Assembly (NCBI GenBank): GCA_963757595.1
Contig: CAVWRX010000005.1
Coordinates: 1,508 to 65,507 of the forward strand
Direction of reading: 5' to 3'
Source of the DNA: an uncultured Chloroflexia bacterium
Lineage (GTDB): Bacteria > Chloroflexota > Limnocylindria > Limnocylindrales > CSP1-4
DNA length: 64,000 nt
Made by a program: the position numbers and the translations under genes. Position 1 is the stretch's first letter; every line of letters starts with the position of its first letter. Shown here one piece after another: positions 1 through 64,000 of the stretch. Under the pieces are notes generated by a model. It did not search any database and was not told the origin of the DNA. It saw only the letters and a program-made list of their open reading frames with translations.

Positions 1-423
1 ATACGGGATCAGCGCCGCGCCGACGAGGACGAAGGTCGGGACCATGACGCCGGCCACGGACGGATGGAAGTAGGCGAGGAGCTCCTGGAGGCCAAGGAAG
101 TACCACGGCGCCTTGGCCACGGCCGGCGTCACGTTGCCGTTCGCGAGCTGCTCGAGCGGGGCGTTGATGAAGAGGCCCATCAGGAGCAGGAAGATGCTCA
201 TCACGCCACCGGCGAGGAACTCGATCGAGAGCAGGTGCGGCCAGGTCATGACCGTGTCGTCCGGCTCCTTCTGGACCCTGACGACGGCGTCCTGCTTGAC
301 CATCGCGAGCAGCCGGTACGGCCGCGCCGACATCGGCACGCGCTGCTTGTCGATCTCGGTTCGCCGGGTGGGATCGACCGGCGCGACGACCCGCGTCTCC
401 TCCGGCTTCTTGGTGTCGGTCAT
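1..423 (-). CDS. cytochrome b C-terminal / subunit IV-like protein of a split cytochrome bc-type complex (3' end runs off the window)
   Basis: Own translation of the minus strand from ATG at 423: MTDTKKPEE...MTWPHLLSIEFLAGGVMSIFLLLMGLFINAPL...AKAPWYFLGLQELLAYFHPSVAGVMVPTFVLVG. It has TM helices and a PEWY-like (APWY) Qo-site motif, and lies 148 bp downstream of the cytochrome b6-like gene. It is absent from the ORF track because there is no stop inside the window. Confidence 0.8.
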   Translation of the reverse strand, partial: MTDTKKPEETRVVAPVDPTRRTEIDKQRVPMSARPYRLLAMVKQDAVVRVQKEPDDTVMTWPHLLSIEFLAGGVMSIFLLLMGLFINAPLEQLANGNVTPAVAKAPWYFLGLQELLAYFHPSVAGVMVPTFVLVGAALIPY

Positions 424-571
424 GAATCGCTACTCATACCAGCAGTTGGGCCGCAAGAGCTGGCACCCGGGTCGCTAGGGCGGTCAGGCGCAAGGCGCCC
501 GGGAGCACCGCAGCGAGCGGACTCGGAGGTCCGTGAGCGAGGAGCGGAGCGGGCAACGCAGCGAATGACTG

Positions 572-1300
572 TCATAGCGGCCCGCTGATCCCGCCGTCTT
601 TGCGGATGCGCCAGAAGTGGACTGCCATGAACAACGCCGCGACCAATGGGAAGACCATGATGTGGAGGACATAGAACCGCAGCAGCGTGTTCTGCCCGAC
701 CTCCAGACCGCCCAGGAGGAGGACCTTGCCCGGGACGTTGAGGAGCGGGGCGTAGCCGGCCATGTTCGAGCCGATCGTGATCGCCCAGTAGGCGATCTGG
801 TCCCACGGCAGGAGGTAGCCGGTGAAGCTGAGCATGATCGTCAGGAAGAGGAGGACGACCCCCACCACCCAGTTGAACTCGCGCGGCGGCTTGTAGGCCC
901 CGTGATAGAAGACCCGCATCATGTGCAGGAAGACGAAGAAGACCATCAGGTGGGCGCCCCACCGATGGATGTTCCGGGTCAGCAACCCGAACGTGACCCG
1001 CGTCTGCAGGTCGAGGATGTTCGTGTAGGCCTGCGTCGCCGACGGGACGTAGAAGAACATCAGGTAGACGCCCGTCACGGTCAGGACCAGGAACAGGAAG
1101 AACGACAGGCCGCCCAGGCAGAACGTGTAGGCGAACTTGACCGCGTGCTGGCGAACCCGCACCGGATGCAGGTGCAGGAAGACGTTGTTCATGACCGCGT
1201 AGGCCCGCGACCGCTCGTCGTTCGGGTACGCGTTCCGGAAGATGGAGCGCCAGACCGGGCTGCGGCGGATCGAGGTATCGACCCGCTCGAGGAAACTCAC
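572..1300 (-). CDS. cytochrome b6-like N-terminal (4-TM, di-haem) subunit of a cytochrome bc-type complex
   Basis: 242-aa ORF. His pairs sit in helix B ([20 protein letters not shown]) and helix D ([22 protein letters not shown]), and the profile is typical of cytochrome b. The GTG start overlaps the upstream stop (GTGA at 1297-1300). Confidence 0.9.
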
Positions 1301-3213
1301 CTGGAACCTCCTGCCACGCCGGCTGTCCCGGCGAGCTGGGCGTCACGGTAGGACTCCTTGTAGAGCCGCCCGTCCGTCGAGATCTCCTGGAGCTCGAACC
1401 GCTCCATCGTAATGGCGTCGAACGGGCATCGCTTGACGCACAGCGCACAGCGGATGCAGCGCTCCTCGTCGAGGACCATGGCCGCGCCGTTCTCCCAGCC
1501 GTAGGCCTCCTCGACCTCGGTGAGCAGGCCCTCGCTCTTCAGCTGGTTGATGTCGACCATGTGGATGACGCCTTCGGGGCAGACGTCGGCGCAGGCACCA
1601 CAGAGGACGCAGCGGAACGGGTCGAACCAGATGTTGTAGTTGCACATCAGGCAGCGCGTCGACTCCGCGACCGCCCCGGTGGCGTCGTAGCCCATCTCGA
1701 CGGGCGTCGTGAAGTTGACGGCCGGATCGGTCGACGGCATGCGAGCGGCGAGCGGGACCATCGGGATGTGCTGGCGGGGCAGGACGTCGTAGAACTCCGG
1801 CATCTCGTGGCGCCACGAGCTGGTCACCTTCACGTTCGCCGCGACCGTCACGTCGGAGCGACCGGCCAGGTAGCGATCGATCGCATAGGCGGCCTTCTTG
1901 CCGTGCCCGGCCGCCTCGATCAGCGTCGTCGGTCCGGTCACGAAGTCGCCGCAGGCGAAGACGCCCCGGACGTTGGTCGCGTAGGTCGCGGGATCGACCT
2001 TGAGGCGGCCGCGGTTCACCTCGAACGCAGACTCGACCGGGAGGAACGTCAGGTCGGCCGCCTGGGAGACGGCGGGGATCACGACGTCGGCGGGGATGAC
2101 GAACTCGGAGCCCGCGATCGGCACCGGCGAGCGCCGTCCGGACGCGTCCGGCGCGCCGAGCTTGTTGCGGATGAACTTGACGCCGGTCACGTGGCCGTCC
2201 TCGCCGAGGACCTCGACCGGGCTGGCGAGGAACTCCATGCGAACGCCCTCGCGCTCGGTCTCGCCCAGCTCCTCCTCGTCGACCACCAGCTCCGAGCGCG
2301 TCCGCCGATAGACGATCGAGACGCGATCGGCGCCGTGCCGGAGGGCGGTCCGCGAGCAGTCCATGGCCGTGTAGCCGCCGCCGATGACGACGACATCGTG
2401 GCCCACGGTCAGCTCCTCGCCGAGGTTGGCCCGCTTCATGAAGTCGACGCCGTAGTCGACGCCGGCGAGGTCGGCGCCGGGCACGTCAAGGGCGACCGCG
2501 TTCATCGCTCCGGCGGTCATCGCGACCGCGTCGAAGTCCCGCTGGAGATCCTCGAAGGAGATGTCCTTGCCGATCGTGGTGTTGAAGTGGAAGCGGACGC
2601 CGAGTCGCTCGACGAGCCGGACGTCCATCTCGATGGCCTCCCGCGGGAGGCGGAAGGCCGGGACCCCGATCAGCATCGTGCCGCCGCCGTAGGGCAGGCT
2701 GTCGTAGACGTCGACGCCGTAGCCCTTCATCGCCAGCTCGCGGGCGATGGCGATCCCGGCCGGGCCGGCACCGACCACGGCAACCTTCTCGGCGCGGGCC
2801 TCGATGTGGGGCATGACGTCGGGGATGCCCGACGCCTCGTGCCACTCGACGAGGAAGCGCTTCATCGCCCGGATCGCGAGCGGGCGGTCGATGTCGCCGC
2901 GCCGGCAGGCGCGCTCGCAGGGGGCGGAGCAGACGTACGAGCACATGGCCGCGACCGGGTTCGGCTCCCGGGACAGGATGTACCCCTCCTCGAACCGCCC
3001 TTCGGCAGCGAGATTGAGGTAGCCCCGGCAGTTGGTCCCGACCGGGCACGCCTCCTGGCACTCGATGTTGCACTGCAACCACGAGGCGTCGACGGGCTGG
3101 ACGAGGAACTCGGGATGCAGGTCGAGGGCCAAGGGGGAGGTCGTGCCTTTCTCGTTTTGCGGCGCTGGGGAGGGCGGGCGAACAAGAAGACCGGCGGGGA
3201 CCTGCCGGCGCAC
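1297..3213 (-). CDS. GltD-family (glutamate synthase small-subunit-like) NAD(P)H flavoprotein fused to a C-terminal 2x[4Fe-4S] ferredoxin domain
   Basis: 638-aa ORF. N-terminal Cys clusters are [12 protein letters not shown] and [13 protein letters not shown]. Two dinucleotide-binding motifs are [12 protein letters not shown] and [12 protein letters not shown], with FACGD. C-terminal clusters are [12 protein letters not shown] and [12 protein letters not shown]. The exact start is uncertain. Confidence 0.85.
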
Positions 3214-3383
3214 TGGAATCTACCATCCAGCGGATCGACGGCGCAAAACCGTCTCGAAGCGTCCTCGCAGCGTGTCGGGGCGAGCCCGGCAGCGGGGATC
3301 CCGGTTGACGGCGGTAGCTACCCGCAGCTACGCTCCGAAGCAGGACCACGCTCGGCGAACTGGCCAGCCGGAAAGGACGGGAA

Positions 3384-4520
3384 ATGACCGCGAGCGAGTT
3401 CGCCTTCCTGGCGCTCGGGCTGGTGCTCGGTGTCGCCACCGGAGCGGCTCTCGTCGTTGTTCTTCGCGCCCGTCCGCCCGCCCGCGAGATCCGGGTGACC
3501 GTGGAACACGATGCGGTCCCCCGCCGGGCAGCGACGCTCTCCGCCGACGCCTTCGTCGCGCCCGCCGCCGGGCCGGCCCGGGGCGGACCGGCGGATCGGG
3601 ACGGCCTCGACCGGGACGAGCTGCCGTACGACAATCCGACGGACCCTCGAGGAGCCGGTTCGCCGACGCCGGTGATGGTGCCGATCGGCGCCCAGAATCG
3701 AACGACCGTTTCCTTTGCCGGTTCGGCAGCTGGATCGGGCGGCATCCGCATCGTCCCCGAGCGGGACCCAACCCTCGAGGAGCTTCGAATCCTGGCCGCC
3801 CGGACCGTCGACCCCCTCGTCCGAGCCGGCATGCCGACCACCGGCACGTTGCTCGGTTCGCTGCCATCGACCCAGGCGTCAACCCGGGCGGAACCGGCGC
3901 AGCGCCCGGATCCGGCACCTGCCCGCGAGGCCTCGCCGGAGATCGCGTTGGATACCGACGCTGAAGTTCCGGCGCTCATCCGGATCCTCCGCGGTGACCA
4001 CCGCGCGCTCGCCGCCACGGCCGCGCTCCTCGCCGGGTCCGACGCGGCCCAACGACGGCCCTGGCATGACACGCTCATGGCCCTCGCCAGGGCCCTCGCG
4101 GATCGAGCGCTGCGGGAGGGCTGGCTCGATATCCCGGTGGGAAACCCGTTCTGGGATACCTTCACGATCGGCCAGTGCCGAACGATCGCCGCTGCCCTCG
4201 CCACGGTCGGCTACCGCTTCGACGGAACCGGCGGCTGGGACCTGGGCCGGGTCCCGACGTATCGGGACCTTGCGGCCGCGGTCGCGGTCGCCGGCCTGGA
4301 GCCGCGCCGCATCCGGGCGTGGCCAACCCAGGACGAGATCGCCGGCCTCTACCTGCAGGCGACCATCGCCGCCGACGAATACGTCCTGACCCGCGCCCCT
4401 GATCTCGGCGAGGTGGAAATCCGCGACCTCGTCGGGACGGACGACCCCGTGCTCGATCGGGCATGGGCCTCGTGGGGTCGCGTTCGGGCGACGCTTCTGG
4501 ACCCACTGCCACTCACCTGA
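3384..4520 (+). CDS. hypothetical membrane-anchored protein (one N-terminal TM helix, Pro/Ala-rich linker, conserved-looking C-terminal domain)
   Basis: 378-aa ORF. N-terminus FAFLALGLVLGVATGAALVVVL. Codon usage is coding-like and no family is recognised. Confidence 0.55.
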   Translation: MTASEFAFLALGLVLGVATGAALVVVLRARPPAREIRVTVEHDAVPRRAATLSADAFVAPAAGPARGGPADRDGLDRDELPYDNPTDPRGAGSPTPVMVPIGAQNRTTVSFAGSAAGSGGIRIVPERDPTLEELRILAARTVDPLVRAGMPTTGTLLGSLPSTQASTRAEPAQRPDPAPAREASPEIALDTDAEVPALIRILRGDHRALAATAALLAGSDAAQRRPWHDTLMALARALADRALREGWLDIPVGNPFWDTFTIGQCRTIAAALATVGYRFDGTGGWDLGRVPTYRDLAAAVAVAGLEPRRIRAWPTQDEIAGLYLQATIAADEYVLTRAPDLGEVEIRDLVGTDDPVLDRAWASWGRVRATLLDPLPLT

Positions 4521-4569
4521 ACCCGCAATCCGATAGGCCCGCTGCCGCGGCCAGCTGCGGGGTCACCGG

Positions 4570-5367
4570 TCAGCGTTCCTGGGCAGCCGCCTCTGCTTCC
4601 GCCTCGTCCGTCCCTTCGTCCGGCTCCTCGTCGATAACGATCAGGCGGAACGCCTCCCCCGCCGCGACGCCGATCGCCGCGCCCTCCTCGGTCGCCCAGG
4701 CGCGCATGCGGGTATCCAGCTCTGCTGGCTGCTTGATCTGGCTCGCATGCGCCCGGAGCGCGTCGACCTTGCGGCCGATCGTCGCCGTCACGTCCACGCG
4801 CACGGTCGGGTGGTTCGACCAGAAGAGGTACAGCCGGCGAACCTTGTGTCCGGCCAGCCCGTCGCGCGCCAGCCACGGAAATGCCATGGGGTTCCGCGCC
4901 GCCGGATAGACCGCATCGACGGCCGCGATCGCGGCGGCCCGGTGGTCGGTGTGGTTGACCCCGCCGTCGCCGTGGAAGAGGGTCTCGGGATCGGTCGTGA
5001 GGACCGCGTCGGGGCGGAACGTCCGGATCTCCCGGACCAGCAGCTCCCGCAGCGCCAGGTCGTTGGCGAGCGCTCCGTCAGGCTGATGGAGGAAGGTGAC
5101 ACCTTCGTACCCGACGACGGCCGCAGCGGCCCGCTGTTCGCGTTCCCGCGTGGCCGCCAGCTCGAGGGGATCCGCGGCGAAGTCCTCGCCGCCCTGATCC
5201 CCACTCGTGCAGCACACCAGCCAACCGGCAGAACCCGCGTCGATCCAGCCGGCGGCCGTGGCGGCCGGACCGAAGTCGGCGTCATCGGGATGCGCGACGA
5301 TCACCATGAAGCGCGCCGGTCTCCATCCGTGCGGCGTCGTCGCTGCCGCTTCGGTTGGTTCGTTCAT
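4570..5367 (-). CDS. PIG-L/LmbE family N-acetylglucosaminyl deacetylase
   Basis: The ORF runs 4570..5415. Motifs are VIVAHPDDADFG, HTDH and the conserved C-terminal half. I prefer ATG at 5367 (MNEPTE...) as the start, but 5415 is possible. Confidence 0.8.
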   Translation of the reverse strand: MNEPTEAAATTPHGWRPARFMVIVAHPDDADFGPAATAAGWIDAGSAGWLVCCTSGDQGGEDFAADPLELAATREREQRAAAAVVGYEGVTFLHQPDGALANDLALRELLVREIRTFRPDAVLTTDPETLFHGDGGVNHTDHRAAAIAAVDAVYPAARNPMAFPWLARDGLAGHKVRRLYLFWSNHPTVRVDVTATIGRKVDALRAHASQIKQPAELDTRMRAWATEEGAAIGVAAGEAFRLIVIDEEPDEGTDEAEAEAAAQER

Positions 5368-5488
5368 CGCCGCCCTGCGCGAGGGCCGCGAATTGCGTTC
5401 GCGATCTCCATACAATGCCTCCAGAGGCCTCGCCCGCTTCCCCCCACGAGCGAGGCCTCACAGGCCCCCCGTCGTGAGCGAGCGTCGG

Positions 5489-5983
5489 TCATGTCGGCGC
5501 CGCGCCACGCCGCTCGCGACCACGCGCGAGTTCCGCCACGACCTCGGCGGCGTGACCGTCGGCCTTGACCCTTGGCCAGACGTGGGCGATCCGACCGTCC
5601 GGATCCACGAGGAACGTCGAGCGCTGGATGCCCATGTACTCCCGGCCGTAGTTCGTCTTCAGCGTCCAGGCCCCATAGGCCTCGGCGGCGGCGTGGTCTT
5701 CGTCGGACAACAACGTGAAGTTGAGCGAGAACTTGTCGCGGAAGCGCCCGTGGCTCGCGAGGTCATCCGGGCTGATGCCCCAGACGTCGGCACCTTCCTC
5801 GCGGACGACCTCATCGACGTCGCGGAACTGGCAGGCTTCGGTCGTGCAGCCCGGCGTGTCGTCGGCCGGGTAGAAATACACGACGGTCCACCGGCCGCGC
5901 TGGTCCGTCAGGTGGTGGATCGTTCCGTCATCGCCGGGAAGTTCGATCTCGGGAGCCGGCTCACCCACGCTCGGCATGTTCAT
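5489..5983 (-). CDS. bcp: thiol peroxidase / peroxiredoxin, Bcp type
   Basis: 164-aa ORF. Peroxidatic-Cys motif YFYPADDTPGCTTEAC and overall AhpC/TSA-family layout. The start ATG overlaps the stop of the upstream frame (ATGA at 5980-5983). Confidence 0.9.
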   Translation of the reverse strand: MNMPSVGEPAPEIELPGDDGTIHHLTDQRGRWTVVYFYPADDTPGCTTEACQFRDVDEVVREEGADVWGISPDDLASHGRFRDKFSLNFTLLSDEDHAAAEAYGAWTLKTNYGREYMGIQRSTFLVDPDGRIAHVWPRVKADGHAAEVVAELARGRERRGAAPT

Positions 5984-6662
5984 TCCGAGAGCCTATCAGG
6001 GCCCTCGACCACGAGCAGGCGGCCGGACCCGAGGGACAGCGAGGCGGGCGACGCGACGCGGATGTTGGAGACGCCGCGGGATCCGCCCCGCGACGAGCGT
6101 CGCGTTCACGAGCCCGAACCGGAGCCCCGTCGTGGTGATGTCCGTCGTGGTCTCGATCGGGATGAGGGATACCACCGCGCCGACCCTGCCGGGCAGGGAG
6201 ACGCCGGACGCAGGCCCGCTCACGAGCCGGACGCGGGCCGAGGGATCGAGGATGACCAGCTCGCGGCCATGCCCGGACGGATGGCCGAGGAGCGCGACGT
6301 TCGCCAGGGCATGATCAGGCCGGGGCCCGCCGAGCGCCCCGAGGATGACGACGGATCGGGCGCCTGCGGCGAGAGCGGCCTCGAGCGCCAGCTCCGTGTC
6401 GGTGGCGTCCTTGTCGACCGACTCCAGGGACACGGCGACCCCACGCCGACGGAGCTCCGCGAGGCCGTCGGAACCGAGCGAATCGCCGTCACCCACCCAG
6501 CGGTCGATCCGGAGACGGAGCCCGTCGGCCATGCGCGCCCCGCCGTCGGCGGCCACGACCAGGTCGACGTCGTCGTCCCAACCGGGCCACGCAGCGTCGA
6601 GCTGCGGCCGTCGTCGGTGCCGTCCCGTCCGCCAGGACGAGGGCGCGCCGGACGCCGCTCAC
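5980..6662 (-). pseudogene. thiN: thiamine pyrophosphokinase, interrupted by two +1 frame changes in this assembly
   Basis: Three frame segments read in order. (a) GTG at 6662: VSGVRRALVLADGTAPTTAA. (b) The track ORF 5996..6556: LDAAWPGWDDDVDLVVAADGG...VGDGDS...KDATDTELALEA. (c) GGSRGVSNIRVASPASLSLGSGRLLVVEGPDRLSE, with its stop at 5980. Frame breaks lie near 6596-6610 and 6078-6090 (a G/C run). Confidence 0.7.
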
Positions 6663-7312
6663 CGATCCGAGGTCATGGTGAGGAACGCCTCGACCCAGCT
6701 CGTCACGGAGGGCGCGATCTCCGCCGCGCCTGCCGCTTCCAGCTCGCTCCGCTCCCCCAGGATCGACTCGATCCCGACGCCCCGGGCGCCGACCGTTCGC
6801 GCCATGCGCATGTCATCGGGAGCATCGCCGACGTAGATCGTGCGCTCCGGGCGATCGCGGATGCCGAGCTGGTCGAGCGCCTCCAGGAGCGGCGCCGGAT
6901 GGGGTTTGGAGAACGGCATGTCGTCGCCGCAGACCCGAACGCGAAGGTGGCGCTCGAGGCCGGTGGCACGGAGCTGATGCTCCACCACGACGCGATCGCC
7001 GGCCGTTACCAGGCCCATCGTGAAGCCGGCCGCCTCGAGGCGATCCAGGGCGTTCTCGACACCGGGGAATGCCTGGGCGTCGCCCATCAGCGCTCGATAG
7101 GCGCCGAGCCAGCGAAGTCCGGCCTCCTCGATCACCGCATCGGGCAGGCCGAGGCGCCGATACATGCCGCGCCAGTCGGGGCTGTAGACCGCCCGATAGG
7201 CGGCATCGTCGTACCGGACACCATAGGACTCGAGGACCTCGGCGTTGGCCCGCGTGATCGCCGGCAGCGTGTCGACGAGCGTTCCATCCCAGTCGAAGAC
7301 CACCGCATCCAC
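6659..7312 (-). CDS. HAD-superfamily hydrolase (phosphoglycolate phosphatase-like)
   Basis: 217-aa ORF with HAD motifs I (VVFDWDGTLVDT), II (LVTAG), III (FSKPHP) and IV (YVGDAPDDM). Confidence 0.85.
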   Translation of the reverse strand: MDAVVFDWDGTLVDTLPAITRANAEVLESYGVRYDDAAYRAVYSPDWRGMYRRLGLPDAVIEEAGLRWLGAYRALMGDAQAFPGVENALDRLEAAGFTMGLVTAGDRVVVEHQLRATGLERHLRVRVCGDDMPFSKPHPAPLLEALDQLGIRDRPERTIYVGDAPDDMRMARTVGARGVGIESILGERSELEAAGAAEIAPSVTSWVEAFLTMTSDR

Positions 7313-7377
7313 GGCCCGATCGTAGCGCGGCCCGGACGAGTCCGGGGCGCGCCTGCCGGGATGCTAGACTCGCCGCC

Positions 7378-7917
7378 GTGCCACCCACGTCAGACCACGC
7401 CGCCGTTCGGCGCGTCATCGAGGCTGCCGCGCGCAAGGGCGTCGCGATCGAGGTCAAGGTCTTCGACGAGTCGACCCACACCGCCGAGGACGCCGCGAAG
7501 GCCGTCGGCGTCGAGCTCGGCCAGATCGTGAAGTCCCTGGTCTTCGTGTTGACTGCCGAGGATGGCACCCTCGAACCAGTGCTCTGCCTGGTCTCCGGGC
7601 CCAACCGGGTCTCCCTGCCGAGACTCGCCGCGGTGCTCGGCCGGACCGAGATCCGGCGGGCCACCGCGGCTGAGGTCAACGACCTCACCGGTTTCGTCAT
7701 CGGCGGCATCCCGCCCATCGGCTACACCCGCCGGATCCGCGTGATCATGGACCCGGCACTCGGCGGCTATCCCGTCGTCTGGGCCGCGGCGGGTCTCCCC
7801 ACCGCGGTGTTCCCGGTCGCACCGGCGACCCTTCGGATGCTGGCCGATGCCGTGGTCTCCCCGATGACGGACGAAGTCGGACAATCCGGGCCCTCGGGCG
7901 CCGTCCAGGCCATCTGA
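7378..7917 (+). CDS. YbaK/ProX-type aminoacyl-tRNA deacylase domain protein
   Basis: 179-aa ORF with GTG start. It shows KSLVF, GFVIGGIPPIG and the general YbaK/EbsC layout. Confidence 0.75.
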   Translation: MPPTSDHAAVRRVIEAAARKGVAIEVKVFDESTHTAEDAAKAVGVELGQIVKSLVFVLTAEDGTLEPVLCLVSGPNRVSLPRLAAVLGRTEIRRATAAEVNDLTGFVIGGIPPIGYTRRIRVIMDPALGGYPVVWAAAGLPTAVFPVAPATLRMLADAVVSPMTDEVGQSGPSGAVQAI

Positions 7918-8513
7918 TGGTCGGGGGCCGGGATGCCGGCCGCCCGGCCGACCCGCACGACGCGACGGTCACCTACCCGGGTGGGCTCCGCGCTCGGTGG
8001 CGATGGGGTGGATCCGGCCAGGCGCCCGCTGTCTTCGCCCTCACCGAGGCAGGAGGCACGCTGGTCGACCTCGGTTCGGTCGTCGCCGATGATCCCGACG
8101 CGCGCTGTCGGGCCGAGTTGCGGATCGACGGACCCGCTGGTGCCTGGACCGTCCGGATGGCCTCGACCATCAACGACGAGCCGGGAGCCGTGCTGTGGGA
8201 TTCGGCCGGGCTGCTCGTCGTGAAGTACGGATTCCATGCCTATGGCCTGGAGTCTCGAAGCGGGGGGCTCGCCTGGAGCCACCGGTCCGCGACCCCGATC
8301 CTTGCGGTCCTGGCGTCGTCGAGACTTCGGCACGTCCTGGTCCAGAGCGAGATCGAGACCTTCGCGATCGAGGTTGACGGAACCGTGGCTTGGCGAATCG
8401 CCCATTCCGATGTCGTCACGGCCGTGGAGCTCGTCGGGGGGCAGCTTGTCCTGACGAGCTACGACGGACAGCACAGCGTCCTCGACCCGGCGAGCGGGCG
8501 TCCGGCGGCCTGA
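7917..8513 (+). CDS. hypothetical protein (possibly beta-propeller-like repeats)
   Basis: 198-aa ORF. Its ATG overlaps the last base of the upstream TGA. Repeated G-x-L/V-x-W-type segments are present. No family is recognised. Confidence 0.45.
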   Translation: MVGGRDAGRPADPHDATVTYPGGLRARWRWGGSGQAPAVFALTEAGGTLVDLGSVVADDPDARCRAELRIDGPAGAWTVRMASTINDEPGAVLWDSAGLLVVKYGFHAYGLESRSGGLAWSHRSATPILAVLASSRLRHVLVQSEIETFAIEVDGTVAWRIAHSDVVTAVELVGGQLVLTSYDGQHSVLDPASGRPAA

Positions 8514-8794
8514 GCTCCGGTGCAGCCTGCGCAGCGTCGCCACGTCTGGCCGCGCCGCGTCCGGCTGTGGAAGCACGGTGGACAACCCGGTGCGCAGCGG
8601 CAATTCTCGTGGACATGTCCGTTGACGCTGCCGGTGTCACCGCCGTAGCGTTGTACCCAGCCCGGAGGGGCTGAGCGACACTAACGGCCGCGATCGCATC
8701 AAGGTCCACGTGTCGGGTAGGTTCCTCCGGGCCTTTCCATGCCCGGGAGGCGCGGAGCGCCGTCCAGGACGCGGGGACCCGAGGCGCTCGCTGG

Positions 8795-9769
8795 ATGTCG
8801 CGGGACGCAGCGAACGGGCCGATCATGCCGGTTCGGACCTGCCGCGGGCTATCATTCCCGGCCGTGGACGGCCTCGTCGTGATCCTCGTCGGCGTCGCCG
8901 CCCTTGGCGGCGGTATCGCGGTGCTCCGAAGCTACGGGGGCCGCTTCAGGATCGGGCGCCTCCTTGCTTCGGCGCCCTCGATATCCATTGCCGAGGCCGT
9001 CGAGATCGCGCGCTCGGGCCCCGCCGAATACGTCCGGGTCACCGGTCGCATCGATAGCGAGACGGACTTCGAGGACGTCGACCATCGCCCCCTGGTCTTC
9101 CGGCAGACGAGGCTGCAGTCGCGGCAGGCCGGCCGCTGGAAAGACTTCGACGTCGTGCGCGAGGCGGTGCCGTTCGAAGTCCGCGAGGGGCTCGACGGGA
9201 TCGCAGTCGATACGGACGGGCTCGACCATGGACTCGTGGTGGTGCCCCGGGAATCGGTCGGCGTGGTCGGCGATCTCGGCGATCGTGCCCCCGACGATCT
9301 CGACGACGGCCTGCCGGCCCGACTCGTGGTGGAATCGGTGTCGAGCGTGGAGCACGCCACCGTCGCCGGCGTGCCTGCCCTCGGGCCCGATGGCAACCCG
9401 CGGCTCGCCGCCGGGCTCGGCCGGCCGCTGATCCTGACGACCCTGGAGCAACCGGAGGCGATGCGCATCCTCGCCGAGGGCCGGCCAGCTCGCGCTCGGG
9501 TGGCGGCGATCCTGCTCGTCGCGGCGACCGTCCTCGTCCTCGCCGGCATCGCCCTCCTCATCCTGCCCGGCAGCGCGTTCGGCGCGTCGCCGGATCCATC
9601 GGTCCTCACCGGTTCCGACACCCGATCGTCCGGCCAGGGCCCGGGCATCGTGGGAGCACCGCTCGTCGCGATCTTCGGCGTCCTGGGTGTCGCGGTCGGC
9701 GCCGTGGTCCTGACCCTCATCTTCATCCGGGCGACGGGTGGACCGCGGAGATCGGACCCGCCCGACTGA
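8795..9769 (+). CDS. membrane protein, GIDE-like domain flanked by TM helices
   Basis: 324-aa ORF. One TM is near the N-terminus (VVILVGVAALGGGIAVL) and two are near the C-terminus. The central segment YVRVTGRIDSE...PFEVREGLDGIAVD resembles GIDE-domain proteins. The start could be ATG at 8825. Confidence 0.5.
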   Translation: MSRDAANGPIMPVRTCRGLSFPAVDGLVVILVGVAALGGGIAVLRSYGGRFRIGRLLASAPSISIAEAVEIARSGPAEYVRVTGRIDSETDFEDVDHRPLVFRQTRLQSRQAGRWKDFDVVREAVPFEVREGLDGIAVDTDGLDHGLVVVPRESVGVVGDLGDRAPDDLDDGLPARLVVESVSSVEHATVAGVPALGPDGNPRLAAGLGRPLILTTLEQPEAMRILAEGRPARARVAAILLVAATVLVLAGIALLILPGSAFGASPDPSVLTGSDTRSSGQGPGIVGAPLVAIFGVLGVAVGAVVLTLIFIRATGGPRRSDPPD

Positions 9770-9824
9770 GCATCCGAGACCTCGAGTGCGGACCTGCCCC
9801 GGGGCCCGTGGGACCTTTGTCCTA

Positions 9825-9852
9825 TTGGCAAGAACTGTGGGGTTCGTAGAGT
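9825..9852 (+). promoter_or_regulatory. candidate sigma-70-type promoter for the HTH/GGDEF gene(s)
   Basis: TTGGCA (9825-9830), a 16-nt spacer, then TAGAGT (9847-9852), in a locally AT-richer intergenic patch 34 nt upstream of the TTG start at 9886. Confidence 0.3.
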
Positions 9853-9885
9853 AGGGCGAACTTCACAAATCCTCAGGGGTGTCGG

Positions 9886-10100
9886 TTGTCAACGCTCCCG
9901 CCATTGCAGTCTCGCCCGACGGACGCGACGCTAACGGTCACGCGTGCGGCTCACGTGCTCGGCGTCCACCCGAACACGATCCGGGCGTGGAGCGATGCCG
10001 GCCGCATCCGGTTCTACCGGATCAACCCGCGCGGTGATCGACGCTACCGCCTGAGCGACCTCCACCGGTTCCTTGCCGGCGCCGCCGTCGGGCCTGCCGC
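9886..10100 (+). CDS. excisionase/MerR-type helix-turn-helix DNA-binding domain (a separate small gene, or the N-terminal domain of the GGDEF protein; the end is unresolved)
   Basis: The first ~65 aa of ORF 9886..11019 read TLTVTRAAHVLGVHPNTIRAWSDAGRIRFYRINPRGDRRYRLSDLHRFL. The rest of that ORF is Arg-rich out-of-frame overlap with the GAF gene, so a frame change must lie between about 10080 and 10230. Confidence 0.6.
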
Positions 10101-12805
10101 GGATGAAATCACTGGTGACGAACGGCCGCCACGATCGCCGGCGCGGCGGTCGGGGGACCAGGACGGGGGATCGAACGCCGACGGGCCTCGTTCCCCCGGA
10201 CGCGGGAGCGGCTGCCATGCGGGGTATCGAATCCCCTTCGGCCGCCGAGCCGGACGTCGCGGGGGCGCTCGACGTCATCGCCCGACTCGGCAAGCTCGCC
10301 GCGACGATCGCCGGCACTGCCGTCGACCCGGAGGCCATTCTTGGCAGCGCCGCCCGGACGATCCGCGAAGGCGCCGGGTTGGACCACGTTTCCGTCTGGC
10401 GTGTCAACGACGACCTGCTGGTCCCGGTTGCGATCTCCGGCACGGCCACGGGCCATCCGCGGGCGACATCCCGCGGCGACGGGATCCTCGGCGCGGCACT
10501 CGAGCATCCCGGGACGGTGCTCCGGTCCGACGGCTCGGAGCGCGGCGACGGGCCCGCCGGCATCGCCGGCGCGCTGCTTGCGGTGGCAATCCAGGGTCAG
10601 GATGGGCCCTGGGGAGTCCTCCTCGCGGCCACCGCTGCAGCCGGGACGACCGTCGGGCCGGCGGTCCTCCTACGCGCGGCGGACCTGCTCGGCGCGATCG
10701 TTCGAGCGGCGGATGTCGCGACCGAGGTCGACCTGCGCGTGCATCGCGCCGAGGCACTCGGCAGGGTCGCGGGCGACATCGGCAGCCGGCTCGACCCGGA
10801 CCAGGTCCTCGCCAGGCTGGTCGATCACGCCATGACGATGTTCAACGGCGACCGTGCCGCGGTGTTCCTCTTCGACCCGGACGGGCGGCGACGCGCCGTC
10901 GCGTCCCGAGGATTGTCGGCCTCGTACCTCGCGGGGCTGCCGCCCTTCACCCGGTCGTCCATCGCCGGGGCCGCCGTCGCCGCGCGCCGGCCGATCTTCT
11001 CGATGGACTATCGCGATGATCCGCGAGCAGCGCTGAATCGCGCTGCCGTGGTGCAGGAGGGTTTCGACACCATCTGCGTGGCGCCACTCCTCGACGGTGA
11101 TGGGGAGATGGGCAGCCTCAACGTCTACCACGACAAGCCCAAGCGTTGGACCGACGAGGAGCTGTCGACGATGGCAGCCCTTGCGACCCAGGCCAGCGCG
11201 GCCATCCGAAGCGCGAGGACCTACGCCCAGCTCGCGACCTGGGCGGCGCAGCTCCAGTCGATCCAGCAGCTCGGCGCCCGACTCAACCGGTTGACTGACG
11301 TGGCCGAGATCGGGAACGCGATCGCGACCGAGCTCAACCAGCTGCTGGACTACCACAACGTCCGGGTCTACCGGCGGACCGGCGACGAGCTGGCGCCCGT
11401 CGCGATGCGAGGTCAGGTCGGCGAATACGTCGACGAGACCGCCGACCAGCTCCGAATCCAGGTGGGCGAAGGAATCACCGGCTGGGTAGCCGCTCATCGC
11501 GTCGCCCAGAATCTTCCCGACGCGGCGGCCGACCCGCGCGCCAACACGATTCCCGGAACGGACGACGACCTCGACGAGTCGATGCTGCTCGCGCCGATGC
11601 TCTTCGAGGACGATGTCCTCGGCGTGCTCGTCCTGTCCAAGCTGGGGCTCCACCAGTTCACCGAGGATGACCTTCGTCTCCTTGTCATCTACGCCAGCTT
11701 CGCGGCCCAGGCAATGGCCCACGCCGACGCGACGGAACGGCTGCGACGCCAGGTGCAAAGTCAGCGCCACCTCCTCCAGATCACCGAATCGATCCTCACC
11801 ACCCTCGACACGGCCGTCGTTCTCGACTCGGTCGCGGATCGGCTGGCGGAGCTGGTCGGCTGGGACAACGTCTCGGTCGAGCTCCTCGACAGCCACACGG
11901 GAGTCCTCGTCCCGGTCATGGCCAAGGGCGTCGACGAAAAGGAATTGCTGGAGCCGTGGCTGCAGGGCGAGACGGGCCTCGGGCCGTGGGTCGTCGAGCA
12001 CAACGAGGCCGTCCTGATCCACGACCAGCACGACGACCCGCGGGTGTATCCACTCGCGGCAGGGCCCGTCCACGGCGGGCTCATCTGCCTCCCGCTGCAC
12101 GGTCGGAACGGCGCGATCGGGACGCTCTCCCTGGAGCGCATCGGCGAGGGCCGCTCGTTCACCGAGGAGGAATTCGAGCTCGCGAAGCTCTTTGCGGCCC
12201 AGGTGTCGATCGCCGTGCAGAACGCGGAGGCGCATGGGGCGATGGCCCGTCAGGCCGAGACCGACGACCTCACCGGGCTCGGCAACCACCGCAGCTTCCG
12301 GCACGCGCTGAGCCTCGCCGTGGCAGCCGGCGTGCCGTTCAGCCTGATGATGGTCGACCTGGACCGATTCAAGCTCGTCAACGACAACTTCGGCCATCCG
12401 GTCGGCAACGAGGTCCTGCAGCTGGCCGCGCAGTCGATCGTCCGCGCCAGTCGGGACAGTGACGCCGCGTTCCGCTATGGCGGCGACGAGTTCACCGTGC
12501 TCCTCCCCCACACGGACGCCGAACACGTCGTGCCCGTGGCCGACCGGATCCGGCGAGCCCTCGCCGATGCCCCCGCCTCCGTCGCCGGGATGGCCCCGGT
12601 CGCGGCCATGGTCGATGCGTCGGTCGGCGTCGCCACCTACCCGGCCGACGGCACCACGCCCGACGCGATCCTGCTCGCGGCCGACCGGGCCTGCTTCGTC
12701 GCCAAGCGCGCGGGCGGCGGGCGGATCGCCACTGCCAGCGAGGGCATGGCGGTCGAGGGTGGCTTCACCCTTCAGGTCCCGACGCCGATCGACACCGGCA
12801 CGTAA
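10073..12805 (+). CDS. multi-GAF sensor diguanylate cyclase (GGDEF with intact I-site)
   Basis: 910-aa ORF with several GAF-like repeats. The C-terminal motifs are DDLTGLGNHRSF and RDSDAAFRYGGDEFTVLL (RxxD five residues before GGDEF). The true start is uncertain; ATG at 10217 or fusion to the upstream HTH are both possible. Confidence 0.85.
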   Translation: MPAPPSGLPRMKSLVTNGRHDRRRGGRGTRTGDRTPTGLVPPDAGAAAMRGIESPSAAEPDVAGALDVIARLGKLAATIAGTAVDPEAILGSAARTIREGAGLDHVSVWRVNDDLLVPVAISGTATGHPRATSRGDGILGAALEHPGTVLRSDGSERGDGPAGIAGALLAVAIQGQDGPWGVLLAATAAAGTTVGPAVLLRAADLLGAIVRAADVATEVDLRVHRAEALGRVAGDIGSRLDPDQVLARLVDHAMTMFNGDRAAVFLFDPDGRRRAVASRGLSASYLAGLPPFTRSSIAGAAVAARRPIFSMDYRDDPRAALNRAAVVQEGFDTICVAPLLDGDGEMGSLNVYHDKPKRWTDEELSTMAALATQASAAIRSARTYAQLATWAAQLQSIQQLGARLNRLTDVAEIGNAIATELNQLLDYHNVRVYRRTGDELAPVAMRGQVGEYVDETADQLRIQVGEGITGWVAAHRVAQNLPDAAADPRANTIPGTDDDLDESMLLAPMLFEDDVLGVLVLSKLGLHQFTEDDLRLLVIYASFAAQAMAHADATERLRRQVQSQRHLLQITESILTTLDTAVVLDSVADRLAELVGWDNVSVELLDSHTGVLVPVMAKGVDEKELLEPWLQGETGLGPWVVEHNEAVLIHDQHDDPRVYPLAAGPVHGGLICLPLHGRNGAIGTLSLERIGEGRSFTEEEFELAKLFAAQVSIAVQNAEAHGAMARQAETDDLTGLGNHRSFRHALSLAVAAGVPFSLMMVDLDRFKLVNDNFGHPVGNEVLQLAAQSIVRASRDSDAAFRYGGDEFTVLLPHTDAEHVVPVADRIRRALADAPASVAGMAPVAAMVDASVGVATYPADGTTPDAILLAADRACFVAKRAGGGRIATASEGMAVEGGFTLQVPTPIDTGT

Positions 12806-12838
12806 CCGCGGCGCGACAAACGGCGTCAGACTTGCGGT

Positions 12839-13405
12839 ATGGACCGCGATCCCCAAACCCGACCCGGCTGGAACCAGCGACCCCGACGCAACCCGCTGGC
12901 GTCGCCCGTGCTCGCCGTGGCCCTCGCGGTCGTCGCGATCGGGCTCGTGGCGGCGATCCTGCTGATCCCCGGGTTCCTGCCGCTCGGCGGGACCACGCCG
13001 ACCTGCGGGTCCGGATGCCCGCCGCAGGCGACCCCGACGCCGACACCCGGGTCGCCGAGCCCGACGCCGTCGCCGTCCGCTTCCCCGGCTCCGAGCCCGA
13101 CCTTCGTTCGACCCACTCCCACGCCCCTGCCGACCTTCACGTCCTACACGGTCGCCGCGGGCGACAGCCTGAACACGATCGCCCACAGGTTCCAGACCAC
13201 GGCCCGGAGCCTGGCCTGGTGGAACCGCGGAACGTACCCGACGCTCGATCCCGAGTCCGCGGCGTACGCACCCGGCCACATCGAGGTCGGTTGGATCCTG
13301 ACGCTGCTCCCCGGGACCGTCGTCGACGACGCCAACCCGCCGACGCCAAGCCCGGGGCCGCCGACACCCTTGCCAACGGTCGAGCCGAGCCCAAGCGCAA
13401 CCTAG
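12839..13405 (+). CDS. membrane-anchored LysM domain protein with Pro/Thr/Ser-rich linkers
   Basis: 188-aa ORF. TM helix VLAVALAVVAIGLVAAILLI. LysM core YTVAAGDSLNTIAHRFQTTARSLAWWN. Confidence 0.8.
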   Translation: MDRDPQTRPGWNQRPRRNPLASPVLAVALAVVAIGLVAAILLIPGFLPLGGTTPTCGSGCPPQATPTPTPGSPSPTPSPSASPAPSPTFVRPTPTPLPTFTSYTVAAGDSLNTIAHRFQTTARSLAWWNRGTYPTLDPESAAYAPGHIEVGWILTLLPGTVVDDANPPTPSPGPPTPLPTVEPSPSAT

Positions 13406-13451
13406 GACAGGAGCCGGCGGCTGAGGGCTGAGGACGCGGCGCGACAGCGGA

Positions 13452-13922
13452 TCAGTCGTCGGAGTCGACGGGCGGCGGCCAGACCTTTACGAAGCGCTCA
13501 AGGACGACGGTCGTCGCATCGTCGACGGGCGTGCCGATCGATTCGAAGAAGCGGAGATGGGCCGCTCGCCATCCCGGGAGCGTCCGGTCCCCCTCCCCCT
13601 CGTCCCAGGCAAAGGCGGCATCGACCTCCCCGAACCGACGCGTCTCGACCGCCGTCGTCCGGATGATGCAGAGCGGCAGGCCGCGACCGTCCAGCACGAC
13701 CGAGTGGTCGCCGATCGCCGGAATGGGCTCGCCATCCGCCGCCAAGGCCGCCGCGATCGTCGTCGTGGCCCGCTTGGGGCCGTCGCGCACGAGCAAGCCC
13801 AGGTCCGTCATCAGGGTCGGGTCCGACTCGTCGCCAAACCCCCAGGCCGTGTACGCACCGAGCGTCCCCGTCGCCGCGACGAACGCATCCCAGAACTGCC
13901 TGACCGCCTCGTCGTCGATCAC
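13452..13922 (-). CDS. ASCH domain protein (PUA-like fold)
   Basis: C-terminal ~155 aa of ORF 13452..14099: EAVRQFWDAF...AWGFGD...LVRDGPKRATTT...AFAWDEGEGDRTL..WRAAHLRFF. I chose GTG at 13922 as the start because the upstream part of the ORF looks non-coding. Confidence 0.65.
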   Translation of the reverse strand: MIDDEAVRQFWDAFVAATGTLGAYTAWGFGDESDPTLMTDLGLLVRDGPKRATTTIAAALAADGEPIPAIGDHSVVLDGRGLPLCIIRTTAVETRRFGEVDAAFAWDEGEGDRTLPGWRAAHLRFFESIGTPVDDATTVVLERFVKVWPPPVDSDD

Positions 13923-14101
13923 GCGCCAGCGAGCGCCAGCAATGGCGGGACCGCCGCCGCCCTTGTCCCACTCGCAGCCGCGTACATCGTCCGATGGTAC
14001 CGAAGCGGCGCGAATCCGAAGCCTCGTCCGGCGGAGAGCGGTGCTCGGTGGCCATGCCGGCGCGGATGAGGAGGGCATCCGGGCGGCGGGAGGCGTCATC
14101 G

Positions 14102-14353
14102 TCAGCGCGCGGGTGCGAGGACCTCGAGGGGCTGGAGGCCGTCGTCCGTTCCAATGCGGCCGCTCCGACAGAGCTCTCGCAGGAAGAGCAGGCGGTCCAC
14201 GTCAGCCAGCCGCCACGGCCGGCCGCCACCGACCACGATGCCCGACAGGTAGGCGGTGAGGTTCGCTGCCTCAGCCGTGGTGAAGCCGCGCAGCAGCAGG
14301 GCTCGATATGTCTCGCGCGTCGCCAACGCGCCTTCCTGCCGCGGTTCGGTCAT
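14102..14353 (-). CDS. small hypothetical protein (83 aa)
   Basis: Internal Met of ORF 14102..14545 (MTEPRQEGALATRETYRALLLRGFTTAEAANL...). It is divergent from the WYL regulator. No family is recognised. Confidence 0.35.
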   Translation of the reverse strand: MTEPRQEGALATRETYRALLLRGFTTAEAANLTAYLSGIVVGGGRPWRLADVDRLLFLRELCRSGRIGTDDGLQPLEVLAPAR

Positions 14354-14517
14354 GGCAGCCGATGATCTCCCCGATGCCTCGACGACCGGCCGGAAGCCGG
14401 TCGGGTCTGGTGCGGAAATGGTCGGTCCGGATGAGATGGGGGACGACCACCCGAGGGTCCCGGGCTCGCTGGTACTTGCGGTCATGCGCCGGGTATCCTC
14501 GCGGGAAAGGAGAGCGC

Positions 14518-15522
14518 ATGGCTGGCTTTGACGACGAGGGCCCATCGACCGCCAAGCGGGATCGCGTGGCGCGCCTGGCCCGCGTCGCCAACCTCCTGAA
14601 GGCCCACCCCGAGGGGATCCGGGCGGAGGACATCGGGGTCCGCCTCGGGATTTCCAAGCGCACGGCGTACCGGGATCTCACGGCCCTCGGCGGCGAGCTT
14701 GGGCTGCCGACCTGGTCGGATTCCGGCCTCTGGGGGATCCTCGACGCTGCGTTCCTGCCGCCGCTGAAGCTCACGACCTCCGAGGCGATGGCGGTCTTCC
14801 TGGCGGCACGCCTGATGGTCCGTTATGCCGACAAGTACGACCCGGATCTGGCGTCTGCCTTCGAGAAGCTGTCCGAGGGGCTGCCCGCACCCCTGACCGA
14901 GCACGTCGCGCGCTCCCTCGATGTGCTGCAGCGAGCGGCCAAGGTCCCGTCGTTCGTCGACCACGTCCACGCCTTGACAAAGGCGTGGGCGGAACGTCGC
15001 GTGGTAGAGATCGAATACGGCGCCGCCCGGTACGAGGGGCGGGCACCGGGCTCGAGCCGCCGGGTCGTCCATCCGTACCTGATCGAACCGTCGACGCAGA
15101 CGCACGCGCTCTACCTGATCGGGCTGGACGAGGAACGCGCCAGCCTCCGGACGTTCAAGATCGAGCGCATCCAGGCCGTGACCGTCACCCCGCGGACGTT
15201 CGAACCGCCCGAGGCAGGGTCGGTCGAGGCACTCCTGCGGCGGGCCTGGGACATCATCGCCGACCAGACCGCGGTTACGGTCGTCCTCCGATTCCGAGCA
15301 GCCGTCGCGGATCGGGTCGGCGAGACGATCTGGCATCCGAGCCAGGAAACGACCGTTCAGCCGGACGATTCGTTGCTGTGGCGGGCAATGGTCTCGGGGA
15401 CCATCGAGATCCGTCTCTGGATCCTGTCCTGGGGCGACGATGTCGAGGTTATCGAGCCGGCGGCGCTGCGCGAGGACGTGATCGCGACCCTCCGCCGCGG
15501 CCTCCAGCGATACGACGCCTGA
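14518..15522 (+). CDS. HTH-WYL-WCX type transcriptional regulator
   Basis: ATG at 14518 is preceded by GGAAAGGAGAG. N-terminal winged HTH reads GIRAEDIGVRLGISKRTAYRDLTAL. The central WYL-like core reads VVHPYLIEPSTQTHALYLIGLDEERASLRTFKIERI. The C-terminal extension reads WILSWGDDVEVIEP. Confidence 0.8.
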   Translation: MAGFDDEGPSTAKRDRVARLARVANLLKAHPEGIRAEDIGVRLGISKRTAYRDLTALGGELGLPTWSDSGLWGILDAAFLPPLKLTTSEAMAVFLAARLMVRYADKYDPDLASAFEKLSEGLPAPLTEHVARSLDVLQRAAKVPSFVDHVHALTKAWAERRVVEIEYGAARYEGRAPGSSRRVVHPYLIEPSTQTHALYLIGLDEERASLRTFKIERIQAVTVTPRTFEPPEAGSVEALLRRAWDIIADQTAVTVVLRFRAAVADRVGETIWHPSQETTVQPDDSLLWRAMVSGTIEIRLWILSWGDDVEVIEPAALREDVIATLRRGLQRYDA

Positions 15523-15633
15523 GCACCCCGGGACCACGCTCGGGCGGTCCCGTGGGCGCGGCTGGCGTCGCCGGGACCGACCAGCGGGTACCCTATGGGT
15601 GTGCCCCCGCGAACCTTCCCACCCCGACGTCCC

Positions 15634-16272
15634 ATGCCGCGAATCCTGGTCCTGGCGATCCTCGCCGCGGCGCTCCTGACCACCGGCCTGACGCCCCTGC
15701 GCGGGGCGGCTCCCGTGAGCGCGAGCACCGCCACGTCGATGGCAGGACAGATCCTGTCGAAGATCAACGCGGCTCGGAAACAGCACGGGCTCGCCGCACT
15801 TCGGACGGATTCTCGGCTCACCGGCATGGCGTCGCGTCGGGCGACGACGCTCGCCGACCTGCATGAGCTGTCGCATGATGCGGCCGGCTGCCTGACCTGC
15901 CAGCTCGCCGATCTCGGCGTCGCCTACAGTCTCGTGGGGGAGGTCCTTGCGATGAACTCGTACCAGTGGGGCTCAGGATCCGCCGCCCTGATCTTCTCGG
16001 CATGGCAGGGCAGCCCGGCGCACTGGGACATCCTCATGACCGCCCGCCTCGACACCATCGGGATCGCGGTCGCGGAGAGTGCATCGGGCTCGACCTACGC
16101 CAGTGCGGTCCTGATCGACGCCCCCGGGACCAGCGCCCTCGCGCCAGGGAAGCCGCAGCCGGTCGCCGCCGCGCCACGACCGGCAGCCACACCCAGGGAG
16201 CCCGTCGTCGAGGCCTGGGTGAGGCCGCTCCGCCGCGAGGGAAGCTTCCGGCTGGGTCGGATCCCGTTCTAG
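15634..16272 (+). CDS. secreted CAP/SCP (PR-1-like, YkwD-type) domain protein
   Basis: Signal peptide MPRILVLAILAAALLTTGL. The CAP-like segment reads ILSKINAARKQHGLAALR...SPAHWDILM. The track ORF starts at 15595. Confidence 0.7.
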   Translation: MPRILVLAILAAALLTTGLTPLRGAAPVSASTATSMAGQILSKINAARKQHGLAALRTDSRLTGMASRRATTLADLHELSHDAAGCLTCQLADLGVAYSLVGEVLAMNSYQWGSGSAALIFSAWQGSPAHWDILMTARLDTIGIAVAESASGSTYASAVLIDAPGTSALAPGKPQPVAAAPRPAATPREPVVEAWVRPLRREGSFRLGRIPF

Positions 16273-16274
16273 CG

Positions 16275-17669
16275 GTGGCCGGCCAGCCGTTCTCCGCGGT
16301 CAACCTCATCAGCGACCCGATTCACGGGTACGTGGAGCTGACCAAGCGCCTCGCAGCAGCTGAGGCCGCGGCCGTTGGGCTGCCGCCGGAGGACGTGGCC
16401 GAGGACGATCTCCTCGACACTGCCTGGGTCCAGCGCCTTCGACGGATCAGCCAGCTCCAGAGCGCCCGCTGGGTCTTCCCGACCGCGGAGCACTCCCGTT
16501 TCACCCATGGCCTGGGGGTCATGCACGAGGCCGGGCTCTGGGCGAGATCGCTCTACCCGACGATGCCGGCCGCGATGGATGGCGAACCGCTGCCCTCCGA
16601 GGGGCTGGTGGTGGAGACGCTCCGTATCGCGGGCCTCCTTCACGACGTCGGGCACGGCCCGTTCGCCCACTACTTCGACGATCGGGTCCTCGCCGATTTC
16701 CCGGCCCCGCCGGACGCGCGCCGGCCAGGGGTGAAGTCCCTCTCTCACGAGGACCTGAGCCAGCTGATCATCGAGCGGGAGCTCGGCCTGCTCATCGCCA
16801 GCCTTCGCCGGGCGCCGGGCAACACCCCGGCGCGGGACGCCTTCGCCGAGGGCGAGTCGATCGACCCCCGCTGGGTCTCGTTCCTCGTCTCCAAGCCGGC
16901 CCTCGTCGATCCGACGATGCCGCGCTGGGTTCGCATCCTCCAGCCGTTGCTCTCGGGGGTGTTCACCGTCGACAACCTCGACTACGTTCGCCGCGACGCG
17001 TTCTTCACGGGCGTCCGCGTGGGCGTCGACGTCGAGCGGCTGCGCCGCTACACGTACGTCGGGCCTGGCGGCCTGACGCTCTTCGAATCAGGCGTCCCGG
17101 CGCTCGAGGGATTCCTCGGCGCACGGTTGCTGCTCTACCTCCAGGTCTACTTCCATCGAACGGTTCGGGCCATCGATCTCGACCTCGGCGAGGTGTTCGC
17201 GCCGTCCATCCGGGCCATCTTCGGGGACCGCTCGCCTGCCGAGCGGTTGGCGGACTATGCCGATCTGGACGAATACGCCCTTCTCCACCAGGCGGCCAGG
17301 TGGTCCCGCGGCGAGGACATCGCCGCAGCAGGGACGTCCCGGCCCGGCGACGGCCGGGTCGAGGCAGCGATCGCCGACGGCTGGCGGGGGATCCTCCTGC
17401 GCCGGCCCCGCTGGCACGTCGACGGTGAGGTCCGCGCGGAATACGAGGCGGGCGGGTTTCCGCAGGAGGTCGTCGATCGCCTCGGGGGTGGTGACCCGGG
17501 CCGGTTTGCGATCGACCTGGCCGCGGTCGACGCCCGCCTCCCGGACGCAGAGGCCGCGCGGAAGCTCGTCATCGAACGTCGGGACGGCTCGCACCCGGTG
17601 CTGTCCGCGGCGCTGCCACGGATACCCGGCTATGCCCTCGTGGCGCGGAGATATCGCCGGGCGCCCTGA
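16275..17669 (+). CDS. HD-domain phosphohydrolase, dNTP triphosphohydrolase (SAMHD1/dGTPase)-like
   Basis: GTG at 16275 lies within ORF 15966..17669. Motifs: DPIHGYVEL, RLRRISQLQ, EHSRFTHGLGV, AGLLHDVGHGPFAH, VDNLDYVRRDA. Confidence 0.8.
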   Translation: MAGQPFSAVNLISDPIHGYVELTKRLAAAEAAAVGLPPEDVAEDDLLDTAWVQRLRRISQLQSARWVFPTAEHSRFTHGLGVMHEAGLWARSLYPTMPAAMDGEPLPSEGLVVETLRIAGLLHDVGHGPFAHYFDDRVLADFPAPPDARRPGVKSLSHEDLSQLIIERELGLLIASLRRAPGNTPARDAFAEGESIDPRWVSFLVSKPALVDPTMPRWVRILQPLLSGVFTVDNLDYVRRDAFFTGVRVGVDVERLRRYTYVGPGGLTLFESGVPALEGFLGARLLLYLQVYFHRTVRAIDLDLGEVFAPSIRAIFGDRSPAERLADYADLDEYALLHQAARWSRGEDIAAAGTSRPGDGRVEAAIADGWRGILLRRPRWHVDGEVRAEYEAGGFPQEVVDRLGGGDPGRFAIDLAAVDARLPDAEAARKLVIERRDGSHPVLSAALPRIPGYALVARRYRRAP

Positions 17670-17706
17670 GGCTGCCGAGCCCCACGCGAAGTCGGCGCCG
17701 ACCGAC

Positions 17707-18426
17707 TCAGCTCTCGGCGAGCGCCCCGTCCCGGAGCTCCACGACGCGATCGGCCACATCCATCATCAGGGGGTCGTGAGTGGCGACGATGGCGGTGATC
17801 CCCTCGGCCCGAACGACCTCGCGGAGCACGAGCATGATCCGGTGACCGGTCTCGGAGTCGAGCTGGCCGGTCGGTTCGTCGGCGAGCAGCAGGCGCGGGC
17901 GGTTGGCGAGCGCACGGGCGATCGCGACGCGCTGCTGCTCCCCACCCGACAGCTCATGGGGTCGGTGCCGCGCTCGATCGTGAAGGCCGACGATCTCGAG
18001 GAGCTCGGCCACCCGCCGATCTCGATCTGCCGGATCGGCCCGGACGAGCCGGAGCGGGATCTCGACGTTCTCGGCCGCGGTCAGGATCGGCACGAGGCCG
18101 AAGGACTGGAAGACGAACGCGATCGTCCGGCGCCGGATGTCGACGAGCCCCCGCTCGTCCATCGACGAGATCTCGTGGCCGTCAACAAGGACCGATCCTG
18201 ATGTCGGCCGATCGAGGCCACCGAGCAGGTTCAGGAGCGTCGTCTTGCCACTCCCAGAGCGGCCGCGCACGGCGAGCAGCTGGCCCCTTCCGACCGCGAG
18301 ATCGATACCCCGGAGGGCATGGATGACGCTGTCCCCGGACGGATAGTCCCGGACCAGCTGATGGGCGACGACGATCGCATCGCCGCTCGCCGGATGACGC
18401 CCCGGCGCGGCGACGCTCAACGTCAC
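17707..18426 (-). CDS. ABC transporter ATP-binding protein (MacB/LolD class)
   Basis: Walker [11 protein letters not shown]-loop, signature [14 protein letters not shown], Walker [11 protein letters not shown] 4-nt overlap joins it to the upstream ATPase gene. Confidence 0.9.
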
Positions 18427-19454
18427 GGCTTGGCCTCCTCTCGGGGTTCGTCCGGCCAGACGCCGACATGGTCGTCTTCCAGGCGCAACCGGACCCGGTG
18501 TTTCAGCTCGAGCGCCTCCACGTGGGACCGCGGCAGCTGGAGCCGGCCCGCCCGGTCGAGGACGGCAAACTCCTCGGCGATGATCCGGTGGTCACCTTCC
18601 TCCGTCTGCTCCGTCCGGCGGAAGGTCTCCGTGCTGGTCCGGCCGTCCCGGATCGAGACGGTCCGGTAGACCTGCTCGGCAACGTGGCTGTCGTGGGTGA
18701 CGACGACGATGGTCGTCCCGAACTGGGCGTTGACCTGGCGCAGGAGGCCGAAGACCTCGGCCGATGTCGTGCTGTCGAGCTCACCCGTGGGTTCATCGGC
18801 GAGGAGGACGGCGGGCTTGTTGGCGAGCGCCACGGCAATCGCGACGCGCTGCTGCTCGCCGCCGGACAGGCGCTCGGGGCGATGGCCGGCTCGATCCGCG
18901 AGGCCGACGGTCGTCAGGAGCTCCATGGCCCGCTCGCGGCGGTCGCGGCCGCCATCCAGGACCATCGGCAGCTCGACATTCTCGAGAGCCGTCAGGAACG
19001 GCAGCAGATTCCGCGCGGTCTGCTGCCAGATGACGCCGACGATCCGCCGCCGGTAGAGCGTCCGCTCACGGCGTCCCATCTGGCCGAGGTCATGACCGGC
19101 GACGACCGCCCTGCCGGCGGACGGCGTGTCGAGGCCGCCGAGGATGTTGAGGAGGGTCGACTTCCCGGAGCCCGAGGCGCCGATGATGGCGACGATCTCG
19201 CCGGCGTCCACCAGGAGGTCGAGACCCTGGAGGGCAACGACCTCGAGATCGGCGATCTTGTAGATCCGGACGAGGTTGTCGCAGGCAATGAGCGCGCCCT
19301 CGCCGAACCGCCGTCGCGTCGGCCTCGCCGTGGCAGCGGCGTTCGGATCTCGCGGCGGCAGCACCCCGGTCGCGACCGATCCAGGCTGCGCCGGGAGATC
19401 CTCGATCACCGGCGACCCCTGGTCGCCCGTGCGGTCGTGTCGCAAGTCGCTCAT
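18423..19454 (-). CDS. ABC transporter ATP-binding protein with ~50-aa N-terminal and ~100-aa C-terminal extensions
   Basis: Walker A GASGSGKST, signature [14 protein letters not shown], Walker [11 protein letters not shown] 4-nt overlap occurs at both ends. Confidence 0.9.
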   Translation of the reverse strand: MSDLRHDRTGDQGSPVIEDLPAQPGSVATGVLPPRDPNAAATARPTRRRFGEGALIACDNLVRIYKIADLEVVALQGLDLLVDAGEIVAIIGASGSGKSTLLNILGGLDTPSAGRAVVAGHDLGQMGRRERTLYRRRIVGVIWQQTARNLLPFLTALENVELPMVLDGGRDRRERAMELLTTVGLADRAGHRPERLSGGEQQRVAIAVALANKPAVLLADEPTGELDSTTSAEVFGLLRQVNAQFGTTIVVVTHDSHVAEQVYRTVSIRDGRTSTETFRRTEQTEEGDHRIIAEEFAVLDRAGRLQLPRSHVEALELKHRVRLRLEDDHVGVWPDEPREEAKP

Positions 19455-22252
19455 TCGAACCCTCGCCGCTGGGCGGCCGTGGAGGTCGTCCCGCGCTGCA
19501 TGATGGTGCCGAGGCCAAGCCCGAGGACGGCCACGGCGACGATACCGCCCAGGACCGCCGCGAGTTGCGTCGGGTCGGGGACGAGCGAGACGTCGGCCTG
19601 CGCTCCGACGAGCGCGTCCAGGCCGAGCCCCTCGCGGAGGAACACGAACAAGCCCAGGCCGAGCGCGAGCCCGGCGATCAGTGCGGCGACGACGACCGGG
19701 CCGTGCTCCGCGATCACCAGGCCGACGAGCTGGCGGTTGCTGAGGCCCATCGTGCGGAGATGGGCGACCTCCACGGCCTGGGCCGCTCCGGTGAGGGCAA
19801 GGCCGGCAGCCACGGCGAGCACGGCGTACAGGAACGCCACCAGCGCACCGGCCGCGGTCCCGGCCACGACGGCACGGGCGGTGGGGGAATCTCGGAGCGC
19901 CGCGGTCACCTCGGCTCGGGACGACAGCACCGTGGCATTCGGCAGCCGTTCCTCGACAGCCTGTCGGATCGCGGGCCCGGCTTCCGGCGATGCCCGGAGG
20001 AAGATGGTGCTCGCGACCGTGCTGGCGAGAAGGTCGGAGCTGACGTCGACGGCCCGCATCTGCTCCCGCGACGCGATCGCGAACTGCGCCCCGGCGTCGA
20101 ACGCGGGCAGATCGTCGACCACGCCGATCACCTTCATCGGGTACTTGTGGCCGTTGAGCAGGACCAGGAACTCGTCGCCCACCCTGACGCCGTCGGCTCG
20201 CTCGGCCACGGAACGGGAGACCACGATCGGGATGGTCGAGACGTCGGTGGCGTAGAGGTCGAGCGGCAGGGTCAGGGCAGCCGGGGTCCCGGCCGTGACC
20301 CGGTCATAGGCCCCGACATCGAGCGACACGAGCTCGACGTTCAAGCGGCGAGATCCCATGTTGACCTTGGCGAGCGTGGCGGACGCGGATGCCTCGACCC
20401 CCGGCAGTGCCGCTGGGTCGAAGCCCTCGTCGATCCGGCCGACGGAGCTCTCGATACGGTAGGCCGCCCCCACGTCGTGCCAGGCGACCGCCTCCGACGC
20501 TCGATTGAAGTAGACGAGGATCGAGGACGAGAACGCCCAGACCGCCGCCGTGACGAGGACGACGACAAGGGTCGCCCCGACGCGCGACCCCGTCGACGCT
20601 CGTCGCAGGGCGAGCATCGGCACGAGACCGCGACCCCGCGCGGCGAGCCAGGCGAAGAACCGCATCGGGAGCGGGAAGAGCCGCATCGCGAGCAGACCCG
20701 CCGCGAGCCCGGCGAGGGCCGGCACGGCGGCGACGAACGGATCGGCCTGACCCAGCTCGCCCGCGCTGCTCGCTCCGCGAACGCCCCGCTCCCGGAGCAG
20801 CACCGCGCCGGCGACGGCCAGGACCACCACGAGCCCCTCGAACAACAAGCGGCGGACCGACGGGCGGGCTGGTGCCCTCGCTTCCGCGCCGGATCCGAAC
20901 GCGGGACCGTTCGTCGCCGGAATCGCCGCGACGATCAGGAGGATGACCGTCACCGCCGCGACGGCGCCCGCCGCCGCGATGCTCAGCGAGGTCAAGGTCG
21001 ATGGGATGGCGGCGATGGCGATGCCCGCGGCAACGGCGGTGGCCGGAGCGGCGAGGAGCAGGCCCTCGACGCCGATCGCGGCGATGGTCTGGCCGAGCGA
21101 GGCGCCACGTCCGCGAGCGAGGGCGAGGGCCGACCGGCGGCGTTGAGCGGCAAACCCGACGACCAGCGCGAGCGCCCCCAGGGCGACCACCCCGGGGCCG
21201 ATACCCCCGATCATGAGGATCGCCGTCGCCGACGCCCAGCGGGCCTGGAAGAGCTCCAGCAGGGCCCGAAGTGTCCCGCGAAGCGTGGTCCGCCCGAGAT
21301 TGTTCTGGAGCAGGGGTGCCAGGGTCGATGGATAGGCAGTCTCGAGACGCTTGAAGTCGACCAGCAACGCACCGATGGCGGCAGCGTGGAAGCGGGACGG
21401 ATCGAGGTACTCCCGGAACGTGTAGCGCTCGAGCAACGGGGACTGCGTTTCTCGTCGTGTCTCTGTGACGTACGCCGCATATGCCTCGGGAGCGGCGAGG
21501 GCCGTACCGTCGAAGATCGTCAGGTCACCGAAGATGCGGATCGCGGGCCGGGCGAGCGAGCTGTCGTTGAGCCACCAGGGATCCGCCTCGTCCTTGACGC
21601 GATAGATCCCGACGACCTGGACCGCGATCCTCGCCGTCGCGTGCGCCCCCATGAGCTCGTCCGTGGTATCGGCCACCAGCGTCCGCATGGCCCCGACGTC
21701 GACCTGGAAATCGGCGGCCGTCTGCTCCGAGAGGACGACCTCGAACGTCGTCAGGCTTGGCGGTATCTCGTCGGGGCTCGTGGCGTCGGGTGTCTCCGTC
21801 GTGGCGCCGGTCGGCCAGCGACCGGAAACGAGCTCCAGTCGGTCCATCGCATCGGGCTGGATTCGCATGCGCATGGTCCCGGCGTCGCCGGTGAGCTGGA
21901 TGAGCTGTGGCACCTGCCATCGACCGGAATCCATCGTCCAGGCGCGGGCGCTCACGAGCTTGGCAATGGAGGACGGCAGCGTATCGAAGAGCTGCTCGTC
22001 GGTCGAGGTGATCTGAAACAGCGGGTCGTTCCCGACGGGCAGGAACAAATCGTCGCGGACGAACTGGATATTGGAGGTTGCGGCCGAGGCGCCGGCGACC
22101 GTCGACTGCAGCGTGTCGTCGCCGATATGGTCCAGCTGCCGCGGCGTCGCGGCGGCGACAAAGGCGGTGACGAACACGAGGCCGACCACCCCGAGGGCGG
22201 ACAGGCGCTCGTCGCGGATTCGGCGCAGCGCCAGCGCGATCCAGGCAATCAC
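19451..22252 (-). CDS. large FtsX-family ABC permease with two FtsX domains (933 aa)
   Basis: N-terminal TM, large extracytoplasmic domains, and two FtsX-type TM blocks (about aa 330-460 and 800-933, the latter with AHLRTMGLSNRQL). Confidence 0.85.
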   Translation of the reverse strand: MIAWIALALRRIRDERLSALGVVGLVFVTAFVAAATPRQLDHIGDDTLQSTVAGASAATSNIQFVRDDLFLPVGNDPLFQITSTDEQLFDTLPSSIAKLVSARAWTMDSGRWQVPQLIQLTGDAGTMRMRIQPDAMDRLELVSGRWPTGATTETPDATSPDEIPPSLTTFEVVLSEQTAADFQVDVGAMRTLVADTTDELMGAHATARIAVQVVGIYRVKDEADPWWLNDSSLARPAIRIFGDLTIFDGTALAAPEAYAAYVTETRRETQSPLLERYTFREYLDPSRFHAAAIGALLVDFKRLETAYPSTLAPLLQNNLGRTTLRGTLRALLELFQARWASATAILMIGGIGPGVVALGALALVVGFAAQRRRSALALARGRGASLGQTIAAIGVEGLLLAAPATAVAAGIAIAAIPSTLTSLSIAAAGAVAAVTVILLIVAAIPATNGPAFGSGAEARAPARPSVRRLLFEGLVVVLAVAGAVLLRERGVRGASSAGELGQADPFVAAVPALAGLAAGLLAMRLFPLPMRFFAWLAARGRGLVPMLALRRASTGSRVGATLVVVLVTAAVWAFSSSILVYFNRASEAVAWHDVGAAYRIESSVGRIDEGFDPAALPGVEASASATLAKVNMGSRRLNVELVSLDVGAYDRVTAGTPAALTLPLDLYATDVSTIPIVVSRSVAERADGVRVGDEFLVLLNGHKYPMKVIGVVDDLPAFDAGAQFAIASREQMRAVDVSSDLLASTVASTIFLRASPEAGPAIRQAVEERLPNATVLSSRAEVTAALRDSPTARAVVAGTAAGALVAFLYAVLAVAAGLALTGAAQAVEVAHLRTMGLSNRQLVGLVIAEHGPVVVAALIAGLALGLGLFVFLREGLGLDALVGAQADVSLVPDPTQLAAVLGGIVAVAVLGLGLGTIMQRGTTSTAAQRRGFE

Positions 22253-25200
22253 TCGTCGTTTCCTCGGAGCACGTCACCGATGCGGATGCCAAGGAGCTGA
22301 CTGCGCAGGACCAGGAGGCTCGCGATGAGCACGGCCACGGCCGCGACCACGATCGGCAGGAGCGACAGCCACGGGATCACCACCACCGGCGGCGGCACGA
22401 CGGCCGCACCCGTCGTCGTGAGGGTCGCGAACGGCAGGACGAGCCACGACAGGAGGATCCCCAGGCCGATACCGGCGAGGATCCCCGTCACGAGCAGGAA
22501 TGTGTGCTCGAGCGCCAGCCAGATTGAGAGCTGGCGGCCCGACAGCCCGAGCGCTCGCAGGAGGGCGAACTCGCCCAGCCGCTCCCGCGTCGAGACGGTC
22601 GCCGACACCACGAAGCCGATCGCGGCGAAGATGAGGGCCGCCCAGGACCCCAGCCCGAGGACCCCGATCACGCCGCGTGGGATGGGGTCCGTCAGGAGCG
22701 CCGTTTCCTGGCCCGCCGTCGTCACGACCGTCGCGTCGTGATCCGGACCGCCGACGATCGCGGCCGCGACCGAGGCCGGTTCCGAGCTGGCGATCCACCA
22801 TTCGGTCGGGGGCTTGATGCTGCCGGTCGCGGCATAGCGGAGTCCCACGACGGTGCGCTGGTCGACGATCAGGAACGGCGTAGACGGATCGAGGGTCGGA
22901 TACGAGTCGATCTCGCCGATGATGTGGACCCTCGCGCCGGTCCCCTCGAGGCTCGCCGTGAGCGTGTCGCCGATCGCCGCGCCGGTAGCGGCCAGGAAGG
23001 CGCCGCCCGCGATCGCCGCCACGGGCGAGGCGGCGACATCCGCCCTCAGCATCAACGTCGCCGAGGAGAACCCCCAGAAGAAGGGGTCGATGTCGGCCGG
23101 GTCCGTCCCGAACCGAAATTGCCACGTGCCGGCAGTCGGCTCGTATGGCTGCAGAATCGCTGTCCCTACGTTCAGGAACCAGGACCATCGGGATGCCCCG
23201 GGAGCAAGCCCGAGGGGCTGCCATGTCGCGGCCGAGAGATCACTCGACGTATCGGTCCTCACGAGCGTCGTCGTCCCCGTGATCCCCACGAGGTGTGGCG
23301 CGCTGAAGTTGAGCTCGATGGCCTGGAGCCTGACGGGTTCAACGAGGCCGGGGCCGCCCTCTTGAGTCAGATCGACGACGAGGCGCTGGCCGGCCCCGCT
23401 GAGCATCCCTTCGCGGGTAGATGCCAGGCGATAGAGGCGACCGAGTCCGTCCTCGACGACAACCGACGCCGCGATCCCCGGCGTCACGGTCAGGTCCACA
23501 GGGGGCACGGGCGGCTCGTTCGGCGGATTGTCGTGGTCGCCTCGAAGGCGGCGTCCAGCACCAGCCCGATGGCCTGCGACCCGGCGGGGATCTCGATGCC
23601 GGCCGGCGCCGGCCTGGCCGCGGCGAGCTGACCGTACAGGTCCGCCGTTGATGCGGAATCGGCGCCCTGGGTGGCGTTCACGATGCCCTGGGCAACACTC
23701 GCGTCGACGGCGAGCAGAGGATCGCCGCGGACCGACCGACCCGCGTCGACGCTCAGGCGATCGACAGGCATGACGCCGTCGACACCCTGGATCGAGGCCA
23801 ACTCGGCGGCGAGGCCCGGTCGGCGGCCGGCCGTCGTCGACGGGAGGAGCCTGACCGCCGCGCCGGCCGCGTAGGCGGCCTGGTCGGCCTGGGAGCGGGT
23901 CCATGTCGCGACGTGGGCGACGGCAAAGGTGCCGAGCGCGGCGGCCAGCATCAGGAGCAGGGCCGACCTCGTGTAGCGCAGCGGTCGTCGGGCAAGGCCA
24001 CGACCGCCCATCGGCCCGACGAGGCCGCGACCGCGTTCGAGGAACTGCTCGAGGAACTCCAGCGCCCGCGGCAGGAGACGGGTCGCGACCACCGCACCCG
24101 CGAGCAGGCCGATGGCCGGGGCAGCCACGAGGAGCGGGTCGATGCCGAGAATGCCTCGGGCGTTCTTCGTCAACGGCGCACCGTATTGGCGAAGTTGCCA
24201 CAGGGCAATCGCGGCCACCACCACGAGCGCCAGGTCGAGGCCGAGCCGGCGAGCCAGCGTGCTGCCGGTCTGACGGGAGATCGCGGCCCGGACTCCCGCC
24301 AGGTTCGGCCCACCCCCGAGCATCGGCAGGCTCAGGGCGACGATCCCGACCATCGCCGTGACCGCGTCGACGATGAGCGCGCCGACCGACAACCGGCCGC
24401 CGGCGACGAGGCCGCCGGCGAGGGGCTCGGACGCGACGAGCCACCCGACCACGAGTTGCGCGGCGAACGGCGCGATCACGGCGGCCGACCCCGTGAGCAG
24501 GATCGCCTCCAGGATGCCCATCGCGGCGAGGTGGCCGGTCGAGGCCCCGCGGGTCCGGAACAACGCGGTCTCGGCCCGCCGCCGGTCGGCAAGCATGCCG
24601 GCCACGAGGACGATCGCGTACAGGGCCAGGACCGCGTACTGGATGACGAGGACCAGCACCCCGGTTCGGCTCACGAGCACGGACCGGGCGATCGAATCGA
24701 GGATCTTCGGCAGGCCGGTCGTCACGCGGTACTGGGCACTCCCGGCGAGGGCGACCCCGATCCTCGCATCGAGCTGCGTTGCCGCGGTACGGATGGTGGT
24801 CACGTCGTCGAGCCCGACCTTGTCCGGGTCGAGAATCCCGCGCCACTCGTAGGAGATTCGATCCCCGAACGGGCGCGAGTCGATGTCGACGTCGGGGACG
24901 ACGAAGGGCCCGACCTGCGTGTACGAGCCCTCGACCACGGATCCCTTGAGCTCCTGGGGATCGCCGAGCCAGTACGCGTCGGCCGGGTTCGGCCGCCAGG
25001 TGCCGGTGACGGTGACCTCGATCCGATTCGTGGGCTGGAGGCGATTGACCAGCGTCAGCGAGTCACCGGCGTGCAGGTCGAGGAGCGTCGCCGCGGCCTC
25101 GGAGAGCGTGGCTTCCTGCGGCGTGGCCCCCGCCTCGGCCCAACGACCGGACGAGAGCGTCGCATGCGCCGCGATGTCCTGGAAGCTCGCGAACGCCGTC

Positions 25201-25517
25201 AGCGTCGTGACGCTCGCGGGATCGGTGGCCGCGTCGGCGAACACGGGCGATGTGGCGACCCGGGCAACCAGGCCACCCGACGGGCCGACGGCCGCCTCGA
25301 TCACGGGGCGGATGGCCGCATCCAGCGCGCCGGCCTGACTCGCCGGGTCGCCCGAGGTGACGACGATCGAACGGTCCGCGACGTCCGCCTGCGCCAGCGC
25401 CGCTCGAAGCCCGCCGAGCGCGACGGTGTCGCCATACAGCGCCCCGCCCGTCAGGAGGGTCGTCGCGCAGAGCAGCAGGAGCCACGCGGCGATCACGACC
25501 GGCCAGTCGGCGCGCAT
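22249..25517 (-). CDS. second large FtsX-family ABC permease (~1090 aa), reading frame broken once in this assembly
   Basis: ORF 23490..25517 covers TM1, an ectodomain, the first FtsX block with FRTRGASTGHL, four more TMs and the start of the second ectodomain. The real part of ORF 22249..24846 (from about 23535 down) covers the rest of that ectodomain and a C-terminal FtsX block (ALLRALGLSGRQL). The two are in different frames, with the break near 23525-23545. Confidence 0.75.
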
Positions 25518-25686
25518 GCGGCGGAGGACGGTGCGCCAGAGCCCGACCGATCTCAGGGACCCGTCCTCCTCATCCCGTCTCGGATCCGGCCTGCTGGGGA
25601 CAGGCTCAGATTCCCGCTATGACGCGTTCATGGGGCGGACGGTTCCCAGGTGGTTTCCGCCCTGTTGGCTGGTACCCTACCTGAAC

Positions 25687-25763
25687 GCGCCCGTAGCTCA
25701 GCGGATCAGAGCATCTGACTTCGGATCAGAGGGTCGGGGGTTCGAGTCCCTCCGGGCGCGCCA
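25687..25763 (+). tRNA. tRNA-Arg (anticodon TCG), CCA encoded
   Basis: Manual cloverleaf. Acceptor GCGCCCG/CGGGCGC. D arm GCTC-AGCGGATCA-GAGC. Anticodon arm TCTGA-CTTCGGA-TCAGA. Variable loop GGGTC. T arm GGGGG-TTCGAGT-CCCTC. Discriminator G followed by CCA. Confidence 0.9.
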
Positions 25764-25952
25764 TAACAACCTGCGGGAGCGCGAGTGCCAGGCCGTTCGA
25801 ATAGGCGGCCGGCGTCAGGCGCACCGAGACGATCGAGCGACCCACCACGGTGATGCGCTCGTAGATCGCGTGCAGCAGTCTTCCATCGGCTGCACCGCCG
25901 ATGATGCCAAAGCAGATTCGGACATCACCTCCTCCCGCCTGCCAGTCCCAGG

Positions 25953-26192
25953 CTAGGTCTCTGGCGTGTCGGGCCCGGATTGAGGTCCTGACGTCATGAT
26001 GGCTGACGCGGGCGAATCGCCTGCCCCTTGGCGTGTTGTTTCAAGCGTGTCGGACGTGGCATTGCGGAACTCACGAATGCCCTTTCCGAGCGCAGAACCA
26101 ACCTCCGGCAGCTTCCCTGGTCCCATCACAAGGAGCGCAATCACGAGGATGATCACCAGCTCTGGGGCACCAAGATTTCCAATGAACCGGAC
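25953..26192 (-). CDS. tatA: twin-arginine translocase subunit TatA/E
   Basis: C-terminal part of ORF 25953..26675: FIGNLGAPELVIILVIALLVMGPGKLPEVGSALGKGIREFRNA. No canonical in-frame start lies directly upstream of the conserved N-terminus (ATT at 26183 is the nearest candidate). Confidence 0.75.
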   Translation of the reverse strand, partial: VRFIGNLGAPELVIILVIALLVMGPGKLPEVGSALGKGIREFRNATSDTLETTRQGAGDSPASAIMTSGPQSGPDTPET

Positions 26193-26311
26193 ACCCCCGA
26201 CCCGAGGGGGACGGCGACCCTTGCCGCCATCGAGGTTCCCCCGGCTGGCTGGGTGATGCCGTAGCGGCCGAACCGATGCGACGCCTCCGGGCGGTCCTGA
26301 TCGGCCGTGGG

Positions 26312-26965
26312 TCAGGTCCCGTCGCGCGCCTGTTCGAGACCGTCGAGGATCAGGTCGAGGCCGAACTCGAATGCGGGCTTCTGACCGGGTGTCGGTGGCC
26401 GCTCGTGAAAGGCGACGTGCGCCAGGAGGTTGGGATACGCGTCGAGGCCCAGGTCGGCGACGATCCTCGACAGGTCCGCCGGGGTGGTGTTCCGAAGCGC
26501 GGCCGTGTAGTGGGCCTCCCAGAGCGTGAACCCCAGGATGTGGCTGTCGATGGCGTGATAGCCGCGATCGGCCAGCTCCGCCGGAAACCCGGCATCCCCC
26601 AGCCGGCCCAGGAGCGCATCGACCATCCGGAGGCGGCTGGGGAGCACCCGCGGCCCCGACATCAGCGGGTTGCATGCCCAGGGGTGGGCCCGCAGGACCC
26701 GATGGGCGGAAACGGCGCTGGCTCGGACCGCGGACCTCCAGTCGCCGGTCGGCGGGGGCAGCTCGATCTCGCGGACGACGAGGTCCACGATGCCGTCGAT
26801 GATGTCCTCCCGGCTCGATGCGTGGTAGTAGAGCGACATCGCCTCGAATCCGAGCGTTCGCGCCAGCCGACGCATCGTGAGCGCCTCGAGGCCGCCATCG
26901 TCGGCGAGGTCCATCGCGGCCCGTAGGACGCGATCCCGCGTGAGGGGCGGACGGCGAGCAGTCAT
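26312..26965 (-). CDS. TetR-family transcriptional regulator
   Basis: ATG at 26965 (MTARRPPLTRDRVLRAAMDLADDGGLEALTMRRLARTLGFEAMSLYYH). The C-terminal ligand-binding domain is TetR-repressor-like. It is divergent from an oxidoreductase gene. Confidence 0.85.
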   Translation of the reverse strand: MTARRPPLTRDRVLRAAMDLADDGGLEALTMRRLARTLGFEAMSLYYHASSREDIIDGIVDLVVREIELPPPTGDWRSAVRASAVSAHRVLRAHPWACNPLMSGPRVLPSRLRMVDALLGRLGDAGFPAELADRGYHAIDSHILGFTLWEAHYTAALRNTTPADLSRIVADLGLDAYPNLLAHVAFHERPPTPGQKPAFEFGLDLILDGLEQARDGT

Positions 26966-27027
26966 CAGGACCCTCGACCCAAGGCTTGATCCACTTCGAC
27001 CCTCTCCGACAGGGGTGGCACGAGCCA

Positions 27028-27082
27028 TTGACATCGTACTACGTAAGAAATATGCTCCGTCCTGCGTGTCGTACACCGTACG
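27028..27082 (+). promoter_or_regulatory. candidate promoter plus CGTAC-type inverted repeats (possible TetR operator)
   Basis: TTGACA (27028-27033), a 17-nt spacer, then TATGCT (27051-27056). Palindromes CGTACTACG (27035-27043) and CGTAC-ACC-GTACG (27070-27082) lie in an AT-richer divergent intergenic region. Confidence 0.35.
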
Positions 27083-27116
27083 AACAGCGGGGAGGGCAGC
27101 GGTGGTCGCAGGTCGG

Positions 27117-28082
27117 ATGAAAGCAATCGTCCACGAGCGGTACGGCTCGCCAGACGTTCTCGAGCTGCGTGATGTCGAGATCCCGACGATCGGTGACGAC
27201 GGAGTGCTGGTCCGGGTCCGGGCGTCATCGGTCAACGCGGCAGATTGGCACACGATGCGCGGCCGGCCCATCTTCGCCCGCCTCACGATGGGCCTTCGTC
27301 GACCGAGCCAATCGGTGGCGGGCATCGACGTCGCCGGCGTCGTCGAAGCAGTCGGCCGCGATGTGACCGAGCTCCGCCCCGGCGACGAGGTCTTCGGCGG
27401 CCGGAGCGGCGCGTTCGGCGAATACGTGGCGGGCCGCGTCCGCAACTTTGTTCCTAAACCCGCGAATCTCTCGTTCGATGAGGCCGCGGCGATCCCGGTC
27501 GCCGCCACGACGGCCCTGCAGGCCCTCAGGGATCGGGGGCAGCTGAAGGCCGGCCAGCGCGTGCTGATCATCGGTGCAGGCGGCGGCGTCGGTTCCTTCT
27601 CGGTCGAGATCGCGAAGGCACTCGGGGCAACCGTGACGGCTACGACGAGCCCGGCGAACGTGGACTTCGTGCGCGCGCTCGGCGCGGACGAGGTCGTCGA
27701 CTACACGCGCACCAACATCATCCGGAGCGGCCGTGTGTTCGATGTCGTCCTCGACGTCGGGGGCTACCAGTCGTTGCGGGACCTCACGCGCGTCGCGGGC
27801 CCCGGCGGGGCAATGGTCCCGGTCGGCGCCGGGACGGCGACGACGGTCGGCATCATTTCGGGGCTCGTCGCTGGCGAGGTCCGTCGGCGCCTGTTGGGAC
27901 AGCGACTGGGGTTCTTCCTTGCCCACATCACCCGCGACGATCTCCTCGTGCTCGGCCGGCTCGCGACGGACGGGAAGATCATCCCCAGGGTCGATCGTCG
28001 GTACCCGCTTGCCGAGACCGCCGAGGCCATGCGTTACGCGGAGTCCGGAGTGGCGCGGGGCAAGATCGTCATCACCGTCTGA
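27117..28082 (+). CDS. NAD(P)-dependent medium-chain dehydrogenase/quinone oxidoreductase-like protein
   Basis: ATG at 27117 within ORF 26877..28082. Segments: MKAIVHERYGSPDVLEL, VLVRVRASSVNAADW, and cofactor loop LIIGAGGGVGSFSVEIAK. No structural-zinc Cys cluster is present. Confidence 0.85.
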   Translation: MKAIVHERYGSPDVLELRDVEIPTIGDDGVLVRVRASSVNAADWHTMRGRPIFARLTMGLRRPSQSVAGIDVAGVVEAVGRDVTELRPGDEVFGGRSGAFGEYVAGRVRNFVPKPANLSFDEAAAIPVAATTALQALRDRGQLKAGQRVLIIGAGGGVGSFSVEIAKALGATVTATTSPANVDFVRALGADEVVDYTRTNIIRSGRVFDVVLDVGGYQSLRDLTRVAGPGGAMVPVGAGTATTVGIISGLVAGEVRRRLLGQRLGFFLAHITRDDLLVLGRLATDGKIIPRVDRRYPLAETAEAMRYAESGVARGKIVITV

Positions 28083-28197
28083 GAGCCTGTCAACGAACTC
28101 GGCGACCCTTGACTTCCTCGGGGGACCTCCCAGTCTGGGAACACGCATCCGCTGGCGACCCGTGGGCACGATGGGTACATGGTGTCGGCGCGTCAGC

Positions 28198-28332
28198 TCA
28201 GTTCGGCGGGCGCCTCCGGGCGGCGCACTGGGCGTCGATCCAGGCCTTGTCGGCGTCCCAGTAGGCGCTCCCGCGCTCAAGCCCTTGGAGGGCGGCCTCG
28301 GCCTCCCACGCGTCGCACCAGCGTTCCGCGAC
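28198..28332 (-). pseudogene. 5'-truncated copy (last 44 codons) of the small gene at 30278..30505
   Basis: It translates to VAERWCDAWEAEAALQGLERGSAYWDADKAWIDAQCAARRRPPN*, matching 40 of 44 residues of the C-terminus of ORF 30278..30505. DNA similarity ends abruptly at 28332/28333, where the Rhs fragment begins. Confidence 0.7.
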
Positions 28333-29768
28333 AACGGCGGCAGCGCGTCGAACTTCACCTACTCCGCCACCGGCGACCAGACCCCGCCACGTACGACAGC
28401 ACGTCGGGCCTGACCACCTCGGCCTATGACCTCGGTGGTCGGCTCCTCACCGTCACCCCGCCCGGCGGGAGCGCCACGACGTACGGTCACGACGCCCTGG
28501 GCCGGATCAGCACCCGGACGACCGGTGCCTCCGTCGACACCTTGAGCTACATCGGCTGGAGCGACGTCGCCTGGCAGATCGCCAACACCGGTGGCACCGG
28601 GATCACCACGAAGAGCGCCCTCGACGCTACCGGTGCCCGGACCGCGGTCGCCGACGGCACCCACACCGGGTATCTGGGCTTCGATCTCCACGGCAACACC
28701 GCCCTCGCCGAGAACGGTGCCAAGACCGTCACCGACGCCCTCCGCTACGACGCCTGGGGCGAGGTCATCGCGAGTGCGTCCTCCGGTCTCTCATCTCCCT
28801 GGCGCTACCAGGGCCGGCTCGACATCGGGCCCGACACGACGAACCCGCTCTATGACTTCGGGGCCCGCACGTACCGCCCGGTCGAGGGCACGTTCACGAG
28901 CCTCGACTCCTATGCCGGGCAGGTCCTGGACCCGCTATCGATGAACCGCTTCCTGTATGCCGAGGCCAACCCGGCGACGCTCGTCGATCCGGACGGGCAC
29001 AAGACCTGCCGCGGCAACAACGACGCCAACTGCGACAGCTTCACCGGGCTGACACCGACCCAGGCTCAGGCGGTCCAGAAGACGTGGGACGCCAAGTACG
29101 GCGGCGTCGGCTCGGCCGGCTGGTGGATCGACAAGCAGGAGATCAGCCACGCCAAGGCGGGTGGAGCAGCAACCTACGTGCCGGCTGGCGACTACCTGAC
29201 CCCGAGCAGCTTCAGCCTGACCGTACCGGTGAGCAACATGGCGCTAGCCGCCTGCCCGACCTGCGTTGCTGACTCCACCGGATACGTCTATGACCCTAAC
29301 GGCCTCGATCCGTGGGGATCTCCGTTTCCCTTGGCGTGTACGGGGGCGAGAGATGTGCGAGGCTGTCTCCAATACGTCACGTATCTGAACGATACCAACC
29401 ATCTGCCGACCGCGGCCCAGATCAGTCTGGGAGCCTCAACATTGGCGATTCCACTCGACATCGCCGCTGTCGCCGGCGCCTTTAGTGGACCGGCCGACTT
29501 GCCTGCCTATGTCGCTGGCGGGCTGACGGCGGTTGCGATCGCAGCCGGCGCAATCGCGGCCACGTCGTCGTGCATCGTCGCACCGTCGGCCTCGTGCGGA
29601 CCTGACGCGGGGGCGTTCGTCTTTGCGCTCACCGGGCCGGTTGCTGCCGCTGCGAAGGGGGCTCGTCTCCTTCTTCAAAACGTAGCCGACACGTATCACT
29701 TGGCGGGCGATGCCGCGAGTGCCGTTCTGGGCTGGCTCGGTCAACTCGATCCCCGGTACAACCACTAG
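28333..29768 (+). pseudogene. orphan, 5'-truncated Rhs/YD-repeat core tail with a C-terminal polymorphic toxin domain (no start codon; one frame change at 28382-28388)
   Basis: YD repeats: NFTYSATGDQTP / ATYDSTSGLTTSAYDLGGRLLTV / TTYGHDALGRIS / RYDAWGEV. Rhs core end: WRYQGRLD...LYDFGARTYRPVEGTFTSLDS...NRFLYAEANPATLVDPDGH (DPDGH at 28986-29000). A 255-aa unrelated C-terminal domain follows. The first ~18 codons are in the frame of ORF 27733..28413 and the rest are in ORF 28179..29768. Confidence 0.8.
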
Positions 29769-29780
29769 CCAGATGCGAAG

Positions 29781-30152
29781 GTGACCACCCCGCGAATTCC
29801 GCCTTCGCTCCTGCCGGGCAGGTCGGCACGTGACTGGTGGGTCGTGACGCTCAAATCGCTGGTCGTCGCCGCGATCGGCTTCGGTCTGGCCTGGGTCTCG
29901 TCCTTGATCCTGCTCGGTTGGCTCCATTGGGTTGTTGGCGGAGTCGCCATCGTCTGTATGTTTGGATCGAGCGTCGGCGTTGCCGTGAGTACCGCGCAAG
30001 GCTACCGCGCCAGTCGCCGCGAGCGGGAGGCCGGCTACACCACGACCGGCTACGTCGATCCGGAGCTGTGGCAGCTGCATTGGAAGACGGGCGCGGTCAT
30101 CGAGAAGCCTCGCAGCATGCGCGAGAGACCGCCCGGCTCGGAGCCCCCCTGA
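29781..30152 (+). CDS. small membrane protein, candidate immunity protein for the Rhs C-terminal toxin
   Basis: 123-aa ORF starting 13 nt after the toxin stop. Two or three TM helices (WWVVTLKSLVVAAIGFGLAWVSSLILLGWLHWVVGGVAIVCMFGSSVGVAV). The immunity assignment rests on position only. Confidence 0.5.
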   Translation: MTTPRIPPSLLPGRSARDWWVVTLKSLVVAAIGFGLAWVSSLILLGWLHWVVGGVAIVCMFGSSVGVAVSTAQGYRASRREREAGYTTTGYVDPELWQLHWKTGAVIEKPRSMRERPPGSEPP

Positions 30153-30277
30153 TCGTCGGTCCGGCCGACGATCAGACTGACGAGCTTGCCACCCAGCCGG
30201 TCAACGGTGGCCCGGCACGAACGGTCACTTCGAAGCAGACGACAGCACCATCCACCCATCGTGTCGGGCGCGGGCCC

Positions 30278-30505
30278 TCAGTGCGGTGGGCGCTTCCGGG
30301 CCGCGCACTGAGCGTCGATCCAGGCCTTGCCAGCGTCCCAGTAGGCGCTCCCGCGCTCGAGTCCCTGCAGGACGGCTTCGGCCTCCCACGCATCGCACCA
30401 GCGTTCCGCGACGTCTTGATCCAGGCCGCGGCTCTGCATGATCGTGTTGCGGATCGCGGCACGGCGGGCCTGATGGATGCGCCCGGGATCAGCACGGCGA
30501 CTCAT
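30278..30505 (-). CDS. small hypothetical protein (75 aa), full-length copy of the duplicated gene
   Basis: ORF MSRRADPGRIHQARRAAIRNTIMQSRGLDQDVAERWCDAWEAEAVLQGLERGSAYWDAGKAWIDAQCAARKRPPH. A paralogous fragment lies at 28198..28332. The differences between the copies leave both frames open. Confidence 0.55.
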   Translation of the reverse strand: MSRRADPGRIHQARRAAIRNTIMQSRGLDQDVAERWCDAWEAEAVLQGLERGSAYWDAGKAWIDAQCAARKRPPH

Positions 30506-30577
30506 GGCTCCATCGTACGAGCACCGGCGCGCCAGCTACGCTGACACGACCGCACACCGGACCAATCGACCAGCTGG

Positions 30578-30799
30578 TCATTGGGTTGGCAGATCGGTGA
30601 ATCCGGCCGAGGCCCGTCGTAGCCATCTCGTCGCGATCACGAGAGCCCGACGACCATCCCCGAGCTTCTCGAGGGCGGTGACCTTGGCCGGCTCGACGAG
30701 ATCCTCCACGTGCGCCTCGGCCTGAGCCGCAACGGCATCGGGATGCCCAGGCTCGCCCGGTAGCAGCCCATCGAGCTCGGCGAGGCGCATCGCCAGCAC
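30578..30799 (-). CDS. hypothetical protein, or the 3' segment of a decayed HTH/coiled-coil gene
   Basis: 73-aa ORF. Upstream out-of-frame segments (to 30994) encode an HTH-like start and a coiled-coil-like stretch; see findings. Confidence 0.3.
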   Translation of the reverse strand: MLAMRLAELDGLLPGEPGHPDAVAAQAEAHVEDLVEPAKVTALEKLGDGRRALVIATRWLRRASAGFTDLPTQ

Positions 30800-31233
30800 G
30801 GTCTGGCGCTGAACCCGCCGGGGAAGGCGTCGTCCTCCGCCGGTCGGGCCGCGAGCGTGGCTTCGAGGGTCGCGATCCGCTCTTCGAGCTCACCCGTCTC
30901 GGTCCTGCTCGCGGCGGCGCCTGTGTCGGCCCCAGGTTTGCAAATCGCTCACGTCAACGCCTCGGACGCGAGCCGCGTCGTGGACCCTGCCCATCAGGCC
31001 GCCACCCCCGTCTCGATGTCACTCTCCGGGCCCGACGTCAGCCCGAGTACAAACAGCGTGCTCCTCGGAAGTCCCGGCTACGTCACGGTGCGAATCGGTC
31101 CCGCTGTCGATCCTGGGACCGGCGAGGCCGACGACACGGTTTGTCCAAACCAGCTGCCCGCCGGGCCGTAAGGAGAGGGCGGAAAGTCAGCCCGGTCCGG
31201 CCCACCGTTCGAGGCCGCGGCTACACTGATGCT

Positions 31234-31752
31234 GTGGACCTCGGCGTCATCCGTCCCTTCTACGCCGACTGGGAAGCGTACAACCGCCATATCGTCGAGG
31301 TCGTCGCTGAGATGACCGGCGAGCAGCTTGCCGTGCAGCCGGCACCGGCGCGTTGGCCCCTATGGGCGACCGTCGGTCACATGGCGGGCGTGCGTGTGTT
31401 CTGGCTGTGCCACATGCTAGGCGAGCCGGGAATCGAGACCACGCCGTTTGCCGATCCCACGCTCGACGGCGGCTGGGAGGACGACCTCGACCACCCGCGC
31501 AGCGCCGACGAGCTCGTCGGCGCGCTCCAGAGCACGTGGTTCCTGATCGCCGGTTGCCTCGATCGGTGGACACCCGCGATGCTCGACGAGACGATCGTCA
31601 CCGAGTCGCGCCGATCGTTCAGTCGGCAGTCGATCCTGCTTCGCCTGCTCTCGCACGACGCGTACCACGCGGGCGAGTTGTCGCAGACCCTTGGCATCGC
31701 GGGCCTGCCGCAGATCGACCTGTGGCCGCCGGAGGATCACCCCCCTCTCTAG
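31234..31752 (+). CDS. DinB-family (DinB_2-like) four-helix-bundle protein
   Basis: GTG at 31234 within ORF 31141..31752. Segments: FYADWEAYNRHIVEVVAEMTGEQL, WPLWATVGHMAG, LLRLLSHDAYHAGEL (His triad spacing typical of DinB). Confidence 0.7.
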   Translation: MDLGVIRPFYADWEAYNRHIVEVVAEMTGEQLAVQPAPARWPLWATVGHMAGVRVFWLCHMLGEPGIETTPFADPTLDGGWEDDLDHPRSADELVGALQSTWFLIAGCLDRWTPAMLDETIVTESRRSFSRQSILLRLLSHDAYHAGELSQTLGIAGLPQIDLWPPEDHPPL

Positions 31753-32018
31753 CCTCGGCCCAGCCCACATCGCCAACCACCCGAAGCCACCGAATAGATG
31801 GGTGAGCCCCGGCTTCCCGACGACCCACGCTGGTTCGTGCGCCCAGTGGTACCACGCATGTGGATCCAGTGTCCGCCCTCATCTGAACCCGGACGCGTGT
31901 GGGTCGCATGGGACTCACATGGCGAGGGCGCCTTGAGCCACCGGTGCCCATCCGCACGGCAGTCCACTGCCAAGATCGTTCCATCGTGCCGAGGCGTGCT
32001 CCGCGTCTCGGCGAGCGG

Positions 32019-32513
32019 TCATCGCTGTTTCGGCTTCAGCTGCTCGATGAGGGCGAGCTTGTCGAACTCGTGCCAGTGCTCGGAGACCTGACCGTCTCGG
32101 ATACGGAAGATGTGGATCTCCGAGATCGAGTAGCGGTTGCCGCTTGGCGGCAGGCCCATGAATGTGCCCGAGTGCGTGGCGCTCGAGGTCAGCCGAACGA
32201 CGACGCGATCGCCCTCGGCGATGACATCGTCGATCCGGAACTCGGGGTCGCGGAGGCCGGCAGCGACGCGCGCCATCGCCTGCTTGATGGGTTCTCGACC
32301 AGCTGCGAGCGAGCCAAACGTGTGCGGCGTGAAGTCCTGGGTGGCAAGCTCGTCGACCGCATCCGGGTCGCCGTGCACGAAGACCTCGTCGATGAAGCGA
32401 AGGGCGACGCGCTTGTTGGCCTCGAGCGGCTCATCGACGGTGGTCACAAGGCCAGTCTCGGCGCAGAACCTGCGCCAGTCAATGACCGCAAGAGGCGGCC
32501 TGGACGGACCCAC
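32019..32513 (-). CDS. SnoaL-like / NTF2-fold protein (predicted ester cyclase family)
   Basis: 164-aa ORF. Segments: NKRVALRFIDEVFVHGDPDAVDELATQDFTPH...GDRVVVRLTSSATHSGTFMGLPPSGNRYSISEIHIFRIRDGQVSEHW. The start may be internal. Confidence 0.7.
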   Translation of the reverse strand: MGPSRPPLAVIDWRRFCAETGLVTTVDEPLEANKRVALRFIDEVFVHGDPDAVDELATQDFTPHTFGSLAAGREPIKQAMARVAAGLRDPEFRIDDVIAEGDRVVVRLTSSATHSGTFMGLPPSGNRYSISEIHIFRIRDGQVSEHWHEFDKLALIEQLKPKQR

Positions 32514-32668
32514 GGCCGCTCACTGAAGTACTGCCGCCGCGAGCGCTCGAAGGGCACGGCCGGAGCCGCTGTCCGGATCAACGCGGCGACGCTGCGCCCA
32601 CAGCCTTGCCGACGGCCAGCCATCGGAGGACCGACGGCGTGAACACACGGCTCGTCCCGATCTGGCCC

Positions 32669-33205
32669 CTACGGCATCACCCACCCGGCTGGCGGGACTT
32701 GGAAAGCTGCGACAAAGGCGATCCACATCGGACTCGGCGCGGGGCTCGGCCCGGTCGCCGGCTGCAGGTGCAGGGAAACGGCGGCGACCTTGGCCGAGCC
32801 TGTGAAGCTCACCCAGCCATGCATGGTCGTTCCGGACATGACGAACGGCCCGAAACAGATCTGCGGCGTATCGACCCCTGGCCACAGGGTGCCGCAGTCG
32901 AACGGCTGGGGCTGAAGGACGATCCGGGCGATCGGCAGTCCGAGCCTTGCGATGGCGATGCGCACGGCGTCGATCGCTGGCGGGCAGGGATCGGCGATCG
33001 AGTAGGGCGAGGGCCCCGGCTCCGGGACGCAGACGTCGGTCTCGGCCGGCGGCGTCGAGGTTGGCTGCGGCGTGACCGGGAATGGCGTGCCGACCGGAGA
33101 GGCGACGGGGTAATCCGTTGGCGGCGCAGGTGATGAGCTCGGAGCCGGGCTCGCGCACGCCGCGACGGCGAACACGACAGCGGCAAGGGCGATCAGTGCT
33201 TTCAC
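32669..33205 (-). CDS. lipoprotein, Pro-rich N-terminal linker, unknown function
   Basis: Signal peptide plus lipobox MKALIALAAVVFAVAAC. 178 aa. The C-terminal peptide VPPAGWVMP also occurs as an isolated remnant at 26238-26264. Confidence 0.65.
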   Translation of the reverse strand: MKALIALAAVVFAVAACASPAPSSSPAPPTDYPVASPVGTPFPVTPQPTSTPPAETDVCVPEPGPSPYSIADPCPPAIDAVRIAIARLGLPIARIVLQPQPFDCGTLWPGVDTPQICFGPFVMSGTTMHGWVSFTGSAKVAAVSLHLQPATGPSPAPSPMWIAFVAAFQVPPAGWVMP

Positions 33206-33254
33206 GTCTCCTCAGACGGTACGAGCGAGTCCGTTGATGCGGCCGGTCTTCCGC

Positions 33255-34662
33255 TTACGAGGAGATCGCCGTGGCCACCCAGAGCGCATACGTCGCGGCG
33301 CCATAGGCGGACACCGCGATCCGGTCAGGAAGGACGACCGCGCCGGCCACGAAGAAGCCCTGCGCGCCCGTGGCGTCGTAGTAGCCGATCTTCGGCAGGC
33401 TCGTCGAACCGGTGAACGCCAGCCGGACCCACATGACACCGTCGGTCGAGACCCAGGCCGCCATCGTGTCCGAGCCGGGCACCTCGCGGTCGAGGATCAC
33501 GATGTGCCGGCCATCCGACGTCATCACCGTCGAGCCGGGGAGCGGGGCCGAATCGAAGGCGGGCAGTTCCATGCCCAGCCGCCCCGCGACGCGCCAGGTT
33601 GTGCCGTCGGCCGAGGACCAGCCGCTCGGGGTGGTGTCGCCGGTGACCGGAGAGCCTGACACCGATCGCGAACAATCCGTCCGCCCCGGCCTCCACCTCG
33701 CTCAGCTGGCCACCTTCGATCTCGATCCCGTCGACCGCGGCTACGGTCCAGTGGATCCCGTCCGGCGAGACCCAGGCAGCAGGCCGGCCCAGGCCCAGCG
33801 GCACCGGGTTCGCTGGGTCAACGACCTCGGACGGATGATCCGGTTCGCCGTCTCGCCCGACGATGACGAACCCGTCCGGATACGCAACGGCATCCCGGAA
33901 GACCGCCTGGTCGAAGCCCTGCGTCAGGTCGGCCCGCGCCCAGGTCAGGCCGTCGACCGAGTGGAACACGACCGGGACGGAGGGCGGCACTGGCTGGCCC
34001 GCCTGACGCACACCGTTGCCCTGGTAGCCGACCGCGATGAGCCCGGCATCGCCCGCGGCGATCCAGTTGGGCGCGCCGGCATTCGACCAGGCAGCGTGCC
34101 AGCTCGGGCTGTCGACGGTCGCCCAGTTCGTTCCGTCGGTGGACGTCCACAGCTCAGGCGAGAAGTCGGGCGTGAGGGCAGGTCGTGTCGCCGGGCAGTC
34201 CACCCCGCCGCCTTCCGCCGTGGCGAGCAGTCGGCCGTCGAGGACGAACAGGTGCGTCATCCACTCGCCCGACCGCAGCAGATCGACGGTCTGGGCGACC
34301 GTCCAGTCGAGCCCGTCCGGCGAGGTCAGGAACGCACCCTTCAGGTTGCGTTCCGGGTCGGTGATGCCCGTTTCGCCGATGGCGACGTACGTGTCGTTCC
34401 AGGCAACGATGTCGACGATTCGCAGCCCGCCGGGGGCAGACAGCTCGACCGGATCGGACCAACGAAGGCCCGTCCACATGCTCGGTGCCGGCGTCGGGGA
34501 CTCCAACGCGCTCGGGACCGGGCTCGCGCTGGGGCTCGGATTCGACGTGCCGACCGTTGGACTCTGCGTCCCGACTCCGCTGCAGCCCGCCGAAAGCACG
34601 AGGACGAGGGCCGCGACGAGCCCAGTCAGGCGATGCGCCCGGAGCGAGATGAAGCCTGCCAT
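33255..34662 (-). CDS. lipoprotein with six Asp-box/BNR-like repeats (beta-propeller), frame broken once in this assembly
   Basis: Lipobox LVLVLSAGC. Repeats: SPDGLDWTV, STDGTNWATV, SVDGLTWARA, SPDGIHWTV (ORF 33325..34662), then SADGTTWRV and STDGVMWVRL in ORF 33255..33662. The break lies near 33655-33670. Confidence 0.7.
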
Positions 34663-34953
34663 AACGCCATCCTTGCTCGCAATCCGCGAGTCGGGACGCC
34701 TTGCGCGGGTCGAGACGCGGGGCGAGACGCGGCGACAGGCCCGTGGACGGCACGTTCCCAGCGCGGACCGACCGTACTGTCACGACCTTATCCGCGGCCG
34801 GGCCAGACAGCCAGAGCCGAACGGCCTCAACCATCCACGCAATTGGGAAGCGTGCGACCCGTGGTCCACGATTGTCTCGTCGTGTCGCGTCGGGTGACGA
34901 CCGCGAGCCACCCTTCTGCCGGAGCGATGGCCCTCTAGGGCTAGACTCGACCA

Positions 34954-35880
34954 ATGCGATACGTGGAGACCGAGGGCCTGTGCGTTTCCGCGATTGGGCT
35001 GGGAACCTGGCAGTTCGGCTCCCGGGAGTGGGGCTACGGTGCTACCTACGCGTCCGACATCGCTCCGGCGCTCGTGCGCCGCGCCGCTGAGCTCGGGATC
35101 ACCCTGATTGACACCGCCGAGGTGTACGGCCCAGGCCACTCGGAGCGAATCATCGGCGCCACCCTCGCGGCGATGCCGGCGGCGGAGCGCGACCCCCTCG
35201 TGGTCGCGACGAAGTTCATGCCGATCGTGCCTGCTGAGCCGATCCTCGCCCGACAGGCCGCCGGCAGTCGCCGCCGCCTTGGCGTCGACACGATCGACCT
35301 CTACTACGCCCACTGGCCGAACCCCCTCGTCTCGGTGCGGCGGGTGATGCAGGCGGTCCGTCCGCTCCTGGCGTCGGGGCTCGTCCGGCGTGTCGGGGTG
35401 AGCAACTACTCGCTGGAGCAGTGGCGCGCTGCGGAGCGCGCTCTTCGGGCCCCGGTCGTCGCGAACCAGGTCCGGTTCAGCCTCGTCAGTCCCGGGCCGG
35501 CCCGGGACCTCGTACCGTACGCGACGGCGGAGAACCGGTTGGTCGTTGCGTACTCGCCGTTGGCTCAGGGCCTGATCACGGGATCCGCAGCCGCGGGGCC
35601 CGCGCGTGGAATGCGGGCCATGAACCCGTTGTCCCGGCCGGGCGGCCAGCGGCGGATGGCCCCGCTGCTCGAGGCGGTCCGCGAAAGTGCCGCCGCGCAC
35701 GACGCCACGGCTGCCCAGGTCGCCTTGGCGTGGGTCCTCCACCACCCAAACACGGTCGCGATCCCGGGTGCCCGGACGGTCGAGCAGCTCGAGGAGAACG
35801 CCGCGGCTGCCGACCTTGTGCTGACCGACGCCGAATTCGCACGCCTCTCGGTCGAGGCGGAGGCCCTGGCCCAGGACTGA
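34954..35880 (+). CDS. aldo/keto reductase
   Basis: 308-aa ORF. Segments: GLGTWQFG, IDTAEVYG, DLYYAHWP, VGVSNYS, IPGARTVEQLEEN. Confidence 0.9.
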   Translation: MRYVETEGLCVSAIGLGTWQFGSREWGYGATYASDIAPALVRRAAELGITLIDTAEVYGPGHSERIIGATLAAMPAAERDPLVVATKFMPIVPAEPILARQAAGSRRRLGVDTIDLYYAHWPNPLVSVRRVMQAVRPLLASGLVRRVGVSNYSLEQWRAAERALRAPVVANQVRFSLVSPGPARDLVPYATAENRLVVAYSPLAQGLITGSAAAGPARGMRAMNPLSRPGGQRRMAPLLEAVRESAAAHDATAAQVALAWVLHHPNTVAIPGARTVEQLEENAAAADLVLTDAEFARLSVEAEALAQD

Positions 35881-36321
35881 CCCATTGCGTGCCATACGGT
35901 CCGGACAGTGCCCGCGAAAGGGCTTGAAGATCGCGCGCGGCCGACGGTTGCGGGCAGTAGCCGGCGCACGGGGATCGATGGCCCAGGCGGCCGTCGCCGC
36001 TCCCACGAAACGTGACGGACCGTCATGACAGCCCCGCCTCGACGCCGGATAGTGCGGGTCGGCCCCGGCGCGCCCGCTGACATGCAGCACGCCAGCCCGC
36101 AATCCGGGGGGATGCCGGCCGGACCTTTCATCGGGATCTCCGTCCTGGGCCTGATCGTGGTCCTCGCCGGCGATCTCCGGGCTCGAGTGAGCCGCAATCG
36201 CTGAAGTCCTACGCGGTGGGGTTTCGATTCGGCCGAACGGCCCAGGTCGGAGTCTCACCGGTGTCCAGAAGGCGCTGAGCATGACCGATCTCGAAGACGC
36301 ATTTGGACGGTCGGAGCGCCG

Positions 36322-39039
36322 GTGAGAAAGGGGTTGCGCGCCGCGTGGCACAGGCTTGGCGGCGTGGTCCGGACACGATCCTTGTCCGAGCCGGGCGCGT
36401 CCGTCGCGCTCGCGCTGATCGCGGCAGCGACCATCTGGATCACGTTTGTCCCGATCGCGTCAGGATGGCTGGACCCGCGGTCTGGTCTGGCGCTGGTCGT
36501 CGCCGATCTCGTCCCGGCCGTCGTCATCGGGGTGATTGGTTTGGCGATCGGAACGAGGCGTGCCCGCGCCTCGGAGGCCACGCTGCAGGCCTTGCAGGCG
36601 AGTGAGGCGCGTGCCCGTGAATTGATCGAGGAGTCAGGCGACGGAATCCTTGTCTCGGACGGGTCCGGCCGATACGTCGAGGCCAACCCGGCGCTCTGTC
36701 GCATGCTCGGCTACTCGCGCGACGAGCTCCTCGGGATGCGGGCCGGCGATCTCACGGCCATCGATGACCCCGTTGGCAACGAGGGCATGGACGAGCGGCT
36801 ACATGACGCCACGGGCGAGCGGGGCATCCTGGTCGAGCGCCGCTATCGAAAACGTGACGGGACGAGCCTGCCGGTCGAACTCCAGTTCAAGATGCTGCCC
36901 GACGGACGGCAGCAGCGGAACGTGCGTGACATCAGCGAACGTCGGCGTGCGGAAAGCCGCTATCGCGGTCTCCTGGAGGCAGCTCCGGACGCCATGGTCG
37001 TGATGAACCTGGCGGGTGAGATCGTCATGTCGAACGTCCAGGCGGAAGAGCAGTTCGGCTACCGCCGCGGCGAGCTCGTCGGCCAGCCTGTAACGAACAT
37101 CATCCCGGAGGGCCTCGAGGTTTGGCTCATCGGGGACGATCGTCGCTCTGCGGCGGAGGCGCTGGCCGAGCACATCGGCACGGTCCTCGAGCTCGTCGCC
37201 CGACGCCAGGACCACAGCGAGTTTCCGATCGAGGTCAAGCTCAGCCCGCTCGAGGGCCCCGATGGAATCTCGGTGACCGCGGCGATCCGGGACATCAGCG
37301 TCCGACTGGCCGCCGAGGACGAGCGGCGCCGCCTCGCCTCGGCCATCGAGCAGACGGCCGATGCGATCTCGATGCATGCCCCCGATGGAACGGTCACGTA
37401 CGTCAACTCCGCGTTCACCCGTGCCTACGGTTACGAGTCTGGCGAGATCGTCGGGCAGCACGGCGGGCTGATCGACAGCGGCCGACATGATCCGGCCTTC
37501 TTCGAGGCCATCTGGACGACGACGTCCACGGGCCGGACGTGGGCCGGCTCGATCATGAACCGACGCAAGGACGGTACGATCATCGAGGTCGAGGCCGTCA
37601 TCTCGGCCATCCGCGATGCCGAGGGTCGAGTATCCGGCTACATCCAGGCCGACCGCGACGTGACCCGAGAGCGCGAGTTCGAGCGCGCGCTCGAGCGCGA
37701 GACCCGCGAGCGCAGGACGATCGAAACTGCCCTCGCACAAATCGATCCGGCGGCGTCGGCCGAAGAAGTGGCGGCCGCGGCATGCGCCGTCATCAACGAG
37801 CTCCCCGGCGTCGACTCGACGTGGGCTGCCGTCCTCGATGACGCAGACGGCGCGGTCCTCGCGGCGACCGGGCTCCTCGCGCCGACCTTCACTCCCGGGC
37901 GGGCCATTCCGGCCAGCCGGGTCGACTATCTCCGAGAGCGAGGCCAGGCCGGCGCGTGGTTCGAACTGTGGCAGCCGCGTTCCGAGGATGATGGCTGGGC
38001 CGAGGCGGTGACGTCGACGGGGCTTCGGGCGATGGCGTACGCCCCGTTGCGGGGCCCACGCGGCGTGGCCGGAATTGTCGGTATCGGTAGTCATGATCCG
38101 CTGACGGCCTCGTCGCTGGTCGAGCACGTCCCGGCCATCGCGACATTCGCCTCGATCCTGGGGGCCCAGCTCGTGCCGAAGCTGGAGGGTCGTCGACGCG
38201 ACGCGCATGGCAAGGCGGTCATCCGGAGCGTGCTCGACGCCTCCGCCTTCGGGCCGTTCTTCCAGCCGATCGTCGACCTCCGGACGAGCAGGGTCGTCGG
38301 CTATGAGGCGCTCACCCGTTTCGCCGACGGCGTGCCGCCCGATGTCCGGTTCGCCGCCGCGGCCCACGCGGGACTCGGGCTCGAGCTCGAGGCCGCGACC
38401 CTTCGGGCAGCCCTCGACGCGGCGACCATGGTCCTGTCGCCCGTGGCATACCTGAGCGTGAACGCCTCGCCGGCGCTCGTTGGTTCAGGTTTGCTGCAGC
38501 CGCTCTTCGACGGAGCTGACCGAGAGATCGTTCTGGAGATCACGGAGCACGTCGCGATCGACGACTATGCGACCCTTCGGGCCGAGCTCGCCGGTCTTGG
38601 ACCGAGGGTCCGCCTCGCGGTCGATGACGCCGGGGCCGGCTACGCCAGCTTCCGCCACATCCTCGAGCTCGCGCCCGACCACGTGAAGCTCGATATCGGT
38701 CTCATTCGCGGGATCGACGCGGATCCCGCGCGCCAGGCGCTGATCGCGGGCATGGCCTACTTCGCGGTGAAGCGCAGCATCAGGCTGGTCGCCGAGGGAA
38801 TCGAGACCACGGCCGAGCTCGCGACCCTGCAGTCACTTGCGATCCACTTCGGGCAGGGATACCTCCTTGGGCGCCCGCAGGACGGGCGAGGGCCTGGCCC
38901 GTGGCCGCTGATCGTCGATGTCCCCGTTTCGAAGTCGCCCGTGGCGGCACGGAGACCGAGACGTCGCGCGCCTGCGGAAACGGTCATGGAAAGACCTCAG
39001 CCTCCGGGCAGCGGATCCGGCCAGTCACCCGTGAGGTAG
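36322..39039 (+). CDS. membrane-anchored multi-PAS / GAF-like sensor c-di-GMP phosphodiesterase (EAL domain, no GGDEF)
   Basis: 905-aa ORF with two N-terminal TMs and three PAS-like repeats (each with ...RDG.....E). EAL-domain motifs: YEALTRF, EITEH, AVDDAGAGYASF, KLDIGLIRGID, AEGIET, QGYLLGRP. Confidence 0.85.
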   Translation: MRKGLRAAWHRLGGVVRTRSLSEPGASVALALIAAATIWITFVPIASGWLDPRSGLALVVADLVPAVVIGVIGLAIGTRRARASEATLQALQASEARARELIEESGDGILVSDGSGRYVEANPALCRMLGYSRDELLGMRAGDLTAIDDPVGNEGMDERLHDATGERGILVERRYRKRDGTSLPVELQFKMLPDGRQQRNVRDISERRRAESRYRGLLEAAPDAMVVMNLAGEIVMSNVQAEEQFGYRRGELVGQPVTNIIPEGLEVWLIGDDRRSAAEALAEHIGTVLELVARRQDHSEFPIEVKLSPLEGPDGISVTAAIRDISVRLAAEDERRRLASAIEQTADAISMHAPDGTVTYVNSAFTRAYGYESGEIVGQHGGLIDSGRHDPAFFEAIWTTTSTGRTWAGSIMNRRKDGTIIEVEAVISAIRDAEGRVSGYIQADRDVTREREFERALERETRERRTIETALAQIDPAASAEEVAAAACAVINELPGVDSTWAAVLDDADGAVLAATGLLAPTFTPGRAIPASRVDYLRERGQAGAWFELWQPRSEDDGWAEAVTSTGLRAMAYAPLRGPRGVAGIVGIGSHDPLTASSLVEHVPAIATFASILGAQLVPKLEGRRRDAHGKAVIRSVLDASAFGPFFQPIVDLRTSRVVGYEALTRFADGVPPDVRFAAAAHAGLGLELEAATLRAALDAATMVLSPVAYLSVNASPALVGSGLLQPLFDGADREIVLEITEHVAIDDYATLRAELAGLGPRVRLAVDDAGAGYASFRHILELAPDHVKLDIGLIRGIDADPARQALIAGMAYFAVKRSIRLVAEGIETTAELATLQSLAIHFGQGYLLGRPQDGRGPGPWPLIVDVPVSKSPVAARRPRRRAPAETVMERPQPPGSGSGQSPVR

Positions 39040-39605
39040 TGCCGCACGACCGGCGCCAGCCCGCGCGCGAGGACATCGTGCGGCGCCGAGGCGAGCGGCT
39101 CGATGCCGATGATGTGCCGGGCCACCGCGAGTCCCACGACCTGGGCCGCCATCATCGCGGCCCGCAGCTCGGGCTGATCGGCGCCGACGCCGCGGGCGAT
39201 CGGCAGGAGCATCCGCTCGGCCAGCACGTCGCGGATAAGCGGTGCCGCCTCCGGATCAGAGATCGCGGCCCGCAGCAGGCCGATGAAGACCTGGCGGCGG
39301 GTCGGGTCATCCAGGACCGTGAGCATGAATTGCGCCGCCCTTGTCCCGACATCGCCGCCCTCCGCGAGGAGGACGGCGTTGACGATGACCTCGGGGTCGA
39401 TCGGCAGCTCGATCGCCGCTTCGAACAGGCCCTTCTTCGAGCCGAAGTAGTGGAGCACGAGCCGTGGGTCGACGCCGACCGCGCTCGCGACGTTGCGCAG
39501 GGTGGTCTGGCCGTAGCCGACCTCACCGAACTGTCGTCGGGCCTCGGCAACGATCGCGCTTCGCGTGTCGAGGCCTCCCGGACGCCGGCCGCGAGTCCTT
39601 GCCAT
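38997..39605 (-). CDS. TetR-family transcriptional regulator
   Basis: ATG at 39605 (MARTRGRRPGGLDTRSAIVAEARRQFGEVGYGQTTLRNVASAVGVDPRLVLHYFGSK). It is divergent from the MFS gene. Its 3' end overlaps the EAL gene's 3' end by 43 nt. Confidence 0.85.
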   Translation of the reverse strand: MARTRGRRPGGLDTRSAIVAEARRQFGEVGYGQTTLRNVASAVGVDPRLVLHYFGSKKGLFEAAIELPIDPEVIVNAVLLAEGGDVGTRAAQFMLTVLDDPTRRQVFIGLLRAAISDPEAAPLIRDVLAERMLLPIARGVGADQPELRAAMMAAQVVGLAVARHIIGIEPLASAPHDVLARGLAPVVRHYLTGDWPDPLPGG

Positions 39606-39685
39606 TTCACCCCTTGCGATTTCCCCAGTCGGGGAATAACATTCCTCCCCAGTCGAGGAAATCAGTCTAGCAGGGAGATGAACCG

Positions 39686-41258
39686 ATGAGGGACGAGGCA
39701 AGCGGGACAGGGGCGCCGGAGCTGACGGGTCGGCAAACGCGGATGGTGCTGGGTGTCGTGGCACTGGCGTTGATGTCGGTGGTCTCGGCCGTCACCGGCC
39801 TGAACGTCGCCCTCCCGGACATGGCCCGGGAGACCGGCGCCTCGCAGACGCAGCTGACCTGGATCGTCGACGCCTACACCGTCGTCTTCGCGGGCCTCCT
39901 GTTCTTCGCCGGCGCGCTCGGCGATCGGTACGGCCGCCGGCGAGTCCTCCTCGTCGGGCTGGTGCTCTTCGGCATCGCCGGCGGCGCTGGGCCTGGCCAC
40001 GAGCGACCCCGTCCAGCTGATCGCCGTCCGGGCGTTCATGGGCATCGGGGCGGCCGGCATCATGCCCACGACCCTCTCGATCATCACGACCTCGTTCCCC
40101 GAGGATGAGCGCCCTCGGGCCATCGGCGTCTGGGTCGGGATCGCCGCGGGCGGCGCGGTGCTCGGCCTGTTCGTCAGCGCCCTCCTGCTCGAATGGTTCG
40201 CCTGGCAATCCTTCTTCGGGTTGAACGTGGCACTCGCGATCCTCGCGACGATCGGCGTCTTCGCGGTCGTGCCGAGCTCGGCAGATGAGGATCCACCGGC
40301 ACTCGACTTCGTCGGGGGTGTGCTGTCCCTGGTGACCGTCGGATCCCTCGTGTTCGGGATCATCGAGGCGCCCGATCGCGGCTGGACCGATGGCGTGACG
40401 CTCGCGGCCTTCGGGCTCGGCGTCGTGGCCGGTGCGACGTTCGTCTGGTGGGAGCTCCGGATCCCCCATCCCCTGCTCGATCCGCGCCTCTTCCGGCTCC
40501 GGCTGTTCAGCGCCGGATCGCTGACGATCGCCGTCCAGTTCTTTGCCTCGTTCGGGTTCTTCTTCATCGTCCTGCAGTACCTCCAGTACGTGACCGGCCG
40601 GACGGCACTCGAGGCGGCAGTTGCCCTGCTGCCGCTGCCGTTCGTCCTCATCCCGACCGCCCGCAATGCGCCGCTCCTCGCCCGGCGGATCGGCTTCCGG
40701 CGGGTCGCGCCCGTGGGCCTGCTCCTCACGGCCGCGGGCTTCTATCTCCTGAGTCAGCTCACGATCGACACGCCGTACTGGTTCTTCCTCATCGGCGTCC
40801 TCTTCTTCGGGCTGGGCATGGGCCTCGCCGGGACGCCCGCCACCACCGCGCTGACGAGCTCCCTCCCGATGTCCAAGCAGGGTGTCGCCTCGGCCATGAA
40901 CGACACCGCGCGAGAGATGGGCAGCGCGTTCGGCATCGCCATCCTCGGCGCGGTCCTGAACCAGTCCTACCGGGACGGCATGGCCTCGACGGCGGCCTCG
41001 CTGCCCCCGGCGATTGCCGAGCGAGTCCTGAGCTCGATCGCGTTCACCAGCTCACCGGCCGTGAAGCAGCTCGGGGCGGCCGGGCAGGCGCTCGTCGACA
41101 AGGCCCGCGAGGCGTTCGTCGGGGGCGTCTCCGACGCCGTCTTCATCGGCTGCGTGGTCCTCGCCGCCGCGGCGATCGTCGTGTTCGTCCTGGCGGGGGC
41201 CGAAGAGGAGACGAATCTGCAGGAGGTCGCCGCCGAGGGCCGCCCTCAGCCGGCGTGA
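39686..41258 (+). CDS. MFS drug:H+ antiporter (DHA2/EmrB-QacA-like, 14 TM), frame broken once in this assembly
   Basis: ORF 39686..40108 reads ...LNVALPDMARETGASQTQLTWIVDAYTVVFAGLLFFAGALGDRYGRRRVLLVGLVLFGIA. It continues in the frame of ORF 40038..41258 from AALGLATSDPVQLIAVRAFMGIGAAGIMPTTLSIIT. The break lies near 39975-39990. Confidence 0.8.
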
Positions 41259-41476
41259 CGGTCGGCCGGGACCCTCTCGAGGATCAGGGCCTTCATGGGA
41301 CAGCAGTCGACCGCTCGCTGCGCCTCCTGCAGGAGTGACCGATCGACGGGGCCACGGTGCAGGATCGGGTATCGCCACTCGTCGAGGCCGATGAGCTCGG
41401 GCAGCAGGTCGCCGCACAGGCCGTATCCGTCGCACTTGATCCAGTCCACGCGGAGCCGCTGGTCCATGGAGGCCAC
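41246..41476 (-). CDS. small single-cluster ferredoxin
   Basis: 76-aa ORF with GTG start directly after the upstream stop. Cluster residues: CDGYGLC ... CP (WIKCDGYGLCGDLLPE...AVDCCPMKAL). Confidence 0.7.
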   Translation of the reverse strand: MASMDQRLRVDWIKCDGYGLCGDLLPELIGLDEWRYPILHRGPVDRSLLQEAQRAVDCCPMKALILERVPADRHAG

Positions 41477-42721
41477 CTAGGCCACCGTCGCGGGAATGCC
41501 GCCGGAGGGGACGCGGGCTGCCGGGCATCGGCCCGTCCGGGCGTGCTGGCTGAACTCGTCGGCGAAGGCGTGGACGGCGCTGTCGAGCAACTGGACGGCA
41601 CCATCCGGGTGATGACAGGCGCCTCGTCCGGTGGTCTGCCCCGCCAAGTGGTCGATCCGCTCGAGGTCGTCGGCATTGGCCCGGCCTTCGGCGACCCGCG
41701 AGACGGCATCCGCCAACGCCCGCAACCCGAATCGGCAGGGTCCGCACTGGGCGGCGCTCTCGGCCGCCATGAACCCCATGATCTCGGCGGTCGCCGCGAC
41801 CCCACAGGCCCCGGCAGGCATGAGGCCCACGATCCCGCAGCCAAACGTCAGGCCGGCGGATCGCATCGCAGCCGGATCCAGGGGCAGATCCCAGACCTCT
41901 TCTACCTGGGCCCACGTCCCGAAGTAGCCGCCGAGCACCACGGCCCCGATCCGCTCGGGCCGGCCGCCTGCCGCGGTGGCGACTTCTCGGAGGGTCGTGC
42001 CGAGCTCGATCTCCCGGACACCCTGGTCCCGAACCGCACCGGTGAGGGTAATCAGCCCGGTTCCGGGCGTCGCGAGCCGACCGGCAGATCGATACCAGTG
42101 TTCGCCGAATCTGGCGATCAGCGCGGCATAGGCGAGGCTCTCGACGTTCTGGACGAGCGTCGGACGTCCGCGGACCCCGGAAACCGACATCCTCGGCGGT
42201 GTCGTCGTCGGGCGGGCATCCCCATCGTTGATGTAATGGACGGCGGCCGTCGCCTCGCCGGCGACATAGCCCCGGGGAGCCGTCACGAGCCGCGTCGGAA
42301 TTCGGAGTCCCGACTCCCGTTCGCCGAGGGCGTGCCGCATCGCCCTGGTCGCGGCACCGTGCTCGATGCCCACGTAGATCACGATCTCCTCGGCGCCGAC
42401 GGCTTCTGCGGCGAGCACGGCACCATCGATCACCAGGTGCGGCCGGGTCGCCATCAGCACGCGATCCTTGAAGCTGGCCGGCTCCCCCTCGGCACCGTTC
42501 GCGACGACGACCGCGTGTCCGTCCCGGCGTTCAGCCATCGCCCGCCACTTTCGACCGACCGGGAATGCGGCGCCGCCACGACCGAGGAGTCCGCTCGATT
42601 CGAGCACCCCGATGATGTCGCGGTCCATGCCGAGTCGGGCTATGTCGCCGAGGCGGTCGACGTGGTCGCGCAGAGTCTCGGCGGGACCGCCGGACGGCGG
42701 ACCCGCGAGCAGCCGGGTCAT
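41477..42721 (-). CDS. NuoF-like (complex I 51-kDa subunit family) FMN/NADH-binding iron-sulfur flavoprotein
   Basis: ATG at 42721 within ORF 41477..42823. Segments: GRGGAAFPVGRKW, VVANGAEGEPASFKDR, ESAAQCGPCRFG, GRGACHHPDG. Confidence 0.8.
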   Translation of the reverse strand: MTRLLAGPPSGGPAETLRDHVDRLGDIARLGMDRDIIGVLESSGLLGRGGAAFPVGRKWRAMAERRDGHAVVVANGAEGEPASFKDRVLMATRPHLVIDGAVLAAEAVGAEEIVIYVGIEHGAATRAMRHALGERESGLRIPTRLVTAPRGYVAGEATAAVHYINDGDARPTTTPPRMSVSGVRGRPTLVQNVESLAYAALIARFGEHWYRSAGRLATPGTGLITLTGAVRDQGVREIELGTTLREVATAAGGRPERIGAVVLGGYFGTWAQVEEVWDLPLDPAAMRSAGLTFGCGIVGLMPAGACGVAATAEIMGFMAAESAAQCGPCRFGLRALADAVSRVAEGRANADDLERIDHLAGQTTGRGACHHPDGAVQLLDSAVHAFADEFSQHARTGRCPAARVPSGGIPATVA

Positions 42722-43051
42722 GAGCGGTGATTCGAGTGTCAGGGCAGGACTCCGACGCTGGGCGGGTCGCGAAGGGCGCCGCGTGGATCGACGGCGAACG
42801 CCCGGTTTCACAAGGTCGCACATGGATGAGGCGCCGACCGTGGGAAAGGTTTCCCCGCGTCCGGAAACGAAAGGGCCACGCGATCGCGGTCACCCGGTGC
42901 GCGACACACGTCCGATGGCCCCATGAATCCGGCCCATTGGCCCGTCATGCCTGCACGGCCGGCCCGTTCAATGGGAGGGATGGGCCGGGTGCCTGCCTCG
43001 CCCTAGACTTGCGTCGCATCGGCCGGAATACGGAAGAGGAGTCCCCACGGG

Positions 43052-43705
43052 ATGTCGGAGTTCACGACCCTGACGACGGCCATCATCGGTGGCGACCAGG
43101 TCGGCGCTGTCCGCGAGACGACCGACGCCCTCGCTCATGGCACGGACCCGCAGGCCATCCTGGATGCGATGTCGGCCGCCATGGACGTGGTCGGGGCGCG
43201 CTTTCAGAGCGGCGAGCTCTTCGTCCCGGAGATGCTCGTCTCGGCGCGGGCGATGAAGGAGGCGATGGCGGTCCTCGAACCCGTCCTGACCGCGTCGGGC
43301 ATCCATCCGGAGCACACCGTCGTCATCGGTTCGGTCAAGGGCGACATCCACGACATCGGCAAGAACATCGTGGCGATGATGTTGCGGGGGGCCAATTTCG
43401 AGGTCGTGGATCTCGGCACGAACGTCATGCCGCAACGGTTCGTCGACGCCGCCCGAGAGCACGGCGCGGCGATCATCGGGATCAGCGCATTGCTGTCGAC
43501 CACGATGATGGCCATGGGCCCGACGATCGCCTCGATCCGCGCCGCGGGCCTCGGCGACGTCAAGGTCATCGTCGGCGGCGCGCCGGTGACGGCCGAGTTC
43601 GCCGCCGCGATCGGCGCCGACGGCTACGCGCCCGATGCGGCTGCCGCCGTCGACGTCGCGAGGATGGCGGTCGGCGCGGTGAGTACTGCGGCCCCGGCGC
43701 AGTGA
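43052..43705 (+). CDS. corrinoid (B12-binding) protein of a methyltransferase system
   Basis: 217-aa ORF with an N-terminal helical cap domain. B12-binding motif GSVKGDIHDIGKNIV (DxHxxG), then ISALLSTT and VIVGGAP. Confidence 0.85.
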   Translation: MSEFTTLTTAIIGGDQVGAVRETTDALAHGTDPQAILDAMSAAMDVVGARFQSGELFVPEMLVSARAMKEAMAVLEPVLTASGIHPEHTVVIGSVKGDIHDIGKNIVAMMLRGANFEVVDLGTNVMPQRFVDAAREHGAAIIGISALLSTTMMAMGPTIASIRAAGLGDVKVIVGGAPVTAEFAAAIGADGYAPDAAAAVDVARMAVGAVSTAAPAQ

Positions 43706-43710
43706 CGTCC

Positions 43711-44734
43711 ATGGCGCCGATGGACTCCCGGGAACGCGTCCTCGCCCACCTGGCGGGCCGGCCCGTCGACCGGCTGCCGGCCATGCCGATCACCATGATG
43801 TTCGCCGCCCGGCAGGCCGGTGTCCCGTACGCCGACTACTGCCGCGATGCCACGGTCCTCGCCCGGGCCCAGACCCTCGTCGCCGATCGGTTCGGCTTCG
43901 ACCACGTGTCCTGCATCTCCGACCCGACGCGCGAGGCCGGCGATCTCGGGGCGACGATCGAGTGGTTCGCGGACCAGCCGCCGGCCATCGACGAGATGAA
44001 CGCGCTCCTGGCCGACGCGAAGAATCTCGCCACCCTTCGCGAGGCGGACCCGCTGGGCGGCGGGCGCATGACCGATCGGATCAGGGCCGTGGAGCTCCTG
44101 CGGGCCGCCGGCGGCGCCAGCCGAATCGTCGAGGGCTGGGTCGAAGGGCCGATCGCGGAAGCGGCGGACCTCCGTGGGATCAACACCCTCATGCTCGACT
44201 TCTTCGACGACCCGGCGTTCGTGCACGACCTCTTCGACTTCTGCGGCGGGCATGGCGATGCGCTTCGCCGCCGCCCAGGTCGATGCCGGGGTCGATATCG
44301 TCGGCATCGGCGACGCTGCGGCGTCGCTCGTCGGTCCGGCCATCTACGAGGAGATGGTCTGGCCGCACGAGAAGCGCCTGATCGACCACATCCATGGCCT
44401 CGGGGCGGCCGTCCGGCTGCATATCTGCGGGAACATGAGCCGCTCCGTGGAGGCGATGGGGCGACTCGGGGCGGACATCATCGACCTCGATTCACCGGTG
44501 CCGGTCGCCGCGGCGCGAGCGGCAATGGGGCCCGGCCAGGTCCTGCTCGGCAACCTGAACCCGGTCACCGAGCTCATGGCGTCGGCGCCGGCGGCGATCA
44601 CCACCCGGCTGGCAGCCTGCCATGCCGAGGCGGGCGAGCGGTATGTCGTCGGTGCCGGCTGCGAGATCCCGGCCGCGACGCCGGACGAGAACGTCGAGGC
44701 GCTCGTGGCGTTCGCGGGGGCGACTCGCCCGTAG
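43711..44734 (+). CDS. URO-D-family (MtaA/CmuA-like) corrinoid methyltransferase, frame broken once in this assembly
   Basis: ATG at 43711 (MAPMDSRERVLAHLAGRPVDRLPAMPITMMFAA...SCISDPTREA...FDDPAFVHDLFDFC) in the frame of ORF 42727..44874. It then continues as GMAMRFAAAQVDAGVDIVGIGDAAASLV...HICGN...GAGCEIP in ORF 44174..44734. The break lies at about 44242-44252. Confidence 0.75.
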
Positions 44735-44759
44735 TCGAGCGAACGTCGGCTCGGCGGCT

Positions 44760-44799
44760 CTACGGCGCTACGGCGCTACGGCGCTACGGCGCTACGGCC
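44760..44799. repeat. 8-bp tandem repeat (CTACGGCG x4 perfect plus one imperfect unit)
   Basis: It reads directly as ctacggcg ctacggcg ctacggcg ctacggcg ctacggcc. It lies between two convergent 3' ends and overlaps the stop (44792-44794) of the phosphoesterase pseudogene. Confidence 0.9.
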
Positions 44800-45778
44800 A
44801 GAAGACGCCCATGTTGCTCGCGCCGCACGTGTTCGCGAGGCAGCCCAGGCCCCACGAGTCCTCGATCGTCCTGACCAGCGAGTAGTGGGAGAAGGACGCG
44901 CCGGAGGTGAAGCCGGCCGGCACACCGTCGCCGATCACGACCGTTGCGACCTTGCCACCGCCGCCCGTCCCCGAGGAGCCCTCGTCCCACGTGAGGAAGA
45001 GGACGCTGCCGCGCATCGCCGAGCTGGTCGAGGATCCCGGGAAGGAAGCCCTTCAGGAAGGCGTCGCCGATCTTGACCCCGCAGTCGTGCATGTCGTTGC
45101 AGAGGTTCGGGACGATCAGCTCGTAATCGGCCGCGGACGGGTCGAAGTGGCTGAAGTTCTGGATCTTGGCGCAGCGGGTGGAGTTGCCGCTGATGTCGGT
45201 GAAGATGATGGCCGGATTGTGCTTGCGGGCGTAGTCCCGCTGCCGTCGGGTCCGCCCGATGCCGTGCCCTTCGTAAGCAGGGCGCATCCGGCAGGTTCTG
45301 CGCATAGACCCGCCAGTCGCGGCCCGCTCGCCTCGATCTGGTCGGCGAGGTTCTTGCCGGGCAGGTTATGGGTGCCGTCATCGGTCAACGCCAAAGGTTG
45401 ACCCCGAGAACAGGGCGATGTAGTTGGGCTCCGAACGGATGGGCGACCGCCGTGTAGTTCGTGGCAAGGCCGTACTTGGCCGATCAGCGAGTTGATGTAC
45501 GGCGCGCTGCCGTTGCCGATGATCGACTTGGCCTCCTCGTTCTCCATCACCACGACGTAAACGTGGCGGAAGACCGGCAGGCCGCCGGCCGGCGCGGGCG
45601 TCGGGCGGAGCGTGGGGGCAATCGGCGAGTCGACGGCCACAGCGGTCGTCCCGGCGGTGGGTGCTGCGGACGTCCCGGCGGGTGCTCCGCGATCCGACCC
45701 GCCGAGCATCGAGGCCGTGATCGCAATAACGACGATCGCGAGGAGGACGGCAGCCACGCTCAGCATCGAGCGCGACAT
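44792..45778 (-). pseudogene. phosphoesterase-family (PLC/acid phosphatase, PF04185-like) gene with at least seven frame changes
   Basis: Homologous segments read in order across all three minus frames: MSRSMLSVAAVLLAIVV...HVYVVVMENEEAKSIIGNGSAPYINSLIG / KYGLATNYTAVAHP / SEPNYIALFSGSTFGV / TDDGTHNLPGKNLADQIEASG / RDWRVYAQNLPDAPCL / TKGTASGGPDGSG / ARKHNPAIIFTDISGN...ELIVPNLCNDMHDCGVKIGDAFLKGFLPGILDQ / VLFLTWDEGSSGTGGGGKVATVVIG...SHYSLVRTIEDSWGL. Confidence 0.8.
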
Positions 45779-45840
45779 CCGGCGGCCGGGGCGGCTCGGG
45801 CGCGGAGGCTGAGCCACGGAATCCTCCCGGCCGTCCGCCG

Positions 45841-46692
45841 TCAGCTCAGCCAGTGCCCGCCGCGGGCCACCCGCTCGATCGCATACGGCGCGACGATGAC
45901 GTACTTCCCGGCCAGCCCTGCAGACCAGGAACGGAACGCGTCGGCGGCCGGCCCGGATGTCGTTCGCGAACTGTCGGTGCCGCCGCCGGGGAGCGAGGCC
46001 GTGCCGTTGCGCGCCACGAACTGACGGCCAAGGGCCGCGATGGAGAGGGACTGCCCGGGCTTCGGGCTGGGTCCCCAGGTCTTCGAGCCATATGGATACA
46101 GCGGGTCGAGGATCACGACGGAGGTGACCTCGAAGTCGTCGGTCAGAAGAGGGTCGGCCGTGGCCGTGAAGCCGGCCATGACCCAGGCATGGCGGCCCCG
46201 CCACACCAGGAGCCCAACGGGCCGGTTGGTCTCGCGCATCGCCCGGGCAGCGATCCGGAGCGCGCCCTGGAGATCGGTCGACCCGACGGTCCGATAGGTC
46301 CCAGCCTCCAGCGTGTTCAGCCCTGCCGTCCAGCCACGGACGCTCGCGCCCTGCCGGACGACCCCGTCGGGTCGTTGCCCGCTCAGCGAACGGGCAAGAT
46401 CCTGGAGCCGGAGCTGTGTCGCCGCGGTCCGATCGTCGACCGGCCGGATCATGTTCAGCATCATCTGCATGCTCGCGCCGACGCACTGGACGAAGTTGGT
46501 CTGGGCCACGAAGTCGCCGGGGCGCGACAGGTCCAGGGAGAAGGTGGCGTTGGCGACCGCCGGCGCGGGCCCGGCTGCGCCGTTCGCCGGTACCCCCCGA
46601 GCGACCGCACCCGTGGGGGCAACGACGGCAAGGCCGATCACCGTGGCCAGGACCAGGATCAGGCGGCGAGGAGCCCCGACGCGAGACCGCAC
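45841..46692 (-). CDS. secreted hypothetical protein, possibly a papain/C39-like cysteine peptidase fold
   Basis: 283-aa ORF. Signal peptide RRLILVLATVIGLAVVAPTGAVA. The segment QTNFVQCVGASMQMMLN resembles a Cys-nucleophile motif. The family call is weak. Confidence 0.5.
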   Translation of the reverse strand: MRSRVGAPRRLILVLATVIGLAVVAPTGAVARGVPANGAAGPAPAVANATFSLDLSRPGDFVAQTNFVQCVGASMQMMLNMIRPVDDRTAATQLRLQDLARSLSGQRPDGVVRQGASVRGWTAGLNTLEAGTYRTVGSTDLQGALRIAARAMRETNRPVGLLVWRGRHAWVMAGFTATADPLLTDDFEVTSVVILDPLYPYGSKTWGPSPKPGQSLSIAALGRQFVARNGTASLPGGGTDSSRTTSGPAADAFRSWSAGLAGKYVIVAPYAIERVARGGHWLS

Positions 46693-46696
46693 ACCC

Positions 46697-47588
46697 TCAC
46701 CCTACCCCAGGCCCGCCCTCGGTGCCGTAGCGGTCGACGAGGCGCTCGAGCTCTGCCAGCGCTCGCAGGTCCTTCGGCCGACGCGCACCACCCTTGGATG
46801 CGAGGAGCGACGCCGGCGAGGCAACGACGACGGACCGCCCGGCGACCGTCGACCGTGATCGTGTCCTCGGCGAGTCCCCGATGGTCGAGGGAGCCGCGGC
46901 CATCCGGCCCGAGCGTCTCGAAGACGATGTCGAGGTCTCCCAGGTCCGTCTCGAACAGGTGATCCAGCGCACCGATCTCCGCCACCGGACGCCAGGCGAC
47001 GGCCTCTTCGTCGGTGACCCAACCGGGGACGTCGACCCGCGGCCGAGCGCCGATTGCCTCGAGGACGCCGGCGAGGCGCCCCAGGTTATCGGCGTCGGGC
47101 GCTGGGCAGATGTCGAGGTCGCCCGGGGCGAGATCGGCGCCGAGGAGCGCGGCTGCGCCGGATCCGAGGACGAGGAAATCCACGCGCGCGGCGTCAAGGC
47201 GGGCCAGGAGCGCGGGCACGTCCGGCGGTCGACGTGCGTCCGGCCGCTCGATCGGGCGGTAGGTGCCGTCGGCATCGCGCGGGATCACCCGGACTTCCGT
47301 GATCGCGCGCCGGCTCAACGGTCCATATACGTGCGGAAAGCGCTCGTCGCCGTCGTAGCGCCACGGCGCGTCGAGCCGGCGGAGGGCAATCGTGAGGACG
47401 ACATGAGGCCCGGCCTCATCGAGATAGAACTCGTTGGCCACATCGACGAGGTCCGTCATCCGGTGCGTGAGGTGGACGAAGCCCTCGGTCTCGAGCGACG
47501 CCGCTCGGAATGGTGCGTCGGCGGCGGTTCCAGCCCAGGCCGCCTCGGGCGCGAGGTGGTAGGCGATGGGCGTCTGGACGGCCCCCAT
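46697..47588 (-). CDS. DUF952-like N-terminal domain fused to a minimal nucleotidyltransferase-fold domain; frame broken near the 3' end
   Basis: ORF 46659..47588. The N-terminus reads AYHLAPEAAWAG...EGFVHLTHRMTDLVDVANEFY...FPHVYGPL. The second half reads VDFLVLGSGAAALLGADLAPGDLDICP. The true C-terminus VVVASPASLLASKGGARRPKDLRALAELERLV is in the frame of ORF 46697..47275. The break lies near 46834-46850. Confidence 0.6.
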
Positions 47589-47590
47589 CG

Positions 47591-48379
47591 TCAGGCTGCC
47601 ACGGACGGGTCCACGTACCCCACGTACTCGACGACCGTCCGGAATCCCAGCCGTTCGTAGACTGGGTACCCCATGTCACTAGCCTGGAGGATCGCGGCGT
47701 CGCAGCCGGCCGCGACGCCGTCGACGACGACGCGCCGGGTGATCGCCGCACCGTAGCCGCGGCCTCGCGCGGATTCGATCGTGGCGATGTTGTAGACGCC
47801 GATCGTTCGCCCCGACCGGATGCCGACGCCGGTGCTCACCGGCCGGCCGCCCTCGTAGCCGACGTAGATCGGGGTGTCGGCACGATCGATGAGGGACGGG
47901 ACGACGACCGCCCGCAGGATGTCCTCCGGGAGCTCGAAACCCGCCGCCCCGGTCGAGATGTGGTCCTCGAGGCCGCGGAGGTCGCGGACCCGCCGGACCT
48001 CGAACTCCGGCAGGGCATCGGCGACGGCAGCCCGCGCCGGGTACCAGGCCATGCCGGGCATCCAGGGCTGCTCGGAGATCGGGACGAGTCCGAGCTCGCC
48101 CATGAGCGGAACGAATCGATCGTCGCGGCCGGACCGGAGGTTGACGACGAAGGGACCGCGGCCCTCGCGCATGACCTTTACGCCGGCGGCGATCGCCGCC
48201 GGGAGCGTTGCGTCGCCGTCGACGACGACCTGGTTGAACAGCACGAAGGGCAGCCCGGTGGAGATGATCGCCGCGCCGTCCGCGCGCCACACTCGGGCAC
48301 GGGCGACGTTGGCGCAGAACGAGGTCATCGCCTGGATCATGTTCTCGTGCTCGAGATCAGCGAGATCAGCATCGTTCAC
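47591..48379 (-). CDS. GNAT-family N-acetyltransferase
   Basis: ORF 47591..48460. Acetyl-CoA loop IESARGRGYGAAITRRVV, with C-terminal GYPVYERLGF. The start was chosen at GTG 48379; 48403 or 48460 are possible. Confidence 0.75.
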   Translation of the reverse strand: MNDADLADLEHENMIQAMTSFCANVARARVWRADGAAIISTGLPFVLFNQVVVDGDATLPAAIAAGVKVMREGRGPFVVNLRSGRDDRFVPLMGELGLVPISEQPWMPGMAWYPARAAVADALPEFEVRRVRDLRGLEDHISTGAAGFELPEDILRAVVVPSLIDRADTPIYVGYEGGRPVSTGVGIRSGRTIGVYNIATIESARGRGYGAAITRRVVVDGVAAGCDAAILQASDMGYPVYERLGFRTVVEYVGYVDPSVAA

Positions 48380-48518
48380 GCGCGAACCGTAGCATCCACG
48401 CATCGACGAGGAACGAGAGTTCGCCAGCTCACCCGATGATCTCGACCCGATCATCGACACGGCGATCGCACGCGTCCTCGCGGCCCTGCCCCATCCGTTC
48501 GCCGAGCACCTGCCGAGC

Positions 48519-48803
48519 GTGGCGATCGTCGTCGAGGACGAAGCGACGCCCGAGCAGCTCGAGAGCGTCGGCGCGCACGGCCTCTACGGCCTGTACCAGG
48601 GCATCCCGAGGACGCGGCTCTCGGCCGACCGGATCGCCGTCCCCAGCAAGATCACGATCTTCAAGGGTCCTCTGGCGCGGGCGAACCGAACCCCTGACGG
48701 ATTCGCGGCCGCCGTCGAGGCGACCGTTCGGCACGAGATCGCCCACCACTTCGGGATCTCCGATGAGCGCCTCCGGGACCTCGAGCGCCGGACGCGACCC
48801 TGA
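48519..48803 (+). CDS. DUF1025-type zinc metallopeptidase-like protein (start unresolved)
   Basis: ORF with HEIAHHFG near the C-terminus and LYGLYQGIP. Family-like sequence (DDLDPIIDTAIARVLAALPHPFAEHLPS) continues in frame upstream to about 48393 with no canonical start codon. Confidence 0.65.
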   Translation: MAIVVEDEATPEQLESVGAHGLYGLYQGIPRTRLSADRIAVPSKITIFKGPLARANRTPDGFAAAVEATVRHEIAHHFGISDERLRDLERRTRP

Positions 48804-48821
48804 GCCGGAGCCGAAGCCGCA

Positions 48822-50129
48822 TCAGGCGGTGAGCGGCTCGGCATGCGGTGGCAGGGTCTGGCCCGACAGGTGCCGACCCAGGAGCCACCACAGGAGGAGG
48901 CTGCCGTAGAGGCCGAGCGACGCAAGGAGCAACAGGGCCGTGCCGGCCGGTCCTCCCGGTGCGGGGGCCACCAACCAGGGCAGGGGCTGGACCAGGATGC
49001 AGGCCGCCCAGGCGAGGAGAAGGCGGCGGTCGGTGGGCGTGAGCTCGCCGAGAGTCAGGCGGGGCGCCGTGACCGCGATCAGGAGACCGGCGGCAGGCAG
49101 CACAAGTGACTCGTTCCAGAACGAGGTCTTCGGCGCGCCCGCGGTCGCACCGACCAGGATGAAGGCCACGGCGATCGCGGCCCCATGCGGCGTCGCGAGG
49201 CGAGCGCGGCAGCGCCACAGGACCAGGAGCGTGACGAGCGCGAGCACGGCGGTGAGGGCTATCGCCACGGGCAGCGGATCGAACGCCCCTGGAGCGAGCG
49301 CACCGAGCCGGTCGGAGGACTGGACGACCCGGCTCACGAACGCGTTGATGGACTGGTTCGTGAAATACGGATCCGGACTGAACAAGGCCCGAAGTTCAGC
49401 GCCGCCGCCGACCGTGTCCGGCTGCACGATCGCCGCGAGGACGAGCGGCAGTCCCGCCCCGGCGATGATGCCGGCCGCGGCTGACCGGCGACCGGCCAGC
49501 CAGAGCGGGACGAACACGACGCCCGGCACGAGCTTCACGATCGCAGCCAGACCGATCGCGATCCCCCCGGCGGCTGCGCGCCCGACCGGCCTGAAGATCG
49601 TCAGTAGCCCGATGCCCAGGACGCCGGCAACCAGGAGGTTCGCCTGGCCGTCGAGGAGGGATCCGGCAACCGGCGGGAAGGCGCCGGCGAAGAACGCGGC
49701 CAGGCGGAGCCGGCGTCGCTCGGCCCCCGGGTGCATCGCACGCAGCCAGGCGGCGACCGCCGTCCCGAAGACCACCAGCGACAGCAGGTTGAACGTCACG
49801 ACGGCGACGTCGAACGGCAGCGCACCAAGCGGGATCATCGCGAAGGCGAACGGGATCGGGTACGAGAACCCCGTTCCGAGCGCGAAGACGTCCTTCTCGT
49901 GCGCGGCCAATTGACTCATCGCGGCCAAGTCGTAGGGGGACGTGCCCGTGGCCAGCAGCCGGCCCGCGTACCAGTAGATGTGGAAATCGTTGTAGAGGTA
50001 CGGGTGGCCGATCCAGGCGGCGACGATCCAGCAGGCCAAGGGCCCCGCGACGGCCAGGAGGGCCAGCGTCGCGAACCGTTCGGTGGATGCCGGGCCGGAG
50101 AGTCGCGCGCCGGGCGGCGGCGAGCTCAT
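48822..50129 (-). CDS. GT87/DUF2029-family polytopic membrane glycosyltransferase
   Basis: ATG at 50129 within ORF 48822..50750. About 11 TM helices, with DFHIYWYAGRLL near the N-terminus. ATGA overlap with the upstream ADH stop. Confidence 0.75.
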   Translation of the reverse strand: MSSPPPGARLSGPASTERFATLALLAVAGPLACWIVAAWIGHPYLYNDFHIYWYAGRLLATGTSPYDLAAMSQLAAHEKDVFALGTGFSYPIPFAFAMIPLGALPFDVAVVTFNLLSLVVFGTAVAAWLRAMHPGAERRRLRLAAFFAGAFPPVAGSLLDGQANLLVAGVLGIGLLTIFRPVGRAAAGGIAIGLAAIVKLVPGVVFVPLWLAGRRSAAAGIIAGAGLPLVLAAIVQPDTVGGGAELRALFSPDPYFTNQSINAFVSRVVQSSDRLGALAPGAFDPLPVAIALTAVLALVTLLVLWRCRARLATPHGAAIAVAFILVGATAGAPKTSFWNESLVLPAAGLLIAVTAPRLTLGELTPTDRRLLLAWAACILVQPLPWLVAPAPGGPAGTALLLLASLGLYGSLLLWWLLGRHLSGQTLPPHAEPLTA

Positions 50130-51190
50130 GCTTCCGACGCCCTCGATCGGCCTCCCGGGAGTATCACCGTCATCCCGGAGGCGACCGCGGGCCCGCTCAT
50201 CGCCATGAGCGCCTCGGGCGCCTCGTCGAGCGTGATCGTTCGGCCCACGAGGCGATCCGGGCGCAGTCGCCCGTCGGCGACAAGCGTGAGCATCGCCGGG
50301 TAGTCGCGCGCGGCCATGCCATGGCTGCCGACCAGCTCGAGCTCGCGAGAGAGGACCCGGTCCATCGGGATCGCGGCCCTTGCCGCGGGGCCGACCATCA
50401 GCCCGACCTGGACATGGCGGCCCCGTCGACGAAGGGCGCTGACGGAGTTGAAGCTGGTTTCCGCACTGCCGAGGGCATCGATCGAAACGTGGGCGCCGCC
50501 ATCGGTCGCGGCTTCGACGGCGGTGGGGACATCGACGCCCCGCGCGTCGATGAGCACCTCGGCCCCGAGGGACCGCGCTGCGTCCAGGGCCGCCGGCGAG
50601 ACATCCACGGCGACGACACGGGCGCCCGCCGCGACGGCGATCATTACCGCCGACAGGCCGACGCCGCCGCAGCCGTGAACCGCCACCCAATCGCCATCGC
50701 CGGGTCGGCCCTGGGCCATCACGGCTCGATAGGCCGTCGCAAACCGGCACCCAAGGGATGCCGCCGTGACCGCGTCGAGGTCGTCCGGCAGCGCGATCAG
50801 GTTCACGTCGGCACGTGCGATTGCGACATGCTCGGCAAACGATCCCCAGCGGTTGAACCCCGGCTGGTCCTGCTCGAAGCAGACCTGCTCATCACCGGCG
50901 ATGCAGGCCGGACAGGCACCACAGGCCCCGATGAACGGGAAGGTGACTCGCGCTCCCGGACGCCAACCCGTGACGTCTCGCCCGACCGCCTCGATGATCC
51001 CGGCGAACTCGTGGCCGGGAACGTGCGGCAGCCGGATGTCGGGGTCGTGGCCCATCCAGCCGTGCCAGTCGGAGCGGCAGAGTCCGGTCGCCTCGACCCG
51101 GATGATTGCTCCGTCGTCCGGGACGGTCGGGTCGGGCACCACGCGAACCTCGACCGGTCCCTGGAACGCGTCGAACTGGACCGCGCGCAC
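50126..51190 (-). CDS. zinc-dependent alcohol dehydrogenase (MDR family)
   Basis: 354-aa ORF. Catalytic zinc motif: GLCRSDWH ... GHEFAGIIEAVG. Structural zinc motif: CGACPACIAGDEQVC. Cofactor loop: VHGCGGVGLSAV. Confidence 0.9.
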   Translation of the reverse strand: MRAVQFDAFQGPVEVRVVPDPTVPDDGAIIRVEATGLCRSDWHGWMGHDPDIRLPHVPGHEFAGIIEAVGRDVTGWRPGARVTFPFIGACGACPACIAGDEQVCFEQDQPGFNRWGSFAEHVAIARADVNLIALPDDLDAVTAASLGCRFATAYRAVMAQGRPGDGDWVAVHGCGGVGLSAVMIAVAAGARVVAVDVSPAALDAARSLGAEVLIDARGVDVPTAVEAATDGGAHVSIDALGSAETSFNSVSALRRRGRHVQVGLMVGPAARAAIPMDRVLSRELELVGSHGMAARDYPAMLTLVADGRLRPDRLVGRTITLDEAPEALMAMSGPAVASGMTVILPGGRSRASEA

Positions 51191-51199
51191 CCGACGGCC

Positions 51200-52042
51200 C
51201 TACTCGGCCGTCTTGCGGGCCCGGCTCAGCAGTCCGGACTTGGGCCCCAGGGCAAGGGCGATCAGGAAGGTGGCCGTCTCGACGAGGACGACGACCGCGC
51301 CGCTCGCCGTGTTCGTGTAGAAGCTGATGTAGAGGCCCATCACCGGCGCGACGATCCCGACCGTGACCGCCACCCCGAGCATCCTCGAGAACCGATCGGC
51401 GACGAGCTGCGCCGTCGCGGCGGGTGTCACCAGCATCGCCACGACGAGGATGATCCCCACGGCCTGCAGGCTGATCACGATCGTCAGCGCGATCAACCCC
51501 AGGAAGAGGTATTCGAGGGCGCCCACCGGGAGGCCAGAGGCCGCGGCCGAGAGCGGGTCAAATGTCGAGTAGAGGAGCTCCTTCCAGAGCACGACCACGA
51601 TCCCGAGGACGATGACGCTGAGTGCTACCAGGGCCACCAGGTCGGATGAGCTGATGCCGAGCGGCTGTCCGAAGAGGAACCCGAAGAGATCGCCGACGTA
51701 GTGCGGGATCGTGCTGAAGAGGAAGATTCCGAGGGCGAACATGCCCGCGAAAAGGACGCCGATGGTGGTGTCGCTGCGGAGCCGCCCCCGTCGCGTGATC
51801 CAGCCGATCGCGAGCGCCGTGCCGACCGCCGCGACGGTCGCACCCAGGTAGAAGGGGACCTTCAGCAGATAGGCCGCGACGACGCCCGGGAACGACGCGT
51901 GGCTGAGCGCATCGCCCATGAAGGCGAGCCCTCGCAGGACCATGTAGGTGCCGATGACGGCGCAGACGAGCCCGACGAGCATCGAGGCGGCAAGGGCCCG
52001 GACGAAGAACTCGTACCCGAGCGGGTCCAGCAGGACGGTCAT
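51200..52042 (-). CDS. metal (Zn/Mn-type) ABC importer permease
   Basis: 280-aa ORF with 8-9 TMs. It has the ZnuB/MntB/TroC-like layout and a 4-nt overlap with the ATPase gene. Confidence 0.85.
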   Translation of the reverse strand: MTVLLDPLGYEFFVRALAASMLVGLVCAVIGTYMVLRGLAFMGDALSHASFPGVVAAYLLKVPFYLGATVAAVGTALAIGWITRRGRLRSDTTIGVLFAGMFALGIFLFSTIPHYVGDLFGFLFGQPLGISSSDLVALVALSVIVLGIVVVLWKELLYSTFDPLSAAASGLPVGALEYLFLGLIALTIVISLQAVGIILVVAMLVTPAATAQLVADRFSRMLGVAVTVGIVAPVMGLYISFYTNTASGAVVVLVETATFLIALALGPKSGLLSRARKTAE

Positions 52043-52872
52043 CGCGTCGGCCCTGCCTCGTCGTCGTGATGATGGATCTCGCCGCCGGAGGCCTGGTCGT
52101 GGTGATGGGCGTCGTCGAGGACGACCGCGCGGTCACCCAGGTACAGCACGTGCCCGCCGTACGTCCGGCGCAGGACGTCGGCATCGAGGACGAGGCTGGC
52201 GTCGCCATGGACGATGACCGTCCTGTTGAGGGCGACGATCGATCGGAAGTGCTGCGCGGCGGACGCGAGGTCGTGGGTGGTCGCGATCACGGTCTTGCCC
52301 GCCTGGGCCTCGGCGTCGAGGATCCGCATCAGGTCCTCCTGCGTCGCGTTGTCGACCCCGGTGACGGGCTCGTCGAGGAGGTAGAGCTCCGGGTCCGAGG
52401 CAAGCGCCCGGGCCAGGAAGACACGCCGCCGTTGGCCACCCGACAGGGCGCCGATCTGGCGCCGCGCCAGGCTCGTCATCCCGACCTGCTCGAGAGCCCG
52501 AGCGACGGCCTCGTGATCGGCAGGCCCGGGACGGCGGACCGGGCCGAGCCTCGGATACCGGCCCATCATCACGACGTCGAGCGCGACGACCGGGAACGAC
52601 CAGTCGACCGCCTCGGCCTGGGTCACGTAGGCGACCGATCGCGCGTGCTGGCCGGGAGGCCCGCCAAGGACGTCGATCAGGCCGGACCACGGTTTCAGGA
52701 GGCCGGCGATGAGCTTCAGGAGGGTGCTCTTGCCGCCGCCGTTGGGACCGACGATGGCCGTCAACGAGCCGCGCTCGAGGGCCAGGTCGACATGCTCCAG
52801 CACCGGCCGGTCCGTATAGCCGACGGTCACGTCGTCCAGATGGACGCTCGGTGGCGCTGCCACGACGCTCAT
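52039..52872 (-). CDS. metal ABC importer ATP-binding protein
   Basis: Walker A GPNGGGKST, signature LSGGQRRRVFLARA, Walker B YLLDEPVTG. The His-rich C-terminal tail (DDAHHHDQASGGEIHHHDDE) suggests metal sensing. Confidence 0.9.
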   Translation of the reverse strand: MSVVAAPPSVHLDDVTVGYTDRPVLEHVDLALERGSLTAIVGPNGGGKSTLLKLIAGLLKPWSGLIDVLGGPPGQHARSVAYVTQAEAVDWSFPVVALDVVMMGRYPRLGPVRRPGPADHEAVARALEQVGMTSLARRQIGALSGGQRRRVFLARALASDPELYLLDEPVTGVDNATQEDLMRILDAEAQAGKTVIATTHDLASAAQHFRSIVALNRTVIVHGDASLVLDADVLRRTYGGHVLYLGDRAVVLDDAHHHDQASGGEIHHHDDEAGPTR

Positions 52873-53792
52873 TTCAGGGCAGCTACCAGCTGGTCCGTGT
52901 CCCAGCGGATCAACCCCACGTAGGAATCGACGGGTGGCTCGCCGAGCGAATCGTCGAAGAGGTTGGCAACGACCTTCGCGCCGGTTTCGTGGGCGATCTG
53001 GTCGACGAGATCGGTCGGGAACTGGTTCTCGGAGAAGATCGCCTTCACCCCGCTCGCCTTGATCGCGTCGATGAGCGCGGCGATCTCGCCGGCGCTGGGA
53101 TCCTGCCCGGGTGCCTTCACGGCAACCCCGACAATCGTCAGCCCATAGGCACGTGCGAAGTATGGCAGCGCATCGTGGAACAGGACGAACTTGCGGTCGG
53201 ACTCGGGGATCGTCCCGACCCGGCTTCGCACCCAGGCGTCGAGGTCCGCGAGCTGTGCGTCATAGGCGCCCGCGTTCGCCTCGTAGCTGGCCGCGCCGGC
53301 CGGATCGGCCTGGGCCAGGGCATCCCTGATCCTCGTCACATATCCCCGTGCGTACGTCACGTCCAGCCAGAGGTGGGGGTTCTCCGTTCCGGGTTCGTCG
53401 CCGGGCAGCAGGACGACGCCGGGCAGGTCCTCGCCGAGCCGAACCGTGAGTGCGTGACTGGACGCGGCCGTGAGCGTCTCCTGAAGCCAGTCGTCAAGCC
53501 CGAGCCCGTTCATCACGATGAGCCCGGCCGCGGCGACCGCCCGGACATCATCCGGCTTGGCCTGGTACGTGTGGACGTCGGCGCCCGCAGGGACGAGGCT
53601 CGTCACGAACACGCGACTGCCGCCAACGACGCGGATCATGTCCGCGAAGACCGTCGTCGTGGTGACGACCGTGAGCGCCTGGCCCGAGACCTGGCCGCTG
53701 GCGGAGGGGCCGCCGATGGCGCCGCACCCGGACACGGCGATCACGAGGCCGATCAGGACGGCGAGGGATCCTGGCAGACGAGCCGGTCGCAT
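52869..53792 (-). CDS. metal ABC importer substrate-binding lipoprotein (ZnuA/MntC/TroA cluster 9)
   Basis: ATG at 53792 within ORF 52869..54209. Lipobox LVIAVSGC. Segments: HTYQAKPDD, NPHLWLD, FHDALPYFA. Confidence 0.85.
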   Translation of the reverse strand: MRPARLPGSLAVLIGLVIAVSGCGAIGGPSASGQVSGQALTVVTTTTVFADMIRVVGGSRVFVTSLVPAGADVHTYQAKPDDVRAVAAAGLIVMNGLGLDDWLQETLTAASSHALTVRLGEDLPGVVLLPGDEPGTENPHLWLDVTYARGYVTRIRDALAQADPAGAASYEANAGAYDAQLADLDAWVRSRVGTIPESDRKFVLFHDALPYFARAYGLTIVGVAVKAPGQDPSAGEIAALIDAIKASGVKAIFSENQFPTDLVDQIAHETGAKVVANLFDDSLGEPPVDSYVGLIRWDTDQLVAALK

Positions 53793-53798
53793 CGATCC

Positions 53799-53828
53799 AT
53801 ATTGAGACTCAGTCGCAGTAAGCGTCAA
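53799..53828 (-). promoter_or_regulatory. candidate promoter giving a leaderless or near-leaderless metal-importer mRNA
   Basis: On the minus strand: TTGACG (53828-53823), an 18-nt spacer, then CAATAT (53804-53799), only 6 nt before the ATG at 53792. No Shine-Dalgarno sequence is visible. Confidence 0.3.
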
Positions 53829-53972
53829 GCGTGGAGGCCTGCTTGGGGCCGGTGAGGGGCTGGATGGCCCGCATCGTCCGGGCCCTGAGGACCTATCCGC
53901 TCGCGGTCGCGTCGCCGAACGTAGATGGCGTCGAGCGATCGTCGCACGGCGGAAGGGAGCGCCTGACCCGGC

Positions 53973-55766
53973 ATGAGCGGTCGCCCAAGCCTGACCGACC
54001 CTGAAGCGGACGCCGCCGATCTCCGCGTCCTGAAGGTCCTGGCGATCGTCCTGCCGGTCACGGCCGTGATCGTCGGCGAGTTCGTCCGGGCGAACCTCAT
54101 CGATCGATCGTTCGGCACCGACGTCGAGCACCTGATCTCGGGCGGCCTCGCGATCGTGGCGATCCTGGTCTTCACATCGCTGATGCTTGTCGGCATCCAG
54201 CGCGCCCAACGGTCACTTGTCCGCCAGAACCGGGACCTGCGGCTCGCCACCGCCGTCTCGAGCGGGCTCCAGGGCGACGACCCGGTTGACGAGGCGATCC
54301 AGCGGACCCTGACGACGATCCTGCACGCGACCGGCTCCGCGTCCGCAGCGGTGGCGATCCTGGACGACCCGGATACGCACGCGGGCGCTCGAACCCTGCA
54401 CGTGATGGCCAACGCTCCCGTCGACGCCGCCGGAACGCCGATCGAGGTCGCCCTCTGGTCGGGCGTCGACCTCGTCGGCCGGTTGACGCTCATGCCGGCG
54501 GCCGGCGTCGCGTCGGAGCCCGTGGATCGCGGTGTCCTCGACCTGATCGGCCACGAGCTGGCGTCCGCGATCCAGATGCGCCAGATGCTCGTCGACCTGC
54601 GGCGCCGACGGAACGAATCGGCCGCGCTGTACGACGTGGCCCTCCAGGTGACCGACCGCCAGCCGCTGGTCGGAATCCTCGGTTCGATCCGCGAGCACGC
54701 CCGGGACCTCCTGCGTGTCGACGAGGCGGCAATCTGCCTGACGGAGGCCGCTTCCGCCGCACTTCGACAGGCCCACCTCGTCGAAACGCCCCTTGGGGCC
54801 GGCGACGGCATCATCTGCATTTGTCCGACCGATCGCGGGCCGCTCGAGCGTCTCCACCCGGAGGACCCGCGCTGCCCTGTTCGCGACTCCGATCGATGGT
54901 CCATGAAGACGAAGGCGCCCCTTCGCAGCTCGGACGCGGTGCTCGGCGAGCTGTGGGTCGGCAGCCTGTCGGCCGAACCGCTCGACGAGCGCGACCGGGA
55001 GCTCCTGGCCGGCCTCGCCGATCTCGCGGCGATCGCGATCGTCAGTGCGAACCTGCGCGAGCGCGAGGCGATGGCGGCGATCGTCGCCGAACGGGAGCGG
55101 ATCGCGCGCGAGATGCACGACAGCCTCGCCCAGGTGCTGGCGACGTGCCATCTCCGCCTCTGCGCCCTTGAGCGACGCTCGGAGGTCGCGAGCCAGCCCA
55201 GTCTCGTCGACGAGATCGTGGCACTCGGATCGATGACCCACGAGGCCTACGTCGACGTGCGCGAGGCGATCCTGGGCCTCCGCGAGTCCAGCCATGCCGA
55301 TCGCGAACTGCTCACCAGCCTGCGCATCTACCTCGAGAAGTTCAGCCATCAGACGGGACTTGACGGGCGGCTCGAGACGGAGCTTCCCGACGATCTCTGC
55401 CTTGCGCCGGGTGCCGAGATCCAGGTCATCCGCGTCATCCAGGAAGCCCTGACCAACGTCCGCAAGCACGCCGGCGCGAGCGAGGCCGTCGTCCGGGTGG
55501 CCAATGACGGGGACGGCGTCTGCCTCGTCGTCCAGGACGACGGTCGCGGCTTCGACCCAGCCGAGGTCGGAACGCGTGATGACGGCTTTGGCCTGCATGC
55601 CATGCGCGAGCGGATGACGCTCGTCGGTGGATCCCTGTCCATCCACTCCACCCCGGGCAAGGGGACGCGGGTCGTCGCCCGCCTGCCCGCGGCCGGGTCC
55701 AACTCATCTGCATCGAGGCACGTCCGTGATGAACACGCCGAGTCCTACGCGCATCTTGCTGGCTGA
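53973..55766 (+). CDS. membrane GAF-sensor histidine kinase (HisKA_3 / NarX-DesK class)
   Basis: 597-aa ORF with two TMs and two GAF-like regions. H-box REMHDSLAQ, N-box QEALTNVRKHA, G1 VQDDGRGF, G2 GFGLHAMRER. Confidence 0.85.
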   Translation: MSGRPSLTDPEADAADLRVLKVLAIVLPVTAVIVGEFVRANLIDRSFGTDVEHLISGGLAIVAILVFTSLMLVGIQRAQRSLVRQNRDLRLATAVSSGLQGDDPVDEAIQRTLTTILHATGSASAAVAILDDPDTHAGARTLHVMANAPVDAAGTPIEVALWSGVDLVGRLTLMPAAGVASEPVDRGVLDLIGHELASAIQMRQMLVDLRRRRNESAALYDVALQVTDRQPLVGILGSIREHARDLLRVDEAAICLTEAASAALRQAHLVETPLGAGDGIICICPTDRGPLERLHPEDPRCPVRDSDRWSMKTKAPLRSSDAVLGELWVGSLSAEPLDERDRELLAGLADLAAIAIVSANLREREAMAAIVAERERIAREMHDSLAQVLATCHLRLCALERRSEVASQPSLVDEIVALGSMTHEAYVDVREAILGLRESSHADRELLTSLRIYLEKFSHQTGLDGRLETELPDDLCLAPGAEIQVIRVIQEALTNVRKHAGASEAVVRVANDGDGVCLVVQDDGRGFDPAEVGTRDDGFGLHAMRERMTLVGGSLSIHSTPGKGTRVVARLPAAGSNSSASRHVRDEHAESYAHLAG

Positions 55767-56397
55767 GGACCAACCCCTCTTCCGGACGGCCCTCGCGACG
55801 CTCATCGACGGGCAGCACGACTTCGATGTCGTGGGCCAGGCAGAAAACGGCCTGCAGGCCCTCGAGCTCGCCCGCGAGCTCATGCCCGACGTCGTCCTCA
55901 TGGATGTCGAGATGCCGGTCATGGACGGCGTCGCGGCAGTGCACCTCATCCACGACGAACTGCCGGGCGTCCGCGTCGTCATGCTCACGATCTCGGATTC
56001 GGACGATCACCTGTTCGACGCGATCCGCTTCGGCGCCGACGGCTACCTGCTCAAGGACCTCCGGCCGGAGCACCTGTACGACATGATCCGGGCCGTCATG
56101 CGCGGCGAGACCCCGTTGTCCCCGGCCATCGCCGGCCGTCTCCTGCGCGACGTTCGCGAGCGTGGCCCGGTGCACGTGGCACCGACGGTCGAGGAGCAGT
56201 CCCTGACCCGGCGCGAGATCGAGACGCTCCAGCTCGTCGCGAACGGCCTGTCCAACAAGGAAATCGGGACCCGCCTCTCGATCACCGAGGGGACGGTCAA
56301 GAACCACGTCCACAACGCCCTCGAGAAGCTCCAGCTCGAGAACCGGATCCAGGCCGCCGCCTACGTCGTCCGGCAGGGCTGGGCCGTACGCCCGTGA
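55729..56397 (+). CDS. NarL/LuxR-family response regulator
   Basis: ATG at 55729 (MNTPSPTRILLAEDQPLF). Phospho-acceptor region DVVLMDVEMPVMDG. C-terminal LuxR HTH LTRREIETLQLVANGLSNKEIGTRLSITEGTVKNHV. It overlaps the kinase 3' end by 38 nt. Confidence 0.9.
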   Translation: MNTPSPTRILLAEDQPLFRTALATLIDGQHDFDVVGQAENGLQALELARELMPDVVLMDVEMPVMDGVAAVHLIHDELPGVRVVMLTISDSDDHLFDAIRFGADGYLLKDLRPEHLYDMIRAVMRGETPLSPAIAGRLLRDVRERGPVHVAPTVEEQSLTRREIETLQLVANGLSNKEIGTRLSITEGTVKNHVHNALEKLQLENRIQAAAYVVRQGWAVRP

Positions 56398-56469
56398 GAT
56401 CCGCGGCGTCCCGACCATGCTCCTCGGCCGCCGCGGGGTATCGGGCGGTAGACCTCGCCCTCGGCCGAA

Positions 56470-56952
56470 ATGTGTCGGACCGGGGATGGCGCTCGCCGAG
56501 ACTCGGCACCTAGCATCCTTCCCATCGACCCCCACTGGAGTCCGCCGTTGGACCCGCAGCCCGTCCGCCTGGCAATCATGTATGACCACCCCCTCCTCGG
56601 CGAGGGCCTGGGCCGGATGCTCGACCTCGAGCCCGGCCTGGACATCGACTTCGTGGAGGCACGCGATCGCGGCCGGGTGGATGCGGCCATCGGCTCGTTA
56701 CCCGACATGGTCGTCGTCGAGCGATCGAGCGGCATCGACGCCCTCGAGATCCTCCGGCGATCACCGAATACCCTCGTGATCGAGGTGACGATCGGCCCAG
56801 GCCCTACCTGGGTATACCGACGCCAGGAGATCTCCGGCGAGCCCGAAGCCGTCCTGGGCCTGGTCCGGCGCCTGCGTGGCGGCCACCCGGCGGTCGCCGT
56901 CGAGCGGCCGGAAGCGATGCCGCAGCTCGTCGGCGCGGCGCGTCAGGGCTAG
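56470..56952 (+). CDS. stand-alone receiver-like (pseudo-receiver) protein
   Basis: The REC-like pattern VRLAIMYDHPLLGEGLGRML...PDMVVVE...ALEILRR..NTLVIEV has Glu where the phospho-Asp is expected. The start is uncertain (TTG 56548 or ATG 56578 are possible). Confidence 0.45.
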   Translation: MCRTGDGARRDSAPSILPIDPHWSPPLDPQPVRLAIMYDHPLLGEGLGRMLDLEPGLDIDFVEARDRGRVDAAIGSLPDMVVVERSSGIDALEILRRSPNTLVIEVTIGPGPTWVYRRQEISGEPEAVLGLVRRLRGGHPAVAVERPEAMPQLVGAARQG

Positions 56953-57198
56953 CCCTCGGGGCCACACGGTCCCGTCCTCCGGCCCGGGTCCACCCCGCCG
57001 ACATCCCCCGTGGACCTCGTCCGGCTATGACGAAGCGACCCCCGGCGTGTACCCGATATCTACCCCTCGGCGGATGGGATCGAGGCCGAGCCCGGCGCAC
57101 GATCGACACAGGACCGGGACTCCGCCACGACCTTTTCCCTTCCGGCGTGGCGGAGCACCGGCCCGGTACCTCGCAATTTCGAAGGGCTGGCGAACGAC

Positions 57199-58170
57199 AT
57201 GCAGACCTCGCGGGCCTTCCACGGCCCAGACGACCGAATGCTCAACCGGGCCATCAAGCTGATGGCCTTGATCCTCCTGGTCGGCGTCCCGAGCATCGCG
57301 GCGCTGTACTGGATGGACCGTCACGTGGACGCCCCCGCCCCCCTCGCGGACCGCACGGTCAGCGCCGCGGAGGATGCCGTGCGGGCGAACCCCAACGACC
57401 TCGCGGCTCGCAATCACCTCGCCGCGGCCTATGTCTCGGCCAAACGCTATGACGACGGGATCGCCCAGTTCGGTCAGATCCTCGATCGCGATCCGATCAA
57501 CCGCGCAGCCCTGCTCGGGCGCGGCCTCGCCTATGTGGCGACGGAGCGCTACGACACCGCGGCAACCGACTTCCAGGCCCTCGTCGACGCCGCCGGCACG
57601 GGCGAGTTCGCGGCCACCGACCCGCAGCTGCAGCAGGCCTATTACGAGCTCGGCGTGGTGGCCCTCGAGCAGGGCCGGCCCGCCGACGCCATCACTCCGC
57701 TCCAGCAGGCGCTCCAGATCAATGCCGCCGACGCCGATGCCCTCTATCGCTACGGCATGGCCCTCATCGGCACCGGAGACGCGGCGAGCGGCGTGAAGGC
57801 GCTGCAGCGGGCGGTGACGTTCGTTCCCTCCGGCTGGTGCGAGCCGTACGCCGGACTGGTGACGGGGTTCACGGCCCTCGGCGACACGGCAGGCACCGGT
57901 TGGGCGAACGGCATGGTCGCCTTCTGCGGTGGCCGCCTCGACGAGGCGACGGCCGCCCTCTCGACGCTGACCACGGGGCCTCGTCGAACCGAGGCGCTCC
58001 TCGGACTCGCCCTCGTCGCGGCCACGGGCGGCGATGCGGCGACGGCCATGGGCTACTACCAGGAGGTCCTCGCGACCGACCCGAACAACACGTCCGCGCT
58101 GATCGGGCTGGGCCAGCTCGGCGCCGTCAACGCCCATGCGTCCCAGCCGGCGCTCGACGGGAGCAATTGA
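57199..58170 (+). CDS. membrane-anchored TPR-repeat protein
   Basis: 323-aa ORF. TM helix AIKLMALILLVGVPSIAALYWM, followed by at least 6 TPR-like units (A..Y......Y..A...F...L..DP.N). Confidence 0.8.
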   Translation: MQTSRAFHGPDDRMLNRAIKLMALILLVGVPSIAALYWMDRHVDAPAPLADRTVSAAEDAVRANPNDLAARNHLAAAYVSAKRYDDGIAQFGQILDRDPINRAALLGRGLAYVATERYDTAATDFQALVDAAGTGEFAATDPQLQQAYYELGVVALEQGRPADAITPLQQALQINAADADALYRYGMALIGTGDAASGVKALQRAVTFVPSGWCEPYAGLVTGFTALGDTAGTGWANGMVAFCGGRLDEATAALSTLTTGPRRTEALLGLALVAATGGDAATAMGYYQEVLATDPNNTSALIGLGQLGAVNAHASQPALDGSN

Positions 58171-58171
58171 C

Positions 58172-59320
58172 ATGACGACGCCCGACATGACCGCGGGAGA
58201 CCTGCCCATCGACGGAGGGCTCGCTGCCGACCCTGCTCCGGCGGCCGCCGCCGGCACCGGGGTCTCGGTCGAGCCCGCGCCTGGACCGTCGACCGGTTCT
58301 GCACCGGAAGTCCCGGAGACCCAGATCGCGCCGGAGGATCCTGGCCGGCGTCGGCGAATCCGGATGCTGCTGGCCATCATCCTCGGCGCCCTGCTCCTGG
58401 GCTTCCTGGCGTTCGCGGCCTGGTACCTCCTCTTTCGGAAGCCGATCTCGCAGCTGCCTCTGCCGAACCTCGAAGAGGGCGTCATGCCCGGCTTCTCGTT
58501 CGCGGCGTACGACCTCGAGAAGCCGCTCGGCATCGCCGTGAGCGCCGACGGCAGCCGGATGTACGTGACCCAGACCGGCGGCGACCAGGCGACGCTGATG
58601 CTCGACGGGCGCGGCACCCGGCTCGGGACGCTGACACCGCCGACCGATGTCGCCGCACGCACCACCCAGCTCTACGTCGCGGTCGACCCGAAGACGGGCG
58701 ACGTCTACGCCACCGATCGCTCGCATGGCGCGGTCTACATCTACTCGGCAGACGGGGTCTATCGCGGCATCTTCCGGCCCGATCCGGATCCAGGTGCCTG
58801 GCAACCGCTCGCCATCGCCTTCGATCGGGATGGGAACCTCTTCGTGTCCGACGCCGGGGGGGCCTTCCAGACGGTTCGCGAGATGGACCGGAACGGCCAC
58901 GTCGTGCTGACCATCGGCAAGGACGGGATGCTGAACTTTCCGAACGGCATCGCCGTCGACAAGTCCGGCGACATCTACGTCACGGACAGCAACAACGGGC
59001 GCCTGCTGGTGTTCGACAAGGAGGGCGCGCAGCTGGGGCTGGTCCAGCGTGGCCCGGCCCAGGGCGAGTTCAGCATGCCGCGAGGCATCGTCGTCGATGA
59101 CGCCGGCAAGGTTTACGTCGTCGATGCCGTCGGCCAGGGCGTCCAGGTCTATCGCGCGATGGCCTCCGGCGACCAGGCGCCTCACTACCTCGACCGGTTC
59201 GGCCGCGAGGGGACGGTCGACGGGGCCTTCGAATTTCCCAACGGAATTGCGGTCGACAGCCGCGGCCGCGTCTACGTGGCCGACTGGAACAACGACCGCA
59301 TCCAGATCTGGAGTTACTGA
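58172..59320 (+). CDS. membrane-anchored NHL-repeat six-bladed beta-propeller protein
   Basis: ATG at 58172, 1 nt after the TPR stop. TM helix IRMLLAIILGALLLGFLAFAAWYLLF. NHL units: PLGIAVSADGSRMYVT, VAVDPKTGDVYATD, PLAIAFDRDGNLFVSD, PNGIAVDKSGDIYVTDSNNGRLLVF, PRGIVVDDAGKVYVVD, PNGIAVDSRGRVYVADWNNDRIQIW. Confidence 0.85.
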   Translation: MTTPDMTAGDLPIDGGLAADPAPAAAAGTGVSVEPAPGPSTGSAPEVPETQIAPEDPGRRRRIRMLLAIILGALLLGFLAFAAWYLLFRKPISQLPLPNLEEGVMPGFSFAAYDLEKPLGIAVSADGSRMYVTQTGGDQATLMLDGRGTRLGTLTPPTDVAARTTQLYVAVDPKTGDVYATDRSHGAVYIYSADGVYRGIFRPDPDPGAWQPLAIAFDRDGNLFVSDAGGAFQTVREMDRNGHVVLTIGKDGMLNFPNGIAVDKSGDIYVTDSNNGRLLVFDKEGAQLGLVQRGPAQGEFSMPRGIVVDDAGKVYVVDAVGQGVQVYRAMASGDQAPHYLDRFGREGTVDGAFEFPNGIAVDSRGRVYVADWNNDRIQIWSY

Positions 59321-59427
59321 TGACTCGAATGGCAGGGAAGGGCAAGGAGGTGGCTCGTAGTCCCGACACAGCGCCCGCAGCGCGGGCATCCATCGTCGAA
59401 CCTCGCACCCACAAGGAGGTGAGGACA

Positions 59428-61020
59428 GTGAGGCGATTTGCCCTCCTGCTTGCAGGAGGCGCGCTCTGGCTGATCCTGGCCGCTTCGGCGGCCTATGCCG
59501 ATGGTGGGCCTCATCAGCTCGCCGTCAACAACGGGTCGGCGGGACTCAGCGGCGACTGCGCCGCCTGTCACCGCGCCCACACCGCCCAGGCGGCCGACCT
59601 GCTGAAGTCATCGATGCCCGGCCTGTGCCTCACGTGCCATGACGGCGCGGGAGCCACGACCGACGTCGTCGACGGCATTCAGTACACACCGGCTGGCAGC
59701 GGATTCCAGCAGACCGCCGTGCTCGGAGCCCTCCGAGGCGGTGGCTTTGAATACGCCCTCATGGACGCCGCCGACGCTTCGCGCCTTTCGTATTCATCGC
59801 GCGGCGGCATCGCGATCACGTTCGACGCCGTTCCGGCGTCGGGCACGATCACCGTGACCTGGCCGTCATTCACCGGCTTTGCCGGCGGGACCCTGACGTT
59901 CGTCGCCGGGTCGACGACGGGAGAACTCCAGACGGCCGCGGACACCTTGTTCCTGACATCCACCGTGTACACGAGTTCAACGGCCACCGGGAACATGAGC
60001 AGTCCCACCACCAGCAACATGAAGGTCACCGGCGCTCCGTCGTCGAAGACCGTGACGTTCGCGCCGAACAACGCATTCCGCGTCGTGGACATTCCGCTGC
60101 CGACCGTGACCACAAACACGACCGGCACCAACGTGACGGTCACGAATGGGATCAGCGTCGGTGGCGCGGGCCATGTCGGCGTCCTCGCCGACGGGACTGC
60201 CACGACCTCTCAGCACGAGGGGCTCGGGACGGTCTGGGGCAATGGCGCGCAGGGCCAGGGCAACGTCGGCGCAACCGGCGTGTCCCTGGAGTGCACGAAC
60301 TGCCACAACCCGCACGGAAACGGCCAGTACCGCATCCTCAACACCCTTCCGGGTGAGGATTGGGCCAACGGGACCGACGGCGTTGCCGATTGGACCGCCC
60401 CGATCAACGCGGTCGAAGTCGCGGACGGGGCCACCCTTACGGCTGGCCAGGTCCGGAACTACACCGTGCTGCCGTCGACCAACGGGCTGACGACCGGCGT
60501 CGTCGGCGCGGCCGCCGATGGCGATTACTGGCGCTACAAGTACGACCCGTCGGGCCTGGCGAACTTCACGAACTTCTACCTCAAGCCCGATGACATGAAC
60601 ACCGGCTGGAACGGAAGCAGTGCGACGAACGCCGCCGCCAACGGCGGTGTCGCACCGGCCAACAGCACGGGTCTCATGACCGCGTGGTGCATCACCTGCC
60701 ATACGCGGTACAACGGTCTCCCAACCGGCTCCAGTGCGTCTTCGCTCACGGCGATGACGCCGACGGATGCGATCTTCATGTACAAGCACGGCACCACCCG
60801 CGTTGGGTGCGAGCAGTGTCACGTTTCCCATGGTTCGAATGCCGCGATGACGGCGCAGTTCTCGTCGACGTACGAGTACGCCGACGGGACGTCGGAAGAC
60901 AGCGCCCTCCTCAAGGTCGACAACCGCGGGACGTGCCAGCTCTGCCACGACCCGACAGGAACCGTGGACGCCGGGACGAAGGTGGGGACGGTTCCCCTCC
61001 TGATCACCCCTGGCCCATAA
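59428..61020 (+). CDS. secreted hexahaem c-type cytochrome with paired (doubled) CXXCH motifs
   Basis: GTG at 59428 lies 8 nt after AAGGAGG. Signal peptide RRFALLLAGGALWLILAASAAYA. Six CXXCH motifs: CAACHRAH, CLTCH, CTNCHNPH, CITCH, CEQCHVSH, CQLCH. Long Thr/Ser/Gly/Asn-rich haem-free segments are present. The track ORF starts at 59320. Confidence 0.85.
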   Translation: MRRFALLLAGGALWLILAASAAYADGGPHQLAVNNGSAGLSGDCAACHRAHTAQAADLLKSSMPGLCLTCHDGAGATTDVVDGIQYTPAGSGFQQTAVLGALRGGGFEYALMDAADASRLSYSSRGGIAITFDAVPASGTITVTWPSFTGFAGGTLTFVAGSTTGELQTAADTLFLTSTVYTSSTATGNMSSPTTSNMKVTGAPSSKTVTFAPNNAFRVVDIPLPTVTTNTTGTNVTVTNGISVGGAGHVGVLADGTATTSQHEGLGTVWGNGAQGQGNVGATGVSLECTNCHNPHGNGQYRILNTLPGEDWANGTDGVADWTAPINAVEVADGATLTAGQVRNYTVLPSTNGLTTGVVGAAADGDYWRYKYDPSGLANFTNFYLKPDDMNTGWNGSSATNAAANGGVAPANSTGLMTAWCITCHTRYNGLPTGSSASSLTAMTPTDAIFMYKHGTTRVGCEQCHVSHGSNAAMTAQFSSTYEYADGTSEDSALLKVDNRGTCQLCHDPTGTVDAGTKVGTVPLLITPGP

Positions 61021-61090
61021 CCCAGTTCACGAGTCGACGGCCCGCGGGCACCACCCCGGGCCGTCGAACACCACTTCGCGAAGGGAAGTC

Positions 61091-63285
61091 GTGACTCGCC
61101 AACGGCGTCCTCGCCGTCATCAAACCTGGCCCGCGATCCTGGCCCTGGCACTCGCCGTGTGGGCGATGCCGTTCGCCGGGTTCGGCGGCGCCGGCCTGGC
61201 GATCGCCACCACGAATGCGGCCGACCCGACCGCTGCCCCGGCGATCGATCCGACGGCGGATCCGGCGCCCGAGCCCTCGGCAAGTGCTCCCGCCGCGTCT
61301 CCGACCGCATCGCCCGCGGCGTCCCCCGACCCGAGTCCGACGATCGACCCGAGCCCCGACGATCGACCCGGGGGCGACGATCGCCCCCGTTGCGACCACC
61401 GGCGCCGGTCCGGATGCCACGCCCGACCCCATGCCCACGGACCCGCCGACGGTCGATCCGACCCCGGCCCCTGCGCCGGCCCCGGACGCTTCGCCGCCCG
61501 AGCCATCACCTGCGCCGACCCCCTCGGCGAGTGACCCGGGGACATCGCTGGAGCCGGGCCCGGGGACATCGATCGAGCCCGATCCGTCACCGTACGTCCT
61601 CGTGGAGCCCGTCGGGCTTGCCGATCGCGACCACGGGTCCATTCAGCGTGAGCGGGATCATCTACACCCTCTCGCCGGGGCAGCGACCCGGCGACGCAGT
61701 CGGTCCGGCGATCCCCATCTACGAGCTCAAGCTGCCGGCCCTGGCGGTCGACCAGGACAGCCCGCACGGCGGCGGCGGCGTAAACGGCTCCGACTGCGCG
61801 GCGTGCCATGCCGCGCACCGTGGTCAGCAGTCCGACCTCGTCGACACGGCCGGAGCGGAGGCGGCCGTCTGCTACGTCTGTCATGCCCCCGGCGGTGGCG
61901 CGTCGGACGTCCGAACCGCCCTCACCGCCACAAACGCGAATGACGTCGCCAGCGATGCCTTCTTCAGCCATCCCGTCGGCGGCGCGACGGGGACGGCCGC
62001 CGACACGTGCTCCGAGTGCCACAATCCGCACCTCTCGGGTTCTGGTCGCCCGGTCCAGTCGACAACCGGCTGGACTGCCGAGGGCCCGATCGCCGCCGCC
62101 GAGGGCGTCACCCCACGCAACGGCGGTCCGGGTGACGCACCCGCCTACACGGCGCGGTCAACCCCCACGCTGACGTACGAGTACGAGCTCTGCCTGCGAT
62201 GCCACTCCGCGGCGGAAGGGCCGCTCCCGTCGAGGGACGCCGCGCATCCGTCGTGGTGGGCCCTCGACGCAGGGGTCGAGTTCAACCCTGCCAACAACTC
62301 CTACCACCCGGTGGAGGCCGCGGGCCGGAACGTGAGCGCCCAGATGGCCGCCAGCCTGGCGGGGACCTCGCCCTTCAAGGCCTGGGACTTCCAGGTTGAC
62401 TCGACGATCCGCTGCGCGAGCTGCCACGGCGACCCATCGACGGTGAACCAGGTCGCCAGCGGCACGCCGCTCACTCCCGACGCCGACGCCAGCGAGGCAA
62501 CGCACGGTTCCCCGAACCGCGGGATCCTCACCGCTCCATACCGCGACCGGGACCTCAAGGCGGCCGGCGAGTCGTACGACCCGGAAGACTTCGCCCTCTG
62601 CTATCTCTGCCACGCGGAGCGGCCATTCGTGGACGGCAATGTCGACCCGAGCGCGCCCGACACGGCGTTCCCGCTGCACGGATTCCACATCGCGGGCGCC
62701 GACGTCCAGGCGGCGGGCGGAGAACCGGGCGCCGGTCTGTCGATTGACGTCGCCGGAGACGGCCAGGGCCTCGCAACGTGCTCGGAGTGCCACTTCCGGA
62801 GCCACTCGACGGCGATCGCCTACGCACCCGGCGACACCGCCCCGGTTGCCCGTGCCGATGGCGCGGCGGGTCTCGTGGCCTTCGCGCCGGACGTCCGGCC
62901 GGCCGGCGGTACGCTCACCTGGACAGCGCCCGACGGCAGCGGCCAGGGGTCCTGCACGCTGACGTGCCACGGGCACGAGCACACGGCCGCCGTGGATACG
63001 TACGAGGTCGCCCCCGCCACCGGGTTCACCGCCAGCCCGACGAGCGGATCGGTCGGCATCGACGGGCTGACGGTGGCGTTCACCGACGCCACCCGGTATG
63101 TCGCGGACGGCGAGGCCACCTGGGCCTGGTCCTTCGGCGACGGGGAGACGGCCGCCGACCGGAACCCGGTGCATGTGTACGCGGCCCCGGGCAGGTATGT
63201 GGTCACGCTCACCGTCGAGCGGACGACCGGCAGCGGACTGTCGACGACATCGACACGGACCGACTACATCACCGTCCTGCCCTGA
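61091..63285 (+). CDS. secreted multihaem c-type cytochrome (7 CXXCH plus 1 CX3CH) with a C-terminal PKD domain; two frame changes in the N-terminal linker in this assembly
   Basis: Signal/TM WPAILALALAVWAMPFAG (ORF 61091..). Pro/Ala/Thr linker (frame of ORF 61215..). Main body in ORF 61159..63285: CAACHAAH, CYVCH, CSECHNPH, CLRCH, CASCH, CYLCH, CSECHFRSH, CTLTCH. PKD-like end: FTASPTSG...VAFTDAT...WAWSFGDGETAADRNPVHVYAAPGRYVVTLTV. Confidence 0.8.
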
Positions 63286-63557
63286 TCCCGGCGCCGGGCG
63301 CGGCGTCGCCGCGCTCCCCGAGCGGGCCGTTCGGACTGTATCGATCGGTATAGGCCGCCGTACCGGCAGTACCGAGCGGGCGCCGCTCGCATACCCGAAA
63401 TGTGCCCGCCGACGGATGGGATCCGGACGCCGCCGTCCCGACAATCGCTGCAGGTGTCAATCCGCAGGCGTCCTGCGGCACGAGGGCAAACGAGGGCAGG
63501 TTTCATGAACGAGCTGCAGCGGCAGATGGGACGTATCCCCACGCCGGCGGTGCGGCG

Positions 63558-64000
63558 ATGACCGCGCAAGTCGGCAGCCCGGCGACGCTCGAAGGCGTCC
63601 GGGCCGATCTCCTTTCCAGGCTCGGGCTCGACGACCGGGCGACCCCCGATGATCTCGCCGAAGCGCACGAGACCGTCGAACTCTTCCTCGCCTCAGCCCC
63701 GCGCCAGCTTGGCGCCTGGGCGCGACGCCAGGCCTCCACGGCCGACGAGGCGTACGCGCTCCTCACAGACCCGGCAGCTCTCGCGCGCACCGTCGCCCTC
63801 GGCGCTCGCGCGAATCGGCCGGACCCTGCTCCCGGCGGACCGGCGACACCTCCGGTCCGTCGGGAGCCTTCCCCCGCGCCCGCGGCGAGCTCCGCCACCC
63901 AGGCAAAGGGCCGCAAGGGCAGCCGAGCGGCGGCCGCGGCCGCCGTCGAGCCGACCGACGACGAGCTGGCGGAACTCATCGCGTCCGTGACGCCGAGCGC
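63558..64000 (+). CDS. hypothetical protein, 3' end outside the window
   Basis: Own translation from ATG at 63558: MTAQVGSPATLEGVRADLLSRLGLDDRATPDDLAEAHETVELFLASAPRQLGAWARRQASTADEAYALLTDPAAL... It stays open to the window end and is preceded by an 18-codon ORF whose TGA overlaps this ATG. It is not in the ORF track because it has no stop. Confidence 0.5.
   Translation, partial: MTAQVGSPATLEGVRADLLSRLGLDDRATPDDLAEAHETVELFLASAPRQLGAWARRQASTADEAYALLTDPAALARTVALGARANRPDPAPGGPATPPVRREPSPAPAASSATQAKGRKGSRAAAAAAVEPTDDELAELIASVTPS

Follow-up and report, generated by a model that had tools for sequence, protein, structure and literature searches.

The four genes at positions 57199-63285 of the window, by which we mean the whole 64,000-nucleotide stretch of DNA analysed here, are the core of a ~12-gene extracytoplasmic module that is common to about 50 uncultured Limnocylindria species and whose parts suggest a function in electron transfer. 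From the open reading frames and their translations, genes for a TPR protein, an NHL beta-propeller and two multihaem cytochromes (Cyt1 and Cyt2) lie head to tail on the plus strand (Table 1), as an earlier note on this DNA had described in speaking of four tightly packed, co-directional genes. The details of that description held as well: the TPR stop (58170) and the NHL ATG (58172) are 1 nt apart, an AAGGAGG at 59413-59419 precedes the Cyt1 GTG (59428) by 8 nt, a 70-nt gap separates the Cyt1 end (61020) from the Cyt2 GTG (61091), the GC content is ~70%, and the genes follow a GAF kinase and a NarL regulator, both recognised by Pfam, and a pseudo-receiver recognised by hhalign. The profile searches that had been proposed matched the TPR, NHL, paired-CXXCH and PKD families of Pfam.

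Table 1. Features of the locus (window coordinates).
Feature	Coordinates	Strand	Basis
Sensor histidine kinase: two N-terminal TM, GAF, HisKA_3, HATPase_c	53973..55766	+	Pfam
NarL/LuxR-type response regulator, receiver + GerE	55729..56397	+	Pfam; start uncertain
Pseudo-receiver	56470..56952	+	hhalign
Membrane-anchored TPR protein, TPR domain outside	57199..58170	+	Pfam, TM segment
Membrane-anchored six-bladed NHL beta-propeller	58172..59320	+	Pfam, TM segment, PDB matches
Cyt1, secreted hexahaem c-type cytochrome, probable remote OmcS-family relative	59428..61020	+	CXXCH motifs, Pfam, hhalign
Cyt1 optional beta-rich insert domain	59770..60177	+	absent from shorter homologs; AlphaFold2
Cyt2 piece 1: signal peptide + start of Pro/Ala/Thr linker	61091..61357	+	GC3, L001 match
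Cyt2 piece 2: mid-linker, second frame	61358..61600	+	frame-wise GC3 and translations
Cyt2 piece 3: octahaem domain then C-terminal PKD	61618..63285	+	motifs, Pfam
TPR-CcdA (DsbD_TM) fusion, 5' end, runs off window	63558..64000	+	identity to L002 protein

A search of 185,579 species genomes returned 137 relatives, all of them Chloroflexota MAGs, many labelled Candidatus Limnocylindrales, and none actinobacterial. Of the suggestion that the other genes look 'actinobacterial or Chloroflexi-like', only the second half stands: the host is a member of Chloroflexota, class Limnocylindria. The conserved gene order runs GAF kinase, NarL regulator, pseudo-receiver, TPR, NHL, Cyt1(s), Cyt2, CcdA, ResB/CcsA, ResA and NapC/NirT-type decahaem, and the four-gene synteny, which the note had wished to see examined in relatives, is kept in ~48 species-level loci. 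Gene order was counted in 48 loci, each 20 kb or longer; TPR, NHL and cytochrome genes are adjacent in 43 of them, and Cyt1 paralogs stand in tandem, one to three per locus. Among 50 related loci, the NHL gene and the TPR gene immediately 5' of it are present in all, the NarL/LuxR-type regulator in 49, the pseudo-receiver in 48 and the kinase in 46. In the kinase, residues 14-43 and 49-79 form TM-like segments, and the core is similar to DesK, VraS and DevS; the regulator (Response_reg, 93 bits; GerE, 67 bits) lies in an ORF that opens at GTG 55627. The pseudo-receiver, a 160-aa ORF without a Pfam match, was identified when hhalign compared its 57 orthologs with the receivers of the regulators encoded next to it (probability 95.7%, E 1e-8); it carries Glu at the phospho-acceptor position and an altered acidic pocket.

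The TPR protein (TPR_16, 81 bits; TPR_CcmH_CycH, 36.4 bits, under the cutoff of 42) has a hydrophobic N-terminal segment at residues 15-33, and the NHL protein (NHL, 105 bits) a Pro/Ala-rich cytoplasmic tail, a TM segment at residues 61-89 and the propeller outside. The single N-terminal anchor proposed for each is borne out by one hydrophobic segment per protein with Arg/Lys on its N-terminal side, and because of this charge distribution both domains should face outward. The best PDB matches of the propeller are two non-enzymatic NHL domains, those of TRIM71 and of the PknD sensor, and neither His nor Cys is conserved among its 63 orthologs. Of the two roles once offered for the propeller, that of a non-catalytic partner fits these data and that of a catalytic one is much less likely.

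Cyt1 starts with a cleavable signal peptide (...AAYA|DGGPH) and has six CXXCH motifs, of which 1, 3 and 5 are CXXCHXXH, so that both the motif count and the paired arrangement given earlier are correct (Paired_CXXCH_1, 70.5 bits over three stretches). The haem-free insert had been misplaced: what lies between motifs 3 and 4 belongs to the conserved family core, and the dispensable insert lies between motifs 2 and 3 (~residues 115-250, about 130-140 aa). It is missing from paralogs and orthologs of ~400-440 aa, is modelled by AlphaFold2 with a pLDDT of ~98 and has no significant fold match in the PDB; without it the core of Cyt1 measures ~400 aa. Six distal His are conserved (H29, H51, H263, H296, H454 and H468).

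For Cyt2, the Pro/Ala/Thr linker (~170 aa) and the PKD domain (about 63025-63282; PKD_4, 57 bits; Paired_CXXCH_1, 41.7 bits) described before are present, but the gene is not the single ORF it had been taken for, and instead of eight CXXCH it has seven plus one CX3CH (CTLTCH). As sequenced, it is spread over three frames and needs two +1 corrections, both in the linker: the first near 61352-61358, the second between ~61585 and 61620. The frame of GTG 61091 has the highest GC3 across the first piece, the translation of which matches the N-terminus of the intact ortholog of locus L001 (716 aa, exactly the same architecture), and the cytochrome and PKD part, which begins at about 61590-61620 and ends at 63285, is in the third frame. 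In the 97% identical relative L002, Cyt2 is also broken, at other places, which argues against a shared pseudogene and makes long-read indel errors the most likely cause. Cyt2 and Cyt1 are homologs by hhalign (global E 8e-24), and the Cyt1 HMM matches 42 of 46 Cyt2 orthologs, among which ten non-motif His are conserved. Both cytochromes thus have conserved His sufficient for all-bis-His haems (six for six in Cyt1, ten for eight in Cyt2), and this supply, together with the absence of CXXCK, argues for electron wires rather than catalytic haem proteins.

Profile comparisons relate these cytochromes to the hexahaem OmcS of Geobacter sulfurreducens. With hhalign, the Cyt1 and OmcS families aligned at a probability of 95.6%, colinear over 337 columns and full length, with a global score of 110, compared to 9-13 for reversed profiles and 1-9 for two unrelated decahaem families of the same loci; the OmcS HMM matched 70 of 120 Cyt1-family sequences and none of 52 control decahaems. 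Direct HMM-to-sequence scores were weak (at most 26 bits, with high composition bias), and when two AlphaFold2 models, with mean pLDDT of 78 and 69.5 and values below 50-70 in the haem regions, were submitted to Foldseek, neither significantly matched OmcS (6EF8) or any other cytochrome. Cyt1, and Cyt2 through Cyt1, are in all probability remote, colinear OmcS homologs, although fold searches did not confirm it. Cyt1 and OmcS share a core of ~400 aa, six colinear CXXCH and the pattern of conserved distal His, but are only ~26% identical over aligned columns, and Cyt1 has its extra beta-domain of ~135 aa. The likeness extends to the gene neighbourhood: an NHL-type propeller gene lies directly upstream of omcS (related to the NHL family at a probability of 97.7%, and the only protein of those compared from Geobacter locus L077 to match it), and omcS, omcT and oscC are tandem paralogs as Cyt1 genes are. 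Unlike the osc cluster, the Limnocylindria block comes with its own System II maturation genes, GAF/NarL two-component system and NapC-type decahaem; conversely, the Pfam matches of L001 and L002 include no OscB (spermine-synthase-like), OscE/F/G or isomerase OscH.

The earlier note had remarked on the lack of ccm/resBC genes and of a quinol dehydrogenase, and had held that a missing maturation system would count against its proposal. The former is a window-edge effect, as System II genes and a NapC/NirT-type decahaem lie immediately downstream; as to the latter, System II genes belong to the same conserved block of related loci. Over 147 aa, the window gene from 63558 shares 96.6% identity with the N-terminal end of a 650-aa TPR/DsbD_TM protein of L002, where ResB-CcsA, ResA and the NapC/NirT decahaem follow; a single TM anchor and ten CXXCH mark the NapC-like protein. 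In 43-45 of 50 loci the block includes the maturation genes, and a Rieske/cytochrome b/decahaem complex adjoins it in 10-15 of 50. A cytochrome b gene is found elsewhere in the window. No porin or other beta-barrel family is among the Pfam matches for the genes of L001 and L002.

We favour, at somewhat better than even odds (about 0.55), the reading of the locus as the centre of a conserved, self-contained Limnocylindria respiratory module that acts as an oxygen- or redox-regulated extracellular electron conduit in a probably single-membraned cell, the envelope being assumed from general knowledge of Chloroflexota. Electrons would move between the membrane quinone pool and the cell exterior: the membrane-anchored decahaem would exchange them with menaquinol and pass them to the secreted, OmcS-like Cyt1 and Cyt2, the latter positioned in or beyond the cell wall by its long linker and PKD domain. 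The translationally coupled, anchored TPR and NHL proteins may serve the cytochromes as a non-redox scaffold or assembly platform, haems would be attached by the co-encoded System II (TPR-CcdA, ResB/CcsA, ResA), and the kinase, NarL regulator and pseudo-receiver would turn the module on, probably upon oxygen or redox state. The acceptors of an outward flow could be Fe(III), Mn(IV) or humics; for flow in the opposite direction, reduced minerals could be the donors. Two points stand against a conduit of this kind. Some Limnocylindria are aerobic freshwater plankton, in which one would not expect mineral respiration, and the cluster holds a full cytochrome c maturation system, so that the association may reflect no more than a general cytochrome c island for ordinary aerobic respiration. 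Diverse habitats have been described for the lineage (bioRxiv 10.1101/2021.08.23.457424).

An inward conduit is an unlikely reading, if the foremost of the alternatives. Its donors would be extracellular Fe(II), Mn(II), reduced humics or a partner cell; a terminal oxidase would receive the electrons, and the quinone pool would be supplied through either the NapC-type decahaem or the Rieske/cytochrome b/decahaem complex. Multihaem chains are reversible in principle, the latter complex is adjacent in a minority of loci, and the MAG that holds one relative bears the label 'Mn-Chloroflexi-1'; the analogous NHL-propeller clusters Uet and DFE have been proposed for electron uptake (bioRxiv 10.1101/2022.05.06.490989; PMC5815863). 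Yet the sequence says nothing on direction, the MAG label is no functional evidence, and neither carbon-fixation nor oxidase linkage was seen in the loci. Improbable to a greater degree is an ordinary respiratory island, in which the two cytochromes, soluble or tethered, would carry electrons from a quinol-oxidising complex to a terminal oxidase or reductase, beside general maturation genes and with no extracellular role. The maturation genes inside the block, the cytochrome b gene and the presence of aerobes in the lineage would suit it, but 14 haems in two large secreted OmcS-superfamily proteins, a surface-type PKD domain and so long a linker exceed the needs of an oxidase carrier, and the dedicated TPR/NHL partners and two-component system indicate that the function is a specialised one, needed under certain conditions. 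It is very hard to credit that the propeller is a catalytic subunit (lactonase-, PAL- or hydrazine-synthase-like) with the cytochromes as dedicated redox partners in an extracytoplasmic oxidoreductase: weak sub-threshold or generic Pfam matches to SGL/gluconolactonase, arylesterase and strictosidine-synthase-type propellers and a PDB match to a PAL domain (E 1e-6) are set against non-enzymatic best matches and orthologs in which conservation is limited to structural propeller motifs.

That Cyt1 is a polymerising OmcS-type nanowire subunit is doubtful, ranking between the inward conduit and the ordinary island. Inter-subunit His-haem ligation would then involve H51 of the first CXXCHXXH as the counterpart of OmcS His16, with Cyt2 as base, anchor or cap and TPR/NHL as equivalents of Geobacter assembly factors in a single-membrane cell. 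Family membership alone would not imply polymerisation: for OmcT and OscC, both paralogs of OmcS, we are aware of no solved filament structure. The remote colinear homology, six haems in the same motif and distal-His order (including the CXXCHXXH His), the core size once the insert is removed, the adjoining propeller gene and the tandem paralogs all speak for a filament, as does the report that OscD, which resembles a beta-propeller, governs OmcS filament formation together with other osc genes (Shen et al. 2025, cited in PMC13194489). However, CXXCHXXH is generic to paired-CXXCH domains of non-filament cytochromes such as MtrA, of the L077 proteins compared only the propeller was matched, the other osc genes being absent from the Pfam matches of L001 and L002, and Foldseek found no match to 6EF8, though true OmcS homologs can reach E ~1e-36 (methods of bioRxiv 10.64898/2026.08.10.744021).

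The preferred reading, an extracellular conduit, has parallels in other systems. Akin to it in concept, the single-membraned Thermincola potens has a multihaem cytochrome chain that crosses the wall and connects membrane with surface, although its wall cytochromes belong to a different, NrfA/OTR-like family (OcwA) and, to our knowledge, lack a TPR/NHL pair. Beta-propeller partners recur in extracellular-cytochrome clusters: DFE (PMC5815863), Uet (bioRxiv 10.1101/2022.05.06.490989) and OmcE (bioRxiv 10.1101/2025.10.22.684050). In Desulfovibrio ferrophilus IS5, the NHL-repeat propellers of DFE_448-451 and DFE_461-465 are co-expressed with multihaem cytochromes and proposed to stabilise an extracellular cytochrome complex, a likeness in gene content; that host has an outer membrane, and built-in maturation genes are not described for its clusters (PMC5815863). 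Uet of Candidatus Tenderia, for which a role in extracellular electron exchange is proposed (bioRxiv 10.1101/2022.05.06.490989), also has, in one conserved block, the NHL propellers UetH and UetI along with multihaem cytochromes, an NrfG-like TPR protein and CcsA/CcsB of System II, but its host is gammaproteobacterial and its beta-barrel (UetC), prolyl isomerase, cupredoxin, trihaem c7 domains and main undecahaem cytochrome have no counterpart in the Limnocylindria module. Minimal OmcE clusters likewise pair multihaem cytochromes with propellers, always two, but OmcE is tetrahaem, the clusters have a large beta-barrel and lipoprotein propellers, and the five phyla in which they are reported are double-membraned and do not include Chloroflexota (bioRxiv 10.1101/2025.10.22.684050).

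The Limnocylindria host, in turn, is probably single-membraned and differs from the Geobacter system in the want of a porin or beta-barrel among the L001 and L002 matches. We found no earlier description of the OmcS link of its cytochromes in the literature searched. Of the proposal of an undescribed extracytoplasmic electron-transfer assembly, the core idea of electron transfer survives, but the assembly would not be wholly undescribed: as its cytochromes are probably remote relatives of OmcS, the Limnocylindria module would be a divergent form of a known type of system.

The four genes that the earlier note had placed at 57199-63285 are co-directional, in a window of ~70% GC, and its reading of their layout held up: a single base separates the TPR stop from the NHL start, AAGGAGG stands ahead of the first cytochrome gene (Cyt1), a gap of 70 nt leads to the second (Cyt2), and the TPR and NHL proteins have one N-terminal TM-like segment each. 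A promoter and terminator scan of 53700-64000 returned nothing, such a scan being uninformative at this GC content and in this phylum.

Positions of the module genes, the adjoining maturation gene and other genes in the window
Feature	Position	Strand	Remarks
TPR gene	57199-58170	+	323 aa; N-terminal hydrophobic segment at residues 15-33, then TPR repeats
NHL gene	from ATG 58172	+	382 aa; Pro/Ala-rich N-terminal tail, Arg-flanked TM segment at residues 61-89, propeller
Cyt1 gene	from GTG 59428 (most plausible start)	+	AAGGAGG 8 nt before the start
Cyt2 piece 1	from GTG 61091	+	signal peptide and first part of the Pro/Ala/Thr linker
Cyt2 piece 2	from ~61358	+	middle of the linker, linker-like in the second frame only
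Cyt2 piece 3	to 63285	+	haem and PKD domains in the third frame
TPR-CcdA (DsbD_TM) fusion	63558-64000	+	first 147 codons; runs off the window end
Cytochrome b, b6-type N-terminal half	572-1300	-	within 1-3213
FAD/4Fe-4S oxidoreductase	1297-3213	-	638 aa; adjoins cytochrome b
Triple-GAF GGDEF diguanylate cyclase	10073-12805	+	appears unrelated to the module
WYL-WCX regulator	14308-15522	+	appears unrelated to the module
Large ORF	19451-22252	-	933 aa; strong coding signal
Large ORF	23490-25517	-	675 aa; strong coding signal
RHS-repeat protein	28179-29768	+	appears unrelated to the module
Overlapping same-strand ORFs (39686-41258)	39686-40108, 40038-41258	+	good coding signal; may be one indel-split gene

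The TPR protein is matched by TPR_16 at 81 bits, and the CcmI/NrfG-type TPR chaperone family PF23914 reaches 36.4 bits, under its cutoff of 42 and far below generic TPR families; by analogy, a chaperone-like role is possible. The NHL protein (PF01436, 105 bits against a cutoff of 20) has a canonical six-bladed, propeller-length domain, which matches TRIM71 (E 1e-34) and the PknD sensor (E 8e-22) in the PDB. Across 63 orthologs conservation is confined to propeller-structural residues, with neither His nor Cys among them, which argues against a role as a redox or metal enzyme. An apparent TPR-NHL fusion in one related locus (L069) proved to be a frameshift read-through, and a match of the TPR family to a Geobacter propeller was an artefact of that same read-through sequence.

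Cyt1 has a signal peptide that ends AAYA, followed by DGGPH, and, as first described, six CXXCH motifs, of which nos. 1, 3 and 5 are CXXCHXXH; the paired-CXXCH profiles PF09699 (70.5 bits, cutoff 20.6) and TIGR01905 (57.7 bits, cutoff 25.2) both recognise it. The haem-free insert had been placed between motifs 3 and 4, a stretch that turned out to be conserved family core. The dispensable segment lies instead between motifs 2 and 3 (~residues 115-250), is missing in family members of ~400-440 aa and is modelled by AlphaFold2 as a compact beta-rich domain (pLDDT ~98). The insert-free core is ~400 aa long with six CXXCH, as in OmcS-like hexahaems, and contains six essentially invariant non-motif His and no more (H29, H51, H263, H296, H454 and H468). 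Some family members (P0017, P0032, P0052, P0064) carry a second optional insert of ~70-90 aa after a conserved ...MNTGWNG... (Cyt1 residue ~400), with the pattern ...TVTSA.GFP....Y.V.I..E.M.V....G....V.RG...T....H..G..V, which is missing from the Cyt1 of the window. In nearly all members the C-terminus itself is a conserved ...(I)TPG(P/N) (window ~61003-61017), which one local hhalign alignment paired with the MTPGG that follows haem 2 of OmcS.

Cyt2 had been described as one gene, but it is not a single ORF in the window sequence: three frames are needed to read it, and frame-specific GC3 switches along the same three-frame path. The two apparent +1 shifts fall in the Pro/Ala/Thr linker (61340-61370 and 61585-61620), the first adjoining a duplicated acgatcgacccg (TIDP) unit and a C-run. 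The ortholog in L001, one of two annotated Limnocylindria loci, is intact at 716 aa, with signal peptide, ~130-170-aa linker, cytochrome and PKD domains, and in the other, L002, whose Cyt1 is 97% identical to that of the window and whose DNA is ~93% identical over the Cyt2 region, Cyt2 is broken at positions other than those of the window. Since, in addition, many of the relatives are long-read soil MAGs, we attribute the shifts to assembly indels and not to a pseudogene, and the differing breaks suggest systematic indel errors in these assemblies. The L002 breaks (7830-8851 and 11814-13956) split the TPR gene, truncate the regulator and leave Cyt2 in two pieces. The count of eight haem motifs in Cyt2 stands, though they are not all CXXCH (seven CXXCH and one CX3CH); the paired-CXXCH profiles score 41.7 (PF09699) and 28.6 bits (TIGR01905), above the same cutoffs, and ten non-motif His are conserved for the eight haems. 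Cyt2 is related to Cyt1 (hhalign global E 8e-24), and the Cyt1 HMM matches 42 of 46 Cyt2 orthologs, down to E 1e-10.

Comparison of the Cyt1 family with OmcS, the hexahaem of Geobacter nanowires, relied on a sequence identical to 6EF8 and on 42 aligned OmcS homologs. Profile against profile, hhalign returned a probability of 95.6% (E 1e-8) and, with -mact 0.1, one colinear alignment of 337 columns that begins in the signal peptide and ends at the last haem, in which all six CXXCH and the His of all three CXXCHXXH line up. Against a global score of 110, reversed profiles reached 9-13 and the NapC-type and bc-associated decahaem families of the same loci 1-9. Likewise, the OmcS HMM matched 70 of 120 Cyt1-family sequences, with a best score of just 26 bits, as opposed to none of 52 control decahaems. 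Both families share the same set and order of six distal His, including the first CXXCHXXH His (His16 of OmcS): H29, M1+H51, M2, H263, M3+H296, M4, H454, M5+H468, M6 in Cyt1 and H27, M1+H41, M2, H135, M3+H172, M4, H282, M5+H360, M6 in the OmcS family (haem motifs M1-M6; the latter in the numbering of P0121), the column match being uncertain for the third and fifth. A single OmcS sequence gave a non-colinear local match to the Cyt1 profile (probability 51%), so that the relation is clear only when profiles are compared. Foldseek searches of the PDB with haem-free AlphaFold2 models of Cyt1 (120-sequence alignment, pLDDT 78) and of its insert-free paralog P0068 (84 sequences, pLDDT 69.5), with a pLDDT of <50-70 at the haem sites, gave no significant match and no cytochrome, the best being FliD D2-D3 at a non-significant E of 0.6. 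As true OmcS homologs can match very strongly in Foldseek, according to the methods of one preprint (bioRxiv 10.64898/2026.08.10.744021), either the relation is distant or the models are poor.

Other assignments of the cytochromes fared less well. The MtrC/OmcA type of outer-membrane decahaem (PF22113, domain II/IV) scores 29.5 bits for Cyt1 and 29.1 for Cyt2, under the cutoff of 30, with no fold match, and the DmsE/MtrA decahaem type (TIGR03508) 46.5 bits, far under its cutoff of 192; against solved structures, the family profile gave a local paired-CXXCH match to MtrA 6R2Q (E 0.0025) and nothing else. Catalytic readings, which would make enzymes of the cytochromes or the propeller, are rejected in view of the lack of CXXCK, conserved His sufficient for bis-His ligation and a propeller devoid of conserved His and Cys. 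From the profile comparisons and the conserved His we conclude that Cyt1 and Cyt2 are putative electron wires, remotely related to OmcS within one superfamily.

The Cyt1 family drew 859 matches from 5.8 billion proteins in a word-indexed search; when 1.84 billion cluster representatives were searched exhaustively by profile, 320 matched at E <= 1e-30 and 913 at E <= 1e-10, and 137 stretches encode a Cyt1 relative among 185,579 species (one genome each). The relatives' records listed are all Chloroflexota MAGs, many of them named Candidatus Limnocylindrales, from soil, groundwater, lakes, permafrost and vents, and an actinobacterial origin is rejected on this ground. The MAG that carries the full module in L026 (VEOW01000005.1) is titled 'MnB_4 Mn-Chloroflexi-1', by title alone a hint of a manganese-cycling setting. 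When the proteins of the window and of L001 and L002 were mapped onto related loci 20 kb or longer (50 in one mapping, 48 in another), the gene order proved nearly invariant: GAF kinase, NarL regulator and pseudo-receiver, in some loci a small Rieske-like gene, then TPR, NHL, between one and three Cyt1-type genes, in most loci Cyt2, TPR-CcdA, ResB/CcsA, ResA and a NapC/NirT-type cytochrome. TPR and NHL genes occur in all 50 loci, the two-component genes (kinase and regulator) in 46-49, the pseudo-receiver in 48, the maturation genes in 43-45 and the NapC-type gene in 43 of 50; some loci have a PCYCGC protein or a Rieske/cytochrome b/decahaem complex close by. The small Rieske-like ORF lies between pseudo-receiver and TPR in ~14 loci (for example L010 at ~7305, L016, L021, L027, L033, L063 and L075) and is missing from the window, where that gap (56953-57198) is just 246 nt.

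The apparent absence of maturation and quinol-dehydrogenase genes is an effect of the window edge, since the window stops inside the CcdA fusion, which opens at 63558, and the remainder follows in the conserved block of the relatives. The fragment is 96.6% identical over 147 aa to its counterpart in L002, and the first ~150 residues of this gene have no recognised domain. Both L001 and L002 have a System II set (DsbD_TM, ResB, Cytochrom_C_asm and a thioredoxin-like protein) and a NapC-type decahaem (Cytochrom_NNT, PF03264; 664 aa in L001, 515 aa in L002; one TM, 10 CXXCH), positioned outside the window and predicted from its family to be quinol-linked. Upstream, the 160-aa ORF read as a pseudo-receiver is indeed receiver-like (hhalign probability 95.7%), its acidic pocket being altered and its phospho-acceptor position occupied by Glu, and the kinase core resembles the DesK and DevS types. 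At the far end of the window, ~55 kb from the module, the genes at 1-3213 may encode another quinol-linked complex, beside which a 141-aa ORF with no Pfam match runs off the window start. The two large ORFs of unassigned domain content (table) had no Pfam match at E <= 1e-5.

Propeller partners beside extracellular cytochromes are known from the DFE clusters of D. ferrophilus (PMC5815863), from the Uet cluster, which combines propellers with CcsA/CcsB and a TPR NrfG-like protein (bioRxiv 10.1101/2022.05.06.490989), from OmcE clusters (bioRxiv 10.1101/2025.10.22.684050) and likewise from the Geobacter osc cluster, the companion of omcS (Shen et al. 2025, as cited in PMC13194489). In a Geobacter genome whose OmcS is 94% identical to the reference, a gene for a 315-aa secreted propeller lies directly upstream of omcS, and its product can be aligned over 244 columns with the NHL family of Limnocylindria (probability 97.7%); OscD matches weakly (47%), and no other NHL- or TPR-family match was found among the proteins compared from this locus (L077). 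OscB (spermine-synthase-like), OscE/F/G and the OscH isomerase are absent from the Pfam hits recorded for L001 and L002, and as the propeller alone is common to both, we do not class the block as an osc-type assembly cluster. The Limnocylindria module differs in several respects: it has both its TPR and its NHL protein anchored in the membrane, includes a maturation system and a putatively quinol-linked decahaem in the block, and has its own GAF/NarL/pseudo-receiver regulatory set. In addition, the Pfam hits recorded for L001 and L002 include no porin or other beta-barrel family, so that, judging by these two loci, the block does not match a porin-cytochrome conduit of the MtrAB/Pcc type. The claim of an undescribed assembly thus stands in part: the kind of system, extracellular multihaem cytochromes with propeller partners, is known, and its form, its host and the link to OmcS are new.

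On balance we favour, at somewhat better than even odds (roughly 0.55), a module that moves electrons between the quinone pool and the cell exterior, whether outward as respiration or inward as uptake. The sequence itself establishes the parts, with their topology signals, conservation and family ties; the mechanism built on them is proposed. The NapC-type decahaem would exchange electrons with menaquinol, Cyt1 and Cyt2 would carry them through and past the cell wall, probably in a bacterium with a single membrane, the TPR/NHL pair would hold or assemble the cytochromes once the neighbouring System II proteins have attached haem, and the two-component system would tie expression to oxygen or redox state. 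That Cyt1 also polymerises like OmcS seems rather unlikely, and we are slightly more doubtful still of the full picture of OmcS-type filaments in Limnocylindria without an outer membrane, in which Cyt1 would be the subunit with an extra surface domain, Cyt2 a wall-spanning base or cap and TPR/NHL a minimal assembly machine. If true, these filaments would give single-membrane bacteria their first cytochrome nanowire system and would extend OmcS-type wiring to oxic-anoxic transition habitats, far beyond the classical metal reducers.

Limnocylindria (Ellin6529, RIF-CHLX), an uncultured class, are abundant and widespread in soils, aquifers and groundwater, lakes and other freshwater, and the view of their respiration is for the most part an inferred one. 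The module is not described in the literature searched on this lineage together with multihaem cytochromes or extracellular electron transfer; a broad Chloroflexi survey, which defines multihaem as at least 4 haem-binding motifs in its results and as >20 in its methods, deals with such cytochromes chiefly in Anaerolineae, without a description of the Limnocylindria cluster. The module offers a stripped-down, apparently porin-free setting in which to ask what part NHL propellers and TPR proteins play beside extracellular cytochromes, a question shared with the Geobacter, Desulfovibrio and Tenderia systems. Taken together, haem attachment of its own, a putatively quinol-linked decahaem and cytochromes of the OmcS superfamily in one conserved, regulated module suggest electron exchange with minerals, humics or partner cells, which would alter which taxa get credit for iron, manganese and carbon cycling in such habitats.
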